64,000 nt of DNA from an uncultured Christensenella sp. GTDB taxonomy: Bacteria; Bacillota; Clostridia; Christensenellales; UBA3700. The notes beneath the pieces were generated by a model, which saw only the letters and a program-made list of their open reading frames with translations, was not told the origin of the DNA and ran no database searches. The stretch spans positions 101,856 to 165,855 of the forward strand of contig CASERZ010000005.1 of the NCBI GenBank assembly GCA_949290515.1, read 5' to 3'. Of the stretch, positions 1 to 64,000 are shown one piece after another (positions within the stretch are counted from its first letter, which is position 1; each line of letters opens with the position of its first letter). Position numbers and translations under genes: made by a program.

Positions 1-2
1 TA

Positions 3-470
3 GACAGCATCGCGGCATATATCGACAAAGAGGCTAAAAACGCTACCGATGCCAATAAGGCAGAAGTACAGGCAAGATTGCAGCTTGCAGTAGAAAAACT
101 CGAAGCTTACAAGGACGAAACCACTCCTTTGGCTAACGAGGAAATATCTGAAGTACAGTCTTTGCTTACGGCAATCAAGGGTATCGTGGACGGTATCGAA
201 CTCCCCGAAAGAATGACGCTTGACGACCTCAAAGAAATATCCGTAAAACTCAACGAATATGCTTCTGAGAAAAAACAGGTAATGGACGAAAGCCTTACCA
301 AGGAGCAGAAAGAGGAAATCGCAGAAGCTCAGAAGAACGCGGTAGACAAACTCACGAGTGCATACGACGTATGTATGAATGCAATCTCCGAAGCCGAAGA
401 GACGGCAAAGGCACATTTGCAAACTCTCAGAGAGCAGAGACTTGAATATCTCGAGTCGAGAGCCGCATAA
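3..470 (+). CDS. C-terminal part of a helical/coiled-coil protein of unknown function (5' end outside window)
   Basis: The frame is open from base 3 (DSIAAYIDKEAKN...) into the listed ORF 78-470. The sequence is Glu/Lys/Ala-rich and heptad-like. A terminator follows at 507-547. Confidence 0.5.
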   Translation, partial: DSIAAYIDKEAKNATDANKAEVQARLQLAVEKLEAYKDETTPLANEEISEVQSLLTAIKGIVDGIELPERMTLDDLKEISVKLNEYASEKKQVMDESLTKEQKEEIAEAQKNAVDKLTSAYDVCMNAISEAEETAKAHLQTLREQRLEYLESRAA

Positions 471-506
471 TAATCAAGCCATAACCTAATCCCACACAAC
501 TTACAG

Positions 507-547
507 AGAGGCGACCGCCGAAAGACGGTTGTCTCTTTGTTTTTTTG
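507..547 (+). terminator. Rho-independent terminator
   Basis: Stem AGAGGCGACCG / CGGTTGTCTCT with two G.U pairs that only work on the + strand, followed by TTGTTTTTTT. Confidence 0.7.
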
Positions 548-623
548 TACCGCCTCGAAGGGGTGCTCACTGTCTGTAAGCGTGTCTTTTCCGCGCTTTT
601 CAGTTCGGCGTCATCGTAATACG

Positions 624-645
624 GCAAGTATTACTTCTTCCTTCT
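624..645. repeat. 22-bp direct repeat, copy 1 (GCAAGTATTACTTCTTCCTTCT)
   Basis: Identical 22-mer recurs at 762-783. The flanks are also related (TAATAC upstream, CGCACC..GCGGTACA downstream). Confidence 0.8.
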
Positions 646-761
646 AAGCATCGCAAAATCCACGGCTTACAGCCTAGTTCGCACCCCTTCTCGGCGGTAC
701 AGAGATTTATATAATAGTTAGACTATTTTCCGTGTTTTACATTCAGTATTCTCATAATACT

Positions 762-783
762 GCAAGTATTACTTCTTCCTTCT
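762..783. repeat. 22-bp direct repeat, copy 2
   Basis: Identical to 624-645. It lies just downstream of the stop of the minus-strand small ORF 809-958. Confidence 0.8.
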
Positions 784-808
784 CGCACCGCCGTCTTGCG
801 GTACACAC

Positions 809-958
809 TCACAAATCGTCCGCGTCCTGTACGGGTGTGCCTGTGATGACGGTGCCGTTTGTGGGATTGCCTGTATAAGAGCCGTTTACGTCGTACGCGC
901 TGTACATAGGCAATGCGAGTTTTTGAACTTTGCTTGAATTTTTGATTTTCTTTTTCAT
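809..958 (-). CDS. 49-aa small protein/peptide, unknown function
   Basis: Internal ATG of listed ORF 809-997 is preceded by AAGGAGAAACT. Product is MKKKIKNSSKVQKLALPMYSAYDVNGSYTGNPTNGTVITGTPVQDADDL, with a basic N-terminus, a Gly/Thr/Asn-rich core and an acidic end. Confidence 0.45.
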   Translation of the reverse strand: MKKKIKNSSKVQKLALPMYSAYDVNGSYTGNPTNGTVITGTPVQDADDL

Positions 959-1125
959 AGTTTCTCCTTGTTGCAGGCATAGAGTGCCTTTGGTCATATT
1001 ATGAGTAAAAGCTTATTTACTTATGCGTAGCGAAGTAGTGTAATAGATATGTCAAATAAAGGTTTTGAAATATATTAGATATGGACAACGTCTTTGCGGT
1101 GTGTTATACTAAACGCGAGGATGAT

Positions 1126-2352
1126 ATGAAATACAGCGAATTTTCCAACGGTACAAAGGTAATCGACGGCAAGGACGTTCTGGCAGAACTTCCTACGATA
1201 CTCATCGGGCTTAACGCATCGAGAGTATTGTTGGTTGCCAATACTTTTTTGCATTCTCAAGGATATGTGGACAAGGTCAAGAAGTCAATCGAAAGACACG
1301 GCAGTCTTAAAGTCAGCGCGGTATATCTGGAAAACCGTGTAGAGGATAATATGAGCGCGCTCAAGGATATGTATTTTGTTTATATGTCCAACAGCTGCGA
1401 TTCTATCGTAGTGTGCGGAAGCGGAAAACTTATAGATTACGCAAAGGCACTCAAACTTCTCGTATCCACGCAAGTAAACGATATAGAGAGATTTTATAAT
1501 CCCGAGGCCGCAGTCAGACAGGCGATACGCGTTCCGCTAATCACCGTTCCTTCCAAATTCGGTATAGGCAACGAGACCAACGCAACGGCAATTGTATATG
1601 ACGAGAAAAAGGGCGTCAGCCGCAATATAATCAACAATATTCTGCTTCCCGACTATTGTATCGTTGACAGCGAAAACTTTGCACGTATGGACAAAAAACT
1701 CATTGCATACAGCGTACTGGAAATTCTCGCGCGCGCAATCGACGGATTTACAAGCAAAAACTCCACTAATTTTGCGGCGACGGATTTGATATCGCGTATG
1801 GTAGATGAGGTTACGGGAAAAACTCCCGCGTCTATCAGTGAAGGATTTTGCAGGGTTGCGCTCATAGAGCTCAAGTCAACTGCACTGAGTATGCTTGAAT
1901 CTCCGAATGAGAGTAAGGCGGTAAGGCTGGAAATGGTAAGCGCGTATTTGTCTAAAGGTACGGACAGTTGCGGCTTGGGACTGATACACTGTACGGCGCA
2001 GGCACTCAGCGACGTGCTGAAGACGGAGTATTGCAAAGTATTGCCAAGAGCTATTCGCATAGCCGTCAAATACAATCTGGACGCGTGCAAACAAAAATAC
2101 GCTCAATGTCTTTTAGCATTTACAGGCTGGGACGCATATACTTCCGCGCCCAAGGACGAAAGACATTACGAATTTGCTCGGCAAGTGTTCAAGTTTATTG
2201 AAACACTCGAAAAGAAGTATATAAAACCTGCAAAAGAGAAGGAACTTGACGAGGAAGAAAAGCAAGCCGTACTCAACCATATGGCATACAACGTACACCT
2301 TCTCAACAATCCCCAAAAATTCAACGTCGTCAACTTCAAAATGGCACTTTAA
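1126..2352 (+). CDS. Iron-containing alcohol dehydrogenase family protein (divergent)
   Basis: Fe-ADH layout is present: CGSGKLIDYAKA in place of GGGSxxDxAK, and GLGLIHCTAQAL in place of the GxGxxHaxaH motif. Start chosen at the ATG with GAGGA 5 nt upstream. Confidence 0.7.
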   Translation: MKYSEFSNGTKVIDGKDVLAELPTILIGLNASRVLLVANTFLHSQGYVDKVKKSIERHGSLKVSAVYLENRVEDNMSALKDMYFVYMSNSCDSIVVCGSGKLIDYAKALKLLVSTQVNDIERFYNPEAAVRQAIRVPLITVPSKFGIGNETNATAIVYDEKKGVSRNIINNILLPDYCIVDSENFARMDKKLIAYSVLEILARAIDGFTSKNSTNFAATDLISRMVDEVTGKTPASISEGFCRVALIELKSTALSMLESPNESKAVRLEMVSAYLSKGTDSCGLGLIHCTAQALSDVLKTEYCKVLPRAIRIAVKYNLDACKQKYAQCLLAFTGWDAYTSAPKDERHYEFARQVFKFIETLEKKYIKPAKEKELDEEEKQAVLNHMAYNVHLLNNPQKFNVVNFKMAL

Positions 2353-2364
2353 TCAGAGGAGTAT

Positions 2365-3543
2365 ATGGAATACAATTTTGAGAGCGATATCAAGTTTCTT
2401 GTCGGTGACAAGTCGCTGAGAAAGTCTATTACGGAAATCGTCAATATAGGCTGTAGGCGTATTATGCTCATATGCGACGAAATCAGCGACAGAGTAGGAC
2501 AGGTTTCGGATATGCTCCGTCAATTCAACAGAGAGCTTAATATAGTCGAGACATTCAGACGTATAGGCGATATAGCCACTGTGGCGGACTGCGAAAGAGC
2601 GCTCAGAGCCTACAAGTCCAAAGATTGCGACTCCATACTCGTGGCGGGCAGAAAGAGCGCGGTAGCGGTGGCAAAAGCCGTCAAAATAATGCTCAAGGAC
2701 GATATATCGTTTATGTCAAATTACCGTACGTGCAGCGTCAACAACATATCCGCCCAACATATTCCCCTTATCGTCGTGCCTACCAACCTTTCTACGGGAT
2801 TCGAAGCAAGCAATTATGTCAGGATATACGATACAGATAACAACGAGATTTTTGAATTCAACACGCCTTTTGCGCAGACCAACCTGATAGTGCTCGACCC
2901 TTTGATGACGGATACAATGCCCGCTAAAACCGTTGCGGCATCCGGACTTTACGCGCTTGCGATGGCTGTTATGAGCCTTGCGCGCAATGACGAAGTGAGA
3001 CCGCTATCTAAGGTTTACGCGGTGACGGCTATAAATCTTCTCACTGAAAATTTAAAGAAAAGCATATTGTACAATGCATCAAAACAATACCGATTCAAAA
3101 TTTTACTTGCTACCGTCCTGGCGGGCTATGCGTACGGGCAGTCGCCTCGCGACATTCTCGGAGAATTGACCGACAGCATAAGCGACAGATACCGCATAAG
3201 TTACCGCAACGTATTCTGCGTACTTTTTCTCAGTTACGTCAACAAGCACAAATGGACTGAAAGTCTGGATATAAATACTTTTCTCACGCTTATAGGAGAC
3301 AACGATTATCTCGAGGTAGGAGAAGGAGAGGAGAAGAGTAAACAAATAATCAGAGATTCGGTCAACGGATATTATGCGCGCACCAAAAAGTACGTCAAAT
3401 ACGTAGATAAACTCAGAGATATGGGCGTAAGTCAGAGCGACTTTACGGACATAGCTTCGGGAATTATCGCACTTCATAAAAAAGACAAGGGCAAAGAGTA
3501 TACGTTCAGCTTTATTACTCAGCTTTTGGAGGATGCGTTCTGA
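2365..3543 (+). CDS. Fe-ADH-fold paralog with degenerate cofactor/metal motifs
   Basis: Same domain order as the preceding gene, but the glycine motif reads VAGRKSAVAVAKA and no His-rich metal motif is seen. RBS GAGGAG is present. Confidence 0.6.
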   Translation: MEYNFESDIKFLVGDKSLRKSITEIVNIGCRRIMLICDEISDRVGQVSDMLRQFNRELNIVETFRRIGDIATVADCERALRAYKSKDCDSILVAGRKSAVAVAKAVKIMLKDDISFMSNYRTCSVNNISAQHIPLIVVPTNLSTGFEASNYVRIYDTDNNEIFEFNTPFAQTNLIVLDPLMTDTMPAKTVAASGLYALAMAVMSLARNDEVRPLSKVYAVTAINLLTENLKKSILYNASKQYRFKILLATVLAGYAYGQSPRDILGELTDSISDRYRISYRNVFCVLFLSYVNKHKWTESLDINTFLTLIGDNDYLEVGEGEEKSKQIIRDSVNGYYARTKKYVKYVDKLRDMGVSQSDFTDIASGIIALHKKDKGKEYTFSFITQLLEDAF

Positions 3544-4145
3544 TGGGTGTACAAAAACAAAATTACCAGCGTATGCTCGACGAACTGATAGCAGGGTTGG
3601 ATTACAGACCCAAATTGCTCTTGCACGCCTGCTGCGCGCCTTGCAGCAGCTATTGCATAGAGTATCTCAAAAAGTATTTTGACATTACGCTTTTTTTCTA
3701 TAATCCCAACATAACAGATAAAAAAGAGTTTGACAAACGCTACAACGAACTGGTGCGTCTTGTGTCGCTTACCGCACCCGAAATAAAAATAGTTTGCCCC
3801 GATTATAATCCTGACGAGTTTTTATCCGCCGTCAAAGGCAAAGAGCATTGTCCCGAAGGCGGAGAAAGATGCGGGATATGCTATGCGCTACGCTTGAAAA
3901 AGACTTTCGATTATGCCGAGGCAAACGGCTACGAATATTATTGTTCTACGCTGTCCATAAGTCCTCACAAGGACGCCGAAAGATTGAACAATATAGGCAA
4001 TGCAATCGCACAGGGAAGTGCTGTCAAATTCCTGCCCAACGACTTCAAAAAGAAGGGCGGGTATCTGAGGTCGATAGAGATTTGCAGAGAGTACGGTATA
4101 TACAGGCAGAGTTATTGCGGCTGCCTATATAGCGACCGCGAATAG
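3543..4145 (+). CDS. queH: Epoxyqueuosine reductase QueH (DUF208)
   Basis: LLLHACCAPCSSY, CGICYALRL and SYCGC cysteine motifs typical of QueH. ATG overlaps the upstream TGA by 1 nt. Confidence 0.85.
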   Translation: MGVQKQNYQRMLDELIAGLDYRPKLLLHACCAPCSSYCIEYLKKYFDITLFFYNPNITDKKEFDKRYNELVRLVSLTAPEIKIVCPDYNPDEFLSAVKGKEHCPEGGERCGICYALRLKKTFDYAEANGYEYYCSTLSISPHKDAERLNNIGNAIAQGSAVKFLPNDFKKKGGYLRSIEICREYGIYRQSYCGCLYSDRE

Positions 4146-4181
4146 GCGAGCGCGTATAGCGGCGCGCCTTTACGAATTTTT

Positions 4182-4237
4182 GCGAGCAGTTACGCTCGGT
4201 CACGTACGCTTAGTACGCTCCGCTCGCGAACTCTCTT
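4182..4237. repeat. Left inverted-repeat arm of copy A
   Basis: GCGAGCAGTTACGCTCGGTCACGTACGCTTAGTACGCTCCGCTCGCGAACTCTCTT is the reverse complement of 4729-4784 (54/56 by hand alignment). Confidence 0.85.
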
Positions 4238-4511
4238 AAAATTCACAAAATCACACCGCTCTCCGCGCTCGCACGGAGTAGGGAACATAGCGGCGCGTTC
4301 GCTCACCTCGACAAAATACCCACGCTTCCGAAGTATCGAAAGCGTAAGGCAAAACGTCGGGTTCGCTCTATACCGACCAAACGAAACGGTGTATATTCGA
4401 CAAGCGAATAAAACCGTTTGTCGGTACTGTCTTTAAACTGATATAAATTCCACTTGCGCGCAAAACGCGCGTATATATGCCCGCACATTATGCATACACA
4501 CGTTGGAAACT

Positions 4512-4552
4512 TAATTTATACAATTTAAGCCTTATGTAAATTGTATAAATTA
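4512..4552. repeat. Perfect hairpin repeat (16-bp stem, loop AGCCTTATG)
   Basis: TAATTTATACAATTTA-AGCCTTATG-TAAATTGTATAAATTA. The same element occurs at 63493-63533, with variants at 10103-10139 and 47114-47152. Confidence 0.9.
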
Positions 4553-4728
4553 TTATATTATAATATATATACGGTATTTGACTTTGCTTATAGCGCGCAT
4601 TTACGGCAAGCGAAAAAGGAAAATATAATTACTTACTTCGTGCGAGCGTCGCAGATAAAGGCAAAATATGCGTAGATATATTACAAAATCTGTGCGACCG
4701 CAGAGATTGGTGCAGAGTTGCGATTTTG

Positions 4729-4784
4729 AAGAGAGTTCGCGAGCGGAGCGTACTAGACGTACGTGACCGAGCGTAACTGCTCGC
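4729..4784. repeat. Right inverted-repeat arm of copy A
   Basis: Reverse complement of 4182-4237. The listed GTG start at 4763 lies inside this arm. Confidence 0.85.
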
Positions 4785-4834
4785 GCAAAATCGCAAATAT
4801 GTGCCGATATATGCGGTCGCCTATAAGGAGAAAT

Positions 4835-5761
4835 ATGGGACTATACAAAAAATTACGAAAATATATTACAGGCAAACGTATGGTTTGGCCTCCCGCATTT
4901 CGTGAGGACTATACCCTCGACGAGATAAACTTCCGCGACCCCTATATCGTCAAGGACGGCAAGGGAGGATACGTAATGACTGGTACTGTCTATCATTACA
5001 ATTACAACGATTCGAATATGTGTCTTTTGTACAAGAGCAAGGATTTGCTTACGTGGAGCGGACCTTACAAGATAGTGGACGGCAACAAGCTTGCAAAAAA
5101 ACACTATGATTTCTGGGCGCCCGAGATACACGTGATAGACGGTCGGTATTTTCTTGCTATAACGCTTCACCCTGAAGGAGAGAAGCGAGGCACCTATCTT
5201 TTCGAGAGCGATACTTTGGACGGTGAGTATTCTATGGTGTGCAGGCTGACTCCTGAGGATAAAAACTCTCTTGACGGTACTTTGGTATGCGAGGGGGAAG
5301 AGGTGTGGTGCACTTATTGCCACGAGTATATAGACGTGGGTGACGGGCATATACGCTCTGTAAAACTCAAATCTGATTACAGCGGCATTGAAGAAGATAC
5401 TGACAGATTGCTTTTTAAGGCAAGTTCAAACACTTACGAATGCGTAAGGTCGCGCAAGAAAGTAACTGACGGACCATTTTACTTCAAAAAAGACGGGCAA
5501 TTATATCTTTTGTGGTCTACGGAATTGAGGAGAGGAAAGTATGCCTTGTTGCTGGCAAAGTCGTCGGACGGCACCGTATACGGTCAATTCGCTCAGGAAG
5601 GCGTGCTTTTCGACGGGGACGGAGGACACGCGATGGTGTTTGAGGACTATGACGGCGTTTTAAAGGTCGTAATGCATTGTCCCAATGCCCGCACTGTTTT
5701 TACGCATCAATTCGAGCGTCCTCTTATACTCCCTTTTTCTTCTCTTGAACTCAAAAAATAA
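4835..5761 (+). CDS. Glycoside hydrolase family 43 (beta-xylosidase/alpha-L-arabinofuranosidase-like)
   Basis: FRDPYIV, DFWAPEIH and VTDGPFYF..LLWS blocks of the GH43 beta-propeller. Start is the ATG at 4835 behind AAGGAG. Confidence 0.8.
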   Translation: MGLYKKLRKYITGKRMVWPPAFREDYTLDEINFRDPYIVKDGKGGYVMTGTVYHYNYNDSNMCLLYKSKDLLTWSGPYKIVDGNKLAKKHYDFWAPEIHVIDGRYFLAITLHPEGEKRGTYLFESDTLDGEYSMVCRLTPEDKNSLDGTLVCEGEEVWCTYCHEYIDVGDGHIRSVKLKSDYSGIEEDTDRLLFKASSNTYECVRSRKKVTDGPFYFKKDGQLYLLWSTELRRGKYALLLAKSSDGTVYGQFAQEGVLFDGDGGHAMVFEDYDGVLKVVMHCPNARTVFTHQFERPLILPFSSLELKK

Positions 5762-6196
5762 AAATTTGTTTAATATACCGGATACGCTGATACGCGCATA
5801 CGCTTTTACGACGTGTGCGCGTACTTATTGAAACAATCGACTTCCTGCGATGAGTTTTTACAAAGAAAAGGCGGTTTTTGCATTAAAAAACATTTTTATG
5901 GACAAAACGGTGTAGATTTTAGCAGTAAATCGTCAGTGATATGCAGGTTAAATATTGTTAAATTTGCCACATAGTCTAAATATATAGAAAATATCAAGTA
6001 TAATTGCATTATATATTAGCGTATTTTAGAAAAATGTTTAAAATATCACTATGGACTTATCATAAATAATCCACTTGAAAAAAGCGTGGGAAAAGCTGTT
6101 CAAAACAGTTTACTTTTTTTGCAGATGTTGTATAATACAAGCGAATTTTATGAGGCATATTATATAATACGGACTACAAAAGAGAGTAAAAAGTCT

Positions 6197-7579
6197 ATGG
6201 TACAGGATTTGACCAGCGGAAAACCGCTCAAACAGATTATGAAGTTTGCGTTGCCGATATTTATAGGCAACGTATTTCAACAGCTTTACAGTATGGTCGA
6301 CACGATTATCGTCGGCAATACGCTGGGAGAAGCAGCGCTTGCAGGCGTAGGCGCAACCAGTGCGATATCCTTCCTCATCATCGGTTTCGTACAGGGTATG
6401 ACCGCCGGCTTTTCCGTCAAGACAAGTCAGTATTTCGGAAGTCACGACGAGTACAACGTAAAAAGAAGCGTTGCTACTTCGTTTACGCTGTGTGCGGTTA
6501 CGACGGTTATTCTTACGTTAATCAGCGTATTTACGACTATGCCTCTTCTCAAACTTATGAAGACTCCTGACGAGATTATACAGTATTCTTACGATTATAT
6601 CGTCATAATTTACGCAGGACTTTTCGCTACCGTATTTTACAATATGGTTTCGAGTATACTCAGGGCTTTGGGTGACAGTAAAGTTCCTCTTCTCTTCCTT
6701 ATTATGGCTTCGGTAATCAACGTAGGCGTTGACTTGCTGTTTATCGTCGTATTCAAGATGGGCGTTGCCGGCGCAGGCTGGGCAACCGTACTTTCGCAGC
6801 TTCTTTCCGCTATAGCTTGCCTTATATATATGTTCAAGAAGTACGATATTCTCAAAATCAAAAAGGAGCATTTCAAGACTTCGTGGAGATTTTGTTATCA
6901 GCATCTTGCAATCGGACTTCCTATGGCACTACAGTATTCTATTATCGCTATAGGCATAATGGTACAGCAGAGCGCGGTCAATATACTGGGTACGAGATAC
7001 GTGAGCGCATATACTGCGGCAACCAAGATAGATACTCTTGTCACTCAGTCGCTAGTGGCTATGGGTGCGGCAATCGCTACTTACGTAGGACAGAATTACG
7101 GCGCATTGAGATATGACAGAATCAAAAAAGGCGTCGACCAAGCGATGACGATAAGTATAGCTATTGCCGTTTTGTGCGGAATAGCGGTATATTTCGGGTC
7201 GGATTTGATGACGGGACTTTTCGTGGAAAACGCAGACGCCGAGATGCTTGCGCTGTCAAAGAAGTTTTTGATGTGGCAAGGTATATTCTATATCTGTCTT
7301 GCCGTTATTTACGTATACAGAAACGCTTTGCAGGGTATGGGGCACAGCGCGCTGACGATGTTTGCGGGGTTGACGGAGCTTTCAATGAGAATATTCGCGT
7401 CGCTTTTGTTGGCTCATATCTTCGGATATATGGGTATTTGTCTTTCCAACCAGTGTGCGTGGATAGGCGCGGATATATTCCTTTTGACGAGTTATTATAT
7501 AATTATCGGCAAGAAGCTTCAGAAGAGCAAAGTCGGTAACTTGGTCACCGTCAATCGTAAAAGTTTTGCTCATTCTTGA
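6197..7579 (+). CDS. MATE family efflux transporter
   Basis: N-terminal signature LKQIMKFALPIFIGNVFQQLYSMVDTIIVG and about 12 hydrophobic segments. The ATG at 6197 is preferred over the upstream GTG. Confidence 0.85.
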   Translation: MVQDLTSGKPLKQIMKFALPIFIGNVFQQLYSMVDTIIVGNTLGEAALAGVGATSAISFLIIGFVQGMTAGFSVKTSQYFGSHDEYNVKRSVATSFTLCAVTTVILTLISVFTTMPLLKLMKTPDEIIQYSYDYIVIIYAGLFATVFYNMVSSILRALGDSKVPLLFLIMASVINVGVDLLFIVVFKMGVAGAGWATVLSQLLSAIACLIYMFKKYDILKIKKEHFKTSWRFCYQHLAIGLPMALQYSIIAIGIMVQQSAVNILGTRYVSAYTAATKIDTLVTQSLVAMGAAIATYVGQNYGALRYDRIKKGVDQAMTISIAIAVLCGIAVYFGSDLMTGLFVENADAEMLALSKKFLMWQGIFYICLAVIYVYRNALQGMGHSALTMFAGLTELSMRIFASLLLAHIFGYMGICLSNQCAWIGADIFLLTSYYIIIGKKLQKSKVGNLVTVNRKSFAHS

Positions 7580-7641
7580 CTATAATTTGCCGTAAGGGTA
7601 CAATATAATATATAGAGCAACAGGCTTTTACGGAGGCGATT

Positions 7642-7866
7642 ATGGTAAGACTTAACGAAGACAAGGAAGTAGTCAAAGCAATCAAAGAAGGATTGAAGGC
7701 GCGCGGAGGATATTGTCCTTGCCGCGTGGAAAAGACGGAAGACAACAAGTGCATTTGCAAGGAATTCAGAGAGCAGATAGCCGACCCGAATTTCGAGGGA
7801 TATTGTCACTGTATGCTTTATTATAAGAGCAAGGAGCCTGCAGATAATCAATCCGAGCAGGCATAA
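7642..7866 (+). CDS. Ferredoxin-thioredoxin reductase catalytic-subunit-like small protein
   Basis: 74 aa with GYCPCR..KCICKEF..GYCHC cysteine pattern. RBS GGAGG is present. Confidence 0.65.
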   Translation: MVRLNEDKEVVKAIKEGLKARGGYCPCRVEKTEDNKCICKEFREQIADPNFEGYCHCMLYYKSKEPADNQSEQA

Positions 7867-7893
7867 AGCGCGTTTTTCGCGCTTTTTCCTTTT
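7865..7893 (+). terminator. Rho-independent terminator
   Basis: AAAGCGCG-TTTTT-CGCGCTTT followed by a T-rich run. Confidence 0.7.
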
Positions 7894-8012
7894 CAAGGCA
7901 ATCAATACCGCTTTGGATTTTTCAGTGCATAACGGCGGTGAGTGCAGGTTAAAATTACGAGTTAATACGGATTTTGCGTCAGCCGAAGTATTTGCGGGTT
8001 TTAGGATAGGCA

Positions 8013-8047
8013 TTAAATAAAAGACCGAGCGGTTTGCCCGGTCTTTT
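8013..8047 (-). terminator. Terminator downstream of the DUF378 gene (possibly bidirectional)
   Basis: AAAAGACCG ... CGGTCTTTT stem flanked by A-run and T-run. Confidence 0.65.
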
Positions 8048-8057
8048 ATTTCGCGCA

Positions 8058-8306
8058 TTACTGTTCAGTATGCTTGTGCGAATTCATTTCCTCTACTGCG
8101 TGGATACGCTTGGGAGAAAACTTGTTGTAGATAAGGTATGCGATAAGCCATATGCCTGCGATACCTACGATTGCATAAACAATTCTCGCGCCTACGTAAG
8201 CGTTAGGGGTAAACATCCAGTTGACTACGTTGAAGTCGAAGATACCTACCGCGAGCCAGTTGAGCGCACCGATTGTTACAAGAATGAGTGCAATTACGGT
8301 AATCAT
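8058..8306 (-). CDS. DUF378 domain membrane protein
   Basis: GALNWLAVGIFDFNVV motif and two TM helices. RBS AAGGAGA is present. Confidence 0.8.
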   Translation of the reverse strand: MITVIALILVTIGALNWLAVGIFDFNVVNWMFTPNAYVGARIVYAIVGIAGIWLIAYLIYNKFSPKRIHAVEEMNSHKHTEQ

Positions 8307-8436
8307 ACTATTCTCCTTTTTTAGTTTTGCTATTGATTAGCAACTATAGTGTATATTTTTTGCAAAGTTTTATACATACCTTGCGATAAGACGCAAAATA
8401 GTGTAGAATATAAAAAGGAAACTTTTGAGGGAAGTT

Positions 8437-9198
8437 ATGTCTAAGAGGTCAAAAAAGAAAAATCCTTCCGCTTTGACGGCGAAGGACAGAGAAAACATCG
8501 AATTCAATGCTGCGCTTGACAGGCAGAAAGCTGTGTGGGTAAAGAAGTTCAATATCACGCTTGCCGTGGTAATGAGCGTAGTATTCGTATGTATTCTGTT
8601 GTTGCCCGTATTCAGTATGAGTTTCACGCGCTCGCTTAAGGACCTGATAGGTGACGCGGCGGGAGAGCTGGACGAGAGCGAGGGCGAAGACTTTACTATG
8701 GTAACGTCTATGTCGTTTTTGGATTTTCTGACTGCGCTTGCAGGAAGATATGAGGACAGCGTAAGCTACATTGCCGCCAACAATAACAGCGGTATAGACA
8801 GCTCAGTGGTAGATACGGTATTCCGTAATTTCGTCAGCCAAGACGAGGTGGAGGAGCTTAACAGGGCTTATTACGTGGCTTTTGCGCTGGCAATCGCGCT
8901 TCTTGCCGTTTACATTATCAACGTAGCTACCGTATCCGTATACAGAAGCAAGGGAAAGGACTCTGTTATACTTGCGATTTTCTTTGCGCTGTTGAGTGCG
9001 TTGAGCGTAGCGCAGTGGATATTCTTCGTTATCGTGGGCGCGGGCGCTGCGGATAAAGGACAATTACAGCCGCATATAGGCAGTTATTTCCTGCTTTTCG
9101 CAGGTATTACGCTTATGACGGTTTATATTATTCAGCGCGTTAAAATCGGCAGGATAAACAGGCAGTACAGAGAAGTTGCCGTTGCAAAGGAGAATTGA
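8437..9198 (+). CDS. Membrane protein, unknown function
   Basis: Basic N-terminus followed by several hydrophobic helices. ATG behind GAGGGA. Confidence 0.6.
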   Translation: MSKRSKKKNPSALTAKDRENIEFNAALDRQKAVWVKKFNITLAVVMSVVFVCILLLPVFSMSFTRSLKDLIGDAAGELDESEGEDFTMVTSMSFLDFLTALAGRYEDSVSYIAANNNSGIDSSVVDTVFRNFVSQDEVEELNRAYYVAFALAIALLAVYIINVATVSVYRSKGKDSVILAIFFALLSALSVAQWIFFVIVGAGAADKGQLQPHIGSYFLLFAGITLMTVYIIQRVKIGRINRQYREVAVAKEN

Positions 9199-9199
9199 T

Positions 9200-10009
9200 A
9201 TGCAGTGTCCCAACTGTCAGCACGAAAACAAAGAGGGTGCGACTTTCTGCGAAAAATGCGGAGCGCAACTAGAGAGCGAAAAGAAAAGACTTTCTTTTTT
9301 CGAACGCCGTCAGGCAAGAGAAAGAGAGAGAATATATCTTATGTCCAAAGCCAGCTTACAGGCTGAAGACGTGGAGAATATCGCCGATTACGATATGGGA
9401 GAGGTTACAACAAAGCCTATAGGAGACATAAAGAAGATTTTAAATAAATCCGTATTGTTTCTTGTGTTGTCCATTCTCGGTATTGCCGTATGCGTAGCGG
9501 GTATATACGTTATAGGAAAACTGAATTTCAACGATACTTTGCGCGTAATGCTCATTCTCATACTTTTTCTCGGTTGTGCCGTAGCGGGCGGATATACGAT
9601 AGATTATTCATACAGAGTGAGAATGCTCAATGCAATGGCAAAGAGCAATTTTGCCGTTAAAAAGCTCTCCTACGGCAAGCCTCCCGTAATGAATATCGAC
9701 GGCAAGTGTTATGAGCTTACGCTCGACGCAAAATGCGATATAGAGGGATGCGGAGCAAGTATGCATATAGAGGAATACAACGGTGAATTTATAGCCGTAT
9801 GCGACGCGGACAGAAGCCATTTGCGAAAACTGCATTGCGAAGTATTGCGCGCCCAAAGCACGTCGGATAGCGTTAAGACGTCGGAGGACAACGGAGAAAA
9901 AACTCAATCCGACGTTAAAGAAGAGTCGGAGAAAGTTAAAGACGGGCTAAATACGGAGCAAAAAGGCGGGGAAAACACTTCTCAAAACTCTGAAGAAGAG
10001 AATAAATGA
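9200..10009 (+). CDS. Zinc-ribbon membrane protein, unknown function
   Basis: MQCPNCQHEN..FCEKCG zinc ribbon, two TM helices, a C-terminal Cys/His cluster and an acidic tail. AAGGAGA RBS. The gene starts 1 nt after the upstream stop codon. Confidence 0.65.
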   Translation: MQCPNCQHENKEGATFCEKCGAQLESEKKRLSFFERRQARERERIYLMSKASLQAEDVENIADYDMGEVTTKPIGDIKKILNKSVLFLVLSILGIAVCVAGIYVIGKLNFNDTLRVMLILILFLGCAVAGGYTIDYSYRVRMLNAMAKSNFAVKKLSYGKPPVMNIDGKCYELTLDAKCDIEGCGASMHIEEYNGEFIAVCDADRSHLRKLHCEVLRAQSTSDSVKTSEDNGEKTQSDVKEESEKVKDGLNTEQKGGENTSQNSEEENK

Positions 10010-10075
10010 CCTTTTGTCCGTAATCGGACAGTAAGCCGAAAATATTCGGCTTTGAGATAAACGCAAAGAGTACAA

Positions 10076-10099
10076 GCGACGGGAAACCGCCGCTTTTTT
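10076..10099 (+). terminator. Probable terminator
   Basis: GCGACGG-GAAA-CCGCCGC (one mismatch) followed by TTTTTT. Confidence 0.55.
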
Positions 10100-10102
10100 G
10101 CT

Positions 10103-10139
10103 ATTTATACATTTTAAGTCTTGGGTAAAATGTATAAAT
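10103..10139. repeat. Hairpin repeat variant (loop AGTCTTGGG)
   Basis: ATTTATACATTTTA-AGTCTTGGG-TAAAATGTATAAAT. Relative to the other copies it carries a paired A>T / T>A change that keeps the stem intact. Confidence 0.85.
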
Positions 10140-10336
10140 ATACTCATATATATTCTTTAATTTAGCGTAAGGAATTCTCAGACTGAGCCCCGAGCGTCTT
10201 GCGGAATGCAAAAAAATTGCAAAATTCGCGTTTAATTATGGTCAATCTGTTAAAAACCTGACAATTATCCTTTACAAAACTTTTTGCTTAGTGCTATAAT
10301 ATGTGCGTAAAAATATTACTAATAAGGAGACTTGTT

Positions 10337-11656
10337 ATGAATAAGAAGTCAATCAAAGACGTAAACGTCAAGGGCAAGAAGTGCCTTGTAAGAGTGGACT
10401 TTAACGTACCTATGAAGGACGGCGTTATCACCGACGAAAACCGTATTCAGGGCGCGCTTCCCACTATCAAGTATCTTATGAACGAGGGCGCAAAAGTTAT
10501 TTTGTGTTCGCATATGGGCAAACCTCACAGCATTTTCAGTGCTAAAGTAGGCTTGACCAAGAAGGAAAAGAAGGCTATCGAAGCTCTCCCCGCTGACCAG
10601 CAGGAAGAAGCTAAAAAACAGGCTATCGAAAAAGCCCTTAAGAATGACCCCGTAAAACTCACTCTCAAGCCCGTTGCCGACAGACTCAACGAGTTGCTCG
10701 GAGGTAAGGTTACGTTTGCCAAGGACGTAATCGGCGAGGACGCTAAGGCAAAAGTTGCGGCTTTGAAAGACGGCGAATGCGTACTTCTCGAGAATTTGCG
10801 TTTCCACGCAGAGGAAGAAGGCAACGACAAGGATTTCTGCAAGGCTTTGAGCGAATACGCTGACGTATATGTCAACGACGCTTTCGGTACGGCTCACAGA
10901 AGCCACGCATCTACGGCAGGTATCGTAGAATACGGTTTTGTAAAGGACGCTGTTTGCGGATTCCTTATCGAAAAGGAACTCAGCGTTATGGCTGACAGCC
11001 TCGAGCATCCCGTACATCCTTTCGTAGCCGTTCTCGGCGGTGCAAAGGTAGCTGACAAGCTCAAGGTTATCGACAACCTTCTCAATAAGTGCGACACTTT
11101 GATTATCGGCGGCGGTATGTCCTATACTTTCGCAAAGGCTATGGGCAACGAAGTAGGCAAGTCTCTCGTAGACGACGAAAAGATTGACTACTGCAAGGAA
11201 ATGCTCGAGAAGGCTAAGAAACTCGGCAAGAAAATTCTTCTTCCCGTCGACGCAGTAGTAGCAGACGAATTCCCCAATCCTATCGACGCTAAAATCGCAG
11301 TAAGCGAATGCGATATAGACAAGATTCCCGCAGACAAGATGGGTCTCGATATCGGCAGCAAGAGCAGAAAGCTCTTTGCAGACACCGTCAAGAAGGCAAA
11401 GACCGTTATCTGGAACGGACCTATGGGCGTATTCGAAAATCCTATTCTTGCAGAAGGTACTGTAGCAGTAGCTAAAGCTATGGCTGAGGCTGAGGGCGCA
11501 ACGACCATCATCGGCGGCGGCGACAGCGCGGCAGCAGTAGCACAACTCGGTTTTGCAGACAAGATGACTCACATTTCTACGGGCGGCGGTGCGTCTTTGG
11601 AACTCTTCGAAGGCAAAGTACTTCCCGGTATCGCTTGTCTTAACGACAAAGACTAA
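10337..11656 (+). CDS. pgk: Phosphoglycerate kinase
   Basis: [24 protein letters not shown] and GGGDS motifs. Carries an extra ~40-aa K/E-rich segment after HMGKP. Confidence 0.95.
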
Positions 11657-11739
11657 TTATACAAAAACATACAAGACGGCACGCATAGGCAATCGCATTG
11701 CGTGCCAAAATCAAAAATACGAATTTACGAGGTAATAAT

Positions 11740-12495
11740 ATGAGAAGACCTATAATTGCAGGCAACTGGAAAATGAACAACACCATCGCAGCTACCAAAG
11801 CTCTTTTGACCGACCTTATCCCTTTGGTTAAGGACGCAGAGGCAGAAGTAGTAGTTTGCGTACCCTATACCGATATCGCTACGGCAGGCGAAATGATTAA
11901 AGGCACCAACATCAAGCTCGGCGCAGAAAACGTACACTGGGCAGAAAAAGGAGCTTTCACCGGTGAAATCAGCGCAGATATGCTCAAGGAACTCGACGTT
12001 GAGTACGTAATCATTGGACACAGCGAGCGCAGACAGTACTTCGGCGAAACCGACGAAACCGTAAATATGAGAGTTAAAGCTGCTCTTGCAAAGGGTCTTA
12101 AGCCTATCATTTGCGTAGGCGAAACCCTCGAGGAAAGAGAAGGCGGCATCGTAGAGAAAGTGCTCGTAAGACAGGTTGAGGGCGCATTCAAGGATATCGA
12201 CAAGTCCGAACTCGAAAATATCGTAATCGCTTACGAACCCGTATGGGCAATCGGCACGGGCAAGACTGCTACCGCTCAGGACGCTAACGATACTATCGCT
12301 ATCATCAGAAATACTATGGCAAAACTCTACTGCGAGAAGTGCGCTGAAGAGAAAGTCAGAATTCAGTACGGCGGAAGTATGAATCCCAAGAACGCAAGCG
12401 AACTTATGGCTATGGAGCAAATCGACGGCGGACTTATCGGCGGCGCGTCTTTGAAGGCAGTAGACTTCTCTCAGGTAGTCAAGTACAACAAGTAA
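11740..12495 (+). CDS. tpiA: Triose-phosphate isomerase
   Basis: IIAGNWKMN, IIGHSERR, AYEPVWAIGTG and GGASL motifs. Confidence 0.95.
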   Translation: MRRPIIAGNWKMNNTIAATKALLTDLIPLVKDAEAEVVVCVPYTDIATAGEMIKGTNIKLGAENVHWAEKGAFTGEISADMLKELDVEYVIIGHSERRQYFGETDETVNMRVKAALAKGLKPIICVGETLEEREGGIVEKVLVRQVEGAFKDIDKSELENIVIAYEPVWAIGTGKTATAQDANDTIAIIRNTMAKLYCEKCAEEKVRIQYGGSMNPKNASELMAMEQIDGGLIGGASLKAVDFSQVVKYNK

Positions 12496-12511
12496 TTCGA
12501 TTTAAGCAAAC

Positions 12512-12549
12512 AAAAAAAAGCAACTGCATCGGCAGTTGCTTTTTTTTTG
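12512..12549. terminator. Bidirectional-looking terminator
   Basis: A-run, GCAACTGC-ATCG-GCAGTTGC, then T9. Confidence 0.8.
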
Positions 12550-12666
12550 TCATTTCAGCGTCAAAGTTTGCATTTCACGGCAAAAGGCTGTTTATCCGTA
12601 AAAAGTCTTTTGTGTATAGCTATATCAATATCGTCTCAAGGCTTATTGCTTGCGACGCTTTTGAGT

Positions 12667-12909
12667 TCATTTTTTTATCTCGAGTATATCGTCCGCAGAT
12701 ATTTCCAGATAATTGCAAAGTCTTGAAAGAGTGATTAGCGACGGCTGCACTTTTCCCGACAGATACTGCGAGAGAGTAGGTTTGGATACGCCGATAGCTT
12801 TTGCGATATCGCTTTTGGATTTACCCGATAAATCTATCTCGGTGCGAATGTTTTGAGATATTTTATTGCGAAGCTGGTCTTCGTCGATAAATTGTACGGT
12901 TTTCTTCAT
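12667..12909 (-). CDS. XRE-family helix-turn-helix transcriptional regulator
   Basis: 80 aa with KSDIAKAIGVSKPTLSQYLSGK HTH. Confidence 0.8.
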   Translation of the reverse strand: MKKTVQFIDEDQLRNKISQNIRTEIDLSGKSKSDIAKAIGVSKPTLSQYLSGKVQPSLITLSRLCNYLEISADDILEIKK

Positions 12910-12942
12910 ATCAAAATTATAAGATTATTATTGTATTTTTAC

Positions 12943-12991
12943 TTGACAATTAGGTTATACCTAATTATAATAGTATTAGGTAATACCTAAT
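12943..12991 (+). promoter_or_regulatory. Consensus sigma-A-type promoter with twin palindromic operators
   Basis: TTGACA (12943-48), a 17-nt spacer, then TATAAT (12966-71). The spacer itself is the near-palindrome ATTAGGTTATACCTAAT. A second copy, ATTAGGTAATACCTAAT, lies at 12975-12991. Confidence 0.65.
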
Positions 12992-13017
12992 AATTATACA
13001 CAGGAAGGAGTATTTAT

Positions 13018-13443
13018 ATGGGCAAAAAGTATGTAGTGAGTCAACTCAAGCCGGGCGAGCAAATTGTCCACACGGCTAAAATTTCAGCGGTAGCAATATT
13101 TACCGGATTTATTCCCGGACTTATTGCGCTTACCAAATCGGAACTTGCAATTACCAACAAGCAAATCATCGGTAAAAAAGGTCTTATCAGAACTCAGTCA
13201 ATTTGTACGACTTTGGACAAAGTGCAGAATATTACCGTCAGCAGCGGTCTGTTCGGAAAAATTTTCGGGTATTCCAATATCAAAATAACCACTGCGGCAG
13301 ACAGCATCTCTTTCTCATACGTAAAGAAGGCTGAGGAGTTTAAAAAAGCCGTATTCGCTCAGCAAGAGATTTACAACGACGAGAAGATTAAGCAGCAGGC
13401 TACGCAAATGGCGTCGGCTATGGCGAGCGCAATCAACAAATGA
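13018..13443 (+). CDS. Bacterial PH-domain (bPH_2/YdbS-like) membrane protein
   Basis: Hydrophobic hairpin followed by LAITNKQIIGKKGLIRTQS..ITVSSGLFGKIFGYSNIKI, typical of bPH_2. Confidence 0.7.
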   Translation: MGKKYVVSQLKPGEQIVHTAKISAVAIFTGFIPGLIALTKSELAITNKQIIGKKGLIRTQSICTTLDKVQNITVSSGLFGKIFGYSNIKITTAADSISFSYVKKAEEFKKAVFAQQEIYNDEKIKQQATQMASAMASAINK

Positions 13444-13472
13444 TAAATCCCCTGAAAAGTTCAGTAGCGTGC

Positions 13473-13509
13473 AGGTATCCGTCGAACGTCGTTCGGCGGA
13501 TACCTTTTT
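13473..13509 (+). terminator. Rho-independent terminator
   Basis: AGGTATCCG ... CGGATACCT followed by TTTT. Confidence 0.75.
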
Positions 13510-13661
13510 ATATATTGTACATAATTATTTTAATACGTACAAGTTTATCGCACACACGTTGGCGCGAGCGCATATAGGTGCGGCTTTGCTTGACTAGCAG
13601 TGTACTATGTGCTAAAATATAGCCGATTAAAAAGATTAGGCTTTATGCCAAAGAGGTCAAT

Positions 13662-15200
13662 ATGAAATTTACAGGTTTGATAATAATGGACGGATACGGC
13701 ATCAACAAGTTCGGCGAGAACAACGCCATATCCCCCGAGACTTCTCCCGAAGTCCTCAAAATACTCAAGGAATATCCTTCCACTCAGCTCAACGCAAGCG
13801 GTCTTGCAGTAGGCTTGCCCGAAGGACAGATGGGCAACAGCGAGGTAGGACACCTCAATATCGGTGCGGGCAGAGTTATTTTTCAGGATTTGCCTAAGAT
13901 AAGCAAGGCTATCGCAGACGGTGATTTCTTTACGAATACCGCGCTTGTAGACGCTATGCAGAAGGCAAAGCAAGACGGCAAGAATCTCCACGTAATGGGT
14001 CTTGTATCCGACGGCGGCGTACACTCTCATATCGAGCATCTTTTCGCTCTTATAAAAATGGCTAAAGAGCAGGGAGTAAAGCAAGTGTACGTACATTGCT
14101 TTATGGACGGAAGAGACGTATCTCCCGTAAGCGGTAAGGGCTTTATTCAACAGCTTGCCGACTATATGAAAGAGCTTTCCTACGGCAAAATCGCTACTAT
14201 AAGCGGTAGATTTTACGCTATGGACAGAGATAATATATGGGACAGAGTTGCCAAGGCTTACGCTGCGCTCGTTGACGGCGAAGGCGTATTCGAGAGCGAC
14301 CCCGTCGAGGCTATGCAAAACAGTTACGACAAGGGCGTAACCGACGAATTTATGTTGCCTACCGTAATTACCGAGGGCGGAAAACCCGTTGTAACAATCG
14401 GCAAGGGCGACAGCATTATATTCTTCAACTACCGTCCCGACAGAGCAAGACAGATTACGAGAAGCTTTATATACGAAGACTTTGCGGGCTTTGAGAGAAA
14501 GAAAGGCTGGCTCAATCCTTTCTTTGTATCATTTACGACTTACGATGCTACTTTCGAAGGCAAACTCGAGGTAGCTTTCAAGAAAGAAAAATATGCCAAC
14601 ACTCTCGGCGAATATCTCTCCAAGAAAGGCATCAAGCAATTCAGAATTGCCGAAACTCAGAAATATGCGCACGTAACCTTCTTCTTCAACGGCGGCGTAG
14701 AAGCTCCCAATCCTGACGAAGACAGAATACTTATCGACTCTCCTAAGATTGCTACTTTCGATATGAAGCCCGAGATGAGCGCGTATGAGGTATGCGACAA
14801 GGCTTGCGAGGTTATCAAGAGCGGAAAGTACGACGTAATGATACTCAATTTTGCCAACTGCGATATGGTAGGACATACGGGCGTAATGGAAGCGGCAAAG
14901 AAAGCAGTCAAGGTTACCGACGAGTGCGTAAGAAAGGTACTCGACGCAATTCTTTCCGTAGGCGGACAGGCATTGCTCACGGCTGACCACGGCAACTGCG
15001 ACTATATGTTTGACCCCGAGACAAAAGCTCCTTTTACGGCACACACGACCAATCCCGTGCCTTTTGCGGTAATAGGTGCAGACGGCGTCAAGGGCTTGCA
15101 GGACGGCGGCAAGCTTTGCGATATAGCTCCCACGATGCTTGACATAATGGGACTGGAAATTCCCGCCGAAATGACGGGCAAGAGCCTTATAATCAAATAA
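13662..15200 (+). CDS. gpmI: 2,3-bisphosphoglycerate-independent phosphoglycerate mutase
   Basis: ILDGYG-like N-terminus, NSEVGHLNIGAGR, SDGGVHSH, and ADHGN near the C-terminus. Confidence 0.95.
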   Translation: MKFTGLIIMDGYGINKFGENNAISPETSPEVLKILKEYPSTQLNASGLAVGLPEGQMGNSEVGHLNIGAGRVIFQDLPKISKAIADGDFFTNTALVDAMQKAKQDGKNLHVMGLVSDGGVHSHIEHLFALIKMAKEQGVKQVYVHCFMDGRDVSPVSGKGFIQQLADYMKELSYGKIATISGRFYAMDRDNIWDRVAKAYAALVDGEGVFESDPVEAMQNSYDKGVTDEFMLPTVITEGGKPVVTIGKGDSIIFFNYRPDRARQITRSFIYEDFAGFERKKGWLNPFFVSFTTYDATFEGKLEVAFKKEKYANTLGEYLSKKGIKQFRIAETQKYAHVTFFFNGGVEAPNPDEDRILIDSPKIATFDMKPEMSAYEVCDKACEVIKSGKYDVMILNFANCDMVGHTGVMEAAKKAVKVTDECVRKVLDAILSVGGQALLTADHGNCDYMFDPETKAPFTAHTTNPVPFAVIGADGVKGLQDGGKLCDIAPTMLDIMGLEIPAEMTGKSLIIK

Positions 15201-15240
15201 ACAGTATTACTGATAAAAAGATTATATATAAATATAAAAC

Positions 15241-15267
15241 AAAAGACGGCTTTGAGCCGTCTTTTTT
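15241..15267 (+). terminator. Rho-independent terminator
   Basis: AAAGACGGC-TTTGA-GCCGTCTTT followed by TTT. Confidence 0.8.
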
Positions 15268-15288
15268 GCTTAGCAAAGATATTCTTTC

Positions 15289-15531
15289 TTATTCTTCAAA
15301 ATCGTTTATCGAATTAAAATAATCTGCTGAGAAAAACTCTTTAAGCGTTATACCCGCACCTTCGCAAAAGCGTTGAATAGTCTGTACAGTCGAAGATTTT
15401 GTTCTTCCTTTTAACAAATCGTAAAGCGTAGACGGCGATTTCCCGCCGTTTAAAGTAGCTTTGCATAGGCTTATGTTTTTCTCTTAACAAATCTCATTTA
15501 CGCGTTTGATTATCGCTTCGTTCAAAGTCAT
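15289..15531 (-). pseudogene. XRE/HTH regulator interrupted by one in-frame TAA at codon 16
   Basis: Hand translation gives MTLNEAIIKRVNEIC*EKNISLCKATLNGGKSPSTLYDLLKGRTKSSTVQTIQRFCEGAGITLKEFFSADYFNSINDFEE*. The stop is at 15484-15486, there is no in-frame restart codon, and the RBS is weak. Confidence 0.6.
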
Positions 15532-15651
15532 AGGGTTCGTGGTTTTCCTTTAAGATTAAAACGTAAAAGGTAAATTTTATATCGAAAGCAATTGATTAAA
15601 CAATGCAAAAGACAGACTAGAAAGTCTGTCTTTTGCATTGTTTTATTAAAG

Positions 15652-17637
15652 TTATTTTGCTTGTACTTCTTTTTGGTACTCTTCGGCTTTTGCTTGTATC
15701 TTTTTGAGGTAAGCCTCATCGTGATGGAAGGTAGGCACGAGTACTTTGAGCTGGTCGACTACGGCTTGTTTGTCGTTGGTCATGCAGATTTTGCGCATTT
15801 TCTCGAGTTCCTTGGAGAATTTGTCTATATCTATCTTTACTTGATGACCGATAAAGATTTTCTCGTTGGAAGTCTTTTGAAGTCCCTCTTCGTTCATGAG
15901 AAGTTCTTCATAGAGTTTTTCACCGGGGCGCAAGCCTGTAAATACGATGTCAATATCCTTATAAGGCTTGTAGCCCATAAGAGTGATAAGATTCTCCGCA
16001 AGGGTAAGTATCTTGACTTGCTTGCCCATATCCAGTACGAAAATTTCTCCGCCGTGAGCGAAAGTTCCCGCCTGCAATACGAGACTTACTGCCTCGGGTA
16101 TGGTCATAAAGTATCTTATGATATCGGGATGCGTAACCGTTACGGGACCGCCGTTGTCAATCTGCTCTTTGAAGAGAGGGATTACCGAGCCGTTGCTTCC
16201 GAGCACGTTGCCGAATCTTACGGCGGCAAACTCTGTCTTGGAGCCTTTCTGCGCCATCATCTGTACGATTTCTTCGCAGCAACGTTTTGTCGCGCCCATT
16301 ACGTTGGTGGGATTGACTGCCTTGTCGGTAGATATCATAATAAACTTCTGTACGTTGTGTTTATCTGCAAGCAGAGCCACGTTGTAAGTACCGAAGATAT
16401 TGTTTTTAACGGCTTCTTCGGGCACGGTTTCCATAAGAGGTACGTGCTTGTGTGCCGCCGCGTGGAATATAATCTGAGGACGGAATTCCTTGAACAGCTC
16501 GTCCATCTTGTCATAATCCTTTACGTCTATGATTTCCACGTGCAAATCGTAGTCGGGACCGTAGGTGCGCAAAAGTTCCTGCTGAATGTTGTAAGCGCAG
16601 TTTTCGTATTCGTCTACTATGATTATTCTGCGGGGCTTGTACTTTGCAATCTGACGGCAAAGCTCAGAGCCTATGGAGCCGCCGCCGCCCGTAACCATAA
16701 CGACTTTGTCGTAGATATAGCTTGCTACGCCCATATCGTCGAAAGTAATCTGCTGACGACCGAGAAGGTCGGCGATATTGATATCGCGCATTTGTTTGGT
16801 GATATTGACGTTGGCAATCATTTCGCTGATAAAAGGCAAGACTTTAATCTGGCACTTTGTTGCGTTGCAGTCGGCAAGTATGCGTTGTCTTGCTTCGCCT
16901 CCGAGAGAGGGGATAGCGAATATAATAGTGTCGATAGCGTACTTTTGCACGCAGGTAGCGATTTCCTTGGTATTGCCTACTACTTCGACGTCGTTGATAA
17001 TTCTTCCGAGTTTATCGGGGTCGTCGTCAACCATACATATAGGGTTGTAAATGCTGTCCTGACGCGAAAGCTCATCGAGTATCGCGCTTGCGGTGTAGCC
17101 TGCGCCGATAATCATAGTACGCTTTCTCTGAGTAATTTCGAGTTTGTCTCTCTGTTTTGCGTAGATGAATTCGTATATCATACGGCTGAGTATGATTGCT
17201 ACCATAGAGAAAACGCCTAGCATAATGTAAGCGGGATATATGACTTGTTTAAAGTCGCCGTTACCTACGTTTTGAGTGCCTTCGATATTGATAAGACCGA
17301 TAACCTGGTCGAGTATAGAGAAGACGATGGTAGCGCAAGTGCACGCGCCCACTATGCGCAAATAGTCCCTTCCTCTTGCATATCTCCATACAACCTTGAA
17401 TACCTTGAATGCCCAGAAGGCAAGGAAGAAACAAAGCATTGCAAACGGCAGGCTTATGAAAGCGCCGTTGATAACCTTGATGAGGTCGGTACCTTGCTGA
17501 TTGAGGTATGCCTGCGAAAGTACGACCGCGCTCATAAGACTTATGCAAACGATAACGAGGTCGACAGCGAGAATACCCCATTCTCTCAAGGTGCGTATGG
17601 AAAACGAATTTGTCTTAGGTTTGGTTTTTTTCATCAC
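15652..17637 (-). CDS. Membrane-bound polysaccharide biosynthesis protein, CapD/PglF-type NDP-sugar 4,6-dehydratase
   Basis: N-terminal TM helices, two Rossmann motifs (IIGAGYTA, VTGGGGSIG), and STDKAVNPTNVMGATKR. Confidence 0.85.
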   Translation of the reverse strand: MMKKTKPKTNSFSIRTLREWGILAVDLVIVCISLMSAVVLSQAYLNQQGTDLIKVINGAFISLPFAMLCFFLAFWAFKVFKVVWRYARGRDYLRIVGACTCATIVFSILDQVIGLINIEGTQNVGNGDFKQVIYPAYIMLGVFSMVAIILSRMIYEFIYAKQRDKLEITQRKRTMIIGAGYTASAILDELSRQDSIYNPICMVDDDPDKLGRIINDVEVVGNTKEIATCVQKYAIDTIIFAIPSLGGEARQRILADCNATKCQIKVLPFISEMIANVNITKQMRDINIADLLGRQQITFDDMGVASYIYDKVVMVTGGGGSIGSELCRQIAKYKPRRIIIVDEYENCAYNIQQELLRTYGPDYDLHVEIIDVKDYDKMDELFKEFRPQIIFHAAAHKHVPLMETVPEEAVKNNIFGTYNVALLADKHNVQKFIMISTDKAVNPTNVMGATKRCCEEIVQMMAQKGSKTEFAAVRFGNVLGSNGSVIPLFKEQIDNGGPVTVTHPDIIRYFMTIPEAVSLVLQAGTFAHGGEIFVLDMGKQVKILTLAENLITLMGYKPYKDIDIVFTGLRPGEKLYEELLMNEEGLQKTSNEKIFIGHQVKIDIDKFSKELEKMRKICMTNDKQAVVDQLKVLVPTFHHDEAYLKKIQAKAEEYQKEVQAK

Positions 17638-17646
17638 GCGCTCCGA

Positions 17647-18660
17647 TTATTCTCCGTAGCCGTCGGGATTTTGGCTCTGCCATCTCCAGCTGTCCTCGCA
17701 CATTTTCTGCAAATCGTATTTGCACTCGAAACCGAGCTCTTTTTTCGCGAGCGAGGGGTCTGCGTAACATTCTGCGATATCACCGCTTCTTCTGGGAGCT
17801 ATTACGTAAGGTATTTTTCTGCCGCTTGCTTTTTCAAATGCGTGTACCATATCGAGCACGCTGTAGCCTTTACCCGTGCCGAGATTGTATGTTACAAGAC
17901 CGCTGTTTGTAGCAAGTTTTTTAAGCGCGAGGATATGACCGTGCGCAAGGTCTACTACGTGGATATAGTCTCTTACGCCCGTTCCGTCGTGCGTAGGATA
18001 ATCGTCACCGAATACGTTGAGCTGTTTGAGTTTGCCTATAGCTACCTGAGTGATATAGGGCATAAGGTTGTTGGGGATACCGTTGGGGTCTTCGCCGATA
18101 AGACCGCTTTCGTGCGCGCCGATAGGGTTGAAGTATCTCAAAAGCGCGATGTTGAAGGAATTGTCGGCTTTATAGATATCTCTCAAGATATCTTCTATCA
18201 TAAGTTTTGTCGTGCCGTAAGGGTTTGTGGTAGAGAGAGGGAAATCTTCTCTTATGGGCACGCTCTTGGGCTGACCGTATACGGTAGCAGAGGAAGAGAA
18301 TACGAGATTTTTACAACCGAATTCTCTCATAACCTGCACAAGATTGAGGGTGCTTATGAGGTTGTTCTGATAATACTCGAGAGGTTTTTTGCAGGATTCG
18401 CCTACGGCTTTGAGACCTGCGAAGTGTATGCAGGAATCGATTTTTTCCTTTTTGAAAATATCTCTCAATTTTTCTATGTCGCACAAATCCGCGAGATAGA
18501 ATTTAATTTTTTTGCCCGTAATTTTTTCTACTCTTTCTACGGCAATTTTTTTACTGTTGCAAAGATTGTCTACTACGACTACGTCGTAACCGTTGTCGAT
18601 AAGGTCAATGACCGTGTGAGAGCCGATATATCCGGCACCGCCTGTAACCAAAACGCTCAT
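17647..18660 (-). CDS. galE: UDP-glucose 4-epimerase
   Basis: MSVLVTGGAGYIGSH, SSSATVYG and YGTTK motifs. ATG at 18660 behind AAGGAGA. Confidence 0.9.
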   Translation of the reverse strand: MSVLVTGGAGYIGSHTVIDLIDNGYDVVVVDNLCNSKKIAVERVEKITGKKIKFYLADLCDIEKLRDIFKKEKIDSCIHFAGLKAVGESCKKPLEYYQNNLISTLNLVQVMREFGCKNLVFSSSATVYGQPKSVPIREDFPLSTTNPYGTTKLMIEDILRDIYKADNSFNIALLRYFNPIGAHESGLIGEDPNGIPNNLMPYITQVAIGKLKQLNVFGDDYPTHDGTGVRDYIHVVDLAHGHILALKKLATNSGLVTYNLGTGKGYSVLDMVHAFEKASGRKIPYVIAPRRSGDIAECYADPSLAKKELGFECKYDLQKMCEDSWRWQSQNPDGYGE

Positions 18661-18677
18661 ATACTGTTCTCCTTTAA

Positions 18678-19760
18678 TTATATTTTGCAGTTTTTTGCTA
18701 TTTTTATCATTTCGTCGCTGGCATTTTCCATACATTCAACAAGTTTGAACTGGGTATGGCACCTGACGAGATTGTGCTCGGGATAAGCCGTTTTGAAGTA
18801 AACGTCTCCGTCGAGGTAGTCGGTAAGGAATCTCGTACCGCACTCGAGCGTCATCATAATCGAGCCTATGTGGAGCATATCTTTTTCTTTTTGCGTAATT
18901 TTGTCACCTATACCTCTCAAGAAGCCTGTGCAGTAAGCCTTGTAAAGCTCTTTGTCAAAAGAAACTTTAGACAAATCTTTCTCGTCCTCGAGGGCAGTAT
19001 TGCAACCGAAGCGTACGGAATCGCCGAAGTCATACAAAAGACTTCCGGGCATAATAGTATCGAGGTCTATTATGCAAATTGCTTTGTCTGTGGATTTGTC
19101 GATAAGCACGTTGTTGAGTTTTGTGTCGTTGTGCGTAACTCTCAAAGGAATTTCTCCTTTGGCAAGTGCATCGACTATGGTATGCATAAAGTCTTTGCGG
19201 GCTTTTACAAACTCAATTTCCTTGAGTACGTTGTCACGGCGTCCGCTCTTGTTGTTTTCCACAGCCTTAAGGAATTTTTCGTATCTGTCCACGGTGTTGT
19301 GGAAGTCGGGAATAACTTCGCAAAGCGTCGAAGCGTCAAAGCCGTCGAGACGCGCGATGAATTTACCGAAAGCCTCTCCCGTATTTTCGAAAATTTCGGG
19401 GGAGTCGATAAGCTGATATACTTTGGAATCCTTTACGAACAAGTATGCGCGCCAGCAGTCCTCGCCGATAACCTCATAGGGTTTACCGTCGCGTGTATAA
19501 ACAAGAGTGAGACACTCTCTTAAGACGTCACCGCCGTCTTTGCTGATTATATCCGCAAGATAAGCCGAAACTTTTCGGATATTGTCCATAAGTCCGGCAT
19601 AGTTGTGGAAAATTTTCGTATTGAGTCTTTGAAGGATATAAGAAGTATCCTTGTCGGTAACGACCAAAAAAGTATCGTTGATGTGTCCGTCTCCGTAGGG
19701 AGAAACAGAAAGGACTTTGCCTTCGAAAGCAAAAAGTTCTGCGATTTGAATTGTAGTCAT
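18678..19760 (-). CDS. nahK: N-acetylhexosamine 1-kinase (NahK/LnpB-like phosphotransferase)
   Basis: Long near-identical blocks to the bifidobacterial NahK sequence as I remember it: PYGDGHIN, IPLRVTHNDTKLNN, IDLDTIMPGS..DFGDS.RFG..TALEDEKDLSKV, YPEHNLVR. Confidence 0.8.
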   Translation of the reverse strand: MTTIQIAELFAFEGKVLSVSPYGDGHINDTFLVVTDKDTSYILQRLNTKIFHNYAGLMDNIRKVSAYLADIISKDGGDVLRECLTLVYTRDGKPYEVIGEDCWRAYLFVKDSKVYQLIDSPEIFENTGEAFGKFIARLDGFDASTLCEVIPDFHNTVDRYEKFLKAVENNKSGRRDNVLKEIEFVKARKDFMHTIVDALAKGEIPLRVTHNDTKLNNVLIDKSTDKAICIIDLDTIMPGSLLYDFGDSVRFGCNTALEDEKDLSKVSFDKELYKAYCTGFLRGIGDKITQKEKDMLHIGSIMMTLECGTRFLTDYLDGDVYFKTAYPEHNLVRCHTQFKLVECMENASDEMIKIAKNCKI

Positions 19761-19977
19761 ACAGACCCCTTTTATAGAAATTTAAATTGATAAATCTCTA
19801 ATACGTATATAAAGATTAATACACGCGTATGCGCGCACTTTACACATAAATTGAGATTTGTACGGCTCAAACGGGATTGTACCGTACAAATCCCAATCGT
19901 ATGCCCGTTTCGTCATATGACTAAACGGGTTTATGTAAAACACCCTGTGTATCAGCGTGAAGGTATATACGCAAATA

Positions 19978-20004
19978 CAGCGTACGCACGTGGTGCGTAC
20001 GCTG
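19978..20004 (-). terminator. Probable terminator of the lipoprotein gene
   Basis: 12-bp stem CAGCGTACGCAC-GTG-GTGCGTACGCTG right after the stop at 20016. The T-run is weak. Confidence 0.5.
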
Positions 20005-20015
20005 TAAGGTATAGA

Positions 20016-21425
20016 TTAATCGAAAATAGATTCGAACAAAGCAGCCATCTCGTTTACTTTAGGCTCGTAAGTAGCAAAGGTAGGATAAGAGGAGAGGTCG
20101 AGTACCATATCCTTGGTTACCTTATATCCCCTGCCGAAGTAAGACTCGTTGCCGAGTTCGGGCCAGTAGAGAGCAGCGTATCTGTTAACGTCCGTGCAGT
20201 CGTCGGTGTAACCGAATGCGAAGATAGCTTCGTTCTTCGTAGCGCCGCCTTGGCAGTTGCCGGAGATAACTACGAGGTCGCACTTCTCTTTGGAACCGAG
20301 AGATTCAATCTTCTGAATGGATTTGATGATGCCGTTGCCGTATACTTCGATTACGTTGGTGCACTCGGTGTACTTAGCGTTCTTGAGAGCGATGTAATCC
20401 TTGGTATCCTTAATCAAAGAACCCTTAGCGTAGATACAAGCGTCGTCAACGTACTTCTCTGCTACTACGATGTTGAGTCTGTAGATATCGTTTTTAGCGT
20501 CATAGCTTACGGAAGTAGCGTCGTCGAGCCAGCTAGCTTCACTGAAGTTGTAAGTAGCGAAGCCTGCGCCGAAGCTGCCGAGATAGTACTTGGTGCCTGC
20601 TACGGTCAACTCACCGGTAGTGGTGCCGTTGAGGGGAGACCAAGCGTAAGGTCTTTCGTGCTGTTCGGGCTGTTCGATTTCGACGTCGGAGCCGCCTTGA
20701 TTTTCCTCTTCAAGAGTAGCCTTATCTTTGATATAGAAAGCTTTCGGGTCGTTGCCCTTCTTGTCGTTGTATCTCGTGGGGAAGTCGTTCTGAGCACCCA
20801 TTATGTACTTGAGAACGTCGGGGTTGCTGTTTCCGTAGAAGTTAGCACCGCCGTTGGAAGCTCTTCTGAAAGCATAGAAGTCTTCGTTGTCAAAGCTTTG
20901 GATGTTGTATCCGAACAAACCTCTGATGCTGTCGCCGAGAGGGCCGAAGCCTTCGAGAGCGGTAACACCGGAAACGGTCTGAGAGAAAGAGCCGTTTTTA
21001 CCCGTAAAGGTAGAGAAGGTACTTCTGATGTTAACGTGTACGTCGTTGCTGAGCGAAGTGTCGTAAGCGTCAACGGAAGCGTCGGTTTTTACGAGGTAAG
21101 CGTACTGAGTAAGGTTGTTGTAGTTGGTAACTGCGAGAGCGTAAATACCAGCTGCGATTTCCTTAGGGTTACCGTTCAAAGTCCAACCCGTAGTGTCCAG
21201 CATTTCCTGAACGGAAACGATTTTTTCACCCTCTTTGGTGATGGACGCCAAAGTTTCAGCGTCGAGGTTCTTCTGGAAGTCGCTTACGAAGAATACTTCG
21301 AGAGGAGTATCGTCGGCTACGGGCTTTTTACAAGCGAGAAGCGAAGTCGCGAGAACGCTGACGATTAAAATAACGGCGATAGCGCAAATCGTTATTTTAA
21401 CTTTTTTCGATTTCAAAGTTTTCAT
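20016..21425 (-). CDS. Lipoprotein, unknown function
   Basis: Signal peptide with lipobox LLAC. 469 aa with no motif I recognise. Confidence 0.7.
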   Translation of the reverse strand: MKTLKSKKVKITICAIAVILIVSVLATSLLACKKPVADDTPLEVFFVSDFQKNLDAETLASITKEGEKIVSVQEMLDTTGWTLNGNPKEIAAGIYALAVTNYNNLTQYAYLVKTDASVDAYDTSLSNDVHVNIRSTFSTFTGKNGSFSQTVSGVTALEGFGPLGDSIRGLFGYNIQSFDNEDFYAFRRASNGGANFYGNSNPDVLKYIMGAQNDFPTRYNDKKGNDPKAFYIKDKATLEEENQGGSDVEIEQPEQHERPYAWSPLNGTTTGELTVAGTKYYLGSFGAGFATYNFSEASWLDDATSVSYDAKNDIYRLNIVVAEKYVDDACIYAKGSLIKDTKDYIALKNAKYTECTNVIEVYGNGIIKSIQKIESLGSKEKCDLVVISGNCQGGATKNEAIFAFGYTDDCTDVNRYAALYWPELGNESYFGRGYKVTKDMVLDLSSYPTFATYEPKVNEMAALFESIFD

Positions 21426-21679
21426 AATTCACCTCATTATATTTTTTAGTTTAAGTATATTATATTATATTTGCTTCGCTTTGTAAAGAAAGAATTTTAT
21501 TTTTTACAAAAAAGACATATTTTGTTGAATTTAACCTAAAAACACTGTGATAAATTAATTAAAGATGCCTAATATTTCACAACTTCTTTACATTCGCGGT
21601 GCTTATGCGTATTGACATAAAACGACGTAGATTATATAATGAAAGCGTCAAAATAGCGTTATGCGCTGAAGGAGATTTT

Positions 21680-22852
21680 ATGGCAATCACATTTATCAAC
21701 GCTAGGGTATATTCGCAAGGAAGAATAACCACAGCCAATCTTACCGTCGAAGAGGGCATTATCACCGCCATAGGCAAACAGGTCAAAGGCGAAACGGTAG
21801 ACCTCAACGGCAAACTCTGTACGGCAGGCTTCATAGACGTGCATACGCACGGCGGCTGGGGCAAAGACTGTATGGAGGATACTTTCGAAGCAATCGACAC
21901 CATTTCCGCTTACCATCTTTCCACGGGTACTACTACATACGTCCCTACGACTATGACGGCTTCTCCCGAGGATATCAACAAAGCGGTAGACAATATAAGA
22001 CGTTACAAATCGCCTTATGCGCGCATAGCGGGCATACATCTGGAGGGACCTTATCTCGCTCAAAAGAGCGCGGGGGCGCATCCGCCTCACCTTCTTATAC
22101 CTCCCTCAAAGGATTCGTCCTTTGTATGGAACAATGCCGACATAGTAAAAAGAGTTACGCTTGCGCCCAATCTCGACGGAGCGGCAGAATTTTGCGCTAA
22201 GGCCGTAAAAGAGGGCATACAGGTTTCGTTGGGACACGATGACAGTATCGACGACGAAATATACGCTTGCCTCGACAACGGAGCGGACAGCGTAACGCAT
22301 ATGTACAACTGCACTTCGCGTCCCTCAAGACGCACTACTCCCAAAAAACATCTGGGACTTACCGAAGTGGGACTTATCGACGAAAGGATTACCGCCGAAG
22401 TCATTGCCGACGACAGACACGTGCCCAACGCGCTTTTTAAGATGATTTACAAGCTCAAAGGCAGTGAAAAGATATGTCTCGTATCAGATTCGCTGAGCGT
22501 TGCGGGAATGCCCGAGGGGGATTATTACCTCGGAAGCGGAGAAAGCAAACAGAAAATACGCATAGACGACGGCGTGGCAATTCTTCCCGAACTGAATACT
22601 TATGCGGGGTCTGTAACTCCCATAGGGAAAATGGCGCAAAATCTCTTAAAGTGCGGTATACCTATGGGTGAATGTATAGATATGTGTACTTTGATTCCCG
22701 CCAGACTGCTTAGACTTAAGGACGTAGGCGTACTCGCCGTAGGCAAGAAGGCTGATATCAACGTGCTTGACGACGAATTGAATATTCTCGATACGTATCT
22801 TGGCGGAGAGAGAGTTGACAAAGAGTCACTGAGACAGCGTTACGTCAAATAA
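21680..22852 (+). CDS. nagA: N-acetylglucosamine-6-phosphate deacetylase
   Basis: GFIDVHTHGG, GIHLEGPY, HMYN and amidohydrolase layout. ATG behind GGAGA. Confidence 0.9.
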   Translation: MAITFINARVYSQGRITTANLTVEEGIITAIGKQVKGETVDLNGKLCTAGFIDVHTHGGWGKDCMEDTFEAIDTISAYHLSTGTTTYVPTTMTASPEDINKAVDNIRRYKSPYARIAGIHLEGPYLAQKSAGAHPPHLLIPPSKDSSFVWNNADIVKRVTLAPNLDGAAEFCAKAVKEGIQVSLGHDDSIDDEIYACLDNGADSVTHMYNCTSRPSRRTTPKKHLGLTEVGLIDERITAEVIADDRHVPNALFKMIYKLKGSEKICLVSDSLSVAGMPEGDYYLGSGESKQKIRIDDGVAILPELNTYAGSVTPIGKMAQNLLKCGIPMGECIDMCTLIPARLLRLKDVGVLAVGKKADINVLDDELNILDTYLGGERVDKESLRQRYVK

Positions 22853-22961
22853 CGTCGCGCAATATTTTTGAAAGGATACGGGCCGCCGCAATACCGCGAC
22901 GGCTATATTCCGAAATACGTCGCGGCATGGGAATTTTTTAAATCCGCGAAAAGGAGTGTTT

Positions 22962-23948
22962 ATGAAGGGACCGAAAAAGAGCAAAAAAACTTTTTACAAT
23001 ACCTCAAAGCTTGCAAAATTAATATTCGACTTCGATGACAACGCCAAAAGTTTCATTACCAACAAATACAAGAGCAGCAACAAGATTCTCGTACAGGAGG
23101 ATATCGTCTATCACGCGTCGGAAGCGGACGTTTGCAAACTGGATATCTTCTCTCCGGAGCTTGTAGTGGCTACCAAAATGCCCGTGATGATAAACGTACA
23201 CGGCGGCGGTTGGGTTACGGGCGACAAGAAGTGGAGAGCTGCACAAGGACAGCTTTTTGCAGATATGGGTATGAAAGTCATCAATCTCAATTACGGTCTT
23301 TGCCCCGAATATACTTACGACAAGTCCGTCAAGCACATATTGCTTGCGCTCAGATGGCTGGAGGACAATGCGGAGCAGTACGATATAGACCTCGACAACG
23401 TATTTATAATGGGCGATTCGGCGGGCGGACAGATAGCTTGTCAGATTTGCGCGGTATTGCACAACAAACAATTCTGGGAAAGACTGGGGCTGGAGCCTGT
23501 AAAATATTCGCTGAAAGGCGCGCTGTTGCTGTGCGGAGCGTACGATTTTGCCGAGCTGTATTCCGCACCTATAGCCAGAGACATTATAGCGGATATGACG
23601 GGCGTCGAATACGATAAAATAGAAGAATACAAATACAACGATATGCTCTATACGCTTCCTTGGATAAACGAAGATTTTCCCGAAAAAGTATTTATAGCAT
23701 ACGGCAAAAACGACGTATTTGTGGGCAAACACCACATACCTTTGCTTGCGCGGCTTGACGAGCTGGGTAAGGACTACGTGGAGTATTGCGGAAAATTCCC
23801 CGGCATTCACTGTTTTCATCTCTTTTACAAGACAGCCGAATCCAAAGCTATGTATACCGAAGTCAAGAAATATCTTATGGATAGAGTGAGAGGAGTACGG
23901 GCGACTTATTTTAATCAGTATACGGGACTGAGCGAATTGAACGATTAA
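22962..23948 (+). CDS. Alpha/beta hydrolase (esterase/lipase, HSL-like)
   Basis: HGGGW oxyanion motif and GDSAGG nucleophile elbow. Confidence 0.75.
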   Translation: MKGPKKSKKTFYNTSKLAKLIFDFDDNAKSFITNKYKSSNKILVQEDIVYHASEADVCKLDIFSPELVVATKMPVMINVHGGGWVTGDKKWRAAQGQLFADMGMKVINLNYGLCPEYTYDKSVKHILLALRWLEDNAEQYDIDLDNVFIMGDSAGGQIACQICAVLHNKQFWERLGLEPVKYSLKGALLLCGAYDFAELYSAPIARDIIADMTGVEYDKIEEYKYNDMLYTLPWINEDFPEKVFIAYGKNDVFVGKHHIPLLARLDELGKDYVEYCGKFPGIHCFHLFYKTAESKAMYTEVKKYLMDRVRGVRATYFNQYTGLSELND

Positions 23949-23956
23949 GTAAACGG

Positions 23957-23988
23957 AAAAGGGAAACCGGTTGCGGTTTCCCTTTTTG
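23957..23988. terminator. Bidirectional-looking terminator between convergent genes
   Basis: AAAA-GGGAAACCG-GTTG-CGGTTTCCC-TTTTT. Confidence 0.75.
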
Positions 23989-24015
23989 ATTTGAAAGGTT
24001 GAGAATCTTATACAG

Positions 24016-25074
24016 TTATTTGAGATTGCCGTCTATGACGATATCGACAGTCAGCTTATCCAGATATTCCGCCTCGTTAGCGAGCGGATTTTTGAAAGCG
24101 TAGCAGTATTGCCCGAGATAGAATATATCCAGATTTTGCGCTTTGCAGTCTTCGTAGCATTTGTTTATATATCCTTTCAGCGTAGCGTCTATGTCTTCGA
24201 GGCACTTGGTTTCGTCTATTGAGTCGGGGACGTTGGAGGTATCTCTCAAAGAGACGTAGACGGTAATTTTCGCGCTGTCGTTTTTGACAGATATATTTGA
24301 AAAAGACTGCACGATATCCGCTTCTCCCGTAATGTCGGCATAGCGGTATGTCAGCGAGCCGTTGGAGAGAGAAGTCGCGACTAGGCTAAGGCCTTTGGTG
24401 GCGTCCTCGTCGAGTATTAGTCCCTTTTGTCCGTCTGTAGCGTACATTTTCGTTAAGCCCAGATAACTGTTTTCGCCTTGTTTTTCAAGCGTAACGTAAG
24501 GTATATAGATACAGCCGCCTATTCGGTATCTCAGCATAAAATAGTCCTTGATACTCACGGGCACCACGCCGAAGTCGGCGGCAACGGTACGCAACACCTG
24601 TCCCAGATAATATCCGCTGCCTATTCCGTTGGAGAGTTTCGCAGACATCAATTCGTCGGGTTTATCACCCGAGGTAACAAGCATTGTGTTATATGTTACG
24701 ACCTGATTTTCAAGCAGATATCTCAAGGCTTCGTCTTTATCCTCGAGAAGTATATCCTGACTGATTACTATGACCATAGTATGAGCGAGGGATACGGTCG
24801 CGCCCACGTTGTAATTCATTGTTTCGAGTATATCGCTTACCGAGTCGCCTTCCTGATAGAAGTTGAGGTATTCCTGCTTATTGTTTTTATCGGTTTTAAG
24901 GAGTTGTATACCCAGATTGTACCGCTCGTTTTGTCCCTTGTCCAGCGACATAGCAAGCACGATTGCGCGCGTTGAAATACTCTTCTGGTCGTCGAGTAAA
25001 TCGAAGGTTACAAGAAGGGCGATGATGACGAGTATAACAATCCATTTTTTATTTACAAAAGGTTTCTTTTTCAT
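24016..25074 (-). CDS. Spore germination protein, Ger(x)C family
   Basis: Third gene of a gerA-type operon, of typical size, with an IVLAMSLDKG-type block. The N-terminus is a TM helix without a lipobox Cys. Confidence 0.7.
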   Translation of the reverse strand: MKKKPFVNKKWIVILVIIALLVTFDLLDDQKSISTRAIVLAMSLDKGQNERYNLGIQLLKTDKNNKQEYLNFYQEGDSVSDILETMNYNVGATVSLAHTMVIVISQDILLEDKDEALRYLLENQVVTYNTMLVTSGDKPDELMSAKLSNGIGSGYYLGQVLRTVAADFGVVPVSIKDYFMLRYRIGGCIYIPYVTLEKQGENSYLGLTKMYATDGQKGLILDEDATKGLSLVATSLSNGSLTYRYADITGEADIVQSFSNISVKNDSAKITVYVSLRDTSNVPDSIDETKCLEDIDATLKGYINKCYEDCKAQNLDIFYLGQYCYAFKNPLANEAEYLDKLTVDIVIDGNLK

Positions 25075-26216
25075 TCTTCACCTTGAGAGGGGGGAGAGAT
25101 TTGTTTGAGTGCGGGAGTCTCTGGAGAGGGCAAGGCTTTCGGTTTGTTTGTTTTTTTATATTTGACGTGTACTAAAATATACAGTGCAATAACGGCGATA
25201 AAATCCGTAAAATACACAAAGTATCTGAGCGCGCCCGTTGCTATCGAATAGCCTGTTTTGAGATTGCCTATTCCGTATACTATGAGGAGATAGGCGGTCA
25301 AAGCGCATACCGCGCTGAGCCACCACTTTTCTCCGAAAAAGATTTTCAGACATTCCTTGCAGGCATAGAGCAAAAGCGAAAGCCTTATGGTGCACATAAT
25401 CACCCAACTACATACCGTAGGCAAATCCATAGAGCCTATCATAAAAGCTATTTTGTTGAGCGAGGATACGTTAAGAAAAGCGTTGCCTACGATTGCGCCG
25501 CTGTCACCGAATACGCATACGAATATTACCATCAGTCCCACCGCGCAAACGAAAGTGCCGACTATTGCGAGAACAGTCCAGACGGCAAGGCGTTTTCCTT
25601 TGGCATTCGGTGATTTTGAGACGGACAGAAAGAGCAGGCACGAATAGTCTCCGAACCACACGAGATACTTGTCGCAGGCTACGGCAATATCGGTAGAAAA
25701 GTCCAGAGGAAGCAGGTTGACAAACTGCAAATCCGTCTTTGCGAATACTACGTGGAAGGCAAAAGACAGAGCCATAAGCCAAAAGAAAATCTGAGCCGTA
25801 CGGGCAATGACTTTGCCGCCTTTATATGCAAGATAACAGCATACGAGCATAAGCGCAAGACACACGTATGACCAGCGCACGTTGTCGTAAATCGAAGTGG
25901 ATACGTATGACACGCCTTCGCTTCCCAAAAGCGCGCATTTTGCCATAGACGTAACAAAGAGAAGGAGGGCAAGCACGTATTTTATGCCTTTTGGCAAGTC
26001 AAGACGCGGCAGGGAGCCGTAACTGATTATGCCGTATACGAGCGCGCACATCATTATCTCTATGCTTATCATAACCGTCATAGCTATATACGCTTCGTTG
26101 CCCGCCTCAGACACGAGATACTGCGCGAGCATTACGACCTTAAAAGTCATAATAGAGATAAAAGCCAGCAATAGAAACTGTTCGGGATAAATTATGTCGT
26201 TGAGTTTGTTGTTCAT
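25071..26216 (-). CDS. Spore germination permease, GerAB family
   Basis: About 10 TM helices and APC-like permease character. ATG at 26216 lies 2 nt after the gerAA stop codon. The listed longer ORF overlaps gerAA. Confidence 0.75.
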   Translation of the reverse strand: MNNKLNDIIYPEQFLLLAFISIMTFKVVMLAQYLVSEAGNEAYIAMTVMISIEIMMCALVYGIISYGSLPRLDLPKGIKYVLALLLFVTSMAKCALLGSEGVSYVSTSIYDNVRWSYVCLALMLVCCYLAYKGGKVIARTAQIFFWLMALSFAFHVVFAKTDLQFVNLLPLDFSTDIAVACDKYLVWFGDYSCLLFLSVSKSPNAKGKRLAVWTVLAIVGTFVCAVGLMVIFVCVFGDSGAIVGNAFLNVSSLNKIAFMIGSMDLPTVCSWVIMCTIRLSLLLYACKECLKIFFGEKWWLSAVCALTAYLLIVYGIGNLKTGYSIATGALRYFVYFTDFIAVIALYILVHVKYKKTNKPKALPSPETPALKQISPPSQGEE

Positions 26217-26218
26217 AC

Positions 26219-27703
26219 TTATTTGTCTTCCTCGTCTTGTCGGGCTTGCTTGTGCGCGGGGCGTTGGCGCGTACGGTTTTGCGTAGGCAAAGACAAGGGT
26301 CTTTCTTCGAATTCTTCTATCTGAGCTTTGAATACTCCGTCCTGCCAGTCGTGAAGAAGCGCGGGGGCGTACGGAGACATAAACGAAGTGCCGTAACTGT
26401 TGACAGAACACACATAAGCAATCAGTGCGACAACCGCGAGAATTACGCCTACTATACCCAGTACTCCCGCTATTCCCACAAAGACAAACCGCAGTATGTT
26501 TGAAGAATTTATCTCGTCAGGCACGCAATATATGCCTACCGTCGATACCGCTACGATAATTACCGCCGATATGGAAAACAGTCCCGCGCTGACGGCCGCT
26601 TCTCCCAACACTATCGCGCCTACTACCGAAAGAGCCATACTCACGTATCGCGGCATACGGATTGACGTTTCGTTGAGAATCTCGAATATTGCCATAATGA
26701 GCAGCATCTCGAGTGTTGCCGATAGGGGTATCGCATAAATCGACCCTAAAGACGACAGCAGGAATTTTAAGGGAAAGAGCTGATACTGGTGTTCCTGAAG
26801 CGCGACGTAGACGGCGGGCAGCAACAGCGAAAAACTGAATGCAAAAAGCCTTACGAAACGCAGCATACTTGCGCGGTAACTCTTGATATAATAGTCCTCG
26901 CTCATCTGAAAGTTTTCGTAGAGCAAAAAGGGAAGCGTGAGTACCGAGGGTGAGCCGTCCACGATAATGGCAACTCTTCCTTCGAGCATTTTGCCCACTA
27001 CTATATCGGGCTTTTCGCTCGAGCCTACCTGAGAGAAAAGCGAAAGTTTGTTTTTCTCGAGAAAACGGGCTATATAAGACGATTCGACAATGCCGTCGAT
27101 ATCTATGCTTTTTATCTGACGTTTGATACGGTCGACTGTACGTTTTTCGGCAATACCGTCGATAAAGCAGACGGCAATTTTCGTCCTTGTATATCTTCCC
27201 GCGTCGAGAAGTTCGAAAGTCAGTTTGGGCGTGGCAAGCCGACGGCGAATGAGAAACATATTTGTCTTGAGGTCTTCGACAAATCCCTCGCGCGGACCTC
27301 TGAGTACCGTAGACACGGGAGGTTCGGATATCGCGCGCTGAGTATATTTTTTCTCGCTGTATTTGAACATAACGGGAGAATTTTCGGCTACGAGAATAAT
27401 CTCTCCCGAAGCGATAAGCTCTACAGCCTTTTCAACCTCGTCGATTTGTTCGACGGGAGTAGTCATCATAGTTGTTTCGTTGAGAAGGGAAAGCGTAACC
27501 TCTTTTGTTCCTTCGAGGTTTTTGAGAGGCTTTAATATGTTTTCTTCAAAAAGAAGCGTATCTATATATCCGTCGATATACAGAAATTTGCTTTTGAGCT
27601 CTCCTATATTCAAATCAATCGTGCGCAAGTCGCACGTAGTTCCGAAAGCGGATACGATATCGTCGCAAGTTTTCTGAAAATCCATAGTATTTGATTTTTG
27701 CAC
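26219..27703 (-). CDS. Spore germination protein, GerAA family
   Basis: Soluble N-domain followed by a C-terminal TM bundle. EPPVSTVLRGPREGFVE and RSY..MLRF blocks are typical of GerAA/KA. Confidence 0.85.
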   Translation of the reverse strand: MQKSNTMDFQKTCDDIVSAFGTTCDLRTIDLNIGELKSKFLYIDGYIDTLLFEENILKPLKNLEGTKEVTLSLLNETTMMTTPVEQIDEVEKAVELIASGEIILVAENSPVMFKYSEKKYTQRAISEPPVSTVLRGPREGFVEDLKTNMFLIRRRLATPKLTFELLDAGRYTRTKIAVCFIDGIAEKRTVDRIKRQIKSIDIDGIVESSYIARFLEKNKLSLFSQVGSSEKPDIVVGKMLEGRVAIIVDGSPSVLTLPFLLYENFQMSEDYYIKSYRASMLRFVRLFAFSFSLLLPAVYVALQEHQYQLFPLKFLLSSLGSIYAIPLSATLEMLLIMAIFEILNETSIRMPRYVSMALSVVGAIVLGEAAVSAGLFSISAVIIVAVSTVGIYCVPDEINSSNILRFVFVGIAGVLGIVGVILAVVALIAYVCSVNSYGTSFMSPYAPALLHDWQDGVFKAQIEEFEERPLSLPTQNRTRQRPAHKQARQDEEDK

Positions 27704-27769
27704 TTTGAATATTTTTTATACAGCAATCGCGCCTTTTATACACAATCGCGCGATTGCAACGTGCAGTAT

Positions 27770-27796
27770 AAAAAAAGGCACGCAGTTTGCGTGCCT
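27770..27796 (-). terminator. Terminator of the beta-mannosidase gene
   Basis: On the minus strand: AGGCACGC-AAACT-GCGTGCCT followed by TTTTTT. Confidence 0.75.
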
Positions 27797-27842
27797 CGGC
27801 GTTTTGCCTTTAAATAATCCGATATATGTTTTCCGTCTGCGC

Positions 27843-30365
27843 TTATTTGTCGAAAGTACGCGCGATATAGTTGACGAAATTGACGGGCATAAAGAATATT
27901 GACGTCTTGATGAGTTTGTCTTTAAGAGGTGAATTTTTGCGGGGGATATCGCACAGCGAGCGTACGGATATCTTCTCTTTGAGAGATTCGGGAGTTTCTC
28001 CTTCCGCGTCGAATTCTATTACGCGCTTGTGATTGGGAAGCATATCGAAATAGTTGTCGCTGAGAGGAGTACTCAGCCCTTTCAGACGTATCTCAACAAA
28101 ACGTGCATAGGCGTTGCTGACAAGTTCGAGTTTTGCTTTGTCGTCTTTCAGCGATACCTTGTAAGAGATGTCGGCTTTGACGAGTTTGGCTTTGTTTTCG
28201 TCGGTGAGAGGAAGGGTATCGAAACTTATCACGTTGTCGTCCGTATCGAGTGCGACGGCATAGAAATAGCAATCGCGTTTTTTGCAGCCTTTGGGGAGTT
28301 TGTCGAGAGAAAGCGAGGTGATTTTGCCTACGGAGTCTTCCTCGAAATCCAAAGTATTTGTGTGCGCAATCAGCAAATTGCCGTCGTAGGTAGCTATGCC
28401 GTATCTTACCTTTGCCTTGAGTTTTTCTCCGTCGTTGACCAGATAGAGGTTGACGACGTTTTTCTCCATACGAATGGAAATTATGCTGTTTTGATTAAAG
28501 CGTCTTGCCATATATTGCAAGGCTTTCATATTGCCGTAATAGTCCATACCCGACCACGAATTTACGCCCCAGCAATCGTTGTATTGCCAGTAGAGCGCGC
28601 CGTTGCAGCGGTGCTTCTTTCTGCGCCAGCCCTCGGTAGCGTTTTTGACGCAAAGAGCCTGTGTGAGCTGAGAGAGATATACCGTATCGAGAAAGTTTGC
28701 GGGCGTCCAGAATTTTGACAGCATATAGTAAGTAATTTTGCTGTTGCCCCCTATGCACTTCTGATGAAGTTTTGCTATAGGCGCGTCAAAGCCCGAGTAT
28801 TCCATTCCCTCGGAAAATTGTTCGATAGCATTGAGAGAGGGCAGGGATTCTATGCCGAATTCGCTGCAAAAACGCGTATCGTTTTTAGCGTAATAGTCCA
28901 GTTTTCTCAGTCCGTGCCATACGTGCCACAGATGAGTATCGCCGTAATCGCAGCTGTTTATTTTCTGCATATACGTGCCGCTTGAAGGGGTGCACGCCCA
29001 ATAAGGGGTAACGTCGTCCACGGTTTTCAAAAACTCGGGCAGAGTCTTGTAGAAGAATTCACCCGTATATTTTATCACGTCTTTTCTGTACAGCCACGCC
29101 ATAGACATAGATTCTATCTCGTTGTTGCCCGCCCACAGGCACAGGCAAGCGTGATGTTTAAGACGCAATACGTTGTCTTTTATTTCCGCAAGTACGTTGT
29201 CCACAAAGGACTTATCGTCGAAAGGATAGGGCGAGCAAGCGAAGTTGAAGTCCTGCCATACGAGTATGCCCATTCTGTCGCAAAGGTCATAGAAAGCGTC
29301 GCTTTCGTAATAACCTCCGCCCCATACTCTCAGCATATTCATATTGCAGTCTTTGGCTTTGAGAATGAGGTCGTGAAGTCTTTGCGTCGATACGTTGGTA
29401 ATAAAACTGTCTGCGGGTACCCAGTTCGCGCCTCTGGCAAAAATCTTTTTGCCGTTGAGATAGAAGCAGAAATTCTTGCCGTACATATCTTCTTTTGTAT
29501 CGAGTTTTATGGTTCTGAGGCCTATTTTCATCGAGCGGGTATCAACTACTTTATTGCCCTGCGAAACGATTATATCGAGGTCGTAGAGATTGGCATCTCC
29601 CATATTGTTGCACCACCACAGTTTGGGGCGAAGCACGTCGAGGGAGGCAGCGTTGTCTCCTCCTTTGTAGCGTGCGATTTGCTTGTCGCCGAACGAGAGA
29701 GTATAGCTGTATTCGAGCTGTTCGTCTCCCGAAACCTCAGTATTTATTTTGAGTTCCACCATATCCTGTCGGTGGATTTGCTTGATATCTACGCGCACGA
29801 TTTTGCCTGCGTCGAAACACTTTATATAGCAGTCTTTGGATATTCCTGCGGTAAGCAGGTGAGGACCCCAGTCCCAGCCGAAGTGATAGGGACTTTTGCG
29901 TATATGGCAAGAGCCTGCTTCTCCCAGAGTGGAGTTGGGTAGAGGGTGTTGGGCTTGTTTTGCTTTGACGTATTCCAAAGGGGAAGCGAAGTCGACACGC
30001 AGCGAATTTATGCCGGCTTTGACTATGTTTTTGACATTGAAAGCGTAATGGCGGTTGATATTGTCCGTATTCGCGACTTTAGTATCGTTTACGTAAACCG
30101 TAGCGAGAGTGTCGAGCATTTCGAAATTGAGTTCTATGAATTCGTAGGACAAATCCTCTTGCGTAAGCGTAAACTGTTTTGAATACGACCAGTCGCATTC
30201 TCCTACCCACTGTACGAGGTTTTCGTTGAGTGCGGTGAGAGGATTGGGAATAACGCCGTGAGAATAAAGGTCTGAAAAGACGTTGCCGGGTACGGTGACG
30301 TCATAAGTCTTGTCGTCGCCGATTTTTTTGAGCGACCATTTGCCGTTGAGAATAAATTTTTTCAT
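27843..30365 (-). CDS. Glycoside hydrolase family 2 beta-mannosidase
   Basis: 840 aa. N-terminus KWSLKK..VPGNVFSDLY..G.IP.P typical of beta-mannosidases, RVWGGGYYE, and the catalytic WAGNNE block. Confidence 0.8.
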   Translation of the reverse strand: MKKFILNGKWSLKKIGDDKTYDVTVPGNVFSDLYSHGVIPNPLTALNENLVQWVGECDWSYSKQFTLTQEDLSYEFIELNFEMLDTLATVYVNDTKVANTDNINRHYAFNVKNIVKAGINSLRVDFASPLEYVKAKQAQHPLPNSTLGEAGSCHIRKSPYHFGWDWGPHLLTAGISKDCYIKCFDAGKIVRVDIKQIHRQDMVELKINTEVSGDEQLEYSYTLSFGDKQIARYKGGDNAASLDVLRPKLWWCNNMGDANLYDLDIIVSQGNKVVDTRSMKIGLRTIKLDTKEDMYGKNFCFYLNGKKIFARGANWVPADSFITNVSTQRLHDLILKAKDCNMNMLRVWGGGYYESDAFYDLCDRMGILVWQDFNFACSPYPFDDKSFVDNVLAEIKDNVLRLKHHACLCLWAGNNEIESMSMAWLYRKDVIKYTGEFFYKTLPEFLKTVDDVTPYWACTPSSGTYMQKINSCDYGDTHLWHVWHGLRKLDYYAKNDTRFCSEFGIESLPSLNAIEQFSEGMEYSGFDAPIAKLHQKCIGGNSKITYYMLSKFWTPANFLDTVYLSQLTQALCVKNATEGWRRKKHRCNGALYWQYNDCWGVNSWSGMDYYGNMKALQYMARRFNQNSIISIRMEKNVVNLYLVNDGEKLKAKVRYGIATYDGNLLIAHTNTLDFEEDSVGKITSLSLDKLPKGCKKRDCYFYAVALDTDDNVISFDTLPLTDENKAKLVKADISYKVSLKDDKAKLELVSNAYARFVEIRLKGLSTPLSDNYFDMLPNHKRVIEFDAEGETPESLKEKISVRSLCDIPRKNSPLKDKLIKTSIFFMPVNFVNYIARTFDK

Positions 30366-30675
30366 AAAATCCCCTTTAGAAAAAATAAATGCTACATATA
30401 CTTTAACATTTTTAACAGTTCAAGTCAATAGCCTTGTTAAGCACCCGTCGGCACAAGTATTCACAACAGGCTTAATGCGAAATAACGGACAAGTAAAAAT
30501 GAAGGTATTGTCTTAATACGGTAAGGAAAAGGGGGACTGAAAAAGGGGGCTGAGTGCGGAAATGAGCGCGGACGATTTATATTTTTTTAACAAGAAGCGC
30601 GATATTGTCCATTTATCGAGAGTATAAAACGTAGTATAATATAGACAACAAACATAGAATAAAGGGGTAAAGATT

Positions 30676-31803
30676 ATGGCAAAACTCAACAAAAAACAAA
30701 AGATAATAATCGGCATAACCGTGCCTTTGGCGGTGGTCGTGATAGTTCTCGTATCCGTACTTGCGTCATTTGCGTATTTTCCCTACCGCAAGGGCGAGGT
30801 CGAAAAAGCTACGAGTATAGCTCTTCCGTCCGACGGCGTGGTGAGAGTACTTCATCTTACAGATTTGCATCTCATATCTACCGATACGAAGAAGCAGGAC
30901 AAGCAGACTCTCAAATGGGTAGAACAAGCGATAGAATTCGCTGACCCCGATATAGTAGCCGTTACGGGAGACGCAGTAGGCTCGCTCGCGCCTTTCAGAA
31001 TGAGGGATAAATCGCTCATAGCTTTGGCGGAAATATTTGAGGAAAAGCAGGTATACTGGATGCTTACTTTCGGCAATCACGACGGTGAGTGGTCATACGC
31101 TTCGGGCGGAGAGGTAGGCGCGGATAACCGCGACGAGGGCAAACAAGAGCTTGCCGATTTGCTCAAAGGATACAAGTATTCGCTTTTGCAGACGGGAGAT
31201 ACCGACGGCGTAGGTAATTACGTAATAGACGTAGTAAGCGAAGAAGGAAAAGCCGTATACGCTTTTGTCAATATGGACAGCCACGACAAGGCTTTTGACG
31301 AAAACGGGAATAAACTTGGTTACAGCGGACTGACCGCCAACCAGGTAGTTTGGTACGAGGAGCAGATGAACGCGCTCGAGGAAAGAGCGGGCGGAGAGGT
31401 AGTCAAGTCTGCGTTGTTTATGCACGTGCCTTTGTACGAGTATAATGACGCGTGGCTCAATTACGAGCATACGGGCGGATTTGCTCCGGTATATACCGAG
31501 GGAACGGTATATTGTGCAGACGAAAATATAGGATTTTTCGATAAGATGCTTGAACTCGGGAGCACGGATTTCGTGGGCGTAGGACACGACCACGACTTTA
31601 ATTTCGCAATAGATTATAAGGGGGTTTATCTCACTTACGGCAGAGTGTCGGGAGTCAACGCGTGGAGAAGACGTACGCCCGTCGGCGCGAGCGTGATTGA
31701 TATCAACGTAAATGCCGAAAGCTTGCAATCGCGATACAAATTCACCGTTTTGGAGCCTACGTTCGACTATGAAGAATGGGAAGGCTGGGCATACGGCTGG
31801 TAA
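30676..31803 (+). CDS. Membrane-anchored metallophosphoesterase
   Basis: N-terminal TM helix, then LHLTDLHL, VTGDAV, GNHD and GHDHD motifs. Confidence 0.75.
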   Translation: MAKLNKKQKIIIGITVPLAVVVIVLVSVLASFAYFPYRKGEVEKATSIALPSDGVVRVLHLTDLHLISTDTKKQDKQTLKWVEQAIEFADPDIVAVTGDAVGSLAPFRMRDKSLIALAEIFEEKQVYWMLTFGNHDGEWSYASGGEVGADNRDEGKQELADLLKGYKYSLLQTGDTDGVGNYVIDVVSEEGKAVYAFVNMDSHDKAFDENGNKLGYSGLTANQVVWYEEQMNALEERAGGEVVKSALFMHVPLYEYNDAWLNYEHTGGFAPVYTEGTVYCADENIGFFDKMLELGSTDFVGVGHDHDFNFAIDYKGVYLTYGRVSGVNAWRRRTPVGASVIDINVNAESLQSRYKFTVLEPTFDYEEWEGWAYGW

Positions 31804-31817
31804 GAAAAAAGAGTTCG

Positions 31818-31846
31818 AAAACGCGCCGATGAGGCGCGTTTTTTGT
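31818..31846 (+). terminator. Rho-independent terminator
   Basis: ACGCGCC-GATGA-GGCGCGT followed by TTTTT. Confidence 0.8.
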
Positions 31847-32056
31847 TATCGGCAATATCCTTTTTACAGGCATATTTACGGGCAGACGGTATTGCCGAGT
31901 GTCGACTCGTTATAGTATAGAGTGTATAGTACGCGTTAGAATCGCGCAATGGCGTGCGGACAAAATACGTCTTGAATATCAAATTCCGATATGGTATAAT
32001 AAAGTATACACTATCAGTTGCGTGCAAGCGCGCGCGTTTTTGCGCAAAGGGGGAAT

Positions 32057-32965
32057 ATGCAGTTTTGGTGGTTGATACCTATCGTGCTTTTAGCTTGTGC
32101 CGTCGAAGGCTTCGCCGTATATCTTCTCAGATATAAGAATACGCTCAGCCTTATTCTTGTTACGGTAATAGCCGCTTTCGTAATGGGCTATAAGACTTTC
32201 GAGTTTGCTGGCTACCGCATACAGGGGGTGGCAGAATATCCTATAGAGTTTTCTCATATCAGCTATTTCGTATTCGGTACAATCGTGCTTTTGGGATTGA
32301 GAAGACTTTACGGTCTTGCGGGATACTGCGCTACGCTCACGGGACTGGGCAACGTAATAGCGTTATGCGCTTCTCCCGACTCTATGATAGAGGGCTTTCG
32401 CAGCGGCGGTTATTTTGCGCTGTCGATAATACTTCACAATCTTATGCTTTTCGGCGGCGTTCTGCTTTTGTGCAACAGCGTTAAGTTCAGAATAAAGGAT
32501 ATATGGACGGCTTTTTTGGCAATTGCATTGATATGCGGTTTTGCTCAGCTTGTGAATGCGGGACTGATATACTCAGATATCGATTACAAGGACAGCATAG
32601 TAATTCTCAAGATAATGGACGGCAGAATTTTCGAGTACATCGTACCGCCCGAAAAACTTACGGTAGCGGGAAAGGTAATAGGGTGTATAGTTTTGTTTCT
32701 TGCGGTATGCGGCAGCGTGGTGCTGTACTATTGGGGCAACAACAAAATCTATGCCCGCAAAGAAAAGCTTGCAGAGCAAAAGGGTATAGATATAAGCTGT
32801 AAAAAGATTGGTATTATACCGCTTGTCGTTTGCGTTGCGGGCAAAATCGGTGAGAAAAAGAAAGCTTTGAAAGATGCGCAGGATTGCACAAGTCAAAGCT
32901 CGGGACAAGACGTATCTGACGAAAGCGTAAAAGAGAAGGACGGTTTAAACAATATCGACGAATGA
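32057..32965 (+). CDS. Polytopic membrane protein, unknown function
   Basis: Seven or so hydrophobic helices plus an acidic Ser-rich tail. ATG behind GGGGGA. Confidence 0.6.
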   Translation: MQFWWLIPIVLLACAVEGFAVYLLRYKNTLSLILVTVIAAFVMGYKTFEFAGYRIQGVAEYPIEFSHISYFVFGTIVLLGLRRLYGLAGYCATLTGLGNVIALCASPDSMIEGFRSGGYFALSIILHNLMLFGGVLLLCNSVKFRIKDIWTAFLAIALICGFAQLVNAGLIYSDIDYKDSIVILKIMDGRIFEYIVPPEKLTVAGKVIGCIVLFLAVCGSVVLYYWGNNKIYARKEKLAEQKGIDISCKKIGIIPLVVCVAGKIGEKKKALKDAQDCTSQSSGQDVSDESVKEKDGLNNIDE

Positions 32966-33052
32966 GAAAGAGAAAAAGACAGATAAGATAAAATAATAGG
33001 TATAAGAAAAAGGAGCGCGGCTTGCACTCCTTTTTTACTGTGTATTGACTTG

Positions 33053-33328
33053 TCAGTCTTTGAGAAACTTTTTGTATCCTTTTCCGTACTGAAGACATCT
33101 CGAAACTCTCGACAGAGTAGCAGAGGATATCTCAGTAGCTTCGATAACTTTTGCATAAGTAAGCCCGCTTTTGAGAAGCTTTGCCGCTTTAAGACGCTGA
33201 GCCATCTGCTCGAGCTCTTTATTCGTGCATAAGTCCTCGAAGAGAATACGGCAGTCTTCTTGGCTGTTTAACTCTGCAATCAGCGAATACAGTTCGCTTA
33301 GCATATTTTCTCTTTGTATCTCGTCCAT
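33053..33328 (-). CDS. TrpR-like YerC/YecD family protein
   Basis: 91 aa with ELEQMAQRLKAAKLLKSGLTYAKVIEATEISSATLSRVSRCLQYG. Confidence 0.75.
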   Translation of the reverse strand: MDEIQRENMLSELYSLIAELNSQEDCRILFEDLCTNKELEQMAQRLKAAKLLKSGLTYAKVIEATEISSATLSRVSRCLQYGKGYKKFLKD

Positions 33329-33331
33329 ATA

Positions 33332-34321
33332 TCACTCCTCGTCGATAGACTTTTCGCTTTCCGCAAGGAACGCTTTTGTCTTTTCGCTCACGGGGTTGTC
33401 AAAGACTTGCGAGGGAGTACCCTCTTCTTCTACCACTCCGTCTGCCATAAAGACCACTTTATCTGCGACTTTTTTGGCAAACTGCATTTCGTGAGTTACG
33501 ACTATCATAGTGTGTCCGTCTTTTTTGAGGTCGCGTATTACTTTGAGTACCTCTCTCGTCAGTTCGGGGTCAAGCGCGCTTGTAGGTTCGTCGAAGCAGA
33601 GTATATCGGGTTGGAGAATGAGCGCACGTGCAATCGCTACGCGTTGCTGTTGACCGCCCGAGAGTTCGCAGGGATAGCTATTGAGCTTTTCTCCCAGTCC
33701 TACGCGGTTGAGAAGAGCGACGGCTTTTTCTTTGATTTCAGCCATTGCTTTAGCGCGTTTTTCCCTCTCTTCCTTACTCCATCTTTTGAATCCTTTAGGT
33801 GCGCTCGCGCCGTATTTCAGCTGTGCGGCAAGAGTTACGTTTTTGAGGACGTTGAAGTGAGGGAAGAGATTGAACGACTGAAATACCATTCCGAAGTGTC
33901 CTCTCTTGGAGTCAATGAGTTTTTGCATCTGTTTGCTGATTTTCTCGGGTTTGACTTTTTTTGCGCGTTTGGATTTTCCCTCACCCTCTTGCGCCTGTAT
34001 TGATTGAGAAGCGTCTTGGGAAGTATGGGCGTACTTTACGCTTTCGCACTCTCCCGAGAGGGGAGTATCGTTATCGTCAGCTTGGGCTGAGTTCTCGGCG
34101 GAAAGTTTGTCTATGGAAAAAATCTCCTCGCCCTTGAGATATATATCCGCTTTGTCGGGTATCTCGAGGAAGTTCAGACATCTCAAAAGCGTGGTTTTTC
34201 CGCTGCCGGACGAGCCGATTATCGCGAGGACCTGACCTTCGTCCAAAGTGAGGTCTATGCCTTTGAGAACTTTGACCGTTCCGAAATTCTTATATACGTT
34301 TTTAACTTCGTAGAATGCCAT
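33332..34321 (-). CDS. Amino-acid ABC transporter ATP-binding protein with internal insertion
   Basis: Walker A GSSGSGKTT, LSGGQQQRVAIARAL and Walker B ILCFDEPTSALD. An extra acidic/basic segment of roughly 65-85 aa lies between Walker A and the Q-loop. Confidence 0.85.
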   Translation of the reverse strand: MAFYEVKNVYKNFGTVKVLKGIDLTLDEGQVLAIIGSSGSGKTTLLRCLNFLEIPDKADIYLKGEEIFSIDKLSAENSAQADDNDTPLSGECESVKYAHTSQDASQSIQAQEGEGKSKRAKKVKPEKISKQMQKLIDSKRGHFGMVFQSFNLFPHFNVLKNVTLAAQLKYGASAPKGFKRWSKEEREKRAKAMAEIKEKAVALLNRVGLGEKLNSYPCELSGGQQQRVAIARALILQPDILCFDEPTSALDPELTREVLKVIRDLKKDGHTMIVVTHEMQFAKKVADKVVFMADGVVEEEGTPSQVFDNPVSEKTKAFLAESEKSIDEE

Positions 34322-34329
34322 AGTCCACC

Positions 34330-34977
34330 TCACGCCTTATAGTAATCCGTACGCTTTTCAAGCCATTTGAAGACTAGCGTCAAAAGTCCGCTCATAGCGA
34401 GATAGAATACGCCCGTGTAGAACAGCGGCCATATAATAGCGTACGTTGCTACTATGCCCTTTGCCGTGAGAATAATCTCGGGAAGAGCGATAATATTGGC
34501 AATCGAGGTATCCTTTACGAGGGTAATTACCTCGTTGCCCATTGCGGGCGTAATTTTCTTGACTACCTGAGGGAAGATGACAAGTCCGTTTACGCTGGCT
34601 TTTGACATACCCAGCACTTTTCCCGCTTCGTACTGTCCTTTTGGCATAGCCATAATACCGCCTCTGTAAATCTCCGCGAAGTAAGCCGCGTAATTGATTG
34701 AAAAAGCGATAAGCGCGGCAAGAAACCTGTCCTTCATAGGCATATCGAAGATAAGACCGGGGCCGTACATCACGACTATTACCTGAAGCATAAGAGGCGT
34801 ACCTCTTATTATCCATATAAAGGTATTGGCAATCCACTTGACGGGGCGGAATCTCGACATAGCGCACGCGCATACTACCACGCCCAGAGGTATTGCGATT
34901 ACCAGCGTGAGGAAAAACAATCCCAGTGTATACTTGGCGGCGTCGAGAAACTGAATGTTAACGTCTGCAAAACTCAT
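34330..34977 (-). CDS. Amino-acid ABC transporter permease (HisM/GlnP type)
   Basis: 215 aa, about 5 TM helices, EAA-like loop (EAGKVLGMSK). Confidence 0.85.
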   Translation of the reverse strand: MSFADVNIQFLDAAKYTLGLFFLTLVIAIPLGVVVCACAMSRFRPVKWIANTFIWIIRGTPLMLQVIVVMYGPGLIFDMPMKDRFLAALIAFSINYAAYFAEIYRGGIMAMPKGQYEAGKVLGMSKASVNGLVIFPQVVKKITPAMGNEVITLVKDTSIANIIALPEIILTAKGIVATYAIIWPLFYTGVFYLAMSGLLTLVFKWLEKRTDYYKA

Positions 34978-34980
34978 ACG

Positions 34981-35820
34981 TTAAGCCTCTGAATTGTAAG
35001 CGATAGGAGCATAGAGGGTATAGCCGATTACGATAGTACCCTTGTTTGCGAGGTATTCCCAGCCGGATTTTTCTTCATCGGAGAGAGTATCCCATACGGA
35101 GGTATAAGCAACGTCGCAGAGTTCGCTTTCGAGTCCGTAAGCCTTAGCGATTTCGGCAAGCTTGCCGTTGGACTGGAGAGTAGCGAGAGCGGTATTGATT
35201 TTGTCGATGGTACCCAAATCGCCTTTGCGTGCCGCAATACCGTATTTTTCTTCTACGAATACGAGGTCGGGTACGATAGCGAGGTCGCTGAACTTAGTAT
35301 CGGCGTTGCAATAGAAGTTCGCGAGTACCGAGTCGAGGATAACTACGTCGCTGGAGCCGGAGAGAACGTCGGTAAGAGCCATCATCTGACTGCTTGCGCC
35401 GACGGTATTGGAAAAACCTTGTTCTTTAGCTACGTCTTCACCCGCGCTTCCCAGCTCGAAAGTAACGGTAGCGTTTTTCATACTCTCTGCGGTAGCGTAT
35501 TTTGAGAGGTTGGACTTTTTGACTACGGCTACCTGCTTGTTGTTGAGGTAGGGGGTAGAGATTGCCATATTCGCTTCACGCTCTGCAGTGATTGTAAGAC
35601 CGTTCCAGATAAGGTCGATAGACTTGCTTTCGAGTTCTGTCTCTTTAGCGTCCCAGCTGATGAGCTGAAATTCTACCTTGACGCCGAGTTCTTCGGCTAC
35701 TGCTTTGGCGAGGTCTACGTCAAAGCCTATGAGCTGAGAGGGGGAACAAGCCGCAAAAGCCGATACCGCGCCTACAATCATTACTACCGCCAAAATGACG
35801 GCGATTATTCTTTTTTTCAT
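34981..35820 (-). CDS. ABC transporter substrate-binding lipoprotein (family 3)
   Basis: Lipobox FAAC. GFDVDLAKAVA and SWD..IPELESKSIDLIWNG-like blocks. Confidence 0.85.
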   Translation of the reverse strand: MKKRIIAVILAVVMIVGAVSAFAACSPSQLIGFDVDLAKAVAEELGVKVEFQLISWDAKETELESKSIDLIWNGLTITAEREANMAISTPYLNNKQVAVVKKSNLSKYATAESMKNATVTFELGSAGEDVAKEQGFSNTVGASSQMMALTDVLSGSSDVVILDSVLANFYCNADTKFSDLAIVPDLVFVEEKYGIAARKGDLGTIDKINTALATLQSNGKLAEIAKAYGLESELCDVAYTSVWDTLSDEEKSGWEYLANKGTIVIGYTLYAPIAYNSEA

Positions 35821-35866
35821 AATAAACTCCTTTTTGTCTTAGCTCGTAAGACGGGTTAGTGAAGAC

Positions 35867-35895
35867 ATTATACTTTATTTCGCTAAAGTTGTAAA
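35867..35895 (-). promoter_or_regulatory. Candidate promoter of the ABC transporter operon
   Basis: On the minus strand: TTTACA, 17 nt, TATAAT, about 45 nt upstream of the ATG. Confidence 0.5.
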
Positions 35896-36285
35896 GTGAA
35901 ATTGCATAAAATTTTTTATTTATTACAGCGGTTGCGTATAAGGCGGGCGGGACAGCAAAGGCGAAAGATAAAAGAGCTGTTTTGCAAGGCTTTTGCACGC
36001 AAAACAAACTTTTTAGACCGACAGTATCAGGTATTTCATAGAGGGTAAAAAAATTTTAAAAAAAGTTTTGAAAAAAATGAAATAAATTGCGATACAAAAA
36101 GGTATTTATAGTGTAGTAAAGATAAACGGAACGCAAAACCTGCTTGTCAAGGGCATACGTTTTGCGGAAAACAAAAATAAAAAGGATTGATATAGCATAC
36201 AAGTTAGTTGCAAAAAAAACTTATCCCTGACAGTATCCCGAATGTACAAAATCCTGCAATTACAGAATGCTATAAACAATATGCG

Positions 36286-36316
36286 AAAGGCTTGCCGATT
36301 GATGGCAAGCCTTTTT
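36286..36316. terminator. Hairpin terminator, strand ambiguous
   Basis: AAGGCTTGCC-GATTGAT-GGCAAGCCTT. The T-run is good on the + strand and weak on the minus strand. It lies 48 nt downstream of the GH38 stop. Confidence 0.5.
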
Positions 36317-36363
36317 ACATTATTTGTTAATTTTTTAAGATAAGTGCGATTGTTGATACGCTC

Positions 36364-39300
36364 TTATTTTTTTGCCGTGCTCTTTTTAGCGGCGGGCTTT
36401 TTTGCGGAAGCTTTCTTTTCCTCTACTTCTTCCGATTTTGCTTCTACAGCGGAAGCTTCTGCTTTAGCCGTACTCTTTTGCGAAGGCTTTGCAGTTTTCT
36501 TTGCGACATAAAGAGTCTTTATCTCGTGAGGCGCGAATACGAGTGCGTCTTGTTTTGCACTTGAGAGTTTGTTTTCAAGCATATCGCATTCCCATACGTC
36601 AGCCGCAAAATCCAGTTTGAGCGCAGTCTTCACTTCGTCGCCGTACGTTTCGTAAGCTCTCACTACGATACCCTTTTCGTCTTCTGCGACTTTTACTGTT
36701 TCGATGATGATGTTTTTGCTGTCGAATTTTGCCAAGGTGTCGATTTTTAATTCCTCGTTTACTATCTCTACGGGATTGTTGAAAATATATCCCTTAGCCA
36801 TAAGGTCGGTATCTTCGAGTTTTGCCTTGTGAGGATAGATTGCGTAGCTGAAGTTGTGTACTCCTCTGTCGCAGGTAGGGTCGGGGAATTGAGGAGCGCG
36901 CAAGAGAGCAAGCGAGAGGAAACCGTTTTTAGCGCGGTGACCGTATTTGCAGTTGTTGAGAAGTGCAAATCCGTAATCTTCTCCGTCAAGGTTGACGAAT
37001 TTATGCGCGCATACTTCGAATTGCGCCCACTGTACCTTGTCGTCTTCGTGAGTTGTGCGGTCGAAGTTGCCGAACTGAATATTACAGGTAACGTTGTCGG
37101 CAAATACGGTAGGTACGAAATCCGCTCTCAACATCTTGAGGTCTTCGTGCCAGTCTGCCGCAGTATCGAATTTGACCATATCCCCGCCGAGAGTAAGTAT
37201 AACTTTTTGCACGAGCGTGGATTTGTTGTATTTGAAGAAGTTTTCTCTTACGAGGTTTGCGCCGTCGACGTAGGTACGCGAGGACTTGAGTTTGAACACC
37301 CACTTGTCAAGGTTGATATAGTTGATATCTATATCCCACGCGTTGTAGAACTTGAAGGGGTCGGTATATACCGTGAGTTTGTTGAAGTATTCTTTTACGA
37401 GTTCCTTGTCGCACGTCTTGTCGATGAGCGAAGTAATCTCGCCGTTTGCGCCGAACGTAACCTTAAGGTTTTTATTTTCGATAGTATTGTCGGTGTATAC
37501 GAATTCGCTGCTGTCTATTACGGCAGGAGTGAGAGCTCCGACGGAGTGAGCCTTAAGATTTGCTTTGTACCAGTTGTTGTCTACGCAGACGTACTCGTCT
37601 CTGTCGAAGTCGACAGGGTTGATTGCGCTTACGCCCTCTTTGCGAGAGAGAGCCTTGAGCATAATTGCTTCGATTTCTTTAAGCTCGTCGTACATAATCT
37701 GGTATCTTGCGTACGCTTCGTCGTAAACTCTCTTGATAGACGAGCCGGGGAGTACGTCGTGGAATTGATACAGGAGTACTTCTTTCCATATCTCCTCGAC
37801 CTTTTTTCTGTCGTAGCTTATACCCTGCAAGAAAGCGACCGCGCCCAGCCATTCTACCTTGTGCAGAAGTTCTTCGATGCGTCTGTTCCATTTTTTGCAG
37901 TTAGCCTGCGAGGTGTAGCAACCTTGGTGTCTTTCGTAGTACAATTCTCCCGTATGCGTAGGGAATACGTCGGACATATCTTTTATGTCGTCAAAGAAGT
38001 TGATTGCGGGAGAGGGCTTGCAGGGAGCAAGACCGTCCATATTTTTCTTATGGCGCATAAGGTATTCGATATGACCTTCGCCGGGACCGCCGCCGCCGTC
38101 TCCGTCTCCGAACATAAGCAGAGCTTTTTTGCAAATATCTTTTTCGGAGTATCTGTCTTCGCTCTTCTTGATTGCAAAAGGAGACATACCCGAGTTATAG
38201 TCGCCGAGAGGCTCCATATGAGAGATAAGTTTTGTTCCGTCAAGACCTACCCAGTTGAAAGTACGGTAGGGGAAACGGTTGAAATCATTGGAGCAGAGTT
38301 TGATTGTCATAAAGTAATCCATTCCGCTCTTTTTGAGTACCTGAGGAAGCGTTGCGGGGAAACCGAACACGTCGGGCAGCCAGCACATTCTGGATTTGAA
38401 GTTGAATTCGTCCTTCCAGTATTTCTGACCGTACAGACATTGTCTGACCCACGATTCTCCGCCCGAGAGGTTGCAGTCGCCTTCGACCCACATACCGCCC
38501 TGAAGCTCTATTCTTCCTTCCTCGACGTATTTCTTTACTCTTTCGAAAAGTTCGGGATATTCTTCTTTGAGCCATACAAACATCTGAGGCTGGGACTCTG
38601 CGAAGTAGAAATCGTCGTAGAGTGCGAGATTGCGTATCTGATTGGCAAAAGTACGTCCGATTTTACGTTTGGTTTCGCGGATAGGCCACAGCCACGCAAG
38701 GTCAATATGAGCGTGACCTATGCAGTAGTAGGTAGTAGCTTCGTATTCGGGTTTTTTCTCGAGAGTAGGTTTTAAGAATTCTCTTGCTTTCTCCACGCCC
38801 TCTTTCTTGTAAATCTTATAGCTTTTCGAAAGAGCCTCGTCTATTTCTTTGTAGCGGGGAGTTTCCTTGTCGAGAAGGAGCATAATGAAAAACAAATCTA
38901 TGTAATCGTAATAATACTGATTGAGTTCCTCGTCGTGTATGCAGATATCGCAGCGTCTTAAGTGCGCGGTACATTTTTTGAAGCGGAACTTGCCGTTGAA
39001 GCCCGCGTCGACGTACATATCTATCTTTTCGCCGCCTTCTGCGTAGTCGGTGATATCCACTCTTTGTTTAGCTATGAGCGAGTGGAAGACGTCGCCCTTG
39101 CTGAGAATTTGAGTAAGGCCTTGAATGACGATGCCGTCGGGGTTAAAGACGAGACCTTCGCCCTGAAGTTTGATACGGCAAATTACGCTCTTGCCTTTTG
39201 CCTTTTTGGGTACGGTACCCGTAAAGTGAAACCACGCGCAGTCAAAGCTGTCGGCATATTCCTTACGCTTGCCCCACGCTTGCCACTGACGTATAGGCTT

Positions 39301-39468
39301 GAAAGCCGACTTGTCGAGGTCGTTCCATTTGATAGGTTCTTTACTCTTGATAATTTCGGCTTTTAAATCGCCCACTTTCTGGTTGATGGCGCATTTGATA
39401 TTCCAGATATGCAAAACGTGGTTTTTGTTGTGCATAGCTTTTTTTACAACTTTTTTGTCAAATCCCAT
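36364..39468 (-). CDS. Glycoside hydrolase family 38 alpha-mannosidase with Lys/Ala-rich C-terminal tail
   Basis: GHAHIDLAWLWP, MCWLPDVFG and FGDGDGGGGP blocks of GH38. The last ~50 aa are AKKTAKPSQKSTAKAEAS...KKPAAKKSTAKK. Confidence 0.85.
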   Translation of the reverse strand: MGFDKKVVKKAMHNKNHVLHIWNIKCAINQKVGDLKAEIIKSKEPIKWNDLDKSAFKPIRQWQAWGKRKEYADSFDCAWFHFTGTVPKKAKGKSVICRIKLQGEGLVFNPDGIVIQGLTQILSKGDVFHSLIAKQRVDITDYAEGGEKIDMYVDAGFNGKFRFKKCTAHLRRCDICIHDEELNQYYYDYIDLFFIMLLLDKETPRYKEIDEALSKSYKIYKKEGVEKAREFLKPTLEKKPEYEATTYYCIGHAHIDLAWLWPIRETKRKIGRTFANQIRNLALYDDFYFAESQPQMFVWLKEEYPELFERVKKYVEEGRIELQGGMWVEGDCNLSGGESWVRQCLYGQKYWKDEFNFKSRMCWLPDVFGFPATLPQVLKKSGMDYFMTIKLCSNDFNRFPYRTFNWVGLDGTKLISHMEPLGDYNSGMSPFAIKKSEDRYSEKDICKKALLMFGDGDGGGGPGEGHIEYLMRHKKNMDGLAPCKPSPAINFFDDIKDMSDVFPTHTGELYYERHQGCYTSQANCKKWNRRIEELLHKVEWLGAVAFLQGISYDRKKVEEIWKEVLLYQFHDVLPGSSIKRVYDEAYARYQIMYDELKEIEAIMLKALSRKEGVSAINPVDFDRDEYVCVDNNWYKANLKAHSVGALTPAVIDSSEFVYTDNTIENKNLKVTFGANGEITSLIDKTCDKELVKEYFNKLTVYTDPFKFYNAWDIDINYINLDKWVFKLKSSRTYVDGANLVRENFFKYNKSTLVQKVILTLGGDMVKFDTAADWHEDLKMLRADFVPTVFADNVTCNIQFGNFDRTTHEDDKVQWAQFEVCAHKFVNLDGEDYGFALLNNCKYGHRAKNGFLSLALLRAPQFPDPTCDRGVHNFSYAIYPHKAKLEDTDLMAKGYIFNNPVEIVNEELKIDTLAKFDSKNIIIETVKVAEDEKGIVVRAYETYGDEVKTALKLDFAADVWECDMLENKLSSAKQDALVFAPHEIKTLYVAKKTAKPSQKSTAKAEASAVEAKSEEVEEKKASAKKPAAKKSTAKK

Positions 39469-39734
39469 AAGTACTCCCAACAAAATTTTATAAATTAATA
39501 AACTAATTATATCATAACAAAAAAAGATAAATCAACACGTATTTGTCAAATATTTGCTTCAAAAAGCGCTTAAATATATGAACAAAACGGATAAACAGGG
39601 TAAAATAAAAGTAATTTGTCTAGCCGTAATAATTTAAGTTATGGAGACGGCGTCGTGGTCAGACAAAATCCGTTATTGACTAACTTGAGTTAATATGGTA
39701 AAATAAACAAAAAGGGGAAAGGGGAAGAGAGTTT

Positions 39735-40541
39735 ATGAAGAAGAAAATTCTGATAATCACTATATTGCTGTGCGTTGTCGCGACGTGTGTATTTTCGGCG
39801 TGCACGTTCAAGCAGGAGGACATACTCACGGATAAAGATACCGTCAAAGGAGTTTCTATCGTTTTTGCCGACGGAATCACCGCCGAGCTCAGCGAAGAGG
39901 ATATGAATACGGTCATAAGTTCCGTAAAGAGAATAGGCGAAATGAGTTATGACCTCAACAATACTCTGCAAGGGCAAATCGAGTGGAAGTACGATTACAC
40001 TTTCAAACTTACCGTCGAGCGTAAGAAATTTTTGTTTTTCAAGAAAGAGAGGACGGAGTATTATCGCTTCGGCACGCACGTGACGCACGTCAACGATAAA
40101 GGTGAAACCAAAGAATACAACGACGATTACGAATGGTGCTATATGAATAACTCCCTCAAATATACCAAGCAGATGGACAAGGAAGAGGCTGTCAAGTTCA
40201 GAGAGCGTTTCGACAAAATCAACGCCGACTTGCGCAAAGAGAAATACGACGGAATAAAAGAGACTTTCCGAAATGCGGGCTATACCGTGAGCGAACTTAC
40301 CGACGACGATTTGAGTTACGTCTTCAACGACGAAACGCAAGAGACCGTCTGGGTAAACGCAATTGAAGGATTTTTGGCAGTCAAGGGCGAAGAGGCTTAC
40401 CGTTTTTATCTTACGGACGATTTAGAGAGAGCCGAGGCATTCTCTTCCAAGATGAGCAAATACGGCGGCAAGAATACGGGCTGTCTTTGCGGATACGGCA
40501 ATGTGACTGACACCGAGCTATTGAACGCAATATACAATTGA
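39735..40541 (+). CDS. Lipoprotein, unknown function
   Basis: Signal peptide with FSAC lipobox. Confidence 0.7.
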   Translation: MKKKILIITILLCVVATCVFSACTFKQEDILTDKDTVKGVSIVFADGITAELSEEDMNTVISSVKRIGEMSYDLNNTLQGQIEWKYDYTFKLTVERKKFLFFKKERTEYYRFGTHVTHVNDKGETKEYNDDYEWCYMNNSLKYTKQMDKEEAVKFRERFDKINADLRKEKYDGIKETFRNAGYTVSELTDDDLSYVFNDETQETVWVNAIEGFLAVKGEEAYRFYLTDDLERAEAFSSKMSKYGGKNTGCLCGYGNVTDTELLNAIYN

Positions 40542-40566
40542 CGGCTAAAGCGAATACAAAAAACCT

Positions 40567-40595
40567 AGGCGTACCGAAAACGGTACGCCTTTTTC
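40567..40595 (+). terminator. Rho-independent terminator
   Basis: AGGCGTACCG-AAAA-CGGTACGCCT followed by TTTT. Confidence 0.8.
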
Positions 40596-40684
40596 TAAGC
40601 AACGCTTGACAATAAAACTTGCAAATAATAAATTATAAGGGCGGACAAAGGGGCAAAACAGCCGGTCCGTATCGGAGAAATATT

Positions 40685-41410
40685 ATGGAACAACACGTCG
40701 CAACGGCAAAAGATATCCGACTTACCTACTACGTCCTCAGGCGCAAGGGTATGAGGAATATGCGTCTGAGAGTAAACGACAAGGGACAAGCCGTCGTATC
40801 TTGTTCGTCGCGCGTACCTCTCGAGCGAATTAACGCTTTTGTCATAAAAAACGCAGACTGGTTAATCTCAGAGCTTAGCAAAATAAAATCCGAGGGCGTG
40901 CTTGAAGAGAGAAAATACCTGACTTGTGAAAAATATCTCTTTGCGGGCAAGGAATATATGCTGGTCGTCATCGAGGGAGAGAGGGAATACGTTGGGACGG
41001 TCGGAGACAATCTTGCGCTTGTGGTCAAAGACAAGAATGACTTCGAGCGAAAGAGAAAACTCGTCGACAACTGGTACAAAAAGAAAGCGAAGGAGCTTTT
41101 TGCGGAACGTTTTGAATATTGCGTAAACAAATACAGGGACATTTTTCCCGACAATTACAAACTTTCTATAAGACAGATGAAAGCCCGCTGGGGTACTTGC
41201 ATAATCAATAAAAAAACGGTAGTACTCAACTTCAAACTCGTCTATGCCGACGTAAGATATCTCGACTACGTAATAATGCACGAGTTGTGTCATTTTTATC
41301 ACAAAAACCACGACGTTTCGTTCTACGGTATGCTTGCGCGTTTCGTTCCCGATTACAAGGCTTTGAGAAAGGGCTTGACTTCCTATTACATAAGGTACAG
41401 CCATTTGTGA
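40685..41410 (+). CDS. YgjP-like (DUF45/M48-type) metal-dependent hydrolase
   Basis: RKGMRNMRLRV, ARWGTC and the HELCH zinc motif (VIMHELCHFYHKNH). Confidence 0.75.
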   Translation: MEQHVATAKDIRLTYYVLRRKGMRNMRLRVNDKGQAVVSCSSRVPLERINAFVIKNADWLISELSKIKSEGVLEERKYLTCEKYLFAGKEYMLVVIEGEREYVGTVGDNLALVVKDKNDFERKRKLVDNWYKKKAKELFAERFEYCVNKYRDIFPDNYKLSIRQMKARWGTCIINKKTVVLNFKLVYADVRYLDYVIMHELCHFYHKNHDVSFYGMLARFVPDYKALRKGLTSYYIRYSHL

Positions 41411-41638
41411 GCGGCAATTGCGCGCGTGCGCCTCGCTTTAAAAGTCAGGGCAACTGACTTTAAAGCGTATGAGCGCCCGTACGTAACCCGTGCGTAAAGC
41501 GAAAGACAAAGTAAACGCGACGGCAGCTGCCGTCGCGTTTGTGATTTGTTGTCAATGTCTTTGTTGTCAGCTTTATGCTTAGCACGTTTTATGAAGCTTT
41601 ATGAATTTGATTAAAATATATACGAATATAAGCCCAAT

Positions 41639-42802
41639 TCAGGCGCGGGTAATTTTATCGTAAAACGTCAAGAGGTATTTGTCCGTCATACCCGCTACTA
41701 TATCGGTAGCTACTCTTTCTGGATATTTTGCATTGCGCTTGAAATACTCGTCTACCGCTTCTTTGCGGGGATATATGTAGGGACGGTAATACTTGTCAGT
41801 CAGTTTTCTGTCGCCAATCAAATCTTTGTAAAAGGTTTCGTAAACGGCAGAGATGATATCCGCGAGTTTATCGTCGGGGTACTCGTCTACCGCAGAATGG
41901 TCGCTGAGGTATATCTCTTTGTAATTATCGCTGAATATGCCTTGAAGAGCCTCGTAGGCATCTTTGCCGAGAGCTATGTAATTTTTGCCGTAGGAATTGT
42001 TGATTATGTCTACGGACAGCGATGAGATAATCTCGTGATTGAATGTTCCCAGCACGTTTTCGCGATAGTTTTCGAAAGGGACGTAACCGAGTTTTGCCGC
42101 GTCCTGTCTGTCTTTGCCGATATACGCTATTACGTCGGCTATGCGCACAAGACAGCCTTCGAGAGTGCTTGCAAACAGATTTTCGTCGTTGAGCTTTCCT
42201 TCGTATGCAAGCGAGAGTTTGTGTTCCAAATCCTCAAAAGTCTTTACGGAAGATTCGTTGGGCATATACTTGTTTGCGAGTTTTTCGCCGTTGTGGCATA
42301 GTACTCCGTCGGCTACCTGAAGAGATACGTTTGCGCCCACTACTTCTGTGAGGTATCTCGCGCTTTGCACGTGATGATAAAATCTGTAGCCGTATTTTTG
42401 CGCGGCTTTGTCGAGCATTTTTTCTCCCTTATGTCCGAAAGGGCAGTGACCGAGGTCGTGAGCGAGCGCAATGGCTTCTATGAGGTCGGTATTGAGTTTG
42501 AGTGCGCCGCCTATGGTGCGGGCTATTCTCGACACTAACTGTACGTGATAAGCGCGCGTTGAGATATCGTCGTTGTCTTTGAGAGAGAAGACTTGCGTCT
42601 TGCCCGCGTATCTGTTGAATAGAGGAAGATTTATTATAGCTTCGCAATCGCGTACGTACTGCCGTCTGAAAATTTTGGGCGTGTACGCGGTTTTACGCAC
42701 GCAGTCAGAGTCTTTTGCCGCGTAGGGCGCAAGCAAAGCGTCTTTTTGCGCGTAGTCTTCACAAAGTTTTTCGTATATTTTTTTGTCGAGAGTAAAAGTC
42801 AT
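41639..42802 (-). CDS. HD-domain dNTP triphosphohydrolase-like protein
   Basis: AYHVQLVSRIAR..ALAHDLGHCPFGH, typical of the dGTPase family. Confidence 0.75.
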   Translation of the reverse strand: MTFTLDKKIYEKLCEDYAQKDALLAPYAAKDSDCVRKTAYTPKIFRRQYVRDCEAIINLPLFNRYAGKTQVFSLKDNDDISTRAYHVQLVSRIARTIGGALKLNTDLIEAIALAHDLGHCPFGHKGEKMLDKAAQKYGYRFYHHVQSARYLTEVVGANVSLQVADGVLCHNGEKLANKYMPNESSVKTFEDLEHKLSLAYEGKLNDENLFASTLEGCLVRIADVIAYIGKDRQDAAKLGYVPFENYRENVLGTFNHEIISSLSVDIINNSYGKNYIALGKDAYEALQGIFSDNYKEIYLSDHSAVDEYPDDKLADIISAVYETFYKDLIGDRKLTDKYYRPYIYPRKEAVDEYFKRNAKYPERVATDIVAGMTDKYLLTFYDKITRA

Positions 42803-42815
42803 AGCGTATCCTTCC

Positions 42816-44135
42816 TTATTCGAAGAGTAAATCTTTTATTGCTCTTTCGTAAACATCGTAGAGCTTTTTGAAATCGTCGAGCGATACTCTTTCGTCTGTC
42901 TGGTGTATCGTGCTTTCCTGATTGGGGAAGATAGGACCGAAAGCCACGCCGCATTTGAGCGCGCGGGCATAGGTGCCGCCGCCTATCGTGATAGGAGTTG
43001 CGTTTTCTCCCGTAACGGCATTGTAGGACGCGAGCAGTTTTTGCACAAGCTCGTTGTCTTTGTCGATATACAGCGGGTCGTGGAAGTTGCGTACATTTAC
43101 TTCCGCTTTGAGATTTTCACGGAGCATATCGGCTATTTGTTCTTTTGTATAGCTCACGGGGTGGCGAATATCGACGATGAGATGCATTTTTCTGTTATAC
43201 AGTCGTGTGGACGGCAGATTTTCGCCGTTGACGACGCCTACGTTGAAAGTAAGTTTTCCGCTCGCCTCGTCTGAGAGTTTAACTCCCGCGCCGCTGCCGT
43301 CGTTGTGACAGAATTTATCGCGAATGTCTTTGAATTCCCCTCCTATGTTTTCGGAAAGGAAGTTTAGAAGTCTCCAGAAAGCGTTGTCGCCTTTTTGGGG
43401 CGTCGACGCGTGGGCGGGCGTGCCGTAAGCGGTGATATACGTCTTTCCTCCGTTGACGGATACGGATATTTTGTCGTCGTCGGGAAGTACGTCGAGAGCC
43501 ATATCGAGCACGCACGAGCATTTAGCCATTACGATATTACCTCTCTCTCCGCCCTCGATAGAGAGTAATTTTTTGGGCATATCGACCAGTATATCGTAAC
43601 CTACAAGACCTTTTTCGCAGTTGATGACAGGGAAATCGCCGTCGGGAGAAAAGCCTTTTTCGGGCATTTCGTCCACTTCGTTGTAATGCTCTATGCACTT
43701 CCAACCGCTCTCTTCGTTGCCGCCGAAGATAAAGCGTATTTTGTATTTGGGTTTGTATCCCTGTTTAATCAGATTATCCACTGCATAAAGACAGCACAGC
43801 ATAGGTCCTTTATCGTCGAGCACGCCTCTGCCGTACAAATAGCTGTCTTTAATCTCGCCGAGAGGGTTTGCGCTCCACTCGTCCTTGTCGTAAGGTACTA
43901 CGTCTATATGTCCGAGTATGCCGAAAGTTTGCCCCTCTCCTATATCGCACGTGCAGTAATAGCCTTTTTCGTTGTGTACGGTCATACCCATTTGCTTAGC
44001 GGTATCGCACACGAGGTCCAGACAATCTGCCACGCCTTTACCGAAGGGAGAGCGAGAACAGGGGGCAGATTGCACGCTGTCTATGCCTACCAGTTCGAGA
44101 GTTTTTTTTACGAGTTTGTCAAAAGTGTCTTGCAT
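42816..44135 (-). CDS. M20 family dipeptidase (Sapep/PepV-like)
   Basis: GHIDVVP, GRGVLDDKGP and GGNEESG motifs. Confidence 0.8.
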   Translation of the reverse strand: MQDTFDKLVKKTLELVGIDSVQSAPCSRSPFGKGVADCLDLVCDTAKQMGMTVHNEKGYYCTCDIGEGQTFGILGHIDVVPYDKDEWSANPLGEIKDSYLYGRGVLDDKGPMLCCLYAVDNLIKQGYKPKYKIRFIFGGNEESGWKCIEHYNEVDEMPEKGFSPDGDFPVINCEKGLVGYDILVDMPKKLLSIEGGERGNIVMAKCSCVLDMALDVLPDDDKISVSVNGGKTYITAYGTPAHASTPQKGDNAFWRLLNFLSENIGGEFKDIRDKFCHNDGSGAGVKLSDEASGKLTFNVGVVNGENLPSTRLYNRKMHLIVDIRHPVSYTKEQIADMLRENLKAEVNVRNFHDPLYIDKDNELVQKLLASYNAVTGENATPITIGGGTYARALKCGVAFGPIFPNQESTIHQTDERVSLDDFKKLYDVYERAIKDLLFE

Positions 44136-44252
44136 AGAATTTTATGCTCCTTGAAAACTTTTTTCAATTATTGTATAAATATTATACACAATCGGCGCAA
44201 AATATGTTATATTATTAGACGAAAATACAAGAAAAATTTTTGAGGAATATTT

Positions 44253-45701
44253 ATGACTACTGTAAGAACGAGATTCGCACCTTCCCCTACGGGCTTTATG
44301 CATATAGGAAATCTCAGGACGTGCCTTTACGCGTACCTGTTTGCCAAGCAGGCGGGCGGAAAGTTTATTTTGCGTATAGAGGACACTGACCAGGAGAGAT
44401 ACGTCGAAGGCGCGGTAGACCTTATTTACCGCACTTTGAAGACGGCGGGTATAGAGCACGACGAAGGACCCGACAAGGACGGCGGATACGGTCCTTATAT
44501 TCAGAGCGAGCGCAAGGATATTTATCTCAAGTACGCAAAAGAGCTTGTCGAAAAGGGTGGAGCGTACTATTGTTTCTGCACCAAAGAAAGGCTCGACTCT
44601 TTAAAAGACGACAAGGGTATAGCCAAGTATGACAAGCATTGTCTTTCGCTCAGCAAGGAAGAAGTGCAAAGACGTCTTGACGCAGGCGAGCCTTACGTCA
44701 TAAGACAGAATATTCCCACGGAGGGAGTGAGCGAATACGACGATATGGTATTCGGTCATATCAGCGTACCCAACGAGGATATGGAGGACAATATTCTCAT
44801 TAAGTCGGACGGTATGCCTACCTATAATTTTGCCAACGTAGTCGACGACCATCTTATGGCAATCAATTACGTAATAAGAGGCGTCGAATATCTCTCTTCC
44901 ACGCCTAAGTACAATCTTATGTATGACGCATTCGGTTGGGAGAGACCTCATTATATGCACTTATCTCCTATAATGAAAGACGCACAGAGAAAACTGTCCA
45001 AGCGTTACGGCGACGCCAACTTCGAGGATTTTCTCGCAAAAGGCTATCTGCCCGAGGCTATCGTCAACTATATCGCGCTTTTGGGTTGGTCGCCTAAGGG
45101 AAACGAGGAAAAACTGAGTATGGCTCAGCTAGTCGAGCAGTTTGATGTTGAGGGCATATCCAAATCTCCCAGTATTTTCGACGAAGCAAAGATGAGATGG
45201 CTCAACGGAGAGTATATCAAGGAAATGAGCGTTGAGAAATTTGTAGAGGTCGCAAAGCCCTACTTCGATAAGAGCAAGATTGCAGGCAAGTACGATTACA
45301 GTGCGCTTGCAAAACTTCTCATTCCCAGAGTGGAGATTTTGAGCGAAATCCCCGACAAGGTAAACTTCCTCGAAGAATTCGGCGAATACGACGTCGAGAT
45401 GTTCGAGCATAAAAAGATGAAAATCACTAAGGAAATGGCGCTTGCAAATCTCAAAGAGATAGAGAAGGTTTACGAAAACGAAAGCGTATGGACGGACGAA
45501 AATCTCAAAGCCAAGGCTTCGGAGCTTGCCGAGAAACTCGCTTGCAAGAGCGGACAGATATTCCTGCCTTTGCGTCTTGCTTTGACGGGCGTAGCTTCCA
45601 CCCCGGGCGGTGCTACGGAAATGGCAGAACTTCTCGGTAAGAATGAGAGTATGGCAAGACTGAGATTTTCCATAGGCTTGCTAGAAAAAGCTCTTGCATA
45701 A
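44253..45701 (+). CDS. gltX: Glutamate--tRNA ligase
   Basis: RFAPSPTGFMHIGNLRT (HIGH) and KLSKR (KMSKS) motifs. Confidence 0.95.
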   Translation: MTTVRTRFAPSPTGFMHIGNLRTCLYAYLFAKQAGGKFILRIEDTDQERYVEGAVDLIYRTLKTAGIEHDEGPDKDGGYGPYIQSERKDIYLKYAKELVEKGGAYYCFCTKERLDSLKDDKGIAKYDKHCLSLSKEEVQRRLDAGEPYVIRQNIPTEGVSEYDDMVFGHISVPNEDMEDNILIKSDGMPTYNFANVVDDHLMAINYVIRGVEYLSSTPKYNLMYDAFGWERPHYMHLSPIMKDAQRKLSKRYGDANFEDFLAKGYLPEAIVNYIALLGWSPKGNEEKLSMAQLVEQFDVEGISKSPSIFDEAKMRWLNGEYIKEMSVEKFVEVAKPYFDKSKIAGKYDYSALAKLLIPRVEILSEIPDKVNFLEEFGEYDVEMFEHKKMKITKEMALANLKEIEKVYENESVWTDENLKAKASELAEKLACKSGQIFLPLRLALTGVASTPGGATEMAELLGKNESMARLRFSIGLLEKALA

Positions 45702-45751
45702 CTTTTACGGCGGCTTGCCGCATACTGTATCGTACAAAACAATTCGGATAT

Positions 45752-45784
45752 AAAAAGTTGCCCTTTATCGGGCAACTTTTTTTG
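45752..45784. terminator. Rho-independent terminator
   Basis: AAAAAGTTGCCC-TTTATC-GGGCAACTTTTTTT. Confidence 0.8.
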
Positions 45785-45846
45785 TGAGGGATAAGATAGT
45801 ATTAGGATGAACAGTAACAATTGCGCATATATTTTTCTTTTCAAAA

Positions 45847-46830
45847 TCAAAGTATTTTGACGTTGACGTTGTACGCGGGCAGCTGGGGCAGTCTGATAAT
45901 CAAAAAGTCAATGTCATCCCAGCCGTCGCCGCTGTGAGTTCCTTTGAATCTTTGGTTCAGGCTGATATCCAGATAGCCGTTGTCGTATTCGATATTTGCA
46001 ATAGAATATTCATATAAGTTTGTATCGAAGTCGCGATGCTGGAGAAAGAAAAGCACAAGCATTTCATTGCCTATATCGAAAGTATCGTAGAATTTTTTTA
46101 ATGCCGTAACGTATTCTTCGTGGGTTTGAATTTTATCGGTAATGATAAAATCGGATTCAATCGACGAGACAATATTTTTTCCGTATTCATCTCTCAGCCA
46201 TTCCAAGTCTGCGCGATAGAGAGTTGAGTTATCTTTTAATTCGCCGTTCCATTCAATGTAATATTTTTTGTAATCGAAATTAAATTTAAAATCGTTTACT
46301 TGCGTCTTAGGCATCAAAACAGCCAGACACAATTGAGTGGGATTCGATACGTCTGCGTACGGTTCGTCTTTGATAAGTAATAAAGTATTTACGCAGGTCA
46401 CGTCAAACGTAAGGCTTGTATTCTCCTCGGTCACGTCTTTTAATTCGTAATACCTCAACCTTTTGCCGTTTTGCGAAAATATGTTGTCGGACGCATAGAA
46501 GTACAGCACGAGAGTTTGTTTGTCAAAGTCTATCCCGACGGGAAACTCATTAAATGCCTCGTCAAACTCTTCTTTTGAATTAATTACGTTGGTAATTTCG
46601 CTCGGGCAATCTTCCGTTTCGGGAAGAGGCTTTGTTCTGTTGGCAAACGCGTATGTGACTTTCAGCCATTGAATTGCGTTGTCGTACAGAATAACGGCGT
46701 TTTTTAATGCCTTATCGCCGCTTTCCTGCAAATCGTATTCGATATCCACAAGTTTTTCACAAGCCGTTACAAAGCACAAGATGACAGTCAAGGTTATTAA
46801 TGCTACGGCTATAAAAAATTTCTTTTTCAC
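45847..46830 (-). CDS. Lipoprotein, unknown function
   Basis: Signal peptide with VTAC lipobox. RBS AAGGAGGA. Confidence 0.65.
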   Translation of the reverse strand: MKKKFFIAVALITLTVILCFVTACEKLVDIEYDLQESGDKALKNAVILYDNAIQWLKVTYAFANRTKPLPETEDCPSEITNVINSKEEFDEAFNEFPVGIDFDKQTLVLYFYASDNIFSQNGKRLRYYELKDVTEENTSLTFDVTCVNTLLLIKDEPYADVSNPTQLCLAVLMPKTQVNDFKFNFDYKKYYIEWNGELKDNSTLYRADLEWLRDEYGKNIVSSIESDFIITDKIQTHEEYVTALKKFYDTFDIGNEMLVLFFLQHRDFDTNLYEYSIANIEYDNGYLDISLNQRFKGTHSGDGWDDIDFLIIRLPQLPAYNVNVKIL

Positions 46831-47113
46831 AATTTCCTCCTTTTAAGGCGCGGTCGCCTATGAAGTATTCTTTCGTATATATGACCGACAGAAGAGAGTA
46901 AATTGTGACAAAAACAAAATTTTCCTTATTCTTTATACTTGCCGTATAAAGAGGTGAGAAAAACTCGGCTTTTTTAAAAATTTACCTAAGAGGTTAATAG
47001 GGACGGATATTTTTATTTTGCGGCTTTTGAAAATTGAAAATATTTATACTTAGGTATAAAGAAACGCGGGGTCTTGCGGTGATGAGAGTATATATAATAG
47101 ATAATAAAGAATA

Positions 47114-47152
47114 TATTTATACAATTTAAGTCTTGGGTAAATTGTATAAATA
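47114..47152. repeat. Hairpin repeat variant (15-bp stem, loop AGTCTTGGG)
   Basis: TATTTATACAATTTA-AGTCTTGGG-TAAATTGTATAAATA. Confidence 0.85.
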
Positions 47153-47484
47153 GGGAATAAAGCAAAAATTTACTGAAAAAGCTTGGCAGACAGCGGTTTG
47201 TGAATTTGCTGGTTTTTTAGTAAGGGAGTTTGATTTTTTTGTCAAAAATAAGACCTTCACGGATTTTGGTCGCGAGAGAAATACGGTTTTTGAGGGTTTT
47301 TAACGGTTATGCCGACAATACATTGCGCGAGAGCGTGCAAGCAAGCCCAATATATGGCATATCCGCCCTTTAATGCACACATATCGCATATTTTTTGCAT
47401 TAATATCAACGCGGACACGCGAGAAACAGTCTTAAAAGGCAAGAGAAAAATACACTGAAATTTTATAAAATCGACTTGATTTTG

Positions 47485-47513
47485 CTTTACAATTTGTTTT
47501 TGCTGTGCTAATA
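47485..47513 (+). promoter_or_regulatory. Candidate rpsF operon promoter (extended -10)
   Basis: TTTACA, a 17-nt spacer ending in TGC, then TAATAT (extended -10: TGcTAATAT). Confidence 0.55.
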
Positions 47514-47547
47514 TACACTTAGTATTTTTTCGGAAATACGCACCCTT

Positions 47548-47566
47548 GTTCGGGTAGCTCCCGAAC
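47548..47566 (+). promoter_or_regulatory. 5' leader hairpin upstream of rpsF (possible S6:S18 autoregulatory element)
   Basis: GTTCGGG-TAGCT-CCCGAAC, about 25 nt before the RBS. The functional assignment is inference only. Confidence 0.35.
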
Positions 47567-47591
47567 CATCAGACCAAAAGGAGGTATAAAA

Positions 47592-47873
47592 ATGAACAAG
47601 TACGAATTGTTGTATATCATCGAGAACGAACTTTCCGATGAGGCTAAGCAAGAAGTAGTTGACAAAATGGCTGAGGTTATCACGTCCAACGGCGGTGAAA
47701 TCGAAGGCACTGACAAGTGGGGTACCAAGAAGTACGCTTACCCTATCGACTACAAGACCGAAGGCTACTATGTTTTGGTAAACTTCAGCGCGCCCGCAAA
47801 CGTTCCCGAAGCAATCAAGACTTTCAATCGTAACACCGATGCGCTTGTAAGAAGTATGATTATCAAGAAGTAA
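47592..47873 (+). CDS. rpsF: 30S ribosomal protein S6
   Basis: MNKYELLYII.. WGTKKYAYPI and the rpsF-ssb-rpsR context. Confidence 0.95.
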   Translation: MNKYELLYIIENELSDEAKQEVVDKMAEVITSNGGEIEGTDKWGTKKYAYPIDYKTEGYYVLVNFSAPANVPEAIKTFNRNTDALVRSMIIKK

Positions 47874-47884
47874 GGAGAAAAGCT

Positions 47885-48277
47885 ATGAACAAAGTAATTT
47901 TGATAGGCAATCTTACTCGTGACCCCGAGTCGGGTTCTACCCAGAGCGGAGTACAGTTTTGTAGATTTTCCATTGCCGTAAACCGCAGATTCAGCAGAGA
48001 AAACGAAGCTACCGATTATTTTAATATCGTATGCTGGAGAGCGCTTGCGGAAAACTGCTCCAAGCTTCTTGCAAAGGGCAGAAAAGTCTGTGTATGCGGT
48101 TCTATCCAGACGCGTCAGTACGAGCAGGACGGTATCAAGCGTACGGCATTCGACATAATAGCCGACGAAGTAGAATTCCTCTCGCCCGCTAAGGGAGACG
48201 ACGTAGCGGAACAACCCGCAAAGAAACAGGAGCCTGTAAGCAATCTTACCCCTGTTGAAGACGAATTACCATTCTAA
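47885..48277 (+). CDS. ssb: Single-stranded DNA-binding protein
   Basis: MNKVILIGNLTRDPE OB-fold start and C-terminal DELPF tip. Confidence 0.9.
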   Translation: MNKVILIGNLTRDPESGSTQSGVQFCRFSIAVNRRFSRENEATDYFNIVCWRALAENCSKLLAKGRKVCVCGSIQTRQYEQDGIKRTAFDIIADEVEFLSPAKGDDVAEQPAKKQEPVSNLTPVEDELPF

Positions 48278-48297
48278 TTTAAAAAGGAGACAGAACA

Positions 48298-48552
48298 ATG
48301 GCTGAAGAGAAAGTAGTTAAGCGTCCTGCAGGCAAAAAGCCCGTATCTCGCAAAAAAGTTTGTATTTTCTGTGTTGACAAGATTGACTCTGTAGACTATA
48401 AAGACGTAGCAAAGCTTCGCAAATACATTACCGAAAAGGGTAAAATCGTTCCCAGAAGAATGAGCGGCGTATGCGCTAAGCACCAGAGAATAGTTACCGA
48501 AGCAATCAAGAGAGCAAGAGAAATGGCTTTGCTCCCTTACGTAGCAGAATAA
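48298..48552 (+). CDS. rpsR: 30S ribosomal protein S18
   Basis: [34 protein letters not shown]. Confidence 0.95.
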
Positions 48553-48570
48553 TTGAAAAACCAAAAGACG

Positions 48571-48597
48571 AGAGGTACTGAGTACCTCTCTTTTTTT
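48571..48597 (+). terminator. Rho-independent terminator
   Basis: AGAGGTAC-TGA-GTACCTCT followed by C and T7. Confidence 0.85.
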
Positions 48598-48664
48598 ATG
48601 GACAAAACGCAAGTCCAGCGTTTGTGTTTGTCGGGTATTCGGTTGATTTATAAATCAAACGGTA

Positions 48665-48693
48665 TTGACACGTCCGCACAGAGGTGCTAAACT
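48665..48693 (+). promoter_or_regulatory. Orphan promoter-like element
   Basis: TTGACA, 17 nt, TAAACT. No ORF follows it. Confidence 0.5.
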
Positions 48694-48699
48694 ATAGTT

Positions 48700-48856
48700 A
48701 TAAAAAGCTCCGATAGCGTAAGATAAGAAGTATGCGAAAACTTACCTCAGTATCAATAAGACGTAAGCAATCGGAGAAAAATACTATGTGGGATTAAGAT
48801 TGTATAGCTATCATAATCCAAAAGAAAGACTTCGCTTTGACGAGGTCTTTCTTTTT
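48700..48856 (+). ncRNA. Candidate ~160-nt structured small RNA (unclassified)
   Basis: Bounded by the promoter at 48665-48693 and a terminator at 48823-48856 (AGAAAGACTTCG-CTTTGA-CGAGGTCTTTCT followed by TTTT). A long-range helix is possible between CTCCGAT (48708-14) and ATCGGAG (48770-76). No RBS-led ORF is present. Confidence 0.4.
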
Positions 48857-49139
48857 TGTTTGCTGAGAGAATCTTAAAAATCGGTTTTTGTCAGTTGTCT
48901 GCCGACAAAAAACAACCGACAAATATTGCTTAAAAAATATGGACAAAAAAGGATTAATCACAGTGGCAAAAGATGATAATTGAGCATTGTGACAGATTGA
49001 CGGAAGACGATTCGCGTGAAAAATTTTCCCATTTGACGAGAGGGCTCTAAAGAGAAATTTATGTCGGCGGGGGTTAAAATAGTGCATTTTGCGTATGTAA
49101 AATCAAATATTTTCGTGTACGATTTACAAAAAAAGGGTA

Positions 49140-49168
49140 TTGAAGTTTTATATATATTATGTTATAAT
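49140..49168 (+). promoter_or_regulatory. Candidate promoter of the eight-gene operon (extended -10)
   Basis: TTGAAG, a 17-nt spacer ending in TGT, then TATAAT (extended -10: TGtTATAAT). It lies 55 nt upstream of the GGGAGG RBS and the ATG at 49223. Confidence 0.6.
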
Positions 49169-49222
49169 TACTCTGCGTAACGATTGAGGTAAAATCACAT
49201 AACGTACGCTAAGGGAGGAAAA

Positions 49223-51157
49223 ATGACATCGCTTAAAGTCGCGATAGATTTGGGAAGCGACAAAGTAAAAGTCGCTTTTGCATATAAGGACGGAGAAAAA
49301 GCCGTCTACGGCAAGCTTGCCGACAGAGACGTTACGGGAAGTATCGTGACGCCTGCTATCGCTTATTACGACGAAGAGAGCGGACGCTGGCTCTTCGGCG
49401 AAGACGTCTACCGCGGTACGGACAGACCTTTTATCACGGTAGTAAAAATCAAGACGCTCATATCTCTGCTTATGCGCAGAGAGAACAAGGCCGTTACTTT
49501 GTCAAACCGCGAATTTTACCGCAACGGCTACGATTTTCCCAAGTTTTATTTTCCCGTAAAGAAAAAAAGCTCCGCCGACCTCAAAGAGGCTGTGGATTTG
49601 GATATGACTTTCAAAGGCGACGTTACGCCCGAAAAGGTATGCGAAAGCTTTTTCGTATATCTCGCTCAGCAGATAGTCAATCCCGCAATAATGCGTCTGG
49701 GTAAGGAGCGTAACCTCGAATTTGACGAAGTGGACTATGCTCTGGTGTATCCCGCAAAGGCGGGCAAGGAAGTCGTAGACGAGCTGAAAAGACTTGTCAG
49801 ATACGCTTTCGGCAAATTGCCGCGCACGGTAATTTCGGCTACGAAAGCACTGGGACTGCTTGCATATCACAGAGGCGCGCTTGCGGGCGACGAACAACTC
49901 GTTATAGTAGATATGGGCGAAGAGGATATCTCGGTGGCAAAACTTTCGCTCAACAGCGATAAAACCGTTATCGTCGACGGCGTAGACGGACACAATCAGC
50001 CTATGGATTTGGGCGGCAACGATATCGACTACGCAGTCAGGGATTTTCTCGAAAACGCCGTGTGCGAGAGAGAAACGCCGGGCGTACCTGCAGATATGAA
50101 CGATTTTGTCGCTGAGAGAGGCACTCATTCGGGACAGTTCCTTCTGATGACCGAAATAAAGAAAGCCAAAAACGCGCTTTCTCTTCCTGACGCGGTATAT
50201 GACAGAATATTCGAAAATGGCGTGCCCGTCAGTTTTCTAAGAGACGTGGTGGTACAGCGGAAAATTACGAGAGAGGATTTTTGCGACTGCATAGGCATTA
50301 CTAACGGCGACAAGATAGCGGGTCGTATAGCCGAATACATAATCGAGGAATTGCGCCGCTCGGTAAACGCCAAGGTAGGCAAACTCGTTTTGTCGGGAGG
50401 CGTAACGGAGACTTACGGGATTGTGAGATTTATCAAGCGAGTGCTCAAACAAAACGCCGTCAACGTGCAAGTGATTACTTTCGACGACTATTGCAACAAT
50501 GACGACGGGTTCAATATCCTTTCTTACGAGGATTCTGTTTTCGCGCCTGCGGTAGGCGGTGCGATAGTCGCGCTTAAGGGTTATGAAATCAAGACGGCTG
50601 CCGCGCTTTCGTACGGCACGTGGCAATACCGCAAGAAAGGAGACAAGTATTACAAAATACTCGATATATTCCTCAAAAAAGGACAGATACTTCCTCCCGA
50701 CGGAGGCAAATACTGCGTTTCGTCCTGCCTCAAATATCTCGACAAATGGGAGGGAAAAGTCGTCAACGAAGAGATTTTTTCCACGACCGCTACGGAAACT
50801 TGCGAGATAGGCGAGCCTGACAGCGCGCTCAGACTGAGTATGCAAAAACGCATCGACCTCAAAGTCGTTGCGGGCGGCAAGAGCAAGGGCGCGATTTATA
50901 TCTGTTACAGAGAGAGCGACGGCTCGCTTACGCCCGTACAAATCAAAGGCACGCTTTATTTTGACGAGGGAGTAAGGATTGACGGAGACGGAAGAGCCGT
51001 GCCGTATATCGAAAACAATCTATCAAAAAACGGAGCAAAGAATATTATCAAAATCCGACCGGCAGACAACGTATTCGAGATAAAATACGCCTGCTATAAA
51101 GACATTGTGCTAAGGTTCAGCGGCGTCGACGAATTTGACGTCGAGGGCGGCGATTGA
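49223..51157 (+). CDS. Hsp70/DnaK-like (ASKHA superfamily) ATPase with unique C-terminal domain
   Basis: IDLGSDKVKVAF (phosphate-1), VIVDMGEEDISVAKL (degenerate phosphate-2), DLGGNDIDYAVRDFL (Hsp70 DLGGEDFD-like), LSGGVTETYG (adenosine motif), APAVGGAIVAL. The last ~190 aa look beta-rich. Confidence 0.8.
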   Translation: MTSLKVAIDLGSDKVKVAFAYKDGEKAVYGKLADRDVTGSIVTPAIAYYDEESGRWLFGEDVYRGTDRPFITVVKIKTLISLLMRRENKAVTLSNREFYRNGYDFPKFYFPVKKKSSADLKEAVDLDMTFKGDVTPEKVCESFFVYLAQQIVNPAIMRLGKERNLEFDEVDYALVYPAKAGKEVVDELKRLVRYAFGKLPRTVISATKALGLLAYHRGALAGDEQLVIVDMGEEDISVAKLSLNSDKTVIVDGVDGHNQPMDLGGNDIDYAVRDFLENAVCERETPGVPADMNDFVAERGTHSGQFLLMTEIKKAKNALSLPDAVYDRIFENGVPVSFLRDVVVQRKITREDFCDCIGITNGDKIAGRIAEYIIEELRRSVNAKVGKLVLSGGVTETYGIVRFIKRVLKQNAVNVQVITFDDYCNNDDGFNILSYEDSVFAPAVGGAIVALKGYEIKTAAALSYGTWQYRKKGDKYYKILDIFLKKGQILPPDGGKYCVSSCLKYLDKWEGKVVNEEIFSTTATETCEIGEPDSALRLSMQKRIDLKVVAGGKSKGAIYICYRESDGSLTPVQIKGTLYFDEGVRIDGDGRAVPYIENNLSKNGAKNIIKIRPADNVFEIKYACYKDIVLRFSGVDEFDVEGGD

Positions 51158-51168
51158 CAGGAGGCGAT

Positions 51169-53988
51169 ATGGCTTTGAACAAAAACAAAAAATATACCGT
51201 CACTTGCGTGGACGGAGCGTTTGACAAAGATATTCAGAAATCGGGAATATCGGGAGAAATACGCCCCTATGACGCAAAGATGGCGGAGATGACCAAGTGC
51301 ATAGAGGAGCTAGACCGCTATGACGATTTTGCCGCGCTTAAAATCGAACCCGAAGTATACGAAAAAAGCGGGGACGGAGAGTACGGCATAAAGAGGTCGC
51401 ACGTACATTCGAGCGTCAACAGCCCTCAGGTAATACTAAGACATCAGCAACTTGCCGCTGCGCAGTTTCTCAAGGAATTGAGAGGATTCGGACTTCTTGC
51501 CGACGTAGTGGGAAGCGGAAAGACTTTCGAGGCGTGCACGGTGCTCAGCGAGCTTGCCGTAAGAGGCAAGATGAAGTCGCTTCTCGTAGTAGTGCCCGCG
51601 CAGGTATACGATGACTGGATAGAGGTACTCGAGGAAAAATTCGGGCTGGGCAAAGGCGTGCTTATGAGCGTAAAAACCCCTGATTTCGGGGAGTGCGAGC
51701 ATTTGCGCGAAAGCGGATTTATACATCCCAAACGTCCTGTAATCGTCAAGGCAGAGGACTTTGCGGAGTGGAAGGAAAGCGCGATTAAAAACGTACTTTT
51801 CGACGTGGTGGTCGTAGACGAAGCGCATCACTTGTGCAGCGAAGAGGGCAGATACGCCAAGGCTATGAAACTTCTCTCGCTTATGATGGTTACCAAGAAA
51901 AAAGCCAACAGCACTTACTGCATACTCTTGTCGGCTACGCCTCATTCGGGCAACCTCGACAAGATGTTCAGACTGTGGTATTTCATACGTTGCAAGGGCG
52001 GTAACCCCGACGACTTCGACGAAAAGGACGACAAGGACAGGACGGCAGACTACGCAAAGGAAAAGAAGTACTACAAGGAAAACGTGTGCAGAGGCGCGGA
52101 TACCGTAGCCGAATTCATCACGGCAGTAAAGAAGTACGAGATTGACAACAATTATTCCGAGCAGTTTGCCGAATACCTCAAATCCAAAAAAGAAGAGAAG
52201 AATTTCGCAAACGGAACCGAGGGGGAAAAGCAGATACTGAGAGAGGATTTTCTCAAGGACAACGGACATATACGTGCGGATATACTCAAGCGCGTTGCAA
52301 GCGCTTATCACAACGGCGTATTGCGTACGATAATGATACGTCAGCCCAACGAACTCAGCAAGACCAGATACGTATTCAACCGTTATTTCTTTCCTTTGAA
52401 AAACGACGTGCCCAGAGTTATTCAGGTGCAATTCGACAAGGGTGTAAACGCAGAAGTCGATTTGCAGGAGATTAATTCCGACGGCGCGGTGCGTGCGGAC
52501 GGTAAAGTATATTCCCTTAGAGATTACGCCGAGATGACCGACAAGACGGGAAGAGTACAGGAGAGATATGCCGAGCTTCTCGTGCCCGCGATTTTGGGTG
52601 CTACGGGTTCGTTTGCAGACAAGAGCATATTCGACAAGAAAAACTCTTTGAGATATTACTGGCAGCAGTTTGCGAGAAAGAGTGCGGCAGAGAGTGACAA
52701 CGTATTCAGATTTATGCCCGCTACGGGAGACAGTTACGCATACAAACTAGCCGAACTCAAATATCTTCTCAGCCAACACGCGGGAGAAAGAGTACTCGTA
52801 TTTTTCGACTACGATTTGCCTCGTACCAGCAGAGGATACAGACAGTGGGAAAAAGTCGAAGCCGATTTGCTTGCCGACGAGAAGTTTGCAGGCAGGATAA
52901 TAATCGGCAGAGAAGACGAAAAGCAAAAGGCTATCTCCGACTTTGCAAAGCGCGAAGACGCGGTGCTCGTAGTCGAGGACAGTGCGTTTACCGAAGGCGT
53001 TAACTTGCAGGACAGCAGAATAATAATCAATTTTCAGGTTACGCCCGACCCGCTTGCTATGGACCAGAGAATAGGACGTATATTCCGTCTGGGGCAAGCC
53101 AACGACGTAGTGATTTACTCCTTTGCAGATATGAATAAGCTCGAGGGATTTGCGCTTGCGTATTTCAACACGATAGGACTTTTGTCCAGCAACAGCGGAG
53201 ACGCGACGATTATCGCGGGAAGCAACAACGAGCGTATGGTTGCTCTGAGATGTCCCGCCTGCGGCAAAGTCGCGCTCTATTCCAAGCAAGAGTACGAGTA
53301 CAGAAAGAGAAAAGGACTTCTGTACTGTTTTGCAAAAAAACAATGTATACAGGACGACCCCAAGGGTACGCTTATGGAGGAAATCAACGTCTACGAATTC
53401 AAGTGTTCGACTTGCGATACCGTATTCGCAAGGAGCATAGGAGACGGGGGTTATAAGTGTATATCCAAGACCGAAGGAGAGAGGGGCACGATGTGCAACT
53501 CGGGAGACAAGGGGGACAGAGATTATTATTGCAGCAAGCTGTGCGCAATGTTGCACTGTTCGAGATTCAAGAGCGAGATGGACGGAAAGTGCGCGGTTAT
53601 CAATGCTTACCGCCACAATCCTCACACTACGGCAGTGGAACTCGCTACGCTATGCGCCAATTGCAAATACAAAGCGGGTTGTCCCGCAAAGTGCCGTTTC
53701 GGTACCGACAAGGAAAGCATTACGCAGTGTTCGGTATGCGATTACAGCGAATGCTCGCCCAAACCGCACGTCATATCTTTTGACGAAAAATGGGCGGCGC
53801 GTTGTCCCAAGTGCGAAGACGAGGGCAACAAGGGATATTTGCGTCCCGTCGTAGCGCGTACTTTTGCGGCATACATAAGAGCGGCGTGGGAATTCAAACA
53901 CGACAACGGCGAGTCTTTCTGCGCAAACCTCGAGAAGGAAGCGGACAAGGTAGCCGACATAAGAGAGATGCTCTCTATGGACAGATAA
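51169..53988 (+). CDS. SNF2-family helicase/translocase with C-terminal multi-zinc-ribbon tail
   Basis: Motif I VVGSGKTFEA (51511-51525 encodes GSGKT), motif II VVVDEAHHL, motif III LSATPHSG, EGVNLQ, and motif VI QRIGRIFRLGQ. The last ~245 aa hold 22 Cys, including CPAC, CSTC, CANC, CSVC and CPKC. The start could also be the TTG at 51154. Confidence 0.85.
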   Translation: MALNKNKKYTVTCVDGAFDKDIQKSGISGEIRPYDAKMAEMTKCIEELDRYDDFAALKIEPEVYEKSGDGEYGIKRSHVHSSVNSPQVILRHQQLAAAQFLKELRGFGLLADVVGSGKTFEACTVLSELAVRGKMKSLLVVVPAQVYDDWIEVLEEKFGLGKGVLMSVKTPDFGECEHLRESGFIHPKRPVIVKAEDFAEWKESAIKNVLFDVVVVDEAHHLCSEEGRYAKAMKLLSLMMVTKKKANSTYCILLSATPHSGNLDKMFRLWYFIRCKGGNPDDFDEKDDKDRTADYAKEKKYYKENVCRGADTVAEFITAVKKYEIDNNYSEQFAEYLKSKKEEKNFANGTEGEKQILREDFLKDNGHIRADILKRVASAYHNGVLRTIMIRQPNELSKTRYVFNRYFFPLKNDVPRVIQVQFDKGVNAEVDLQEINSDGAVRADGKVYSLRDYAEMTDKTGRVQERYAELLVPAILGATGSFADKSIFDKKNSLRYYWQQFARKSAAESDNVFRFMPATGDSYAYKLAELKYLLSQHAGERVLVFFDYDLPRTSRGYRQWEKVEADLLADEKFAGRIIIGREDEKQKAISDFAKREDAVLVVEDSAFTEGVNLQDSRIIINFQVTPDPLAMDQRIGRIFRLGQANDVVIYSFADMNKLEGFALAYFNTIGLLSSNSGDATIIAGSNNERMVALRCPACGKVALYSKQEYEYRKRKGLLYCFAKKQCIQDDPKGTLMEEINVYEFKCSTCDTVFARSIGDGGYKCISKTEGERGTMCNSGDKGDRDYYCSKLCAMLHCSRFKSEMDGKCAVINAYRHNPHTTAVELATLCANCKYKAGCPAKCRFGTDKESITQCSVCDYSECSPKPHVISFDEKWAARCPKCEDEGNKGYLRPVVARTFAAYIRAAWEFKHDNGESFCANLEKEADKVADIREMLSMDR

Positions 53989-53998
53989 CGGAGGACGT

Positions 53999-55639
53999 AT
54001 GGCAAAGATATACGTAGGTAACGAATACGCGGGTACTTTCGAAAGCATAGCGAAGATGTATTCGCAAGGATGCGTCCCCGAGGGGCTCATCAAAAGCGCG
54101 GACGCCAACAGAATAGTAACCGCCGCGCAGGAATTCGTATTGACCAAAGGCAGAGGAAAAGCAATGGACGCGGGCGCGGACGCAACGATAGGAGAAGACG
54201 GCGCGTCCTGGTTTGCCGTATTCAGAGGCGCGAAACCCTTAAGTCGCAATGCCGAATGGCTTATGTTCGTGGAGACCGTCAAGGAGTATTTTCACCGCAA
54301 TTATTCGCTTGTGGAATACTGCCCGAGGGATTACAGGCTGAGTGCTGACGAAGCGGCTTTGCAAAAGGAAAACATATCGAGATTTTTGAGATTGTTTTAT
54401 CCGGGTTACGCTTTCGAGATATACAGAGGAGACGAGCAGGAAGGTATTGAAGATATCTACGGCGCGTCGCTGAGAATGGAGCTTACCGACGGCACCGGAG
54501 AGGCTGTACCCGTGCTTGGAAAAGTGTTTTTCAGAAAAACTCCAAAGGGTATACTTGCGTACGGCAAGGACGATGCGGAGGATATAAACAAATATCTTCA
54601 GGCGTTTGACAAACCGCAGGACAACTACGCTTCCAATCAGAACAGCCTAGAGCTTACCGACACGGTGATAGAAGCTCTCGACAGGCTCGTGCACCCCGCA
54701 GAAAGTGCGGAGTATATTCTTGACGATTGCATAATCTTTGCGAGCGACAACGATAAAAAAGCCGTGGAGATTATGGTCGAAAAAGGACCTAACGAAAGAG
54801 TGGATATTCTGTGCGTGAGTATGTCTGTGATGAATATATCGCACGTGAGATGGCAAAACGACAGCTACAATATCCGTCTGGGAGACAAGACCGTCCTCAA
54901 AGCCAACATAGGCATAGGCGGAAAGTTCAATCTGTGGTGCAACAACTGCCGTAAAAAGACCCCTCTCGTGGAGTCGGGCAAAATAAAGTTTTCTTACGGC
55001 GGAAAGAAAAAGCTTTTAGTCATTGATTTGGCGCGCGAGGACTTCGGCATACCTGCCGACATACTTGCGGAGATAAAAGCTAGCGGAGTATTTTCAAAGC
55101 ATATCGTTAAGATTTGTTGCAACGAAAATATACGTCTCGCGGGGGCTTGCGTACGTTACGTCTGCGACGGAGACAGCATTACTCTCGACGACGGTCAAAT
55201 CAAGTGCAAAAACTGTCCTTATCCCGAAGTAACGTTTGCGTGCGAGGACGGAGTTGTGCGCTATACGGCAAATCTGGCTTTTGCCCGCGACAGAATGACG
55301 CTCGTACCCAAAGATAAAGTCGTGGAGTGCGAGTGTTGCAAGCGCAACTTCTACAGCGAGGAGAAAAAGGACGGTTTCGTCTGCGACTTCTGTCGCACGG
55401 CTAAGATAGGCATAGCCGGTATGGATTACTCTGACTACAAAGAGGGCAACAAACTCTATCGCAAGTATGCGGGAATGTTGCCGCTTTCTCTAAGAGTGCA
55501 AAATATAAGAAAACACAAATACTGCAAAGAGGATGAGGATTGCATACTCTTTATTCTCAACAAAACCACGCTCATTTTCTACAAAGAAAAGCTGGGCGAA
55601 AAAGGCTTTTTGCCTTCACCCGAAAAAATAGAATTGTAA
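53999..55639 (+). CDS. Orphan protein with C-terminal CxxC-rich region
   Basis: RBS GGAGGA and a 10-nt gap to the upstream gene. CNNC, CKNC, ECECC and CDFC clusters lie between about 54938 and 55405. No recognisable enzymatic motif. Confidence 0.75.
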   Translation: MAKIYVGNEYAGTFESIAKMYSQGCVPEGLIKSADANRIVTAAQEFVLTKGRGKAMDAGADATIGEDGASWFAVFRGAKPLSRNAEWLMFVETVKEYFHRNYSLVEYCPRDYRLSADEAALQKENISRFLRLFYPGYAFEIYRGDEQEGIEDIYGASLRMELTDGTGEAVPVLGKVFFRKTPKGILAYGKDDAEDINKYLQAFDKPQDNYASNQNSLELTDTVIEALDRLVHPAESAEYILDDCIIFASDNDKKAVEIMVEKGPNERVDILCVSMSVMNISHVRWQNDSYNIRLGDKTVLKANIGIGGKFNLWCNNCRKKTPLVESGKIKFSYGGKKKLLVIDLAREDFGIPADILAEIKASGVFSKHIVKICCNENIRLAGACVRYVCDGDSITLDDGQIKCKNCPYPEVTFACEDGVVRYTANLAFARDRMTLVPKDKVVECECCKRNFYSEEKKDGFVCDFCRTAKIGIAGMDYSDYKEGNKLYRKYAGMLPLSLRVQNIRKHKYCKEDEDCILFILNKTTLIFYKEKLGEKGFLPSPEKIEL

Positions 55640-55649
55640 GGAGGCGGAT

Positions 55650-58600
55650 ATGAATAAGAACGGTATTTTTTCTTCACGCGACGACACCGATTATTCTCAA
55701 AGCACGCTCAGAAGACTGTCCAGTGACAAGATACTGCTTTTGGTATGCGCGGGCATAGCCGCTTTCTGCGATTTGATTACGTTTATAGTCTCGCTGGTGG
55801 CGGGCTACGGCGCGGGGCAGGTAGTGCTGACCGTATTTATGCTTATAGCCGACGGCCTGTTCATAGCGGGAATATGTTTTACCAACTTCCGCTTCAAATA
55901 CTCGCTGGCAGTTTGGATAGGTTACGTAGCCGTATCGTTCGTGCTTTCGTTGATAATGCTCGTAGGCTGTTCGGGCGGGTCAGGCGTTTATACTATGACT
56001 ACGGCGGCAACCGCACTGGTAATTTTGTCGCACCTTATTTTGTGGATAGTGATAGGCGTATGCGCGCTTGCCGACAATTTCTTCCCTCGCAAGTCTTACG
56101 TTAAGATTGTGATTTGCGTAGTTACGGGCTTGGCGGTACTGCTTACTTTTGCATATTCGATATATGTGGCGGACAAGGGCTATTACGGACAAAACGAGGA
56201 CAACAACATCAGAGTAGTTGCATATACCGAGGATTTTGAGCTTGACGGCTACAAAGCCAGCAGCGTAGTGGAAGGAAGAGGAGATAAAATTGTTATACCC
56301 TCTACCTTCAACGGCAAAAAAGTAGTATCCATATCCGCCAATATTCTCAAAGACAAGTCTATCAATAATATAGTAATTGAAGGCAGCGAAATGCTGGAGA
56401 TAAAAGGAATAATGGACGATACGGAAATCTCTCAATCGCTGAGGATAGGAGTTTCCCAACACATTATAGACGCATACAGAGCAAAGCACGCGGCAGATAC
56501 TTCTGATTATTCGCTGACTTTGGTCAACGCTTTTTATCCCGCCGACCTTGAAGAAGACCAAACGTATATCACTTTTGCCTACGAGTGGATGGAAAGCAAT
56601 CTTGTCAGGGGTCAACTTATTCCTACGTGGATAGGCAAGAAGGGCGAAGTATTCAACCTCGAAAGCTATGCTCAGGCAAACAGTATCGCATACGTAAACA
56701 ACAGAAATATGACGGATGACTTAGAGTTGGATTGGAATGTATCCAACAATCTCGGCTATATCTTCAAGAGCGTTACCTTTGACGGCGAGAGCGTGGAAGA
56801 CATAACTGTCGACGAAAGTATCTACAGAGCAAAAGTCAGCTTTGACAGGATTTACAAGGTAGAGATACTCGACGACAACGATACGCTTTACGAGCCTGAC
56901 GAGGACTTCAAAACTATGAATTTGTACGGCAATACTTACGAATACCGTTATGTTGCGGAAAGTCTTGCCAATTCCTTCTTGCAGGAAATATCGAGAGAGG
57001 GATTCAATCTCACGTGGAAGTACGATTACAACGGCGCTACCTACTATGCCGACGATTTATCTAAGGCACTTGCAGAGGGCAAAGTTTCGTTCACAAACGG
57101 AAGAGTTCAGCTTACGCCCGAGTGGCAGCTCAAATCTCCCGTAATCAACGGGGTTACGACCGACAAGGCAAATAATTCGTTTGTATACGGCGACGATATG
57201 ACTTTGAGCGTAGACGCTACCGCTCCCGCACAAGGTTTCAATCTGAGTTACGAATGGAAGGGCGTGACATCCAACCTCGGCACTTCAAAGGATATCCTTT
57301 TGAATTGCGTTACCCCCGACCATACGGGACGATATACGGTAACCGTAACGGCTTCTTCTTCTCAGACTTCGCTCACGTCCGAGGCAACGGCTTATACCGA
57401 CGTGGACGTTGCTAAAAAGATATTGCGTTTTGAATGGACTTTCCCTCAAGACGCGGTATATGACGGTACTTCGCGTCAAGCGGTATGCGAAATAGTAGCG
57501 GCAGACGTAGTCGCAGACGACGTGCTCAATATTGCTACCGATGCGACGGCTGTAAAAGACGCAGGCAATTATTCGAGTAAAGTTACGCTTTTGAGCGGGG
57601 ACAATGCGTCCTATTACGAGATGGACGCAAGCTGTAAATTCTCATACAGCGTAGCAAAACGTTCTCTTACTCTCGTATGGGAGGATAAAGAGTTTACTTA
57701 CAACGGAAATTCGCAGTATCCCTCAGTTGCTTCGCTGACCAACGCGATAGCGGGTGAGGACGATGAAATTTTGTCGGGCATAACCTACTCCAATTACGGC
57801 AAAAACGCAGGTAGCTACAACGTAAGAGCTTCTCTTCCCGCCGACAGCAATTATTCTGTAACGCAGGGCGCGAGCAAGAGTTACTCTATCAATAAGAAGG
57901 AAGTTTCGCTCGTATGGCAGAGCGTGGGCACTTACGTCTACAACGGCTATGCGCAGTATCCCGTCGCTACCGATATTACGGGTACGCTTGACAGCGATAA
58001 GACGGCGGTATTCGCTAATATCGTATATTCCGAATACGGCATAGGCGCGGGAGAATATACGGTCAAGGCAAAACTCGGAGCTGGCTCGTCAAATTACCTG
58101 CTCACGGGCGAGATGCAAAAGACTTACTCGATTGACAAGAAAGCTTTGACAATCAACGCAGTCGCGCAGAATAAGACTTATGACGGCAAGGCGGGCGGAA
58201 GCTTTTCCGTAACTGTTACGGGGCTTGTAGGCAACGATACGGTTGCTTCGCTCGGTACTCCCGTATTTGCGGGCGACGCGGTCAACGCCGTTGACGCGGG
58301 AAGTTATACGCTTTCGGTAAGCTACGCGCAAAACTCAGTCAACAAAAACTATTCTATCAGCTACAATGACGGTACTTTCGTCATTTCTCCCAAGACGGTA
58401 AGCGCGGTATGGTCGTCGCAGAGAGAATTTGTATTTGACGGCAACGGACATTCTCCGTATATCGTTACGCAAGGTACGGAATACGAAAATCAGGCAGTGA
58501 TTAGCTACGAGTACTATACTTCGGACGGACAGAAAGTCGGCTCTCCGATTGAGGAGGGAGAATATTACGTACAGGCAAAATTACAAAGTAAGAATTTTGT

Positions 58601-58652
58601 GTTTACGGGGACGAGCGTAGACTTCAGAATTACGGCACAGGAGGAGGCTTAA
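55650..58652 (+). CDS. Five-TM membrane protein with large extracellular repeat region (BspA-type LRR, Ig-like, five MBG-like repeats)
   Basis: Five hydrophobic helices within residues ~36-190. IVIPSTFNGKKVVSISANILKD..INNIVIEG is LRR-like. TPDHTGRYTVTVTA is Ig-like. There are five ~85-aa repeats with Y[DN]G..Q.P and AG.Y.V cores (about 57411-58640). Confidence 0.8.
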   Translation: MNKNGIFSSRDDTDYSQSTLRRLSSDKILLLVCAGIAAFCDLITFIVSLVAGYGAGQVVLTVFMLIADGLFIAGICFTNFRFKYSLAVWIGYVAVSFVLSLIMLVGCSGGSGVYTMTTAATALVILSHLILWIVIGVCALADNFFPRKSYVKIVICVVTGLAVLLTFAYSIYVADKGYYGQNEDNNIRVVAYTEDFELDGYKASSVVEGRGDKIVIPSTFNGKKVVSISANILKDKSINNIVIEGSEMLEIKGIMDDTEISQSLRIGVSQHIIDAYRAKHAADTSDYSLTLVNAFYPADLEEDQTYITFAYEWMESNLVRGQLIPTWIGKKGEVFNLESYAQANSIAYVNNRNMTDDLELDWNVSNNLGYIFKSVTFDGESVEDITVDESIYRAKVSFDRIYKVEILDDNDTLYEPDEDFKTMNLYGNTYEYRYVAESLANSFLQEISREGFNLTWKYDYNGATYYADDLSKALAEGKVSFTNGRVQLTPEWQLKSPVINGVTTDKANNSFVYGDDMTLSVDATAPAQGFNLSYEWKGVTSNLGTSKDILLNCVTPDHTGRYTVTVTASSSQTSLTSEATAYTDVDVAKKILRFEWTFPQDAVYDGTSRQAVCEIVAADVVADDVLNIATDATAVKDAGNYSSKVTLLSGDNASYYEMDASCKFSYSVAKRSLTLVWEDKEFTYNGNSQYPSVASLTNAIAGEDDEILSGITYSNYGKNAGSYNVRASLPADSNYSVTQGASKSYSINKKEVSLVWQSVGTYVYNGYAQYPVATDITGTLDSDKTAVFANIVYSEYGIGAGEYTVKAKLGAGSSNYLLTGEMQKTYSIDKKALTINAVAQNKTYDGKAGGSFSVTVTGLVGNDTVASLGTPVFAGDAVNAVDAGSYTLSVSYAQNSVNKNYSISYNDGTFVISPKTVSAVWSSQREFVFDGNGHSPYIVTQGTEYENQAVISYEYYTSDGQKVGSPIEEGEYYVQAKLQSKNFVFTGTSVDFRITAQEEA

Positions 58653-58654
58653 TT

Positions 58655-59800
58655 ATGAAATGCGGATATTGCAATACTGAAATAATCAGACCTCTCGAAC
58701 TGTATGACGGCAGATGGTGTTGTCCCAACTGTAAAAAGGACGTATTCCCGGGCGTTGACAGCGAATTTGTGATTGACGCGCTCAACAAGGAACTTTACGT
58801 CAGGTCGGAAGAATATTTTTACAAGTGGCTTACGCGCCGCGACGACGACAAGCAGACGAGATTCAAGTACCTTGACAGAGCAGTAAATCTTTGCAGCGAA
58901 GCGGCTTTCCGTTCGCACCCCGCAGCGCTTATGCGTATGGGATACTATTACGACAACGGCTATATAGATTTTACAAAGAGCGAGGAAGAACGCTGGACGG
59001 TCGCCTACTTCTATTACAAAGCGGTGTGTTTCAACGTGCATAAAAGCGTCGAAACCGCTGACGGAGAGGCGTATGCGGACGAGATAAGAGAAATCAAAGT
59101 CGAGTGCGCAAGGCGTCTTGCAAATATGCTCAAAAAGCCCCCGCGCGCTGTCGGTAAAAAAGGCAGCTTTGACGGCTATGTGGATTTGGACGCTCTGAGA
59201 AAATCAGTACTCGACAAGATAAAGGAGCTCGGCGGAGAATACGACGAGGGAGAATACGTGCTTACAGGCAAACACGATTACGATAATGCCGACGTGGCAT
59301 ACGTGGCGTGGAGGTCGTGTTTTGACGAGGAAAGAGCACCCCTTCTGGGGATATTCAGACTTACCAAACAAGAAGCGCAAAAGTTTTTCAGACCTTTGGG
59401 CAACGGTTACTCCGTACCCGAGAGAATAAGCAGAGATACGCGCCTTAAAATCGCAGAAACTTTCGACGAAAAAGAAGTCGAAGGAAGATTTTACGAATTC
59501 AGAAATTCCGACGCTTTGATAAAGTACGCGGAGGGTTGTCCCGACAACGGTATTTACGTATGCTTTATAAACGGCGCGGGAGGACACAAATATCTCAAAA
59601 AGCGTCAGATAAACGCTTTTGCAAAATGTATGAGCGCGCAAAACAACGCGCATATCAAAAGACTTATATCGGCGAAGAAGTACAATGCGAGTGTATTTTA
59701 CGACGACGACGTTTTCAGATATATGGAAAAGCGTACGTCTATGGAAAAAGCCGTAGAGAAATTCATAAGCGATATATGTGAGGAGGATAAAAATAATTGA
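58655..59800 (+). CDS. N-terminal zinc-ribbon protein with Sel1/TPR-like repeat
   Basis: MKCGYCNTE..WCCPNCKK ribbon. AALMRMGYYYDNGYIDFTKSEEERWTVAYFYYKAV resembles a Sel1 repeat. There is a 2-nt gap to the upstream gene. Confidence 0.75.
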   Translation: MKCGYCNTEIIRPLELYDGRWCCPNCKKDVFPGVDSEFVIDALNKELYVRSEEYFYKWLTRRDDDKQTRFKYLDRAVNLCSEAAFRSHPAALMRMGYYYDNGYIDFTKSEEERWTVAYFYYKAVCFNVHKSVETADGEAYADEIREIKVECARRLANMLKKPPRAVGKKGSFDGYVDLDALRKSVLDKIKELGGEYDEGEYVLTGKHDYDNADVAYVAWRSCFDEERAPLLGIFRLTKQEAQKFFRPLGNGYSVPERISRDTRLKIAETFDEKEVEGRFYEFRNSDALIKYAEGCPDNGIYVCFINGAGGHKYLKKRQINAFAKCMSAQNNAHIKRLISAKKYNASVFYDDDVFRYMEKRTSMEKAVEKFISDICEEDKNN

Positions 59801-61275
59801 TAGAATTAGACGCGCTGATACGCATACTCGACGATAATAAGGTCAATTATGCGAGAAAATTCAAGGATATAGAAGTCAACGGCTATGACAGCAATCAGTG
59901 TCAGCGGCTCTCTTTCGAGATACGCGAGGACATAGAAAGGCTTCTCAAGATAGGTTTTGCAGGCGGTATGGACGTTACGCTCAAAAATTCCATATACGAG
60001 CTTACGGAAATAGCCGTTAAGCTTTCGGGATACAAAGCCGCTTTGAAACTAGACGATTATATCGAAAAGAAAAAGGAAATATTGCACAAATACAGAAATT
60101 ACAAAGGAGATAAAAATATGCCCGATATCAAAAAAGAAGTTATTGCATACATCGACGATTCGCTTGCGGGCGTCAACGCGATGATAATAGAAGAAAAGAG
60201 CGAGTACAAGAAGAGTATTCTCAACGCTTCCAAAGACTTGCTCTCACAGCTCAAGGACAAGGTTAGCAACGTATTCGACAACGTGTCCGTAGATGCTGCG
60301 GACTGCGCGGCTAATCTTTTGGGAGACAGCAAGTACGGCTTGTTTGCGTGGAGAGATTACGTGGGCAGAAATATGGTATTCGATACCGTCAACACGCACC
60401 TCGAGGAAGCAATCTCGGAGGCGGATAAGTGGGCGGAGCTTACCAAGGCGGTCAATAAGCGTAACTACGCAAAGGACAAGGATATAGTCAAGTATACCGA
60501 AGACGTATTTTCCGGTTATTCGCGCGTAGCGGCGGTCAAGGAAAAGGGAGATGCATTCTTCTCCAGACTCAAGGACTTCGAGGAACAATTCGACGTGCAA
60601 AACGAGTCTTACGACAAGGTAAAGCAAATCAACGATGATATTGCCCAGATGCAAAAGGAAATATCAGAGATAATAGACAAGATGGACAACGGCGAAATTC
60701 TCGAAGAAGAGGCGGATTCGCAGATAACGATGCTCGAGCAGGATATCGAAATCCGCGAGATGGAGCGAGAACAGTACCGTTCGAGCATACGTATGATGAA
60801 CAACAATCTGCTTGCTATGCGCAGATTGCTTTCGAAGTTCAAGAGACTCGAGCTTATATACAGAATGTATCAGCAGATAGAGCCCAACCTTTTCTACACA
60901 ATGTTTGAGTATATCGACTTCAGACAGTTCCTCGATATATTGAGTTACGGCGCGAGTGAAGAGGATATAACGATGGCAATAAGCTACTACGACAACATTA
61001 TGGAAAACGTAGCTATGCAGACCAGACATATGGCTGAGACGGACGAGAGATTCGCCAACGTAAACAAGGTTATGGAAAAGGAACAGTCCGTAGTTCACAG
61101 ACAAGAGAACAAGGTGGACAGAGAAAAGGAAAAACAGGAACTCAAAGCACGTATGGAAGCGAGAAGAAAACGCTATGCAGGCAAGACGGCGCAGCCCGCG
61201 TCCGAGCCTGAGAGCAAGCAGGAAAAAGAAGAGCGGCAGGACAACGGCGAAGTACAAATCACGGATATAGTGTGA
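59797..61275 (+). CDS. Coiled-coil protein ending in EVQITDIV (possible ESCRT-III/PspA-like C-terminal half)
   Basis: TTG start overlaps the upstream TGA (TTGA), with GAGGAGGA 9 nt upstream. Long heptad-like helices are followed by a charged, presumably disordered tail and the C-terminal motif at 61249-61272. Confidence 0.75.
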   Translation: MIELDALIRILDDNKVNYARKFKDIEVNGYDSNQCQRLSFEIREDIERLLKIGFAGGMDVTLKNSIYELTEIAVKLSGYKAALKLDDYIEKKKEILHKYRNYKGDKNMPDIKKEVIAYIDDSLAGVNAMIIEEKSEYKKSILNASKDLLSQLKDKVSNVFDNVSVDAADCAANLLGDSKYGLFAWRDYVGRNMVFDTVNTHLEEAISEADKWAELTKAVNKRNYAKDKDIVKYTEDVFSGYSRVAAVKEKGDAFFSRLKDFEEQFDVQNESYDKVKQINDDIAQMQKEISEIIDKMDNGEILEEEADSQITMLEQDIEIREMEREQYRSSIRMMNNNLLAMRRLLSKFKRLELIYRMYQQIEPNLFYTMFEYIDFRQFLDILSYGASEEDITMAISYYDNIMENVAMQTRHMAETDERFANVNKVMEKEQSVVHRQENKVDREKEKQELKARMEARRKRYAGKTAQPASEPESKQEKEERQDNGEVQITDIV

Positions 61276-61299
61276 TAAGATAAGGTCGAAAAGGAGAAT

Positions 61300-62031
61300 A
61301 TGACGATTATGGCAAGAGAAAGACAGAGAGAAAGAGGAGAAAGACTCAACAATCCTTACAGCGAAATGCAAAAGCAGAATATGCGAAAACTCGACAACAA
61401 GATACTCGAGGGCAAGAAGACGGAACTCGAAAAATCCGTCGAAGACCTTGCGCGCAAGGTAGTAGAGAGCGAACACAAGTACGGTCCCGACCACTTCAAC
61501 ACGAGAGTGTTGTCGATGTTTTATACCGTTACGTTCAGTTTACAGAACGTAGTCGGAATGATGTTTTCGATGAAAGAGGCTATGCAGGTGCTTTCGCAGA
61601 CCATCAACATAATGGACGATACCTTCAAGTTTATCGACGAGATGATGAGCCTCGAAAACTACAAGAGATATACCGCGTGGGGAAGGCACAAGCAAAGAAG
61701 CAAAATAAGAAAATTCGTAAAAATGAACAGCAACCGTATGAAAGCCATTATGGATATGATAAAGGGCTACGGAAAGATTGCCGACGCTATGCTTGTTGCT
61801 ATGAGCAGCTTTGATAAAAAGCTCAAAAAATCAATGGAGAAAAAAGGCGGAAAACAAAACGACGTTATGGCGGGCTATCAAAACGAAGCGGCAAAACAGC
61901 TTCAGAAATACCGCGAGGAATATAAGGCAGAAAACGCCGATAGCGCAGATGATTCTAGCGCGCCTTCGGCGGGTGCGGGCGCATCTTCGGGCGCAAGCGA
62001 CGGCGAAATAAATATCGACGATATAGTCTGA
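61300..62031 (+). CDS. Coiled-coil protein ending in EINIDDIV (possible ESCRT-III/Snf7/PspA-like)
   Basis: AAGGAGA RBS. 243 aa: basic N-terminus, four or five predicted helices rich in M/K/E (MKEAMQVLSQTINIMDDTFKFIDEMM), a Ser/Ala/Gly/Asp tail, and the C-terminal motif at 62005-62028. Confidence 0.75.
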   Translation: MTIMARERQRERGERLNNPYSEMQKQNMRKLDNKILEGKKTELEKSVEDLARKVVESEHKYGPDHFNTRVLSMFYTVTFSLQNVVGMMFSMKEAMQVLSQTINIMDDTFKFIDEMMSLENYKRYTAWGRHKQRSKIRKFVKMNSNRMKAIMDMIKGYGKIADAMLVAMSSFDKKLKKSMEKKGGKQNDVMAGYQNEAAKQLQKYREEYKAENADSADDSSAPSAGAGASSGASDGEINIDDIV

Positions 62032-62061
62032 TAATACCTAAGTTATTTATTGAGGACGTTT

Positions 62062-63201
62062 ATGGCAGATAAAACAAAAAAAGAGGGCATAGAAGAGCTC
62101 GAAAAACAGCTTAAAAAAGTTACTGACGAAATACGCGCTATTTTGGGCGGTCGCAAGGATAAAAAGGATTTGTCGGACGATGAGAAAATGCAGCTGAGAG
62201 GCAAGTATTCACAAGCTGCGCAGATATCCCGCACGCTTTCTATGCGTTGCGCCGACAGAGAGCAGAGCGATAAGTACAAGACTTTTTATAAGCAACTCAG
62301 CGACGCGGCGGCAAGTTACGGCTCGGTCATTAAAAGCAAGATTCCCGACACTACGCTCGACGACGTCAAAGGTCTCGACAACGTAAAAGCTTTGGTCAAG
62401 AGCTTTATATTTATGGCTCAGCACCCCGAAATACTCAAGTACTATCATATCGAGGGCGGTCTCGGAATGTTGATGTACGGCGCACCGGGTACAGGTAAAA
62501 CTATGTTTGCCGAAGCCATAGCCAATGCTATGAAGCTGCCTTTGTTCATCGTTACGCCTGCTGATATATTCAAATCCTACGTGGGTGAGTCCGAGCAGGC
62601 AGTAAAACAGATATTCCAGGAAATCGACGCTTGTCCCGACGGCGCGATTTTGTTTGTGGACGAGTGCGAATCTATATTCAGCAAAAGAGGTCAGGATACC
62701 AAGGACTACAAAGCCGCTGTCACGACAGAGCTTTTGCAGCGTATCAACGGTTTCGGCGTAGACGGCTCAAAGCGTATTATGATTGCAGCTACCAACCGTC
62801 CCGACGTAATCGACCCCGCTTATCTCAGATACAAGAGATTTTCTCATCTTGTACACGTTACTCCTCCCGACAAATCGGCTAAGCGCGCAATAATCGAGAG
62901 CAAGCTCAAAGGTATCGCGCTTGTAGGCATTACGGTAGACGATATCGCAGAGGAAACGGAAAAACGTACGCGCGAGAAAATCAAAGGTGCAGAAGTAGTC
63001 ACGTCCTATTATTCCGCCGCTGATATCTGCGGTATAATAGAAGAGGCTTGCCGTCTGGCGCTCGAAGAGATTCAAGCCAACAACAGCAATCAGCCCATAC
63101 CTTTGACAAAGACTATGTTCGATAAAGCTTTCGATAAAATACCGCCCAGCATATCGGCAGAGGTGCTGGATATATACGAAGCCTTTTCTCGAAGAGAATA
63201 G
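62062..63201 (+). CDS. Single-cassette classical-clade AAA+ ATPase (Vps4/spastin/katanin-like) with helical N-domain
   Basis: Walker A GAPGTGKT (62479-62502), SYVGESEQAVKQIF, Walker B ILFVDECE, ATNRPDVIDPAYLRYKRF. The ~95-aa N-terminal region is helical with no TM segment. Confidence 0.85.
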   Translation: MADKTKKEGIEELEKQLKKVTDEIRAILGGRKDKKDLSDDEKMQLRGKYSQAAQISRTLSMRCADREQSDKYKTFYKQLSDAAASYGSVIKSKIPDTTLDDVKGLDNVKALVKSFIFMAQHPEILKYYHIEGGLGMLMYGAPGTGKTMFAEAIANAMKLPLFIVTPADIFKSYVGESEQAVKQIFQEIDACPDGAILFVDECESIFSKRGQDTKDYKAAVTTELLQRINGFGVDGSKRIMIAATNRPDVIDPAYLRYKRFSHLVHVTPPDKSAKRAIIESKLKGIALVGITVDDIAEETEKRTREKIKGAEVVTSYYSAADICGIIEEACRLALEEIQANNSNQPIPLTKTMFDKAFDKIPPSISAEVLDIYEAFSRRE

Positions 63202-63492
63202 GCGACCGCGGAGAGCGGCGCATATTTTGCCTTTATCTGCGACGCTCGCGCTCAGTTACATACGCAAAGTATGCGCCTGTCGCGCTCGGTCTGGAAAAGA
63301 CAAACTCTGCACGGTCGCACGTAGTTAGTAATATATCGGCGCATATTTGCGATTGCTCTCTCACGTACGTCTAGTACGCTCCGCTCGCACAGAGTAGGTA
63401 ATTAACAGATATAGGCGTGTACTAGATGTACGTAACTGCTGCGGGTGCACCGTAGATAAAAGGAAAAGGCGCAACCTTATACAATTGCTTAT

Positions 63493-63533
63493 TAATTTAT
63501 ACAATTTAAGCCTTATGTAAATTGTATAAATTA
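63493..63533. repeat. Perfect hairpin repeat (same as 4512-4552)
   Basis: Identical sequence including the loop AGCCTTATG. Confidence 0.9.
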
Positions 63534-63656
63534 TTATATTATAATACTAATATATTCAGGACTTGCCTATTGCACGCAATTATACATTTGAGGTAAGCAA
63601 AAAAAGATATAAAACTCCGTAAAAGTGCGGGGGAATATTTTATTACTGAATTTCTT

Positions 63657-63690
63657 GCGACCGCAGATATGTGCCAATCTCTGCGGTCGC
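63657..63690 (+). promoter_or_regulatory. Leader hairpin immediately upstream of the transporter RBS
   Basis: GCGACCGCAG, a 14-nt loop, CTGCGGTCGC (perfect 10 bp), then CTATAAGGGG and the ATG at 63705. Confidence 0.6.
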
Positions 63691-63704
63691 CTATAAGGGG
63701 TTTT

Positions 63705-64000
63705 ATGAAACTCAAGCTCAAAGAAAAAATCTTTTACGGTCTCGGAGATTTATCCGCCAACATAATGTTTGCGGCAATCTCTTTCTATCTGCTCTACTTT
63801 TTCGTCAACGTCGGCGGACTTAAACCCGAACTTGCTTCGGCAGTATTTCTGATAGCAAAATTCTGGGATGCCGTTACCGACTATCTGATGGGCAGAATCA
63901 GTGACAAGACAAAGAGCAAATGGGGCAAGCGCAGAGTATATATGCTCTTCGGCGCGGTGCCTTACGGTCTTGCGTTTTTGCTTTTGTGGATCGCGCCTTT
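63705..64000 (+). CDS. GPH-family glycoside/pentoside/hexuronide:cation symporter (N-terminal part; continues past window)
   Basis: KIFYGLGDLSANIMF and WDAVTDYLMGRISDKTKSKWGKRR signature of MelB/XynP-type transporters. Confidence 0.8.
   Translation, partial: MKLKLKEKIFYGLGDLSANIMFAAISFYLLYFFVNVGGLKPELASAVFLIAKFWDAVTDYLMGRISDKTKSKWGKRRVYMLFGAVPYGLAFLLLWIAP

What the first reader, a model, noticed from the sequence alone, without database searches (positions are those of the whole stretch)
51169..53988. SNF2 helicase fused to a 22-cysteine multi-zinc-ribbon tail; Zn-ribbon theme repeated in three operon proteins
Seen: canonical SNF2 motifs I-VI are followed from about 53251 by ~245 aa containing 22 Cys by my count. 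At least five are CxxC dyads (CPAC, CSTC, CANC, CSVC, CPKC), plus CSKLC and CPAKC. The next gene has CNNC, CKNC, ECECC and CDFC clusters (about 54938-55405). The fifth gene opens with a classic CGYC...CPNC ribbon (58655-58745). Such an array of ribbons on a translocase is unusual. It could mediate nucleic-acid or protein recognition, or assembly of the complex. There is also a ~250-aa insertion between SNF2 motifs III and IV.
Basis: seen in the sequence. Interest (0 to 1): 0.6.

Follow-up and report, generated by a model that had tools for sequence, protein, structure and literature searches.

The report
SNF2 motor with novel 20-cysteine tail
A DNA-motor protein (SNF2 family) of an uncultured gut Clostridia bacterium ends in a well-conserved, confidently folded metal-binding domain built on 20 cysteines; the domain matches no known domain or structure and occurs only in one undescribed multi-ATPase operon, so it marks an unknown molecular machine.

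Summary
The SNF2 gene (51169-53988) has intact ATPase motifs. Its last 245 residues hold 22 Cys, including 5 CxxC dyads, which ties for the highest Cys density in this 1.72 Mb genome.

Of the 22 Cys, 20 are kept in 131 full-length relatives, down to about 25% tail identity. Two positions show Cys-to-His swaps. This fits about five four-ligand metal sites.

The tail folds confidently (AlphaFold pLDDT 81-85). It has no Pfam family, no PDB sequence match and no structural match (best Z 4.7). Only the first ~50 residues look ribbon-like; the centre is a helical Cys-rich core. It is therefore not simply a multi-zinc-ribbon.

Among 1.84 billion representative proteins, only 93 carry the tail, almost all at the C-terminus of this SNF2 family.

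The family is patchy: 11 of 301 genomes of its order, and none in about 385 other genomes of the class. It always sits in the same gene order: Hsp70-like ATPase, SNF2, Cys-rich protein, membrane MBG-repeat protein, Zn-ribbon protein. Relatives often add a helicase-nuclease that this window lacks.

The function is inferred: most likely an adaptor domain of a foreign-nucleic-acid surveillance system.

The scan had already found this same domain on other genomes.

The parts
51169..53988 (+). SNF2-family ATPase gene (939 aa from ATG 51169; P0001 numbering starts 5 residues earlier at TTG 51154)
   Evidence: ORF. GGAGG lies 6 nt before the ATG. The 100%-identity database cluster is 939 aa. Pfam SNF2-rel_dom 2e-13 and Helicase_C 3.5e-10.
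51439..52248 (+). ATPase lobe 1 (residues 96-365) with motifs I GSGKT, II DEAH and III SATP
   Evidence: Pfam match 112-365. Motif positions. K123, D222, E223 and H225 are invariant in 45 orthologues.
52396..52743 (+). Variable family-specific insert between the lobes (residues 415-530)
   Evidence: 24% mean identity against 59% in the lobes; length 90-151 aa among orthologues. No Pfam match.
52744..53208 (+). ATPase lobe 2 (residues 531-685) with motifs IV-VI
   Evidence: Pfam Helicase_C 531-647. Q638, R639, G641, R642 and R645 are invariant.
53209..53985 (+). Cys-rich C-terminal domain (residues 686-944; 22 Cys)
   Evidence: conservation; AlphaFold pLDDT 81 and 85; no known domain or fold.
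53251..53346 (+). Module 1: C700, C703, C725, C731, the likely first four-ligand site (zinc-ribbon or rubredoxin-like knuckles)
   Evidence: Beta strands flank CPAC. Distant relatives have a regular second CxxC, or His at the C731 position. Weak structural likeness to desulforedoxin, ribosomal, MCM and aRF1 zinc ribbons, Z 2.6-3.4. The assignment of ligands to sites is inferred.
53404..53496 (+). Module 2: C751, C754, C769 (plus the lineage-specific C781), a beta-rich second site
   Evidence: C751 and C769 are invariant. C754 is replaced in several clades by a nearby His (Cx4-5H). C781 is lost in many relatives.
53530..53814 (+). Helical Cys-rich core: C793, C797, C802, C813, C834, C837, C843, C847, C859, C862, C867, C884, C887
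   Evidence: pLDDT 90-95. Nearly all 13 Cys are invariant to ~25% identity. The spacing between C837, C843 and C847 varies among relatives.
53860..53985 (+). C-terminal helical hairpin (residues 903-944) with conserved ARTF, W912, F922 and the dispensable C923
   Evidence: Helices 219-227 and 235-256 of the model. 58% mean identity. C923 is replaced by V, S, T, Y or A in distant relatives.
49223..51157 (+). Gene 1: very divergent Hsp70-like ATPase, always directly upstream of the SNF2 gene
   Evidence: The single sequence has no Pfam or PDB hit. A 12-member family profile hits DnaK nucleotide-binding domains at E 3e-6. Synteny.
53999..55639 (+). Gene 3: 546-aa orphan with a conserved Cys cluster (C314-C509, nt 54938-55525)
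   Evidence: C272, C314, C317, C374, C384, C389, C403, C406, C444, C447, C462, C465, C509 and H368 are invariant or nearly so in 40 homologues. No Pfam match.
55650..58652 (+). Gene 4: N-terminal membrane helices plus MBG-type repeat protein
   Evidence: Pfam MBG_2 5.8e-12. Orthologues are 916-2108 aa and keep the same position.
58655..59800 (+). Gene 5: N-terminal 4-Cys ribbon (C3, C6, C23, C26; nt 58661-58732) on a helical protein
   Evidence: All four Cys are conserved in the 4 orthologues aligned.
59797..63201 (+). Genes 6-8: coiled-coil protein, 243-aa protein and classical AAA ATPase (variable 3' module of the operon)
   Evidence: Pfam AAA 1.9e-32 and Vps4_C 9e-4. PADLOC IetA-like 3.6e-34. 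This module is absent from the 5-gene form in G096.
49140..49168 (+). Promoter-like site (TTGAAG-17-TATAAT with TG) 55 nt before gene 1
   Evidence: Consensus scan. A terminator-like hairpin at 48820-48855 separates the operon from rpsF-ssb-rpsR.

Best explanation
The gene encodes an active SNF2-type, ATP-driven double-strand-DNA translocase. It belongs to a small family found, among the genomes searched, only in one order of gut Clostridia (earlier scan notes name it Christensenellales).

Its last ~250 residues form a previously undescribed, independently folding metal-binding domain. Twenty near-invariant cysteines staple this domain together. They most likely form five four-ligand sites: two beta-rich ribbon or rubredoxin-like modules, then a compact helical core holding about three sites, then a helical hairpin. 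Zinc is the more likely metal, but iron is not excluded.

The domain occurs only on this SNF2 family, and the family occurs only in one fixed gene order. I therefore read the tail as the family-specific adaptor that places the motor on its substrate DNA and/or docks it to operon partners. Any protein partner must be among genes 1, 3, 4 and 5, or a host component, because the 5-gene form keeps the tail.

The operon as a whole is most likely an accessory, envelope-anchored system that surveys foreign nucleic acid. Related versions carry a helicase-nuclease as the probable effector. The window's 8-gene version has no such gene in the operon.

Shown: presence, conservation, confident fold, lack of known relatives, restricted architecture, synteny, patchy distribution.

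Inferred: metal binding and site count, metal identity, adaptor role, defence function.
For: ATPase likely active: motifs I, II, III and VI are present and invariant in 45 orthologues.

Metal binding:
- 22 Cys in 245 aa, ties for the top Cys density in the genome.
- All 22 are at least 87% conserved in 45 orthologues down to 38% identity.
- 20 are kept across 131 full-length tails.
- Cys-to-His swaps occur at the C731 and C754 positions, and module 1 takes the regular CxxC...CxxC form in distant members.

Autonomous fold: pLDDT 81.1 (259 aa) and 85.4 (218 aa), with the core at 90-95.

No known relative: Pfam, NCBIfam and PADLOC give nothing over threshold for the tail. A PDB profile search gives 0 hits at E<=10. 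Foldseek gives nothing at E<=1. VIA-align best Z is 4.7 and 4.4. The atlas returns only its own family.

Selective constraint: the tail is as conserved as the ATPase lobes (51-58% against 59%).

Restricted architecture: only 93 representatives among 1.84e9 proteins carry the tail, nearly all at the C-terminus of 909-1143-aa proteins.

Fixed synteny of genes 1-5 in every locus examined, including the most distant.

Accessory character:
- 11 of 301 genomes of the order, in 5 families, and variable within genera.
- None outside the order among about 385 other genomes of the class.
- Different flanking genes in different genera.

Conflict-system flavour:
- The SNF2 core is closest to DrmD, BrxH, HmaA, DpdE and RapA models.
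- 10-gene forms insert a DUF4011/AAA_11/AAA_12/MTES_1575 helicase-nuclease, matching PDC-S37 at 1e-105 and Hhe at 1e-51.
- An IetA-like AAA with a trypsin-like protease, and a TIR protein, lie next to other versions.
Against: - No metal site could be measured. The tools return no coordinates, so the split into five sites is inferred from sequence patterns only.
- The tail is only mildly basic: net charge is +2.3 on average (range -5 to +9) and +4 in the core. This does not argue strongly for DNA binding.
- The flanks are housekeeping or sugar-metabolism genes, not classical defence islands or mobile elements.
- No relative of the tail was found in phage records.
- No recognisable nuclease or other effector is in the window's own 8-gene operon. 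The helicase-nuclease and the 630-aa gene are missing from the operon here.
- All hits to defence-system SNF2 models lie far below their curated cut-offs.
Confidence: 0.6

Rival explanations
1. The tail, or its helical core, carries iron-sulfur clusters or rubredoxin-type Fe(Cys)4 centres rather than structural zinc. That would make the motor sensitive to redox or oxygen, or give it a cluster role like that in XPD, DinG, AddB or EndoIII.
For: - The host order is generally regarded as strict gut anaerobes, where Fe-S proteins are common (general knowledge, not tested here).
- Thirteen closely spaced invariant Cys sit in a compact helical core.
- The CxxCx5C stretch (C834, C837, C843) recalls the CX2CX5C part of the cluster motifs of AddB, Dna2 and EndoIII (my recollection, not tested).
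- The best small-module structural match is desulforedoxin, an Fe(Cys)4 protein (Z 3.4, rmsd 1.8 over 34 residues).
Against: - There is no CxxCxxCxxxC or CxxxCxxC motif (sequence).
- Spacings within the C834-C847 group vary among relatives. That suits independent knuckles better than a fixed cluster loop.
- Cys-to-His swaps are typical of zinc sites.
- No Fe-S family is hit in Pfam, even at E<=10.
Confidence: 0.25
2. The tail is mainly a nucleic-acid-gripping module. It would work like the tandem C-terminal zinc ribbons of E. coli topoisomerase I or the Cys-rich region of PriA, guiding or clamping DNA for the motor rather than docking proteins.
For: - Helicases and topoisomerases commonly use Zn modules to hold DNA strands (established knowledge: Topo I C-terminal domain, PriA CRR, RecQ Zn subdomain, MCM).
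- The core segment 791-852 is net positive (+4 on average).
- R760, R789 and K795 are invariant or nearly so.
- The tail persists in the minimal 5-gene form.
Against: - Overall charge is weak and ranges from -5 to +9 among orthologues.
- There is no structural match to Topo I, PriA or RecQ zinc domains. The only Topo I row was Foldseek E 4.9.
Confidence: 0.35
3. The protein is a housekeeping RapA-like RNA-polymerase recycling factor, and the tail is a lineage-specific RNA-polymerase-binding domain.
For: - RapA is the closest solved relative of the ATPase core (E 2.6e-13).
- It is the only SNF2 homologue detected in this genome.
- The operon sits next to rpsF-ssb-rpsR here and in one relative.
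Against: - The RapA equivalog model scores 88.5 bits against a cut-off of 576.
- The family is present in only 11 of 301 genomes of the order, and varies within genera.
- It is not beside ssb in another genus: 127 kb away in G132.
- It is always locked into an operon with a membrane repeat protein and, often, a helicase-nuclease.
Confidence: 0.05

Closest known systems
RapA (HepA), bacterial RNA-polymerase-associated SNF2 ATPase (PDB 6BOG, 4S20, 8SO8)
   Same: It is the closest solved sequence relative of ATPase lobe 1 (E 2.6e-13, residues 111-270). Both are bacterial SNF2 motors of about 950 aa with a non-ATPase C-terminal domain.
   Different: - The score is far below the RapA equivalog cut-off (88.5 against 576 bits).
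- The tail profile, searched against all PDB chain sequences (RapA entries among them), found nothing even at E<=10.
- RapA is a stand-alone housekeeping gene. This family is accessory and locked into one operon.
Defence-system SNF2 helicases: DISARM DrmD, BREX BrxHI/BrxHII, Hma HmaA, Dpd DpdE, Zorya ZorD
   Same: They give the best HMM matches for the ATPase core (DrmD 1.3e-31, BrxH 4e-30, HmaA 2e-25, DpdE 1.5e-22). All are SNF2 motors inside multi-gene accessory operons. Zorya also pairs a membrane component with an SNF2 enzyme.
   Different: - Matches cover only the ATPase lobes. Scores of about 108 bits lie far below equivalog cut-offs of 610-1500 bits.
- None of their partner genes (DrmABC, PglX/PglZ/BrxABC, ZorABC, Dpd genes) is in the operon.
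- None of these models extends into the tail.
Cysteine-rich metal modules of other nucleic-acid motors: DUF1998/MZB of YprA/MrfA/DrmA-type helicases, PriA Cys-rich region, topoisomerase I C-terminal zinc ribbons, SWIM fingers of bacterial SNF2 proteins
   Same: The concept is shared: Cys4 sites appended to, or inserted in, a helicase or topoisomerase, used for DNA handling or partner contacts (established knowledge; DUF1998 is described in PMC11090510).
   Different: - These have 1-4 sites. This tail has about 5 sites on 20 Cys in one ~250-aa domain.
- No sequence or fold match to any of them was found. That is an absence of matches, not proof of difference.
CoCoNuT type III systems (Hsp70-like CnuD with a UPF1-like helicase-nuclease CnuH), PMC11090510
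   Same: An Hsp70-like ATPase with degenerate motifs appears together with a UPF1-like SF1 helicase fused to a nuclease, plus coiled-coil and zinc-ribbon proteins, in a predicted conflict operon. The 10-gene forms of the present operon have an analogous pair.
   Different: - No McrB GTPase or McrC (DUF2357) is present, which defines CoCoNuTs.
- In that paper SNF2 appears as an associated component in domain legends, not as a fixed core gene.
- The window's own operon lacks the helicase-nuclease.

Membership tests
SNF2 (SWI2/SNF2) ATPase family | SNF2_N-type lobe 1 and Helicase_C lobe 2 over Pfam thresholds, with motifs I, II, III and VI | tested here: met
   PF00176 scores 50.5 bits (cut-off 24.9) and PF00271 scores 40.5 bits (cut-off 23.5). 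GSGKT, DEAH, SATP and QRIGRIFRLGQ are present and invariant in orthologues.
RapA / HepA | Score over the NCBIfam equivalog cut-off (NF003426, 576 bits) | tested here: not met
   88.5 bits, covering lobe 1 only.
RapA / HepA | Housekeeping distribution (present throughout the lineage) | tested here: not met
   11 of 301 genomes of the order, and variable within genera.
DISARM DrmD | Score over the equivalog cut-offs (NF038317 610 bits; NF038318 950 bits) | tested here: not met
   108.2 and 107.4 bits.
DISARM DrmD | Neighbouring drmA, drmB, drmC or methylase genes | tested here: not met
   Operon proteins give no DrmA, DrmB or DrmC hits in PADLOC or Pfam.
Zorya ZorD | Score over the equivalog cut-off (NF041790, 1500 bits) and a fused nuclease with zorABC neighbours | tested here: not met
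   22.8 bits. No nuclease domain is in the protein. No ZorA, ZorB or ZorC hits among the neighbours.
BREX BrxHI/BrxHII | Full-length match and a BREX gene context (pglX, pglZ, brxA-C) | tested here: not met
   The PADLOC match is partial: two stretches, the best covering residues 85-278, at 103 bits. No BREX genes are in the window's operon.
Zinc-ribbon domain families (Pfam Zn_ribbon_*, NCBIfam ECs_2282 CxxC) | Score over the family threshold | tested here: not met
   Best Pfam E-values are 0.6-7, at 7-11 bits against cut-offs of 25-34. ECs_2282 scores 17.2 bits against 37.
Zinc-ribbon / rubredoxin-like fold (module 1 only) | Two CxxC-type knuckles on a beta hairpin pair, with structural similarity to solved ribbons | tested here: inconclusive
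   CPAC plus C725/C731 are flanked by strands. Distant relatives have CxxC...CxxC. Z is only 2.6-3.4 to desulforedoxin, ribosomal, MCM and aRF1 ribbons.
Fe-S cluster helicase domains (XPD/DinG, AddB/Dna2 type) | Canonical cluster motif and homology to a known Fe-S domain | tested here: inconclusive
   There is no canonical ferredoxin or radical-SAM motif and no Pfam or PDB match. Metal identity cannot be decided in silico.
CoCoNuT (McrBC-derived) systems | McrB-like NxD GTPase and McrC DUF2357 protein in the operon | tested here: not met
   No such Pfam hit in any operon protein, here or in the relatives examined.

The most novel reading that the evidence does not exclude
The SNF2-Cys20 protein is the DNA-reeling motor of a new kind of envelope-anchored immune machine, built from a lid-less Hsp70, the SNF2 motor, three metal-finger proteins and a surface repeat protein. 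Optional modules are a helicase-nuclease and an AAA ATPase. In this reading the 20-Cys domain is the hub that links a membrane-side signal to motor activation on incoming foreign DNA. The logic resembles Zorya, but the parts are unrelated.
Probability: 0.3. Interest if true: 0.8.

Novelty: new variant of a known kind. Interest (0 to 1): 0.6.

Why it matters
SNF2 motors are among the best-studied DNA translocases, and their accessory domains decide what they act on. This one carries a ~250-aa accessory domain with about five metal sites and no detectable relative in Pfam or the PDB. It is as conserved as the ATPase itself, and it is confined to one undescribed 5-10-gene operon of small-genome gut Clostridia.

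Solving the domain would add a new metal-binding fold. Finding its ligand, whether DNA, a partner protein or a redox signal, would give the first handle on an operon that joins an Hsp70-like ATPase, an SNF2 motor, an AAA ATPase and, in relatives, a helicase-nuclease. If the operon is an immune system, it would be a new one in abundant but uncultured members of the human and animal gut flora.

Tried and rejected
- **Complex prediction, tail with gene 3, both as alignments.** The tool's verdict was 'no answer' (score 0.01, mark 0.32). This is no evidence either way.
- **Fold searches.** Foldseek against the PDB, VIA-align wide and the atlas on the 259-aa model gave only chance-level rows, or the terminal helical hairpin. 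I refolded the tail without the hairpin and searched again; best Z was 4.4.
- **Sequence searches on the tail.** The PDB profile search gave 0 hits at E<=10. The language-model atlas search of the tail and of gene 3 gave no usable hit. Pfam at E<=10 gave only sub-threshold zinc-ribbon fragments.
- **Homology between the tail and gene 3.** Rejected: hhalign probability 6.8%.
- **Phage origin.** No tail-bearing relative is in 50,697 phage records; only generic lobe-1 or lobe-2 hits.
- **Riboswitch or leader upstream of the operon.** No Rfam match near threshold.
- **Literature.** Three full-text searches found no description of this operon or domain; CoCoNuT (PMC11090510) was the nearest theme.
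- **Site-by-site zinc count from the model.** Not possible, because the tools return no coordinates.
- **Reading the tail as a strongly basic DNA-binding tail.** Not supported by charge.


Full report
**Observation**

The ORF 51154/51169-53988 (+) is an SNF2-family ATPase. I number residues from the TTG-started translation P0001. The real start is almost certainly ATG 51169, which has GGAGG 6 nt upstream, and the identical database cluster is 939 aa.

The ATPase signals are clear:
- Pfam finds SNF2-rel_dom at residues 112-365 and Helicase_C at 531-647.
- Motifs GSGKT (120), DEAH (222), SATP (260) and QRIGRIFRLGQ (638) are present.
- The catalytic residues are invariant in 45 orthologues. The motor is therefore expected to be active.

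From residue 700 (nt 53251) to the end there are 22 Cys in 245 aa, against 8 in the first 699. Measured against all long ORFs of the 1.72 Mb genome, 22 Cys per 245 aa ties for the highest value; the median is 6 and the 99th percentile is 17.

The Cys motifs quoted for the next gene (CNNC, CKNC, CECC, CDFC at nt 54938-55394) and for the fifth gene (CGYC...CPNC at its first 26 codons) are also present.

**Conservation**

A database search restricted to the tail found 84 clusters. All are 731-985-aa proteins with SNF2 domains, down to 38% tail identity. In 45 of them, each of the 22 Cys is kept in at least 87% of sequences, and 16 are invariant.

An exhaustive profile search of 1.84 billion representative proteins found only 93 with the tail. 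Nearly all have it at the C-terminus of 909-1143-aa proteins. The short hits cover only part of the profile and look like fragments.

Across the 131 full-length tails, 20 Cys are essentially constant, while C781 and C923 are often replaced. Three patterns point to metal ligands:
- The C731 position becomes His in one lineage.
- The C754 position is replaced in several clades by a His a few residues on (Cx4-5H).
- In distant members, module 1 takes the regular CxxC...CxxC form.

The tail is as conserved as the ATPase lobes: 51-58% against 59% mean identity to the window protein. The inter-lobe segment 415-530 is only 24% identical and varies from 90 to 151 aa.

**Structure**

AlphaFold with the family alignment gives a confident model: mean pLDDT 81.1 for residues 686-944, and 85.4 for 686-903. 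Residues ~790-895 score 90-95.

The order of elements is:
1. Two beta-rich modules, one around C700/C703/C725/C731 and one around C751/C754/C769.
2. A helical core carrying 13 Cys (C793 to C887).
3. A short strand and a helical hairpin.

Only the first part is ribbon-like. It aligns weakly with desulforedoxin and with ribosomal, MCM and aRF1 zinc ribbons (Z 2.6-3.4).

As a whole, and with the hairpin removed, the domain matches nothing:
- Foldseek against the PDB finds no row at E<=1.
- VIA-align against 48,161 chains gives best Z of 4.7 and 4.4.
- The atlas returns only its own family.
- A profile search of PDB sequences finds nothing at E<=10.
- Pfam at E<=10 gives only sub-threshold ribbon fragments.

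Twenty constant Cys fit five four-ligand sites. I could not verify the partition because no coordinates are returned.

There is no ferredoxin-type or radical-SAM-type motif. The spacing within C834-C847 varies among relatives. Together with the Cys/His swaps, this favours structural zinc. Iron is not excluded, either as rubredoxin-type centres or as clusters; the host order is generally regarded as anaerobic, which I did not test.

**Context**

The gene is second in a co-directional operon, 49223-63201:

| Gene | Product | Evidence |
|---|---|---|
| 1 | Very divergent Hsp70-like ATPase | The family profile hits DnaK nucleotide-binding domains at E 3e-6; the single sequence hits nothing |
| 2 | The SNF2 motor | Above |
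| 3 | 546-aa orphan with 12-13 conserved Cys | |
| 4 | Membrane protein with MBG repeats | |
| 5 | Protein opening with a conserved 4-Cys ribbon | |
| 6 | Coiled-coil protein | |
| 7 | 243-aa protein | |
| 8 | Classical AAA ATPase | |

The order of genes 1-5 is kept in every relative I looked at, including those with only 25-30% tail identity. The 3' end varies:
- **5-gene form** (G096): ends after gene 5.
- **8-gene form**: the window and a 66%-identical relative at the same gltX-rpsF-ssb-rpsR site.
- **10-gene form** (G207, G259, G007, and by its gene list L025): inserts a 630-aa orphan and a 1500-aa DUF4011/AAA_11/AAA_12/MTES_1575 helicase-nuclease between genes 6 and 7. In PADLOC the helicase-nuclease matches PDC-S37 at 1e-105 and Hhe at 1e-51.

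In the window's own operon both of these genes are missing. Elsewhere in the genome the 630-aa protein was not found with this query. A 30%-identical SF1 helicase lies on another contig.

One distant clade adds seven upstream genes, including an IetA-like AAA and a trypsin-like protease. Another has a TIR-domain protein next door.

**Distribution**

The tail was found in 11 of 301 genomes of the order, spread over five families. It varies within genera, for example 2 of 6 in one genus. It was found in none of about 385 genomes from other orders of the class.

The flanking genes differ between genera. In G132, ssb lies 127 kb from the operon. The flanks are housekeeping or sugar-use genes rather than mobile elements. 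No tail-bearing relative is in phage records.

**Interpretation**

The SNF2 core is nearest to RapA among solved structures. Among family models it is nearest to DrmD, BrxH, HmaA and DpdE. Scores of about 90-108 bits lie far under the equivalog cut-offs of 500-1500 bits, and none of those systems' partner genes is present. It is not a member of any of them.

The most economical reading has three parts:
- It is an active dsDNA translocase.
- Its family-specific, metal-stapled C-terminal domain adapts it to this operon's task, by holding DNA, by docking partners, or both.
- The operon is an accessory system dealing with foreign nucleic acid.

Because the 5-gene form keeps the tail, any protein partner must be among genes 1, 3, 4 and 5, or host factors. 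The tail's charge is only mildly positive, so it does not settle DNA against protein binding. The tail and gene 3 are not homologous. The recurring Cys clusters are a shared chemistry, not a repeated domain.

**Relation to earlier scan notes**

The same Cys-rich SNF2 tail and operon had already been noted, and followed up, on other genomes in this scan (e1-3246894, e1-2305193, e1-4832742, e1-4849537). My independent tests agree with them:
- about 20 conserved Cys;
- no known fold;
- RapA as the nearest solved core;
- an 8-10-gene operon.

This report adds the Cys/His swap evidence, the identification of C781 and C923 as dispensable, the 5/8/10-gene series, the absence of the helicase-nuclease from this window's operon, and the genome-wide Cys-density ranking.

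**Verdict**

This is a real, conserved and apparently undescribed metal-binding domain on a known kind of motor. Its function is inferred only.

Noticed in passing
window 59797-63201 compared with L013, L020, L022, L025: Relatives carry two extra genes between gene 6 and gene 7: a 630-aa orphan and a 1500-aa DUF4011/SF1 helicase with an MTES_1575 nuclease domain (PADLOC PDC-S37 and Hhe-like). The window's operon lacks both, so this copy may be a reduced form without the probable effector.
   Followed up: partly
L015 (G096:C1:99500-117500): A minimal 5-gene form of the operon (genes 1-5 only) ends in about 1.1 kb without long ORFs and is followed by hrcA-grpE. I did not test whether the gap holds remnants of gene 6.
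   Followed up: partly
L026 1119-7905: In the most divergent clade the operon is preceded by seven co-directional genes, including an IetA-like AAA ATPase directly followed by a trypsin-like protease, and a second AAA (RuvB_N-like). This looks like an Iet-type ATPase-protease pair attached to the system.
   Followed up: partly
L024 6143-7498: A TIR_2-methyltransferase fusion protein lies immediately upstream of gene 1 in one relative, on a 914 kb scaffold.
   Followed up: no
window 62050-63201: The operon's AAA ATPase matches PADLOC IetA models (3.6e-34, covering 31-292 of 374 positions) as well as Pfam AAA and Vps4_C. This may only reflect general classical-AAA similarity.
   Followed up: no
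window 48665-48856: A promoter-like site (TTGACA-17-TAAACT) is followed by a strong terminator-like hairpin (48820-48855), between rpsR and the operon. No Rfam family matches it (best E 0.017, far below gathering score).
   Followed up: partly
G000:C3:111814-115056: Elsewhere in the same genome a 1926-aa open frame is 30% identical to the operon-type DUF4011 helicase-nuclease of relatives. It is a separate Hhe/PDC-S37-like gene outside the window.
   Followed up: no
window 45847-46830 (-): A 327-aa ORF between gltX and rpsF has no Pfam or PADLOC match. It is absent from the syntenic relative L023, where gltX is followed directly by rpsF.
   Followed up: no

Follow-up and report, generated by a model that had tools for sequence, protein, structure and literature searches.

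The three genes at the 3′ end of an eight-gene operon (49223-63201) in the window, the whole 64,000-nucleotide stretch of DNA that was analyzed, may encode a AAA remodeller that is new and specific to its lineage, together with its tail-bearing clients, a set working in the mode of ESCRT-III and Vps4 but not a demonstrable member of that system. The trio comprises two helical proteins, CC1 and CC2, and a AAA ATPase, and is preceded in the operon, in this order, by genes for an Hsp70-like ATPase, a SNF2 helicase, p546, a surface protein (5TM/MBG) and p381. The initial annotation had read the trio as a bacterial ESCRT-III/Vps4 module. Its description of three co-directional open reading frames and a single AAA cassette with the motifs it named was borne out (Table 1), as was the Vps4-type architecture, in which one classical AAA cassette follows a small, putatively helical N-domain and the helical partners end in a flexible linker and a conserved peptide.

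Table 1. Coordinates of the features discussed, numbered from the first letter of the window
Feature	Position	Strand	Basis or remark
Promoter-like site TTGAAG-17-TATAAT with TG	49140..49168	+	5′ of gene 1 of the operon; consensus match only
Gene 1, candidate Hsp70/actin-like (ASKHA) ATPase, 644 aa	49223..51157	+	Motifs DLGSDKVKV, VDMGEEDISV, LSGGV
Gene 2, SNF2-family helicase, 944 aa, Cys-rich (multiple CxxC) C-terminal extension	51154..53988	+	PF00176 2e-13, Helicase_C
Gene 3, p546, orphan, C-terminal half Cys-rich	53999..55639	+	Kept in related operons
Gene 4, 5TM/MBG protein, 1000 aa, five N-terminal TM helices and MBG/Ig-like repeats	55650..58652	+	MBG_2 5.8e-12
Gene 5, p381, orphan, N-terminal CxxC...CxxC zinc-ribbon-like motif	58655..59800	+	Present in 60 of the 68 loci that extend >9 kb upstream
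Gene 6, CC1, acidic helical protein, 492 aa	59797..61275	+	TTG start; GAGGAGG just 5′
CC1 coiled-coil segment, about residues 243-345	60523..60831	+	CC1 family profile against PDB
CC1 charged low-complexity tail (residues 441-483) and tip GEVQITDIV (residues 484-492, 61246-61272)	61117..61272	+	Sequence
Gene 7, CC2, 243 aa	61300..62031	+	ORF; AF2 model
CC2 S/A/G/D-rich linker (residues 214-234) and tip GEINIDDIV (residues 235-243, 62002-62028)	61939..62028	+	Sequence, family alignment
Gene 8, single-cassette classical AAA ATPase, 383 aa from TTG	62050..63201	+	PF00004 E 1.9e-32
AAA N-domain, ~95 aa, three conserved helix-like blocks (putative helices)	62062..62343	+	Alignment
AAA C-terminal helix region, residues 332-380, Vps4_C-like	63043..63189	+	PF09336 19.6 bits, below GA 21.3

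The genes of the operon overlap or are closely spaced (the stop of gene 1 overlaps the start of gene 2, and that of p381 the start of CC1), with a single promoter-like site. The preceding rpsF-ssb-rpsR genes end in strong terminator-like hairpins (48570-48590 and 48820-48855); inside the operon no strong site of this kind was found, and weak matches occurred no more often than in shuffled sequence. The product of gene 1 matches BcrAD_BadFG weakly, UniRef gives its Borkfalkia homologue (P0337) the name "Hsp70 family", and its family consists of 126 clusters, the named ones being from Clostridia MAGs and Borkfalkia. Neither p546 nor p381 matched any family in Pfam, NCBIfam, PADLOC or PHROGs. The five TM helices of gene 4, a gene retained in related operons, are hydrophobic segments read off the sequence, and its MBG/Ig-like repeats are predicted to face outward; the initial annotation had set this protein next to the trio, but its gene lies two genes upstream of CC1. 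The operon is kept in at least 186 species-level genomes and is vertically inherited in Christensenellales-type gut Clostridia, the labels of the best 80 of the 186 loci all being Christensenellales-type or unclassified Clostridia gut bacteria. Borkfalkia-type genomes have a 10-gene version, in which the additional genes encode a 1513-aa SF1 helicase with DUF4011, AAA_11, AAA_12 and MTES_1575 nuclease-like domains and a HExxH protein, and the SF1 helicase-nuclease has been added to the operon in most lineages.

The AAA protein probably starts at the ATG at 62062, giving 379 aa, because of a GAGGA ribosome-binding site and orthologues that begin with MA. Its motifs (GAPGTGKT at residues 144-151, KSYVGESE at 175-182, FVDECE at 202-207 and ATNRPDVIDPAYLRYKRF at 247-264) indicate a catalytically complete enzyme: Walker A and B are intact, pore loop (K-S-Y-V-G-E-S-E) and arginine fingers are present, and its sequence places it in the substrate-threading classical clade. 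In the best 80 of the 186 species-level loci the AAA proteins are 61-99% identical. The core scored highest with CDC48 (154 bits), followed by PAN (132) and CdvC (126, residues 87-382, thus spanning the cassette and the C-terminus), and among solved structures the best match was VAT/Cdc48 D2, at 126 bits per domain. The second region of homology (SRH) follows the Cdc48/VAT/PAN pattern ATNRPD..DPA.LR..RF, the pore loop is likewise GESE-type, and the arginine fingers show the R-x-x-R spacing of VAT/Cdc48; in Vps4, katanin and spastin they are adjacent. Unlike Cdc48, VAT and p97, the protein has one cassette rather than two, and its 154 bits compare with a family cut-off of 803; it also has neither the double-psi barrel nor the OB/coiled-coil N-domain of the Cdc48/VAT/PAN group, carrying its own ~95-aa, putatively helical N-domain, for which no domain match was found in Pfam or PDB. 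At the C-terminus, a weak but consistent Vps4_C-like signal (E<=0.01) was present in 15 of 19 orthologues, and the last 114 aa had CdvC/Vps4 4lcb as top PDB sequence match (E 2e-3), the best matches being CdvC, Vps4 and katanin. Only the C-terminal helix is Vps4_C-like; the core scores and arginine spacing argue against the proposed placement in the Vps4 clade.

CC2 belongs to a family of 162 representatives of about 225-265 aa. In the AF2 model (136 sequences, pLDDT 76.7), helices are predicted at residues 3-14, 19-61, 66-118, 126-180 and 188-213, depicting a long alpha-hairpin with a conserved YG at its turn, a long basic helix followed by a short one, a disordered S/G/A/P linker and an acidic-hydrophobic tip. 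The net charge is +12 across residues 119-180, against -7 for the tail, and the N-terminus is R/E-rich and not an amphipathic membrane anchor. This plan of helical core, S/G/A/P-rich linker and C-terminal tip D-I-S/D-D-I-L/V is constant across 136 diverse representatives (~20% identity). The tip occurs far more often than chance would give: 69 of the 136 representatives have the motif [IVLFY][DSN]D[IVL][LIVAFT] within their last 10 residues, against 16 of 3058 control windows. Of 78 species-level loci, 77 have the CC2 gene immediately 5′ of the AAA gene, and the two are a median of 16 nt apart.

Homologues of CC1 occur in 67 of the 68 loci that extend >9 kb upstream, the Borkfalkia one being 23% identical over the full length. 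These proteins (~495 aa) combine a coiled-coil segment with a charged linker and a C-terminal tip of their own; PDB matches to the segment are generic antiparallel coiled coils only (designed apCC, Smc, the serine-integrase coiled coil, KIF21A and p85 iSH2). No mutual relatedness of CC1 and CC2 was detected (hhalign 2.2%), and what they share is the last ~10 residues only (NGEVQITDIV and DGEINIDDIV), so that both proteins of this genome terminate in GE(V/I)xIxDIV. The short conserved C-terminal peptide claimed for both was therefore confirmed, and the acidic/Ser-Ala-Gly tail claimed with it describes the S/A/G/D-rich linker of CC2 but not the K/E/Q-rich tail of CC1. The tip class of CC1 co-varies with operon type: every operon with the extra gene p648 has a PLSDDDK-like tip on CC1, eight-gene operons have QI(N/T)DIV or IISTITKK, and the CC2-like tip on CC1 is found only in close relatives of this genome. 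While the CC1 tip varies across these types, CC2 keeps its tip and the AAA its N-domain. By sequence, the tips look like modular docking peptides.

Taken together, the architecture, the strict pairing of CC2 with the AAA and the Vps4_C-like C-terminus make a polymer-plus-disassemblase mechanism plausible on this analysis. The AAA ATPase would assemble as a hexamer and be drawn in by the tip tethered at the C-terminus of CC2; CC1 of this genome, bearing the same tip, would recruit it too, and the docking site would most likely be the putatively three-helix N-domain. The AAA pore could then thread the flexible tail and disassemble or reset an assembly of CC1 and CC2, so that the pair would act as polymer or scaffold and disassemblase, as in ESCRT-III/Vps4 or TRIP13/HORMA. 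Such an assembly might link the surface-exposed 5TM/MBG protein to the nucleic-acid motors, the SNF2 helicase and the Hsp70-like ATPase. We hold this mechanism as a whole, a tip-recruited AAA that remodels a CC1/CC2 assembly, only tentatively, at somewhat under even chances. Counted in its support were the CC2-AAA pairing, the CC2 plan and charge asymmetry, the modular tips, the conservation of the AAA, the operon structure and the gene order; counted against it were the missing amphipathic anchor of CC2, the lack of detectable kinship of CC1 and CC2 to each other or to known polymers, and the resemblance of the AAA to IetA-type defence ATPases and phrog_3757. The partner of the tips could alternatively be p381 or another operon protein.

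That resemblance bears on a second reading, of the operon as an anti-phage or conflict system in which the 5TM/MBG protein senses, the helicases target invading nucleic acid, and a module of the AAA, CC1 and CC2 regulates or resets, like TRIP13 in CBASS. The AAA matches IetA (PADLOC 3.6e-34; NCBIfam IteA 8.3e-31), TRIP13 models (PADLOC) and the phage family phrog_3757 (3.5e-40), and shares with IetA and phrog_3757 a length of ~370 aa and alignments whose first residue, about 45-47, falls within the N-domain. The SNF2 protein most resembles the defence helicases DrmD, BrxH and DpdE (DrmD/BrxH-like in PADLOC and NCBIfam), and defence systems typically gain and lose effectors modularly, as the added helicase-nuclease and HExxH genes of Borkfalkia-type operons might suggest. 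However, all PADLOC and NCBIfam scores, including those of the SNF2 protein, were far under the family cut-offs (107 bits against 510 for IetA) and matched no known system, and the partners of the AAA are CC1 and CC2, with no IetS-type serine protease in the operon. The neighbours are housekeeping genes (gltX and rpsF-ssb-rpsR upstream; rpoB/rpoC and radA nearby at locus L008), no integrase or transposase was present among the annotated flanking genes, gene order is shared with relatives, distant ones included, the flanking MFS gene is kept in relatives, and the identity of the AAA is unusually high for a defence gene. We consider a conflict system possible but rather unlikely; at the level of the module, it is compatible with the remodeller.

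Homology to ESCRT-III, as the initial annotation had proposed, would make CC2 and the C-terminal half of CC1 extremely diverged ESCRT-III/PspA polymers, the tips MIM equivalents and the N-domain a MIT. The likeness is considerable: besides the AAA architecture, the Vps4_C-like C-terminus and the CdvC alignment, CC2 is an all-helical partner of ~240 aa encoded next to the ATPase, with an ESCRT-III-like helix order (short N-terminal helix, 43+53-residue hairpin, long helix, short helix, linker, terminal peptide), a basic core and an acidic tail, and like PspA/Vipp1 it is bacterial, within ~220-260 aa and built on a long hairpin. However, Snf7 and PspA_IM30 were absent from the recurrent Pfam matches of 136 CC2 and 44 CC1 members, the CC1 and CC2 family profiles retrieved no ESCRT-III, PspA or Vipp1 chain from PDB at E<=10, and hhalign gave probabilities of 0.2-1.3% against PspA/Vipp1 (0.2-0.4% for CC2). 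Foldseek with the CC2 model (pLDDT 77) returned no PDB match with E<1, its list including one Asgard ESCRT-IIIB chain, 9ftm_F, at a non-significant E of 5.4. Nor was there any link to CdvB by sequence, profile or Foldseek, or a MIT signal in the N-domain by Pfam or profile against PDB; CC2 has no amphipathic helix alpha-0, PspA has neither the S/G/A/P linker nor the tip, the known MIM1 and MIM2 motifs differ from the tip, and the operon encodes helicases rather than ESCRT-I/II or CdvA. Because these negative results are the findings that the initial annotation had itself named as counting against homology, that claim appears, from sequence comparison and the CC2 model, largely to fail, and together with the CDC48-like core they leave extreme divergence very improbable. 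Bacterial Vps4-like ATPases transferred from archaea are MIT-bearing and paired with a TPR+6TM protein (PMC11237479); they share with this trio a classical AAA beside a membrane protein and the absence of a recognisable Snf7 partner, but by description are set apart from it by the MIT, the partners and the operon.

It is harder still to credit a reading modelled on type VII secretion, with CC1 and CC2 as exported substrates or chaperoned cargo, their export signals at the C-terminus and the AAA in the part of EccA: the helical hairpin with YG at its turn, the signal-like C-terminal peptide and a polytopic membrane protein in the same operon would fit, but WXG100 and LXG were absent from the recurrent Pfam matches, the operon encodes no FtsK/EssC-type ATPase or other translocon component, and the EccA, SpoVK and CbbX profiles score just 24-30 bits with the AAA, against the 154 of CDC48.

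The operon consists of eight closely packed genes, in some of which stop and start codons overlap (Table). The three ORFs singled out in the initial annotation, which encode the helical proteins CC1 and CC2 and an AAA ATPase (hereafter AAA), are real and lie in the same direction; they form only the 3' end of the operon, the other five genes being located in 49223-59800. Upstream are gltX and rpsF-ssb-rpsR, which end in strong terminator-like hairpins, and downstream, both in the window and in relatives, is an MFS transporter gene. Where annotated, the neighbouring genes are ordinary housekeeping genes, and no integrase or transposase is among the annotated flanking genes. A non-coding spacer of ~500 nt separates the AAA gene from the MFS/GPH-type transporter gene; directly past the AAA stop codon it lacks a strong terminator, and neither the spacer nor the rest of 46800-64000 matched an RNA family in Rfam.

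Positions of the operon genes and adjoining features in the window
Feature	Position	Length (aa)	Description
Terminator-like hairpins	48570-48855		Close gltX and rpsF-ssb-rpsR
Promoter-like site	49140-49168		3' of the terminator-like hairpins
Operon	49223-63201		Eight genes
Gene 1		644	Hsp70/actin-like ATPase candidate
Gene 2		944	SNF2 helicase; Cys-rich C-terminus; DrmD/BrxH-like, with scores far under cut-offs
Gene 3 (p546)			Orphan; Cys-rich
Gene 4 (5TM/MBG)		1000	Five N-terminal TM helices and MBG/Ig-like repeats
Gene 5 (p381)			Orphan; zinc-ribbon-like motif at N-terminus
Gene 6 (CC1)	59797-61275	492	
Gene 7 (CC2)	61300-62031	243	
Gene 8 (AAA)	62050-63201	383	AAA ATPase
Non-coding spacer	63202-63700		Between AAA and transporter genes
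Transporter gene	start near 63706		MFS/GPH type

The product of gene 1 was labelled Hsp70-like because it carries the corresponding motifs, gives a weak ASKHA match and has a Borkfalkia homologue named 'Hsp70 family' in UniRef; its PDB sequence search was without match. Multiple CxxC zinc-ribbon-like motifs occur in three of the upstream proteins, namely in the C-terminus of the SNF2 helicase, the C-terminal half of p546 and the N-terminus of p381. The operon codes for three ATPases, or four in its 10-gene form (described below), and for four orphan families, and these families (p546, p381, CC1, and CC2) have no counterpart in PHROGs, PADLOC, or NCBIfam. The only PADLOC matches, of CC1 to MkoC and MTase_II (E 0.006-0.009, no passing stretch), were set aside as noise. 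As a whole, the operon matches no family library or defence-system library searched, nor any paper in the literature searched. CoCoNuT/McrBC (PMC11090510) and the NTP-dependent conflict systems of Kaur et al. (PMC7159879) were rejected as its home, since it has no McrB, MoxR-vWA, or GTPase core; it is described in neither of these papers, nor in PMC10936438 or PMC11237479.

Christensenellales are seldom cultured gut bacteria of wide distribution, and the window derives from an uncultured Christensenellaceae metagenome-assembled genome. Relatives of AAA were sought in one genome per GTDB species, and at least 186 species-level loci encode one; on this count the operon is conserved in at least 186 species-level genomes. 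Among the best 80 of these 186 loci, identity ranges from 61 to 99%, and the labels are either Christensenellales-type (Christensenella, Borkfalkia, Coproplasma, and Limadaptatus) or unclassified gut Clostridia/Firmicutes; one locus (L010, CALWHJ010000003.1) is 99% identical. In 77 of the 78 loci whose upstream sequence is long enough, CC2 directly precedes the AAA gene, the median distance between the two being 16 nt. Where more than 9 kb of upstream sequence was available (68 loci), CC1 is present in 67 and p381 in 60. Borkfalkia-type genomes contain all eight genes in unchanged order, together with two genes inserted between CC1 and CC2 (locus L006, 2719-9217, and locus L092, a Borkfalkia avistercoris-type contig). 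The first of these, p648, encodes a protein with an HExxH motif (H-E-C-F-H), and the other encodes an SF1 helicase of 1513 aa with DUF4011, AAA_11, AAA_12, and an MTES_1575 nuclease-like domain. This 10-gene version is the majority form among the related genomes. A swap of the SNF2 helicase for SF1 was considered and rejected, as L092 shows that Borkfalkia-type operons retain SNF2 and add p648 and SF1. Wider CC2-AAA gaps were also observed: a sub-lineage has an extra orphan gene of 188 aa there (L004, 10790-11356, and L020, with a gap of 666 nt), and in L085 and L087 the gap is ~890 nt, which could accommodate a further small gene.

When the CC2 alignment was used for an exhaustive profile search, 162 representatives were retrieved at 50% clustering; they are ~210-290 aa in length, a few truncated fragments aside. 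The plan of the protein is constant across 136 representatives at ~20% pairwise identity and consists of a helical core, a linker rich in Ser, Gly, Ala, and Pro, and an acidic-hydrophobic C-terminal tip such as DISDIL or NIDDIV. The pattern [IVLFY][DSN]D[IVL][LIVAFT] is present within the final ten residues of 69 of the 136 members, versus 16 of 3058 control windows. An AlphaFold2 model built on the 136-sequence alignment (pLDDT 76.7) places helices at residues 3-14, 19-61, 66-118, 126-180, and 188-213 and leaves the tail beyond them disordered, such that a hairpin of 43 and 53 residues is joined by two further helices. This model supersedes an earlier one from a shallow alignment of 21 sequences (pLDDT 59), for which Foldseek had returned generic BAR and helical bundles. 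Residues 119-180, within which the third long helix lies, carry a net charge of +12, and the tail one of -7. Residues 1-18 (MTIMARERQRERGERLNN) are rich in Arg and Glu and have no hydrophobic face, and thus do not form an amphipathic membrane-binding helix (alpha0). Translation of CC2 may begin at the second ATG (61309), where orthologues open with 'MA'. The basic block that opens the third long helix (residues 119-147; consensus YGFFxRxKxxRxxxKAxRNNxxRM) is the best-conserved stretch of the family after the tip, and could bind nucleic acid or acidic tails.

CC1 is net acidic, and here too the C-terminal end is made up of a charged linker and a tip. Its likeness to CC2 is confined to the last ten residues (NGEVQITDIV in CC1, DGEINIDDIV in CC2), and the idea that CC1 is a paralogue of CC2 was rejected because the hhalign probability is 2.2%. 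The class of the CC1 tip varies by lineage: it is PLSDDDK-like exactly where p648 occurs, and in the 8-gene operons it is either QI(N/T)DIV, which is CC2-like and found in the window, or IISTITKK. That the CC1 tip co-varies with p648 and SF1, the accessory genes, points to a modular code for docking, and we therefore infer that the CC1 and CC2 tips are modular docking peptides.

AAA is a classical cassette, highly conserved and, by its motifs, catalytically complete. In addition to the Walker A (GAPGTGKT, residues 144-151) and Walker B (FVDECE, 202-207) motifs, it has KSYVGESE (175-182) as the block of the pore loop and ATNRPDVIDPAYLRYKRF (247-264) as its second region of homology, and a single PF00004 domain (residues 140-270) is matched with an E-value of 1.9e-32, in agreement with the single cassette and the motifs first reported for this protein. 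Its true start is probably the ATG at 62062 (379 aa) rather than the listed TTG, to judge from a GAGGA ribosome-binding site, from the lengths of the orthologues, and from their opening with 'MA...'. The placement of AAA in the Vps4 clade was not borne out. The NCBIfam profiles rank CDC48 (153.9 bits) before PAN (132.1), CdvC (126.3), FtsH (115.7), and IteA (107.5), and the top 60 PDB matches listed are all Cdc48, p97, VAT, AFG2, NVL, or Rix7, the closest being D2 domains (VAT D2, 126 bits). The arginine spacing is R-x-x-R, because the LRYKRF of the second region of homology aligns with LRAGRF of VAT, whereas the meiotic clade of Vps4, katanin, and spastin has adjacent arginines (RR). On profile scores, PDB matches, and arginine spacing, AAA therefore does not group with Vps4/katanin/spastin over Cdc48/PAN/FtsH. 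It differs from Cdc48, VAT, and p97 as well, in having one cassette and a helical N-domain rather than two cassettes and a double-psi-barrel, and its CDC48 score of 154 is far under the cut-off of 803. The SpoVK, CbbX, and EccA profiles scored 24-30 bits against that 154, and the protein was not assigned to these families.

The part of AAA that speaks for Vps4 is its C-terminal helix region, which is weakly Vps4_C-like. Vps4_C (PF09336) scored 19.6 bits on the window protein, under the GA threshold of 21.3, and reached E<=0.01 in 15 of 19 orthologues (best 1.9e-5); when the last 114 aa were searched against the PDB, CdvC 4lcb (2e-3), Vps4 4lgm, and katanin were best, with the D2 domain of AFG2B also matched. 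The N-domain alignment (A4) contains three conserved helix-like blocks and is of MIT-like size. MIT was not among the recurrent Pfam matches for 36 diverse N-domains at E<=10, and neither the A4 profile nor the single sequence retrieved an MIT-containing chain from the PDB. In most orthologues a conserved MAGIG(K/R) peptide stands at the very N-terminus and is separated from the N-domain blocks by a spacer that varies; this peptide is missing from the window protein and the proteins nearest to it (MADKTKK...).

For the trio, the established features are the strict CC2-AAA pairing, a conserved linker plus tip on both CC1 and CC2, the AAA cassette, and an operon shared with a surface membrane protein and nucleic-acid motors. 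We propose that the C-terminal tips would recruit an AAA hexamer, the simplest route being the N-domain of AAA, which is constant like the CC2 tip. The hexamer would then thread the disordered linkers and thereby disassemble or reset a CC1/CC2 assembly, which may connect the SNF2 and Hsp70-like ATPases with the 5TM/MBG protein. Taken as a whole, this sequence of recruitment, threading, and reset is put forward tentatively, with the odds leaning slightly against it. The module fits best as a lineage-specific variation on the 'AAA remodeller plus tail-bearing client' theme, within a multi-ATPase operon not previously described. The CC2/AAA pair lends itself well to testing whether a tethered C-terminal peptide recruits a bacterial unfoldase of the classical AAA type.

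A reading compatible with this mechanism is that the whole operon is a defence or conflict system, given the DrmD/BrxH-like helicase of gene 2, the SF1 helicase-nuclease added in Borkfalkia-type operons, and the likeness of AAA to IetA and TRIP13. IetA-like defence ATPases and the phage family phrog_3757 are similar to AAA in length, with alignments that begin inside the N-domain; the IteA score is far under its cut-off of 510, however, and the operon has no serine protease, so that AAA was not assigned to IetAS. A defence role is weakened by the strong conservation of the operon, its vertical inheritance, and its location among housekeeping genes, and we regard it as rather unlikely; if correct, the operon would represent a multi-ATPase system of a new type, with a sensor at the surface.

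Less probable still is a machine that converged on, or diverged past recognition from, ESCRT-III/Vps4, in which a CC2 and CC1 polymer under the membrane at the 5TM/MBG protein would be recycled by a dedicated AAA docked on a new C-terminal 'D-I-x-D-I-L/V' peptide, coupling envelope events to SNF2/SF1/Hsp70-like motors within 8-10 genes. Should the pair prove to remodel a polymer close to the membrane, it would constitute an independent bacterial counterpart of ESCRT-III/Vps4.

True homology to ESCRT-III/Vps4, as put forward in the initial annotation, is very improbable. CC2 does resemble ESCRT-III in its helix order, in its charge asymmetry (basic core, acidic tail), and in bearing a terminal peptide on a flexible linker, but its tip, the putative ATPase-recruiting peptide, is unlike the MIM1 and MIM2 motifs. 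None of the window proteins matched Snf7 (PF03357) or PspA_IM30 (PF04012) in Pfam at E<=0.1, and neither family was among the recurrent Pfam matches when 136 CC2 and 44 CC1 members were scanned at E<=10. Searched against the PDB at E<=10, the CC2 (A3) and CC1 (A5) profiles retrieved no ESCRT-III, PspA, or Vipp1 chain; A5 matched generic antiparallel coiled coils only (residues ~250-345), and single-sequence PDB searches with CC1 and CC2 gave nothing relevant. With hhalign, the A3 profile aligned to E. coli PspA (from the MG1655 genome) with a probability of 0.4%, and against PspA together with Synechocystis Vipp1 the values were 0.2% for CC2 and 1.3% for CC1, these comparisons covering PspA/Vipp1 and Snf7/CdvB being compared by Pfam HMM only. 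Foldseek of the pLDDT 76.7 CC2 model, a method that is weak on elongated helical proteins, returned no PDB match at E<1; the top matches were the antiparallel helices of bMERB and KIF21A, the Asgard ESCRT-IIIB chain 9ftm_F was listed at a non-significant E of 5.4, and the viral library (BFVD) gave no significant match. Membership of CC1 and CC2 in the ESCRT-III/Snf7/PspA/Vipp1 superfamily is not supported, and the ESCRT-III/Vps4 reading of the trio finds partial support as a functional analogy and none as homology. It follows that tailed helical proteins encoded beside an AAA gene do not by architecture alone justify an ESCRT-III/Vps4 annotation. ESCRT homologues are reported to be identifiable in archaea and not in bacteria (PMC10936438), the one bacterial case mentioned being Vps4-like ATPases that some bacteria acquired by transfer and that are paired with a TPR+6TM protein (PMC11237479). 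That CC1 and CC2, with their linkers and tips, are instead secretion substrates is the least credible reading of all.

Base composition was also examined across the region. The GC content of the operon (0.45-0.49) is slightly higher than that of much of the window (0.43-0.45), with a dip to 0.38 at 46-48 kb. Between 60001 and 62000, the coding strand is very purine-rich, chiefly A-rich (AT skew 0.31, GC skew 0.15), because helical proteins rich in Lys, Glu, and Gln are encoded there.
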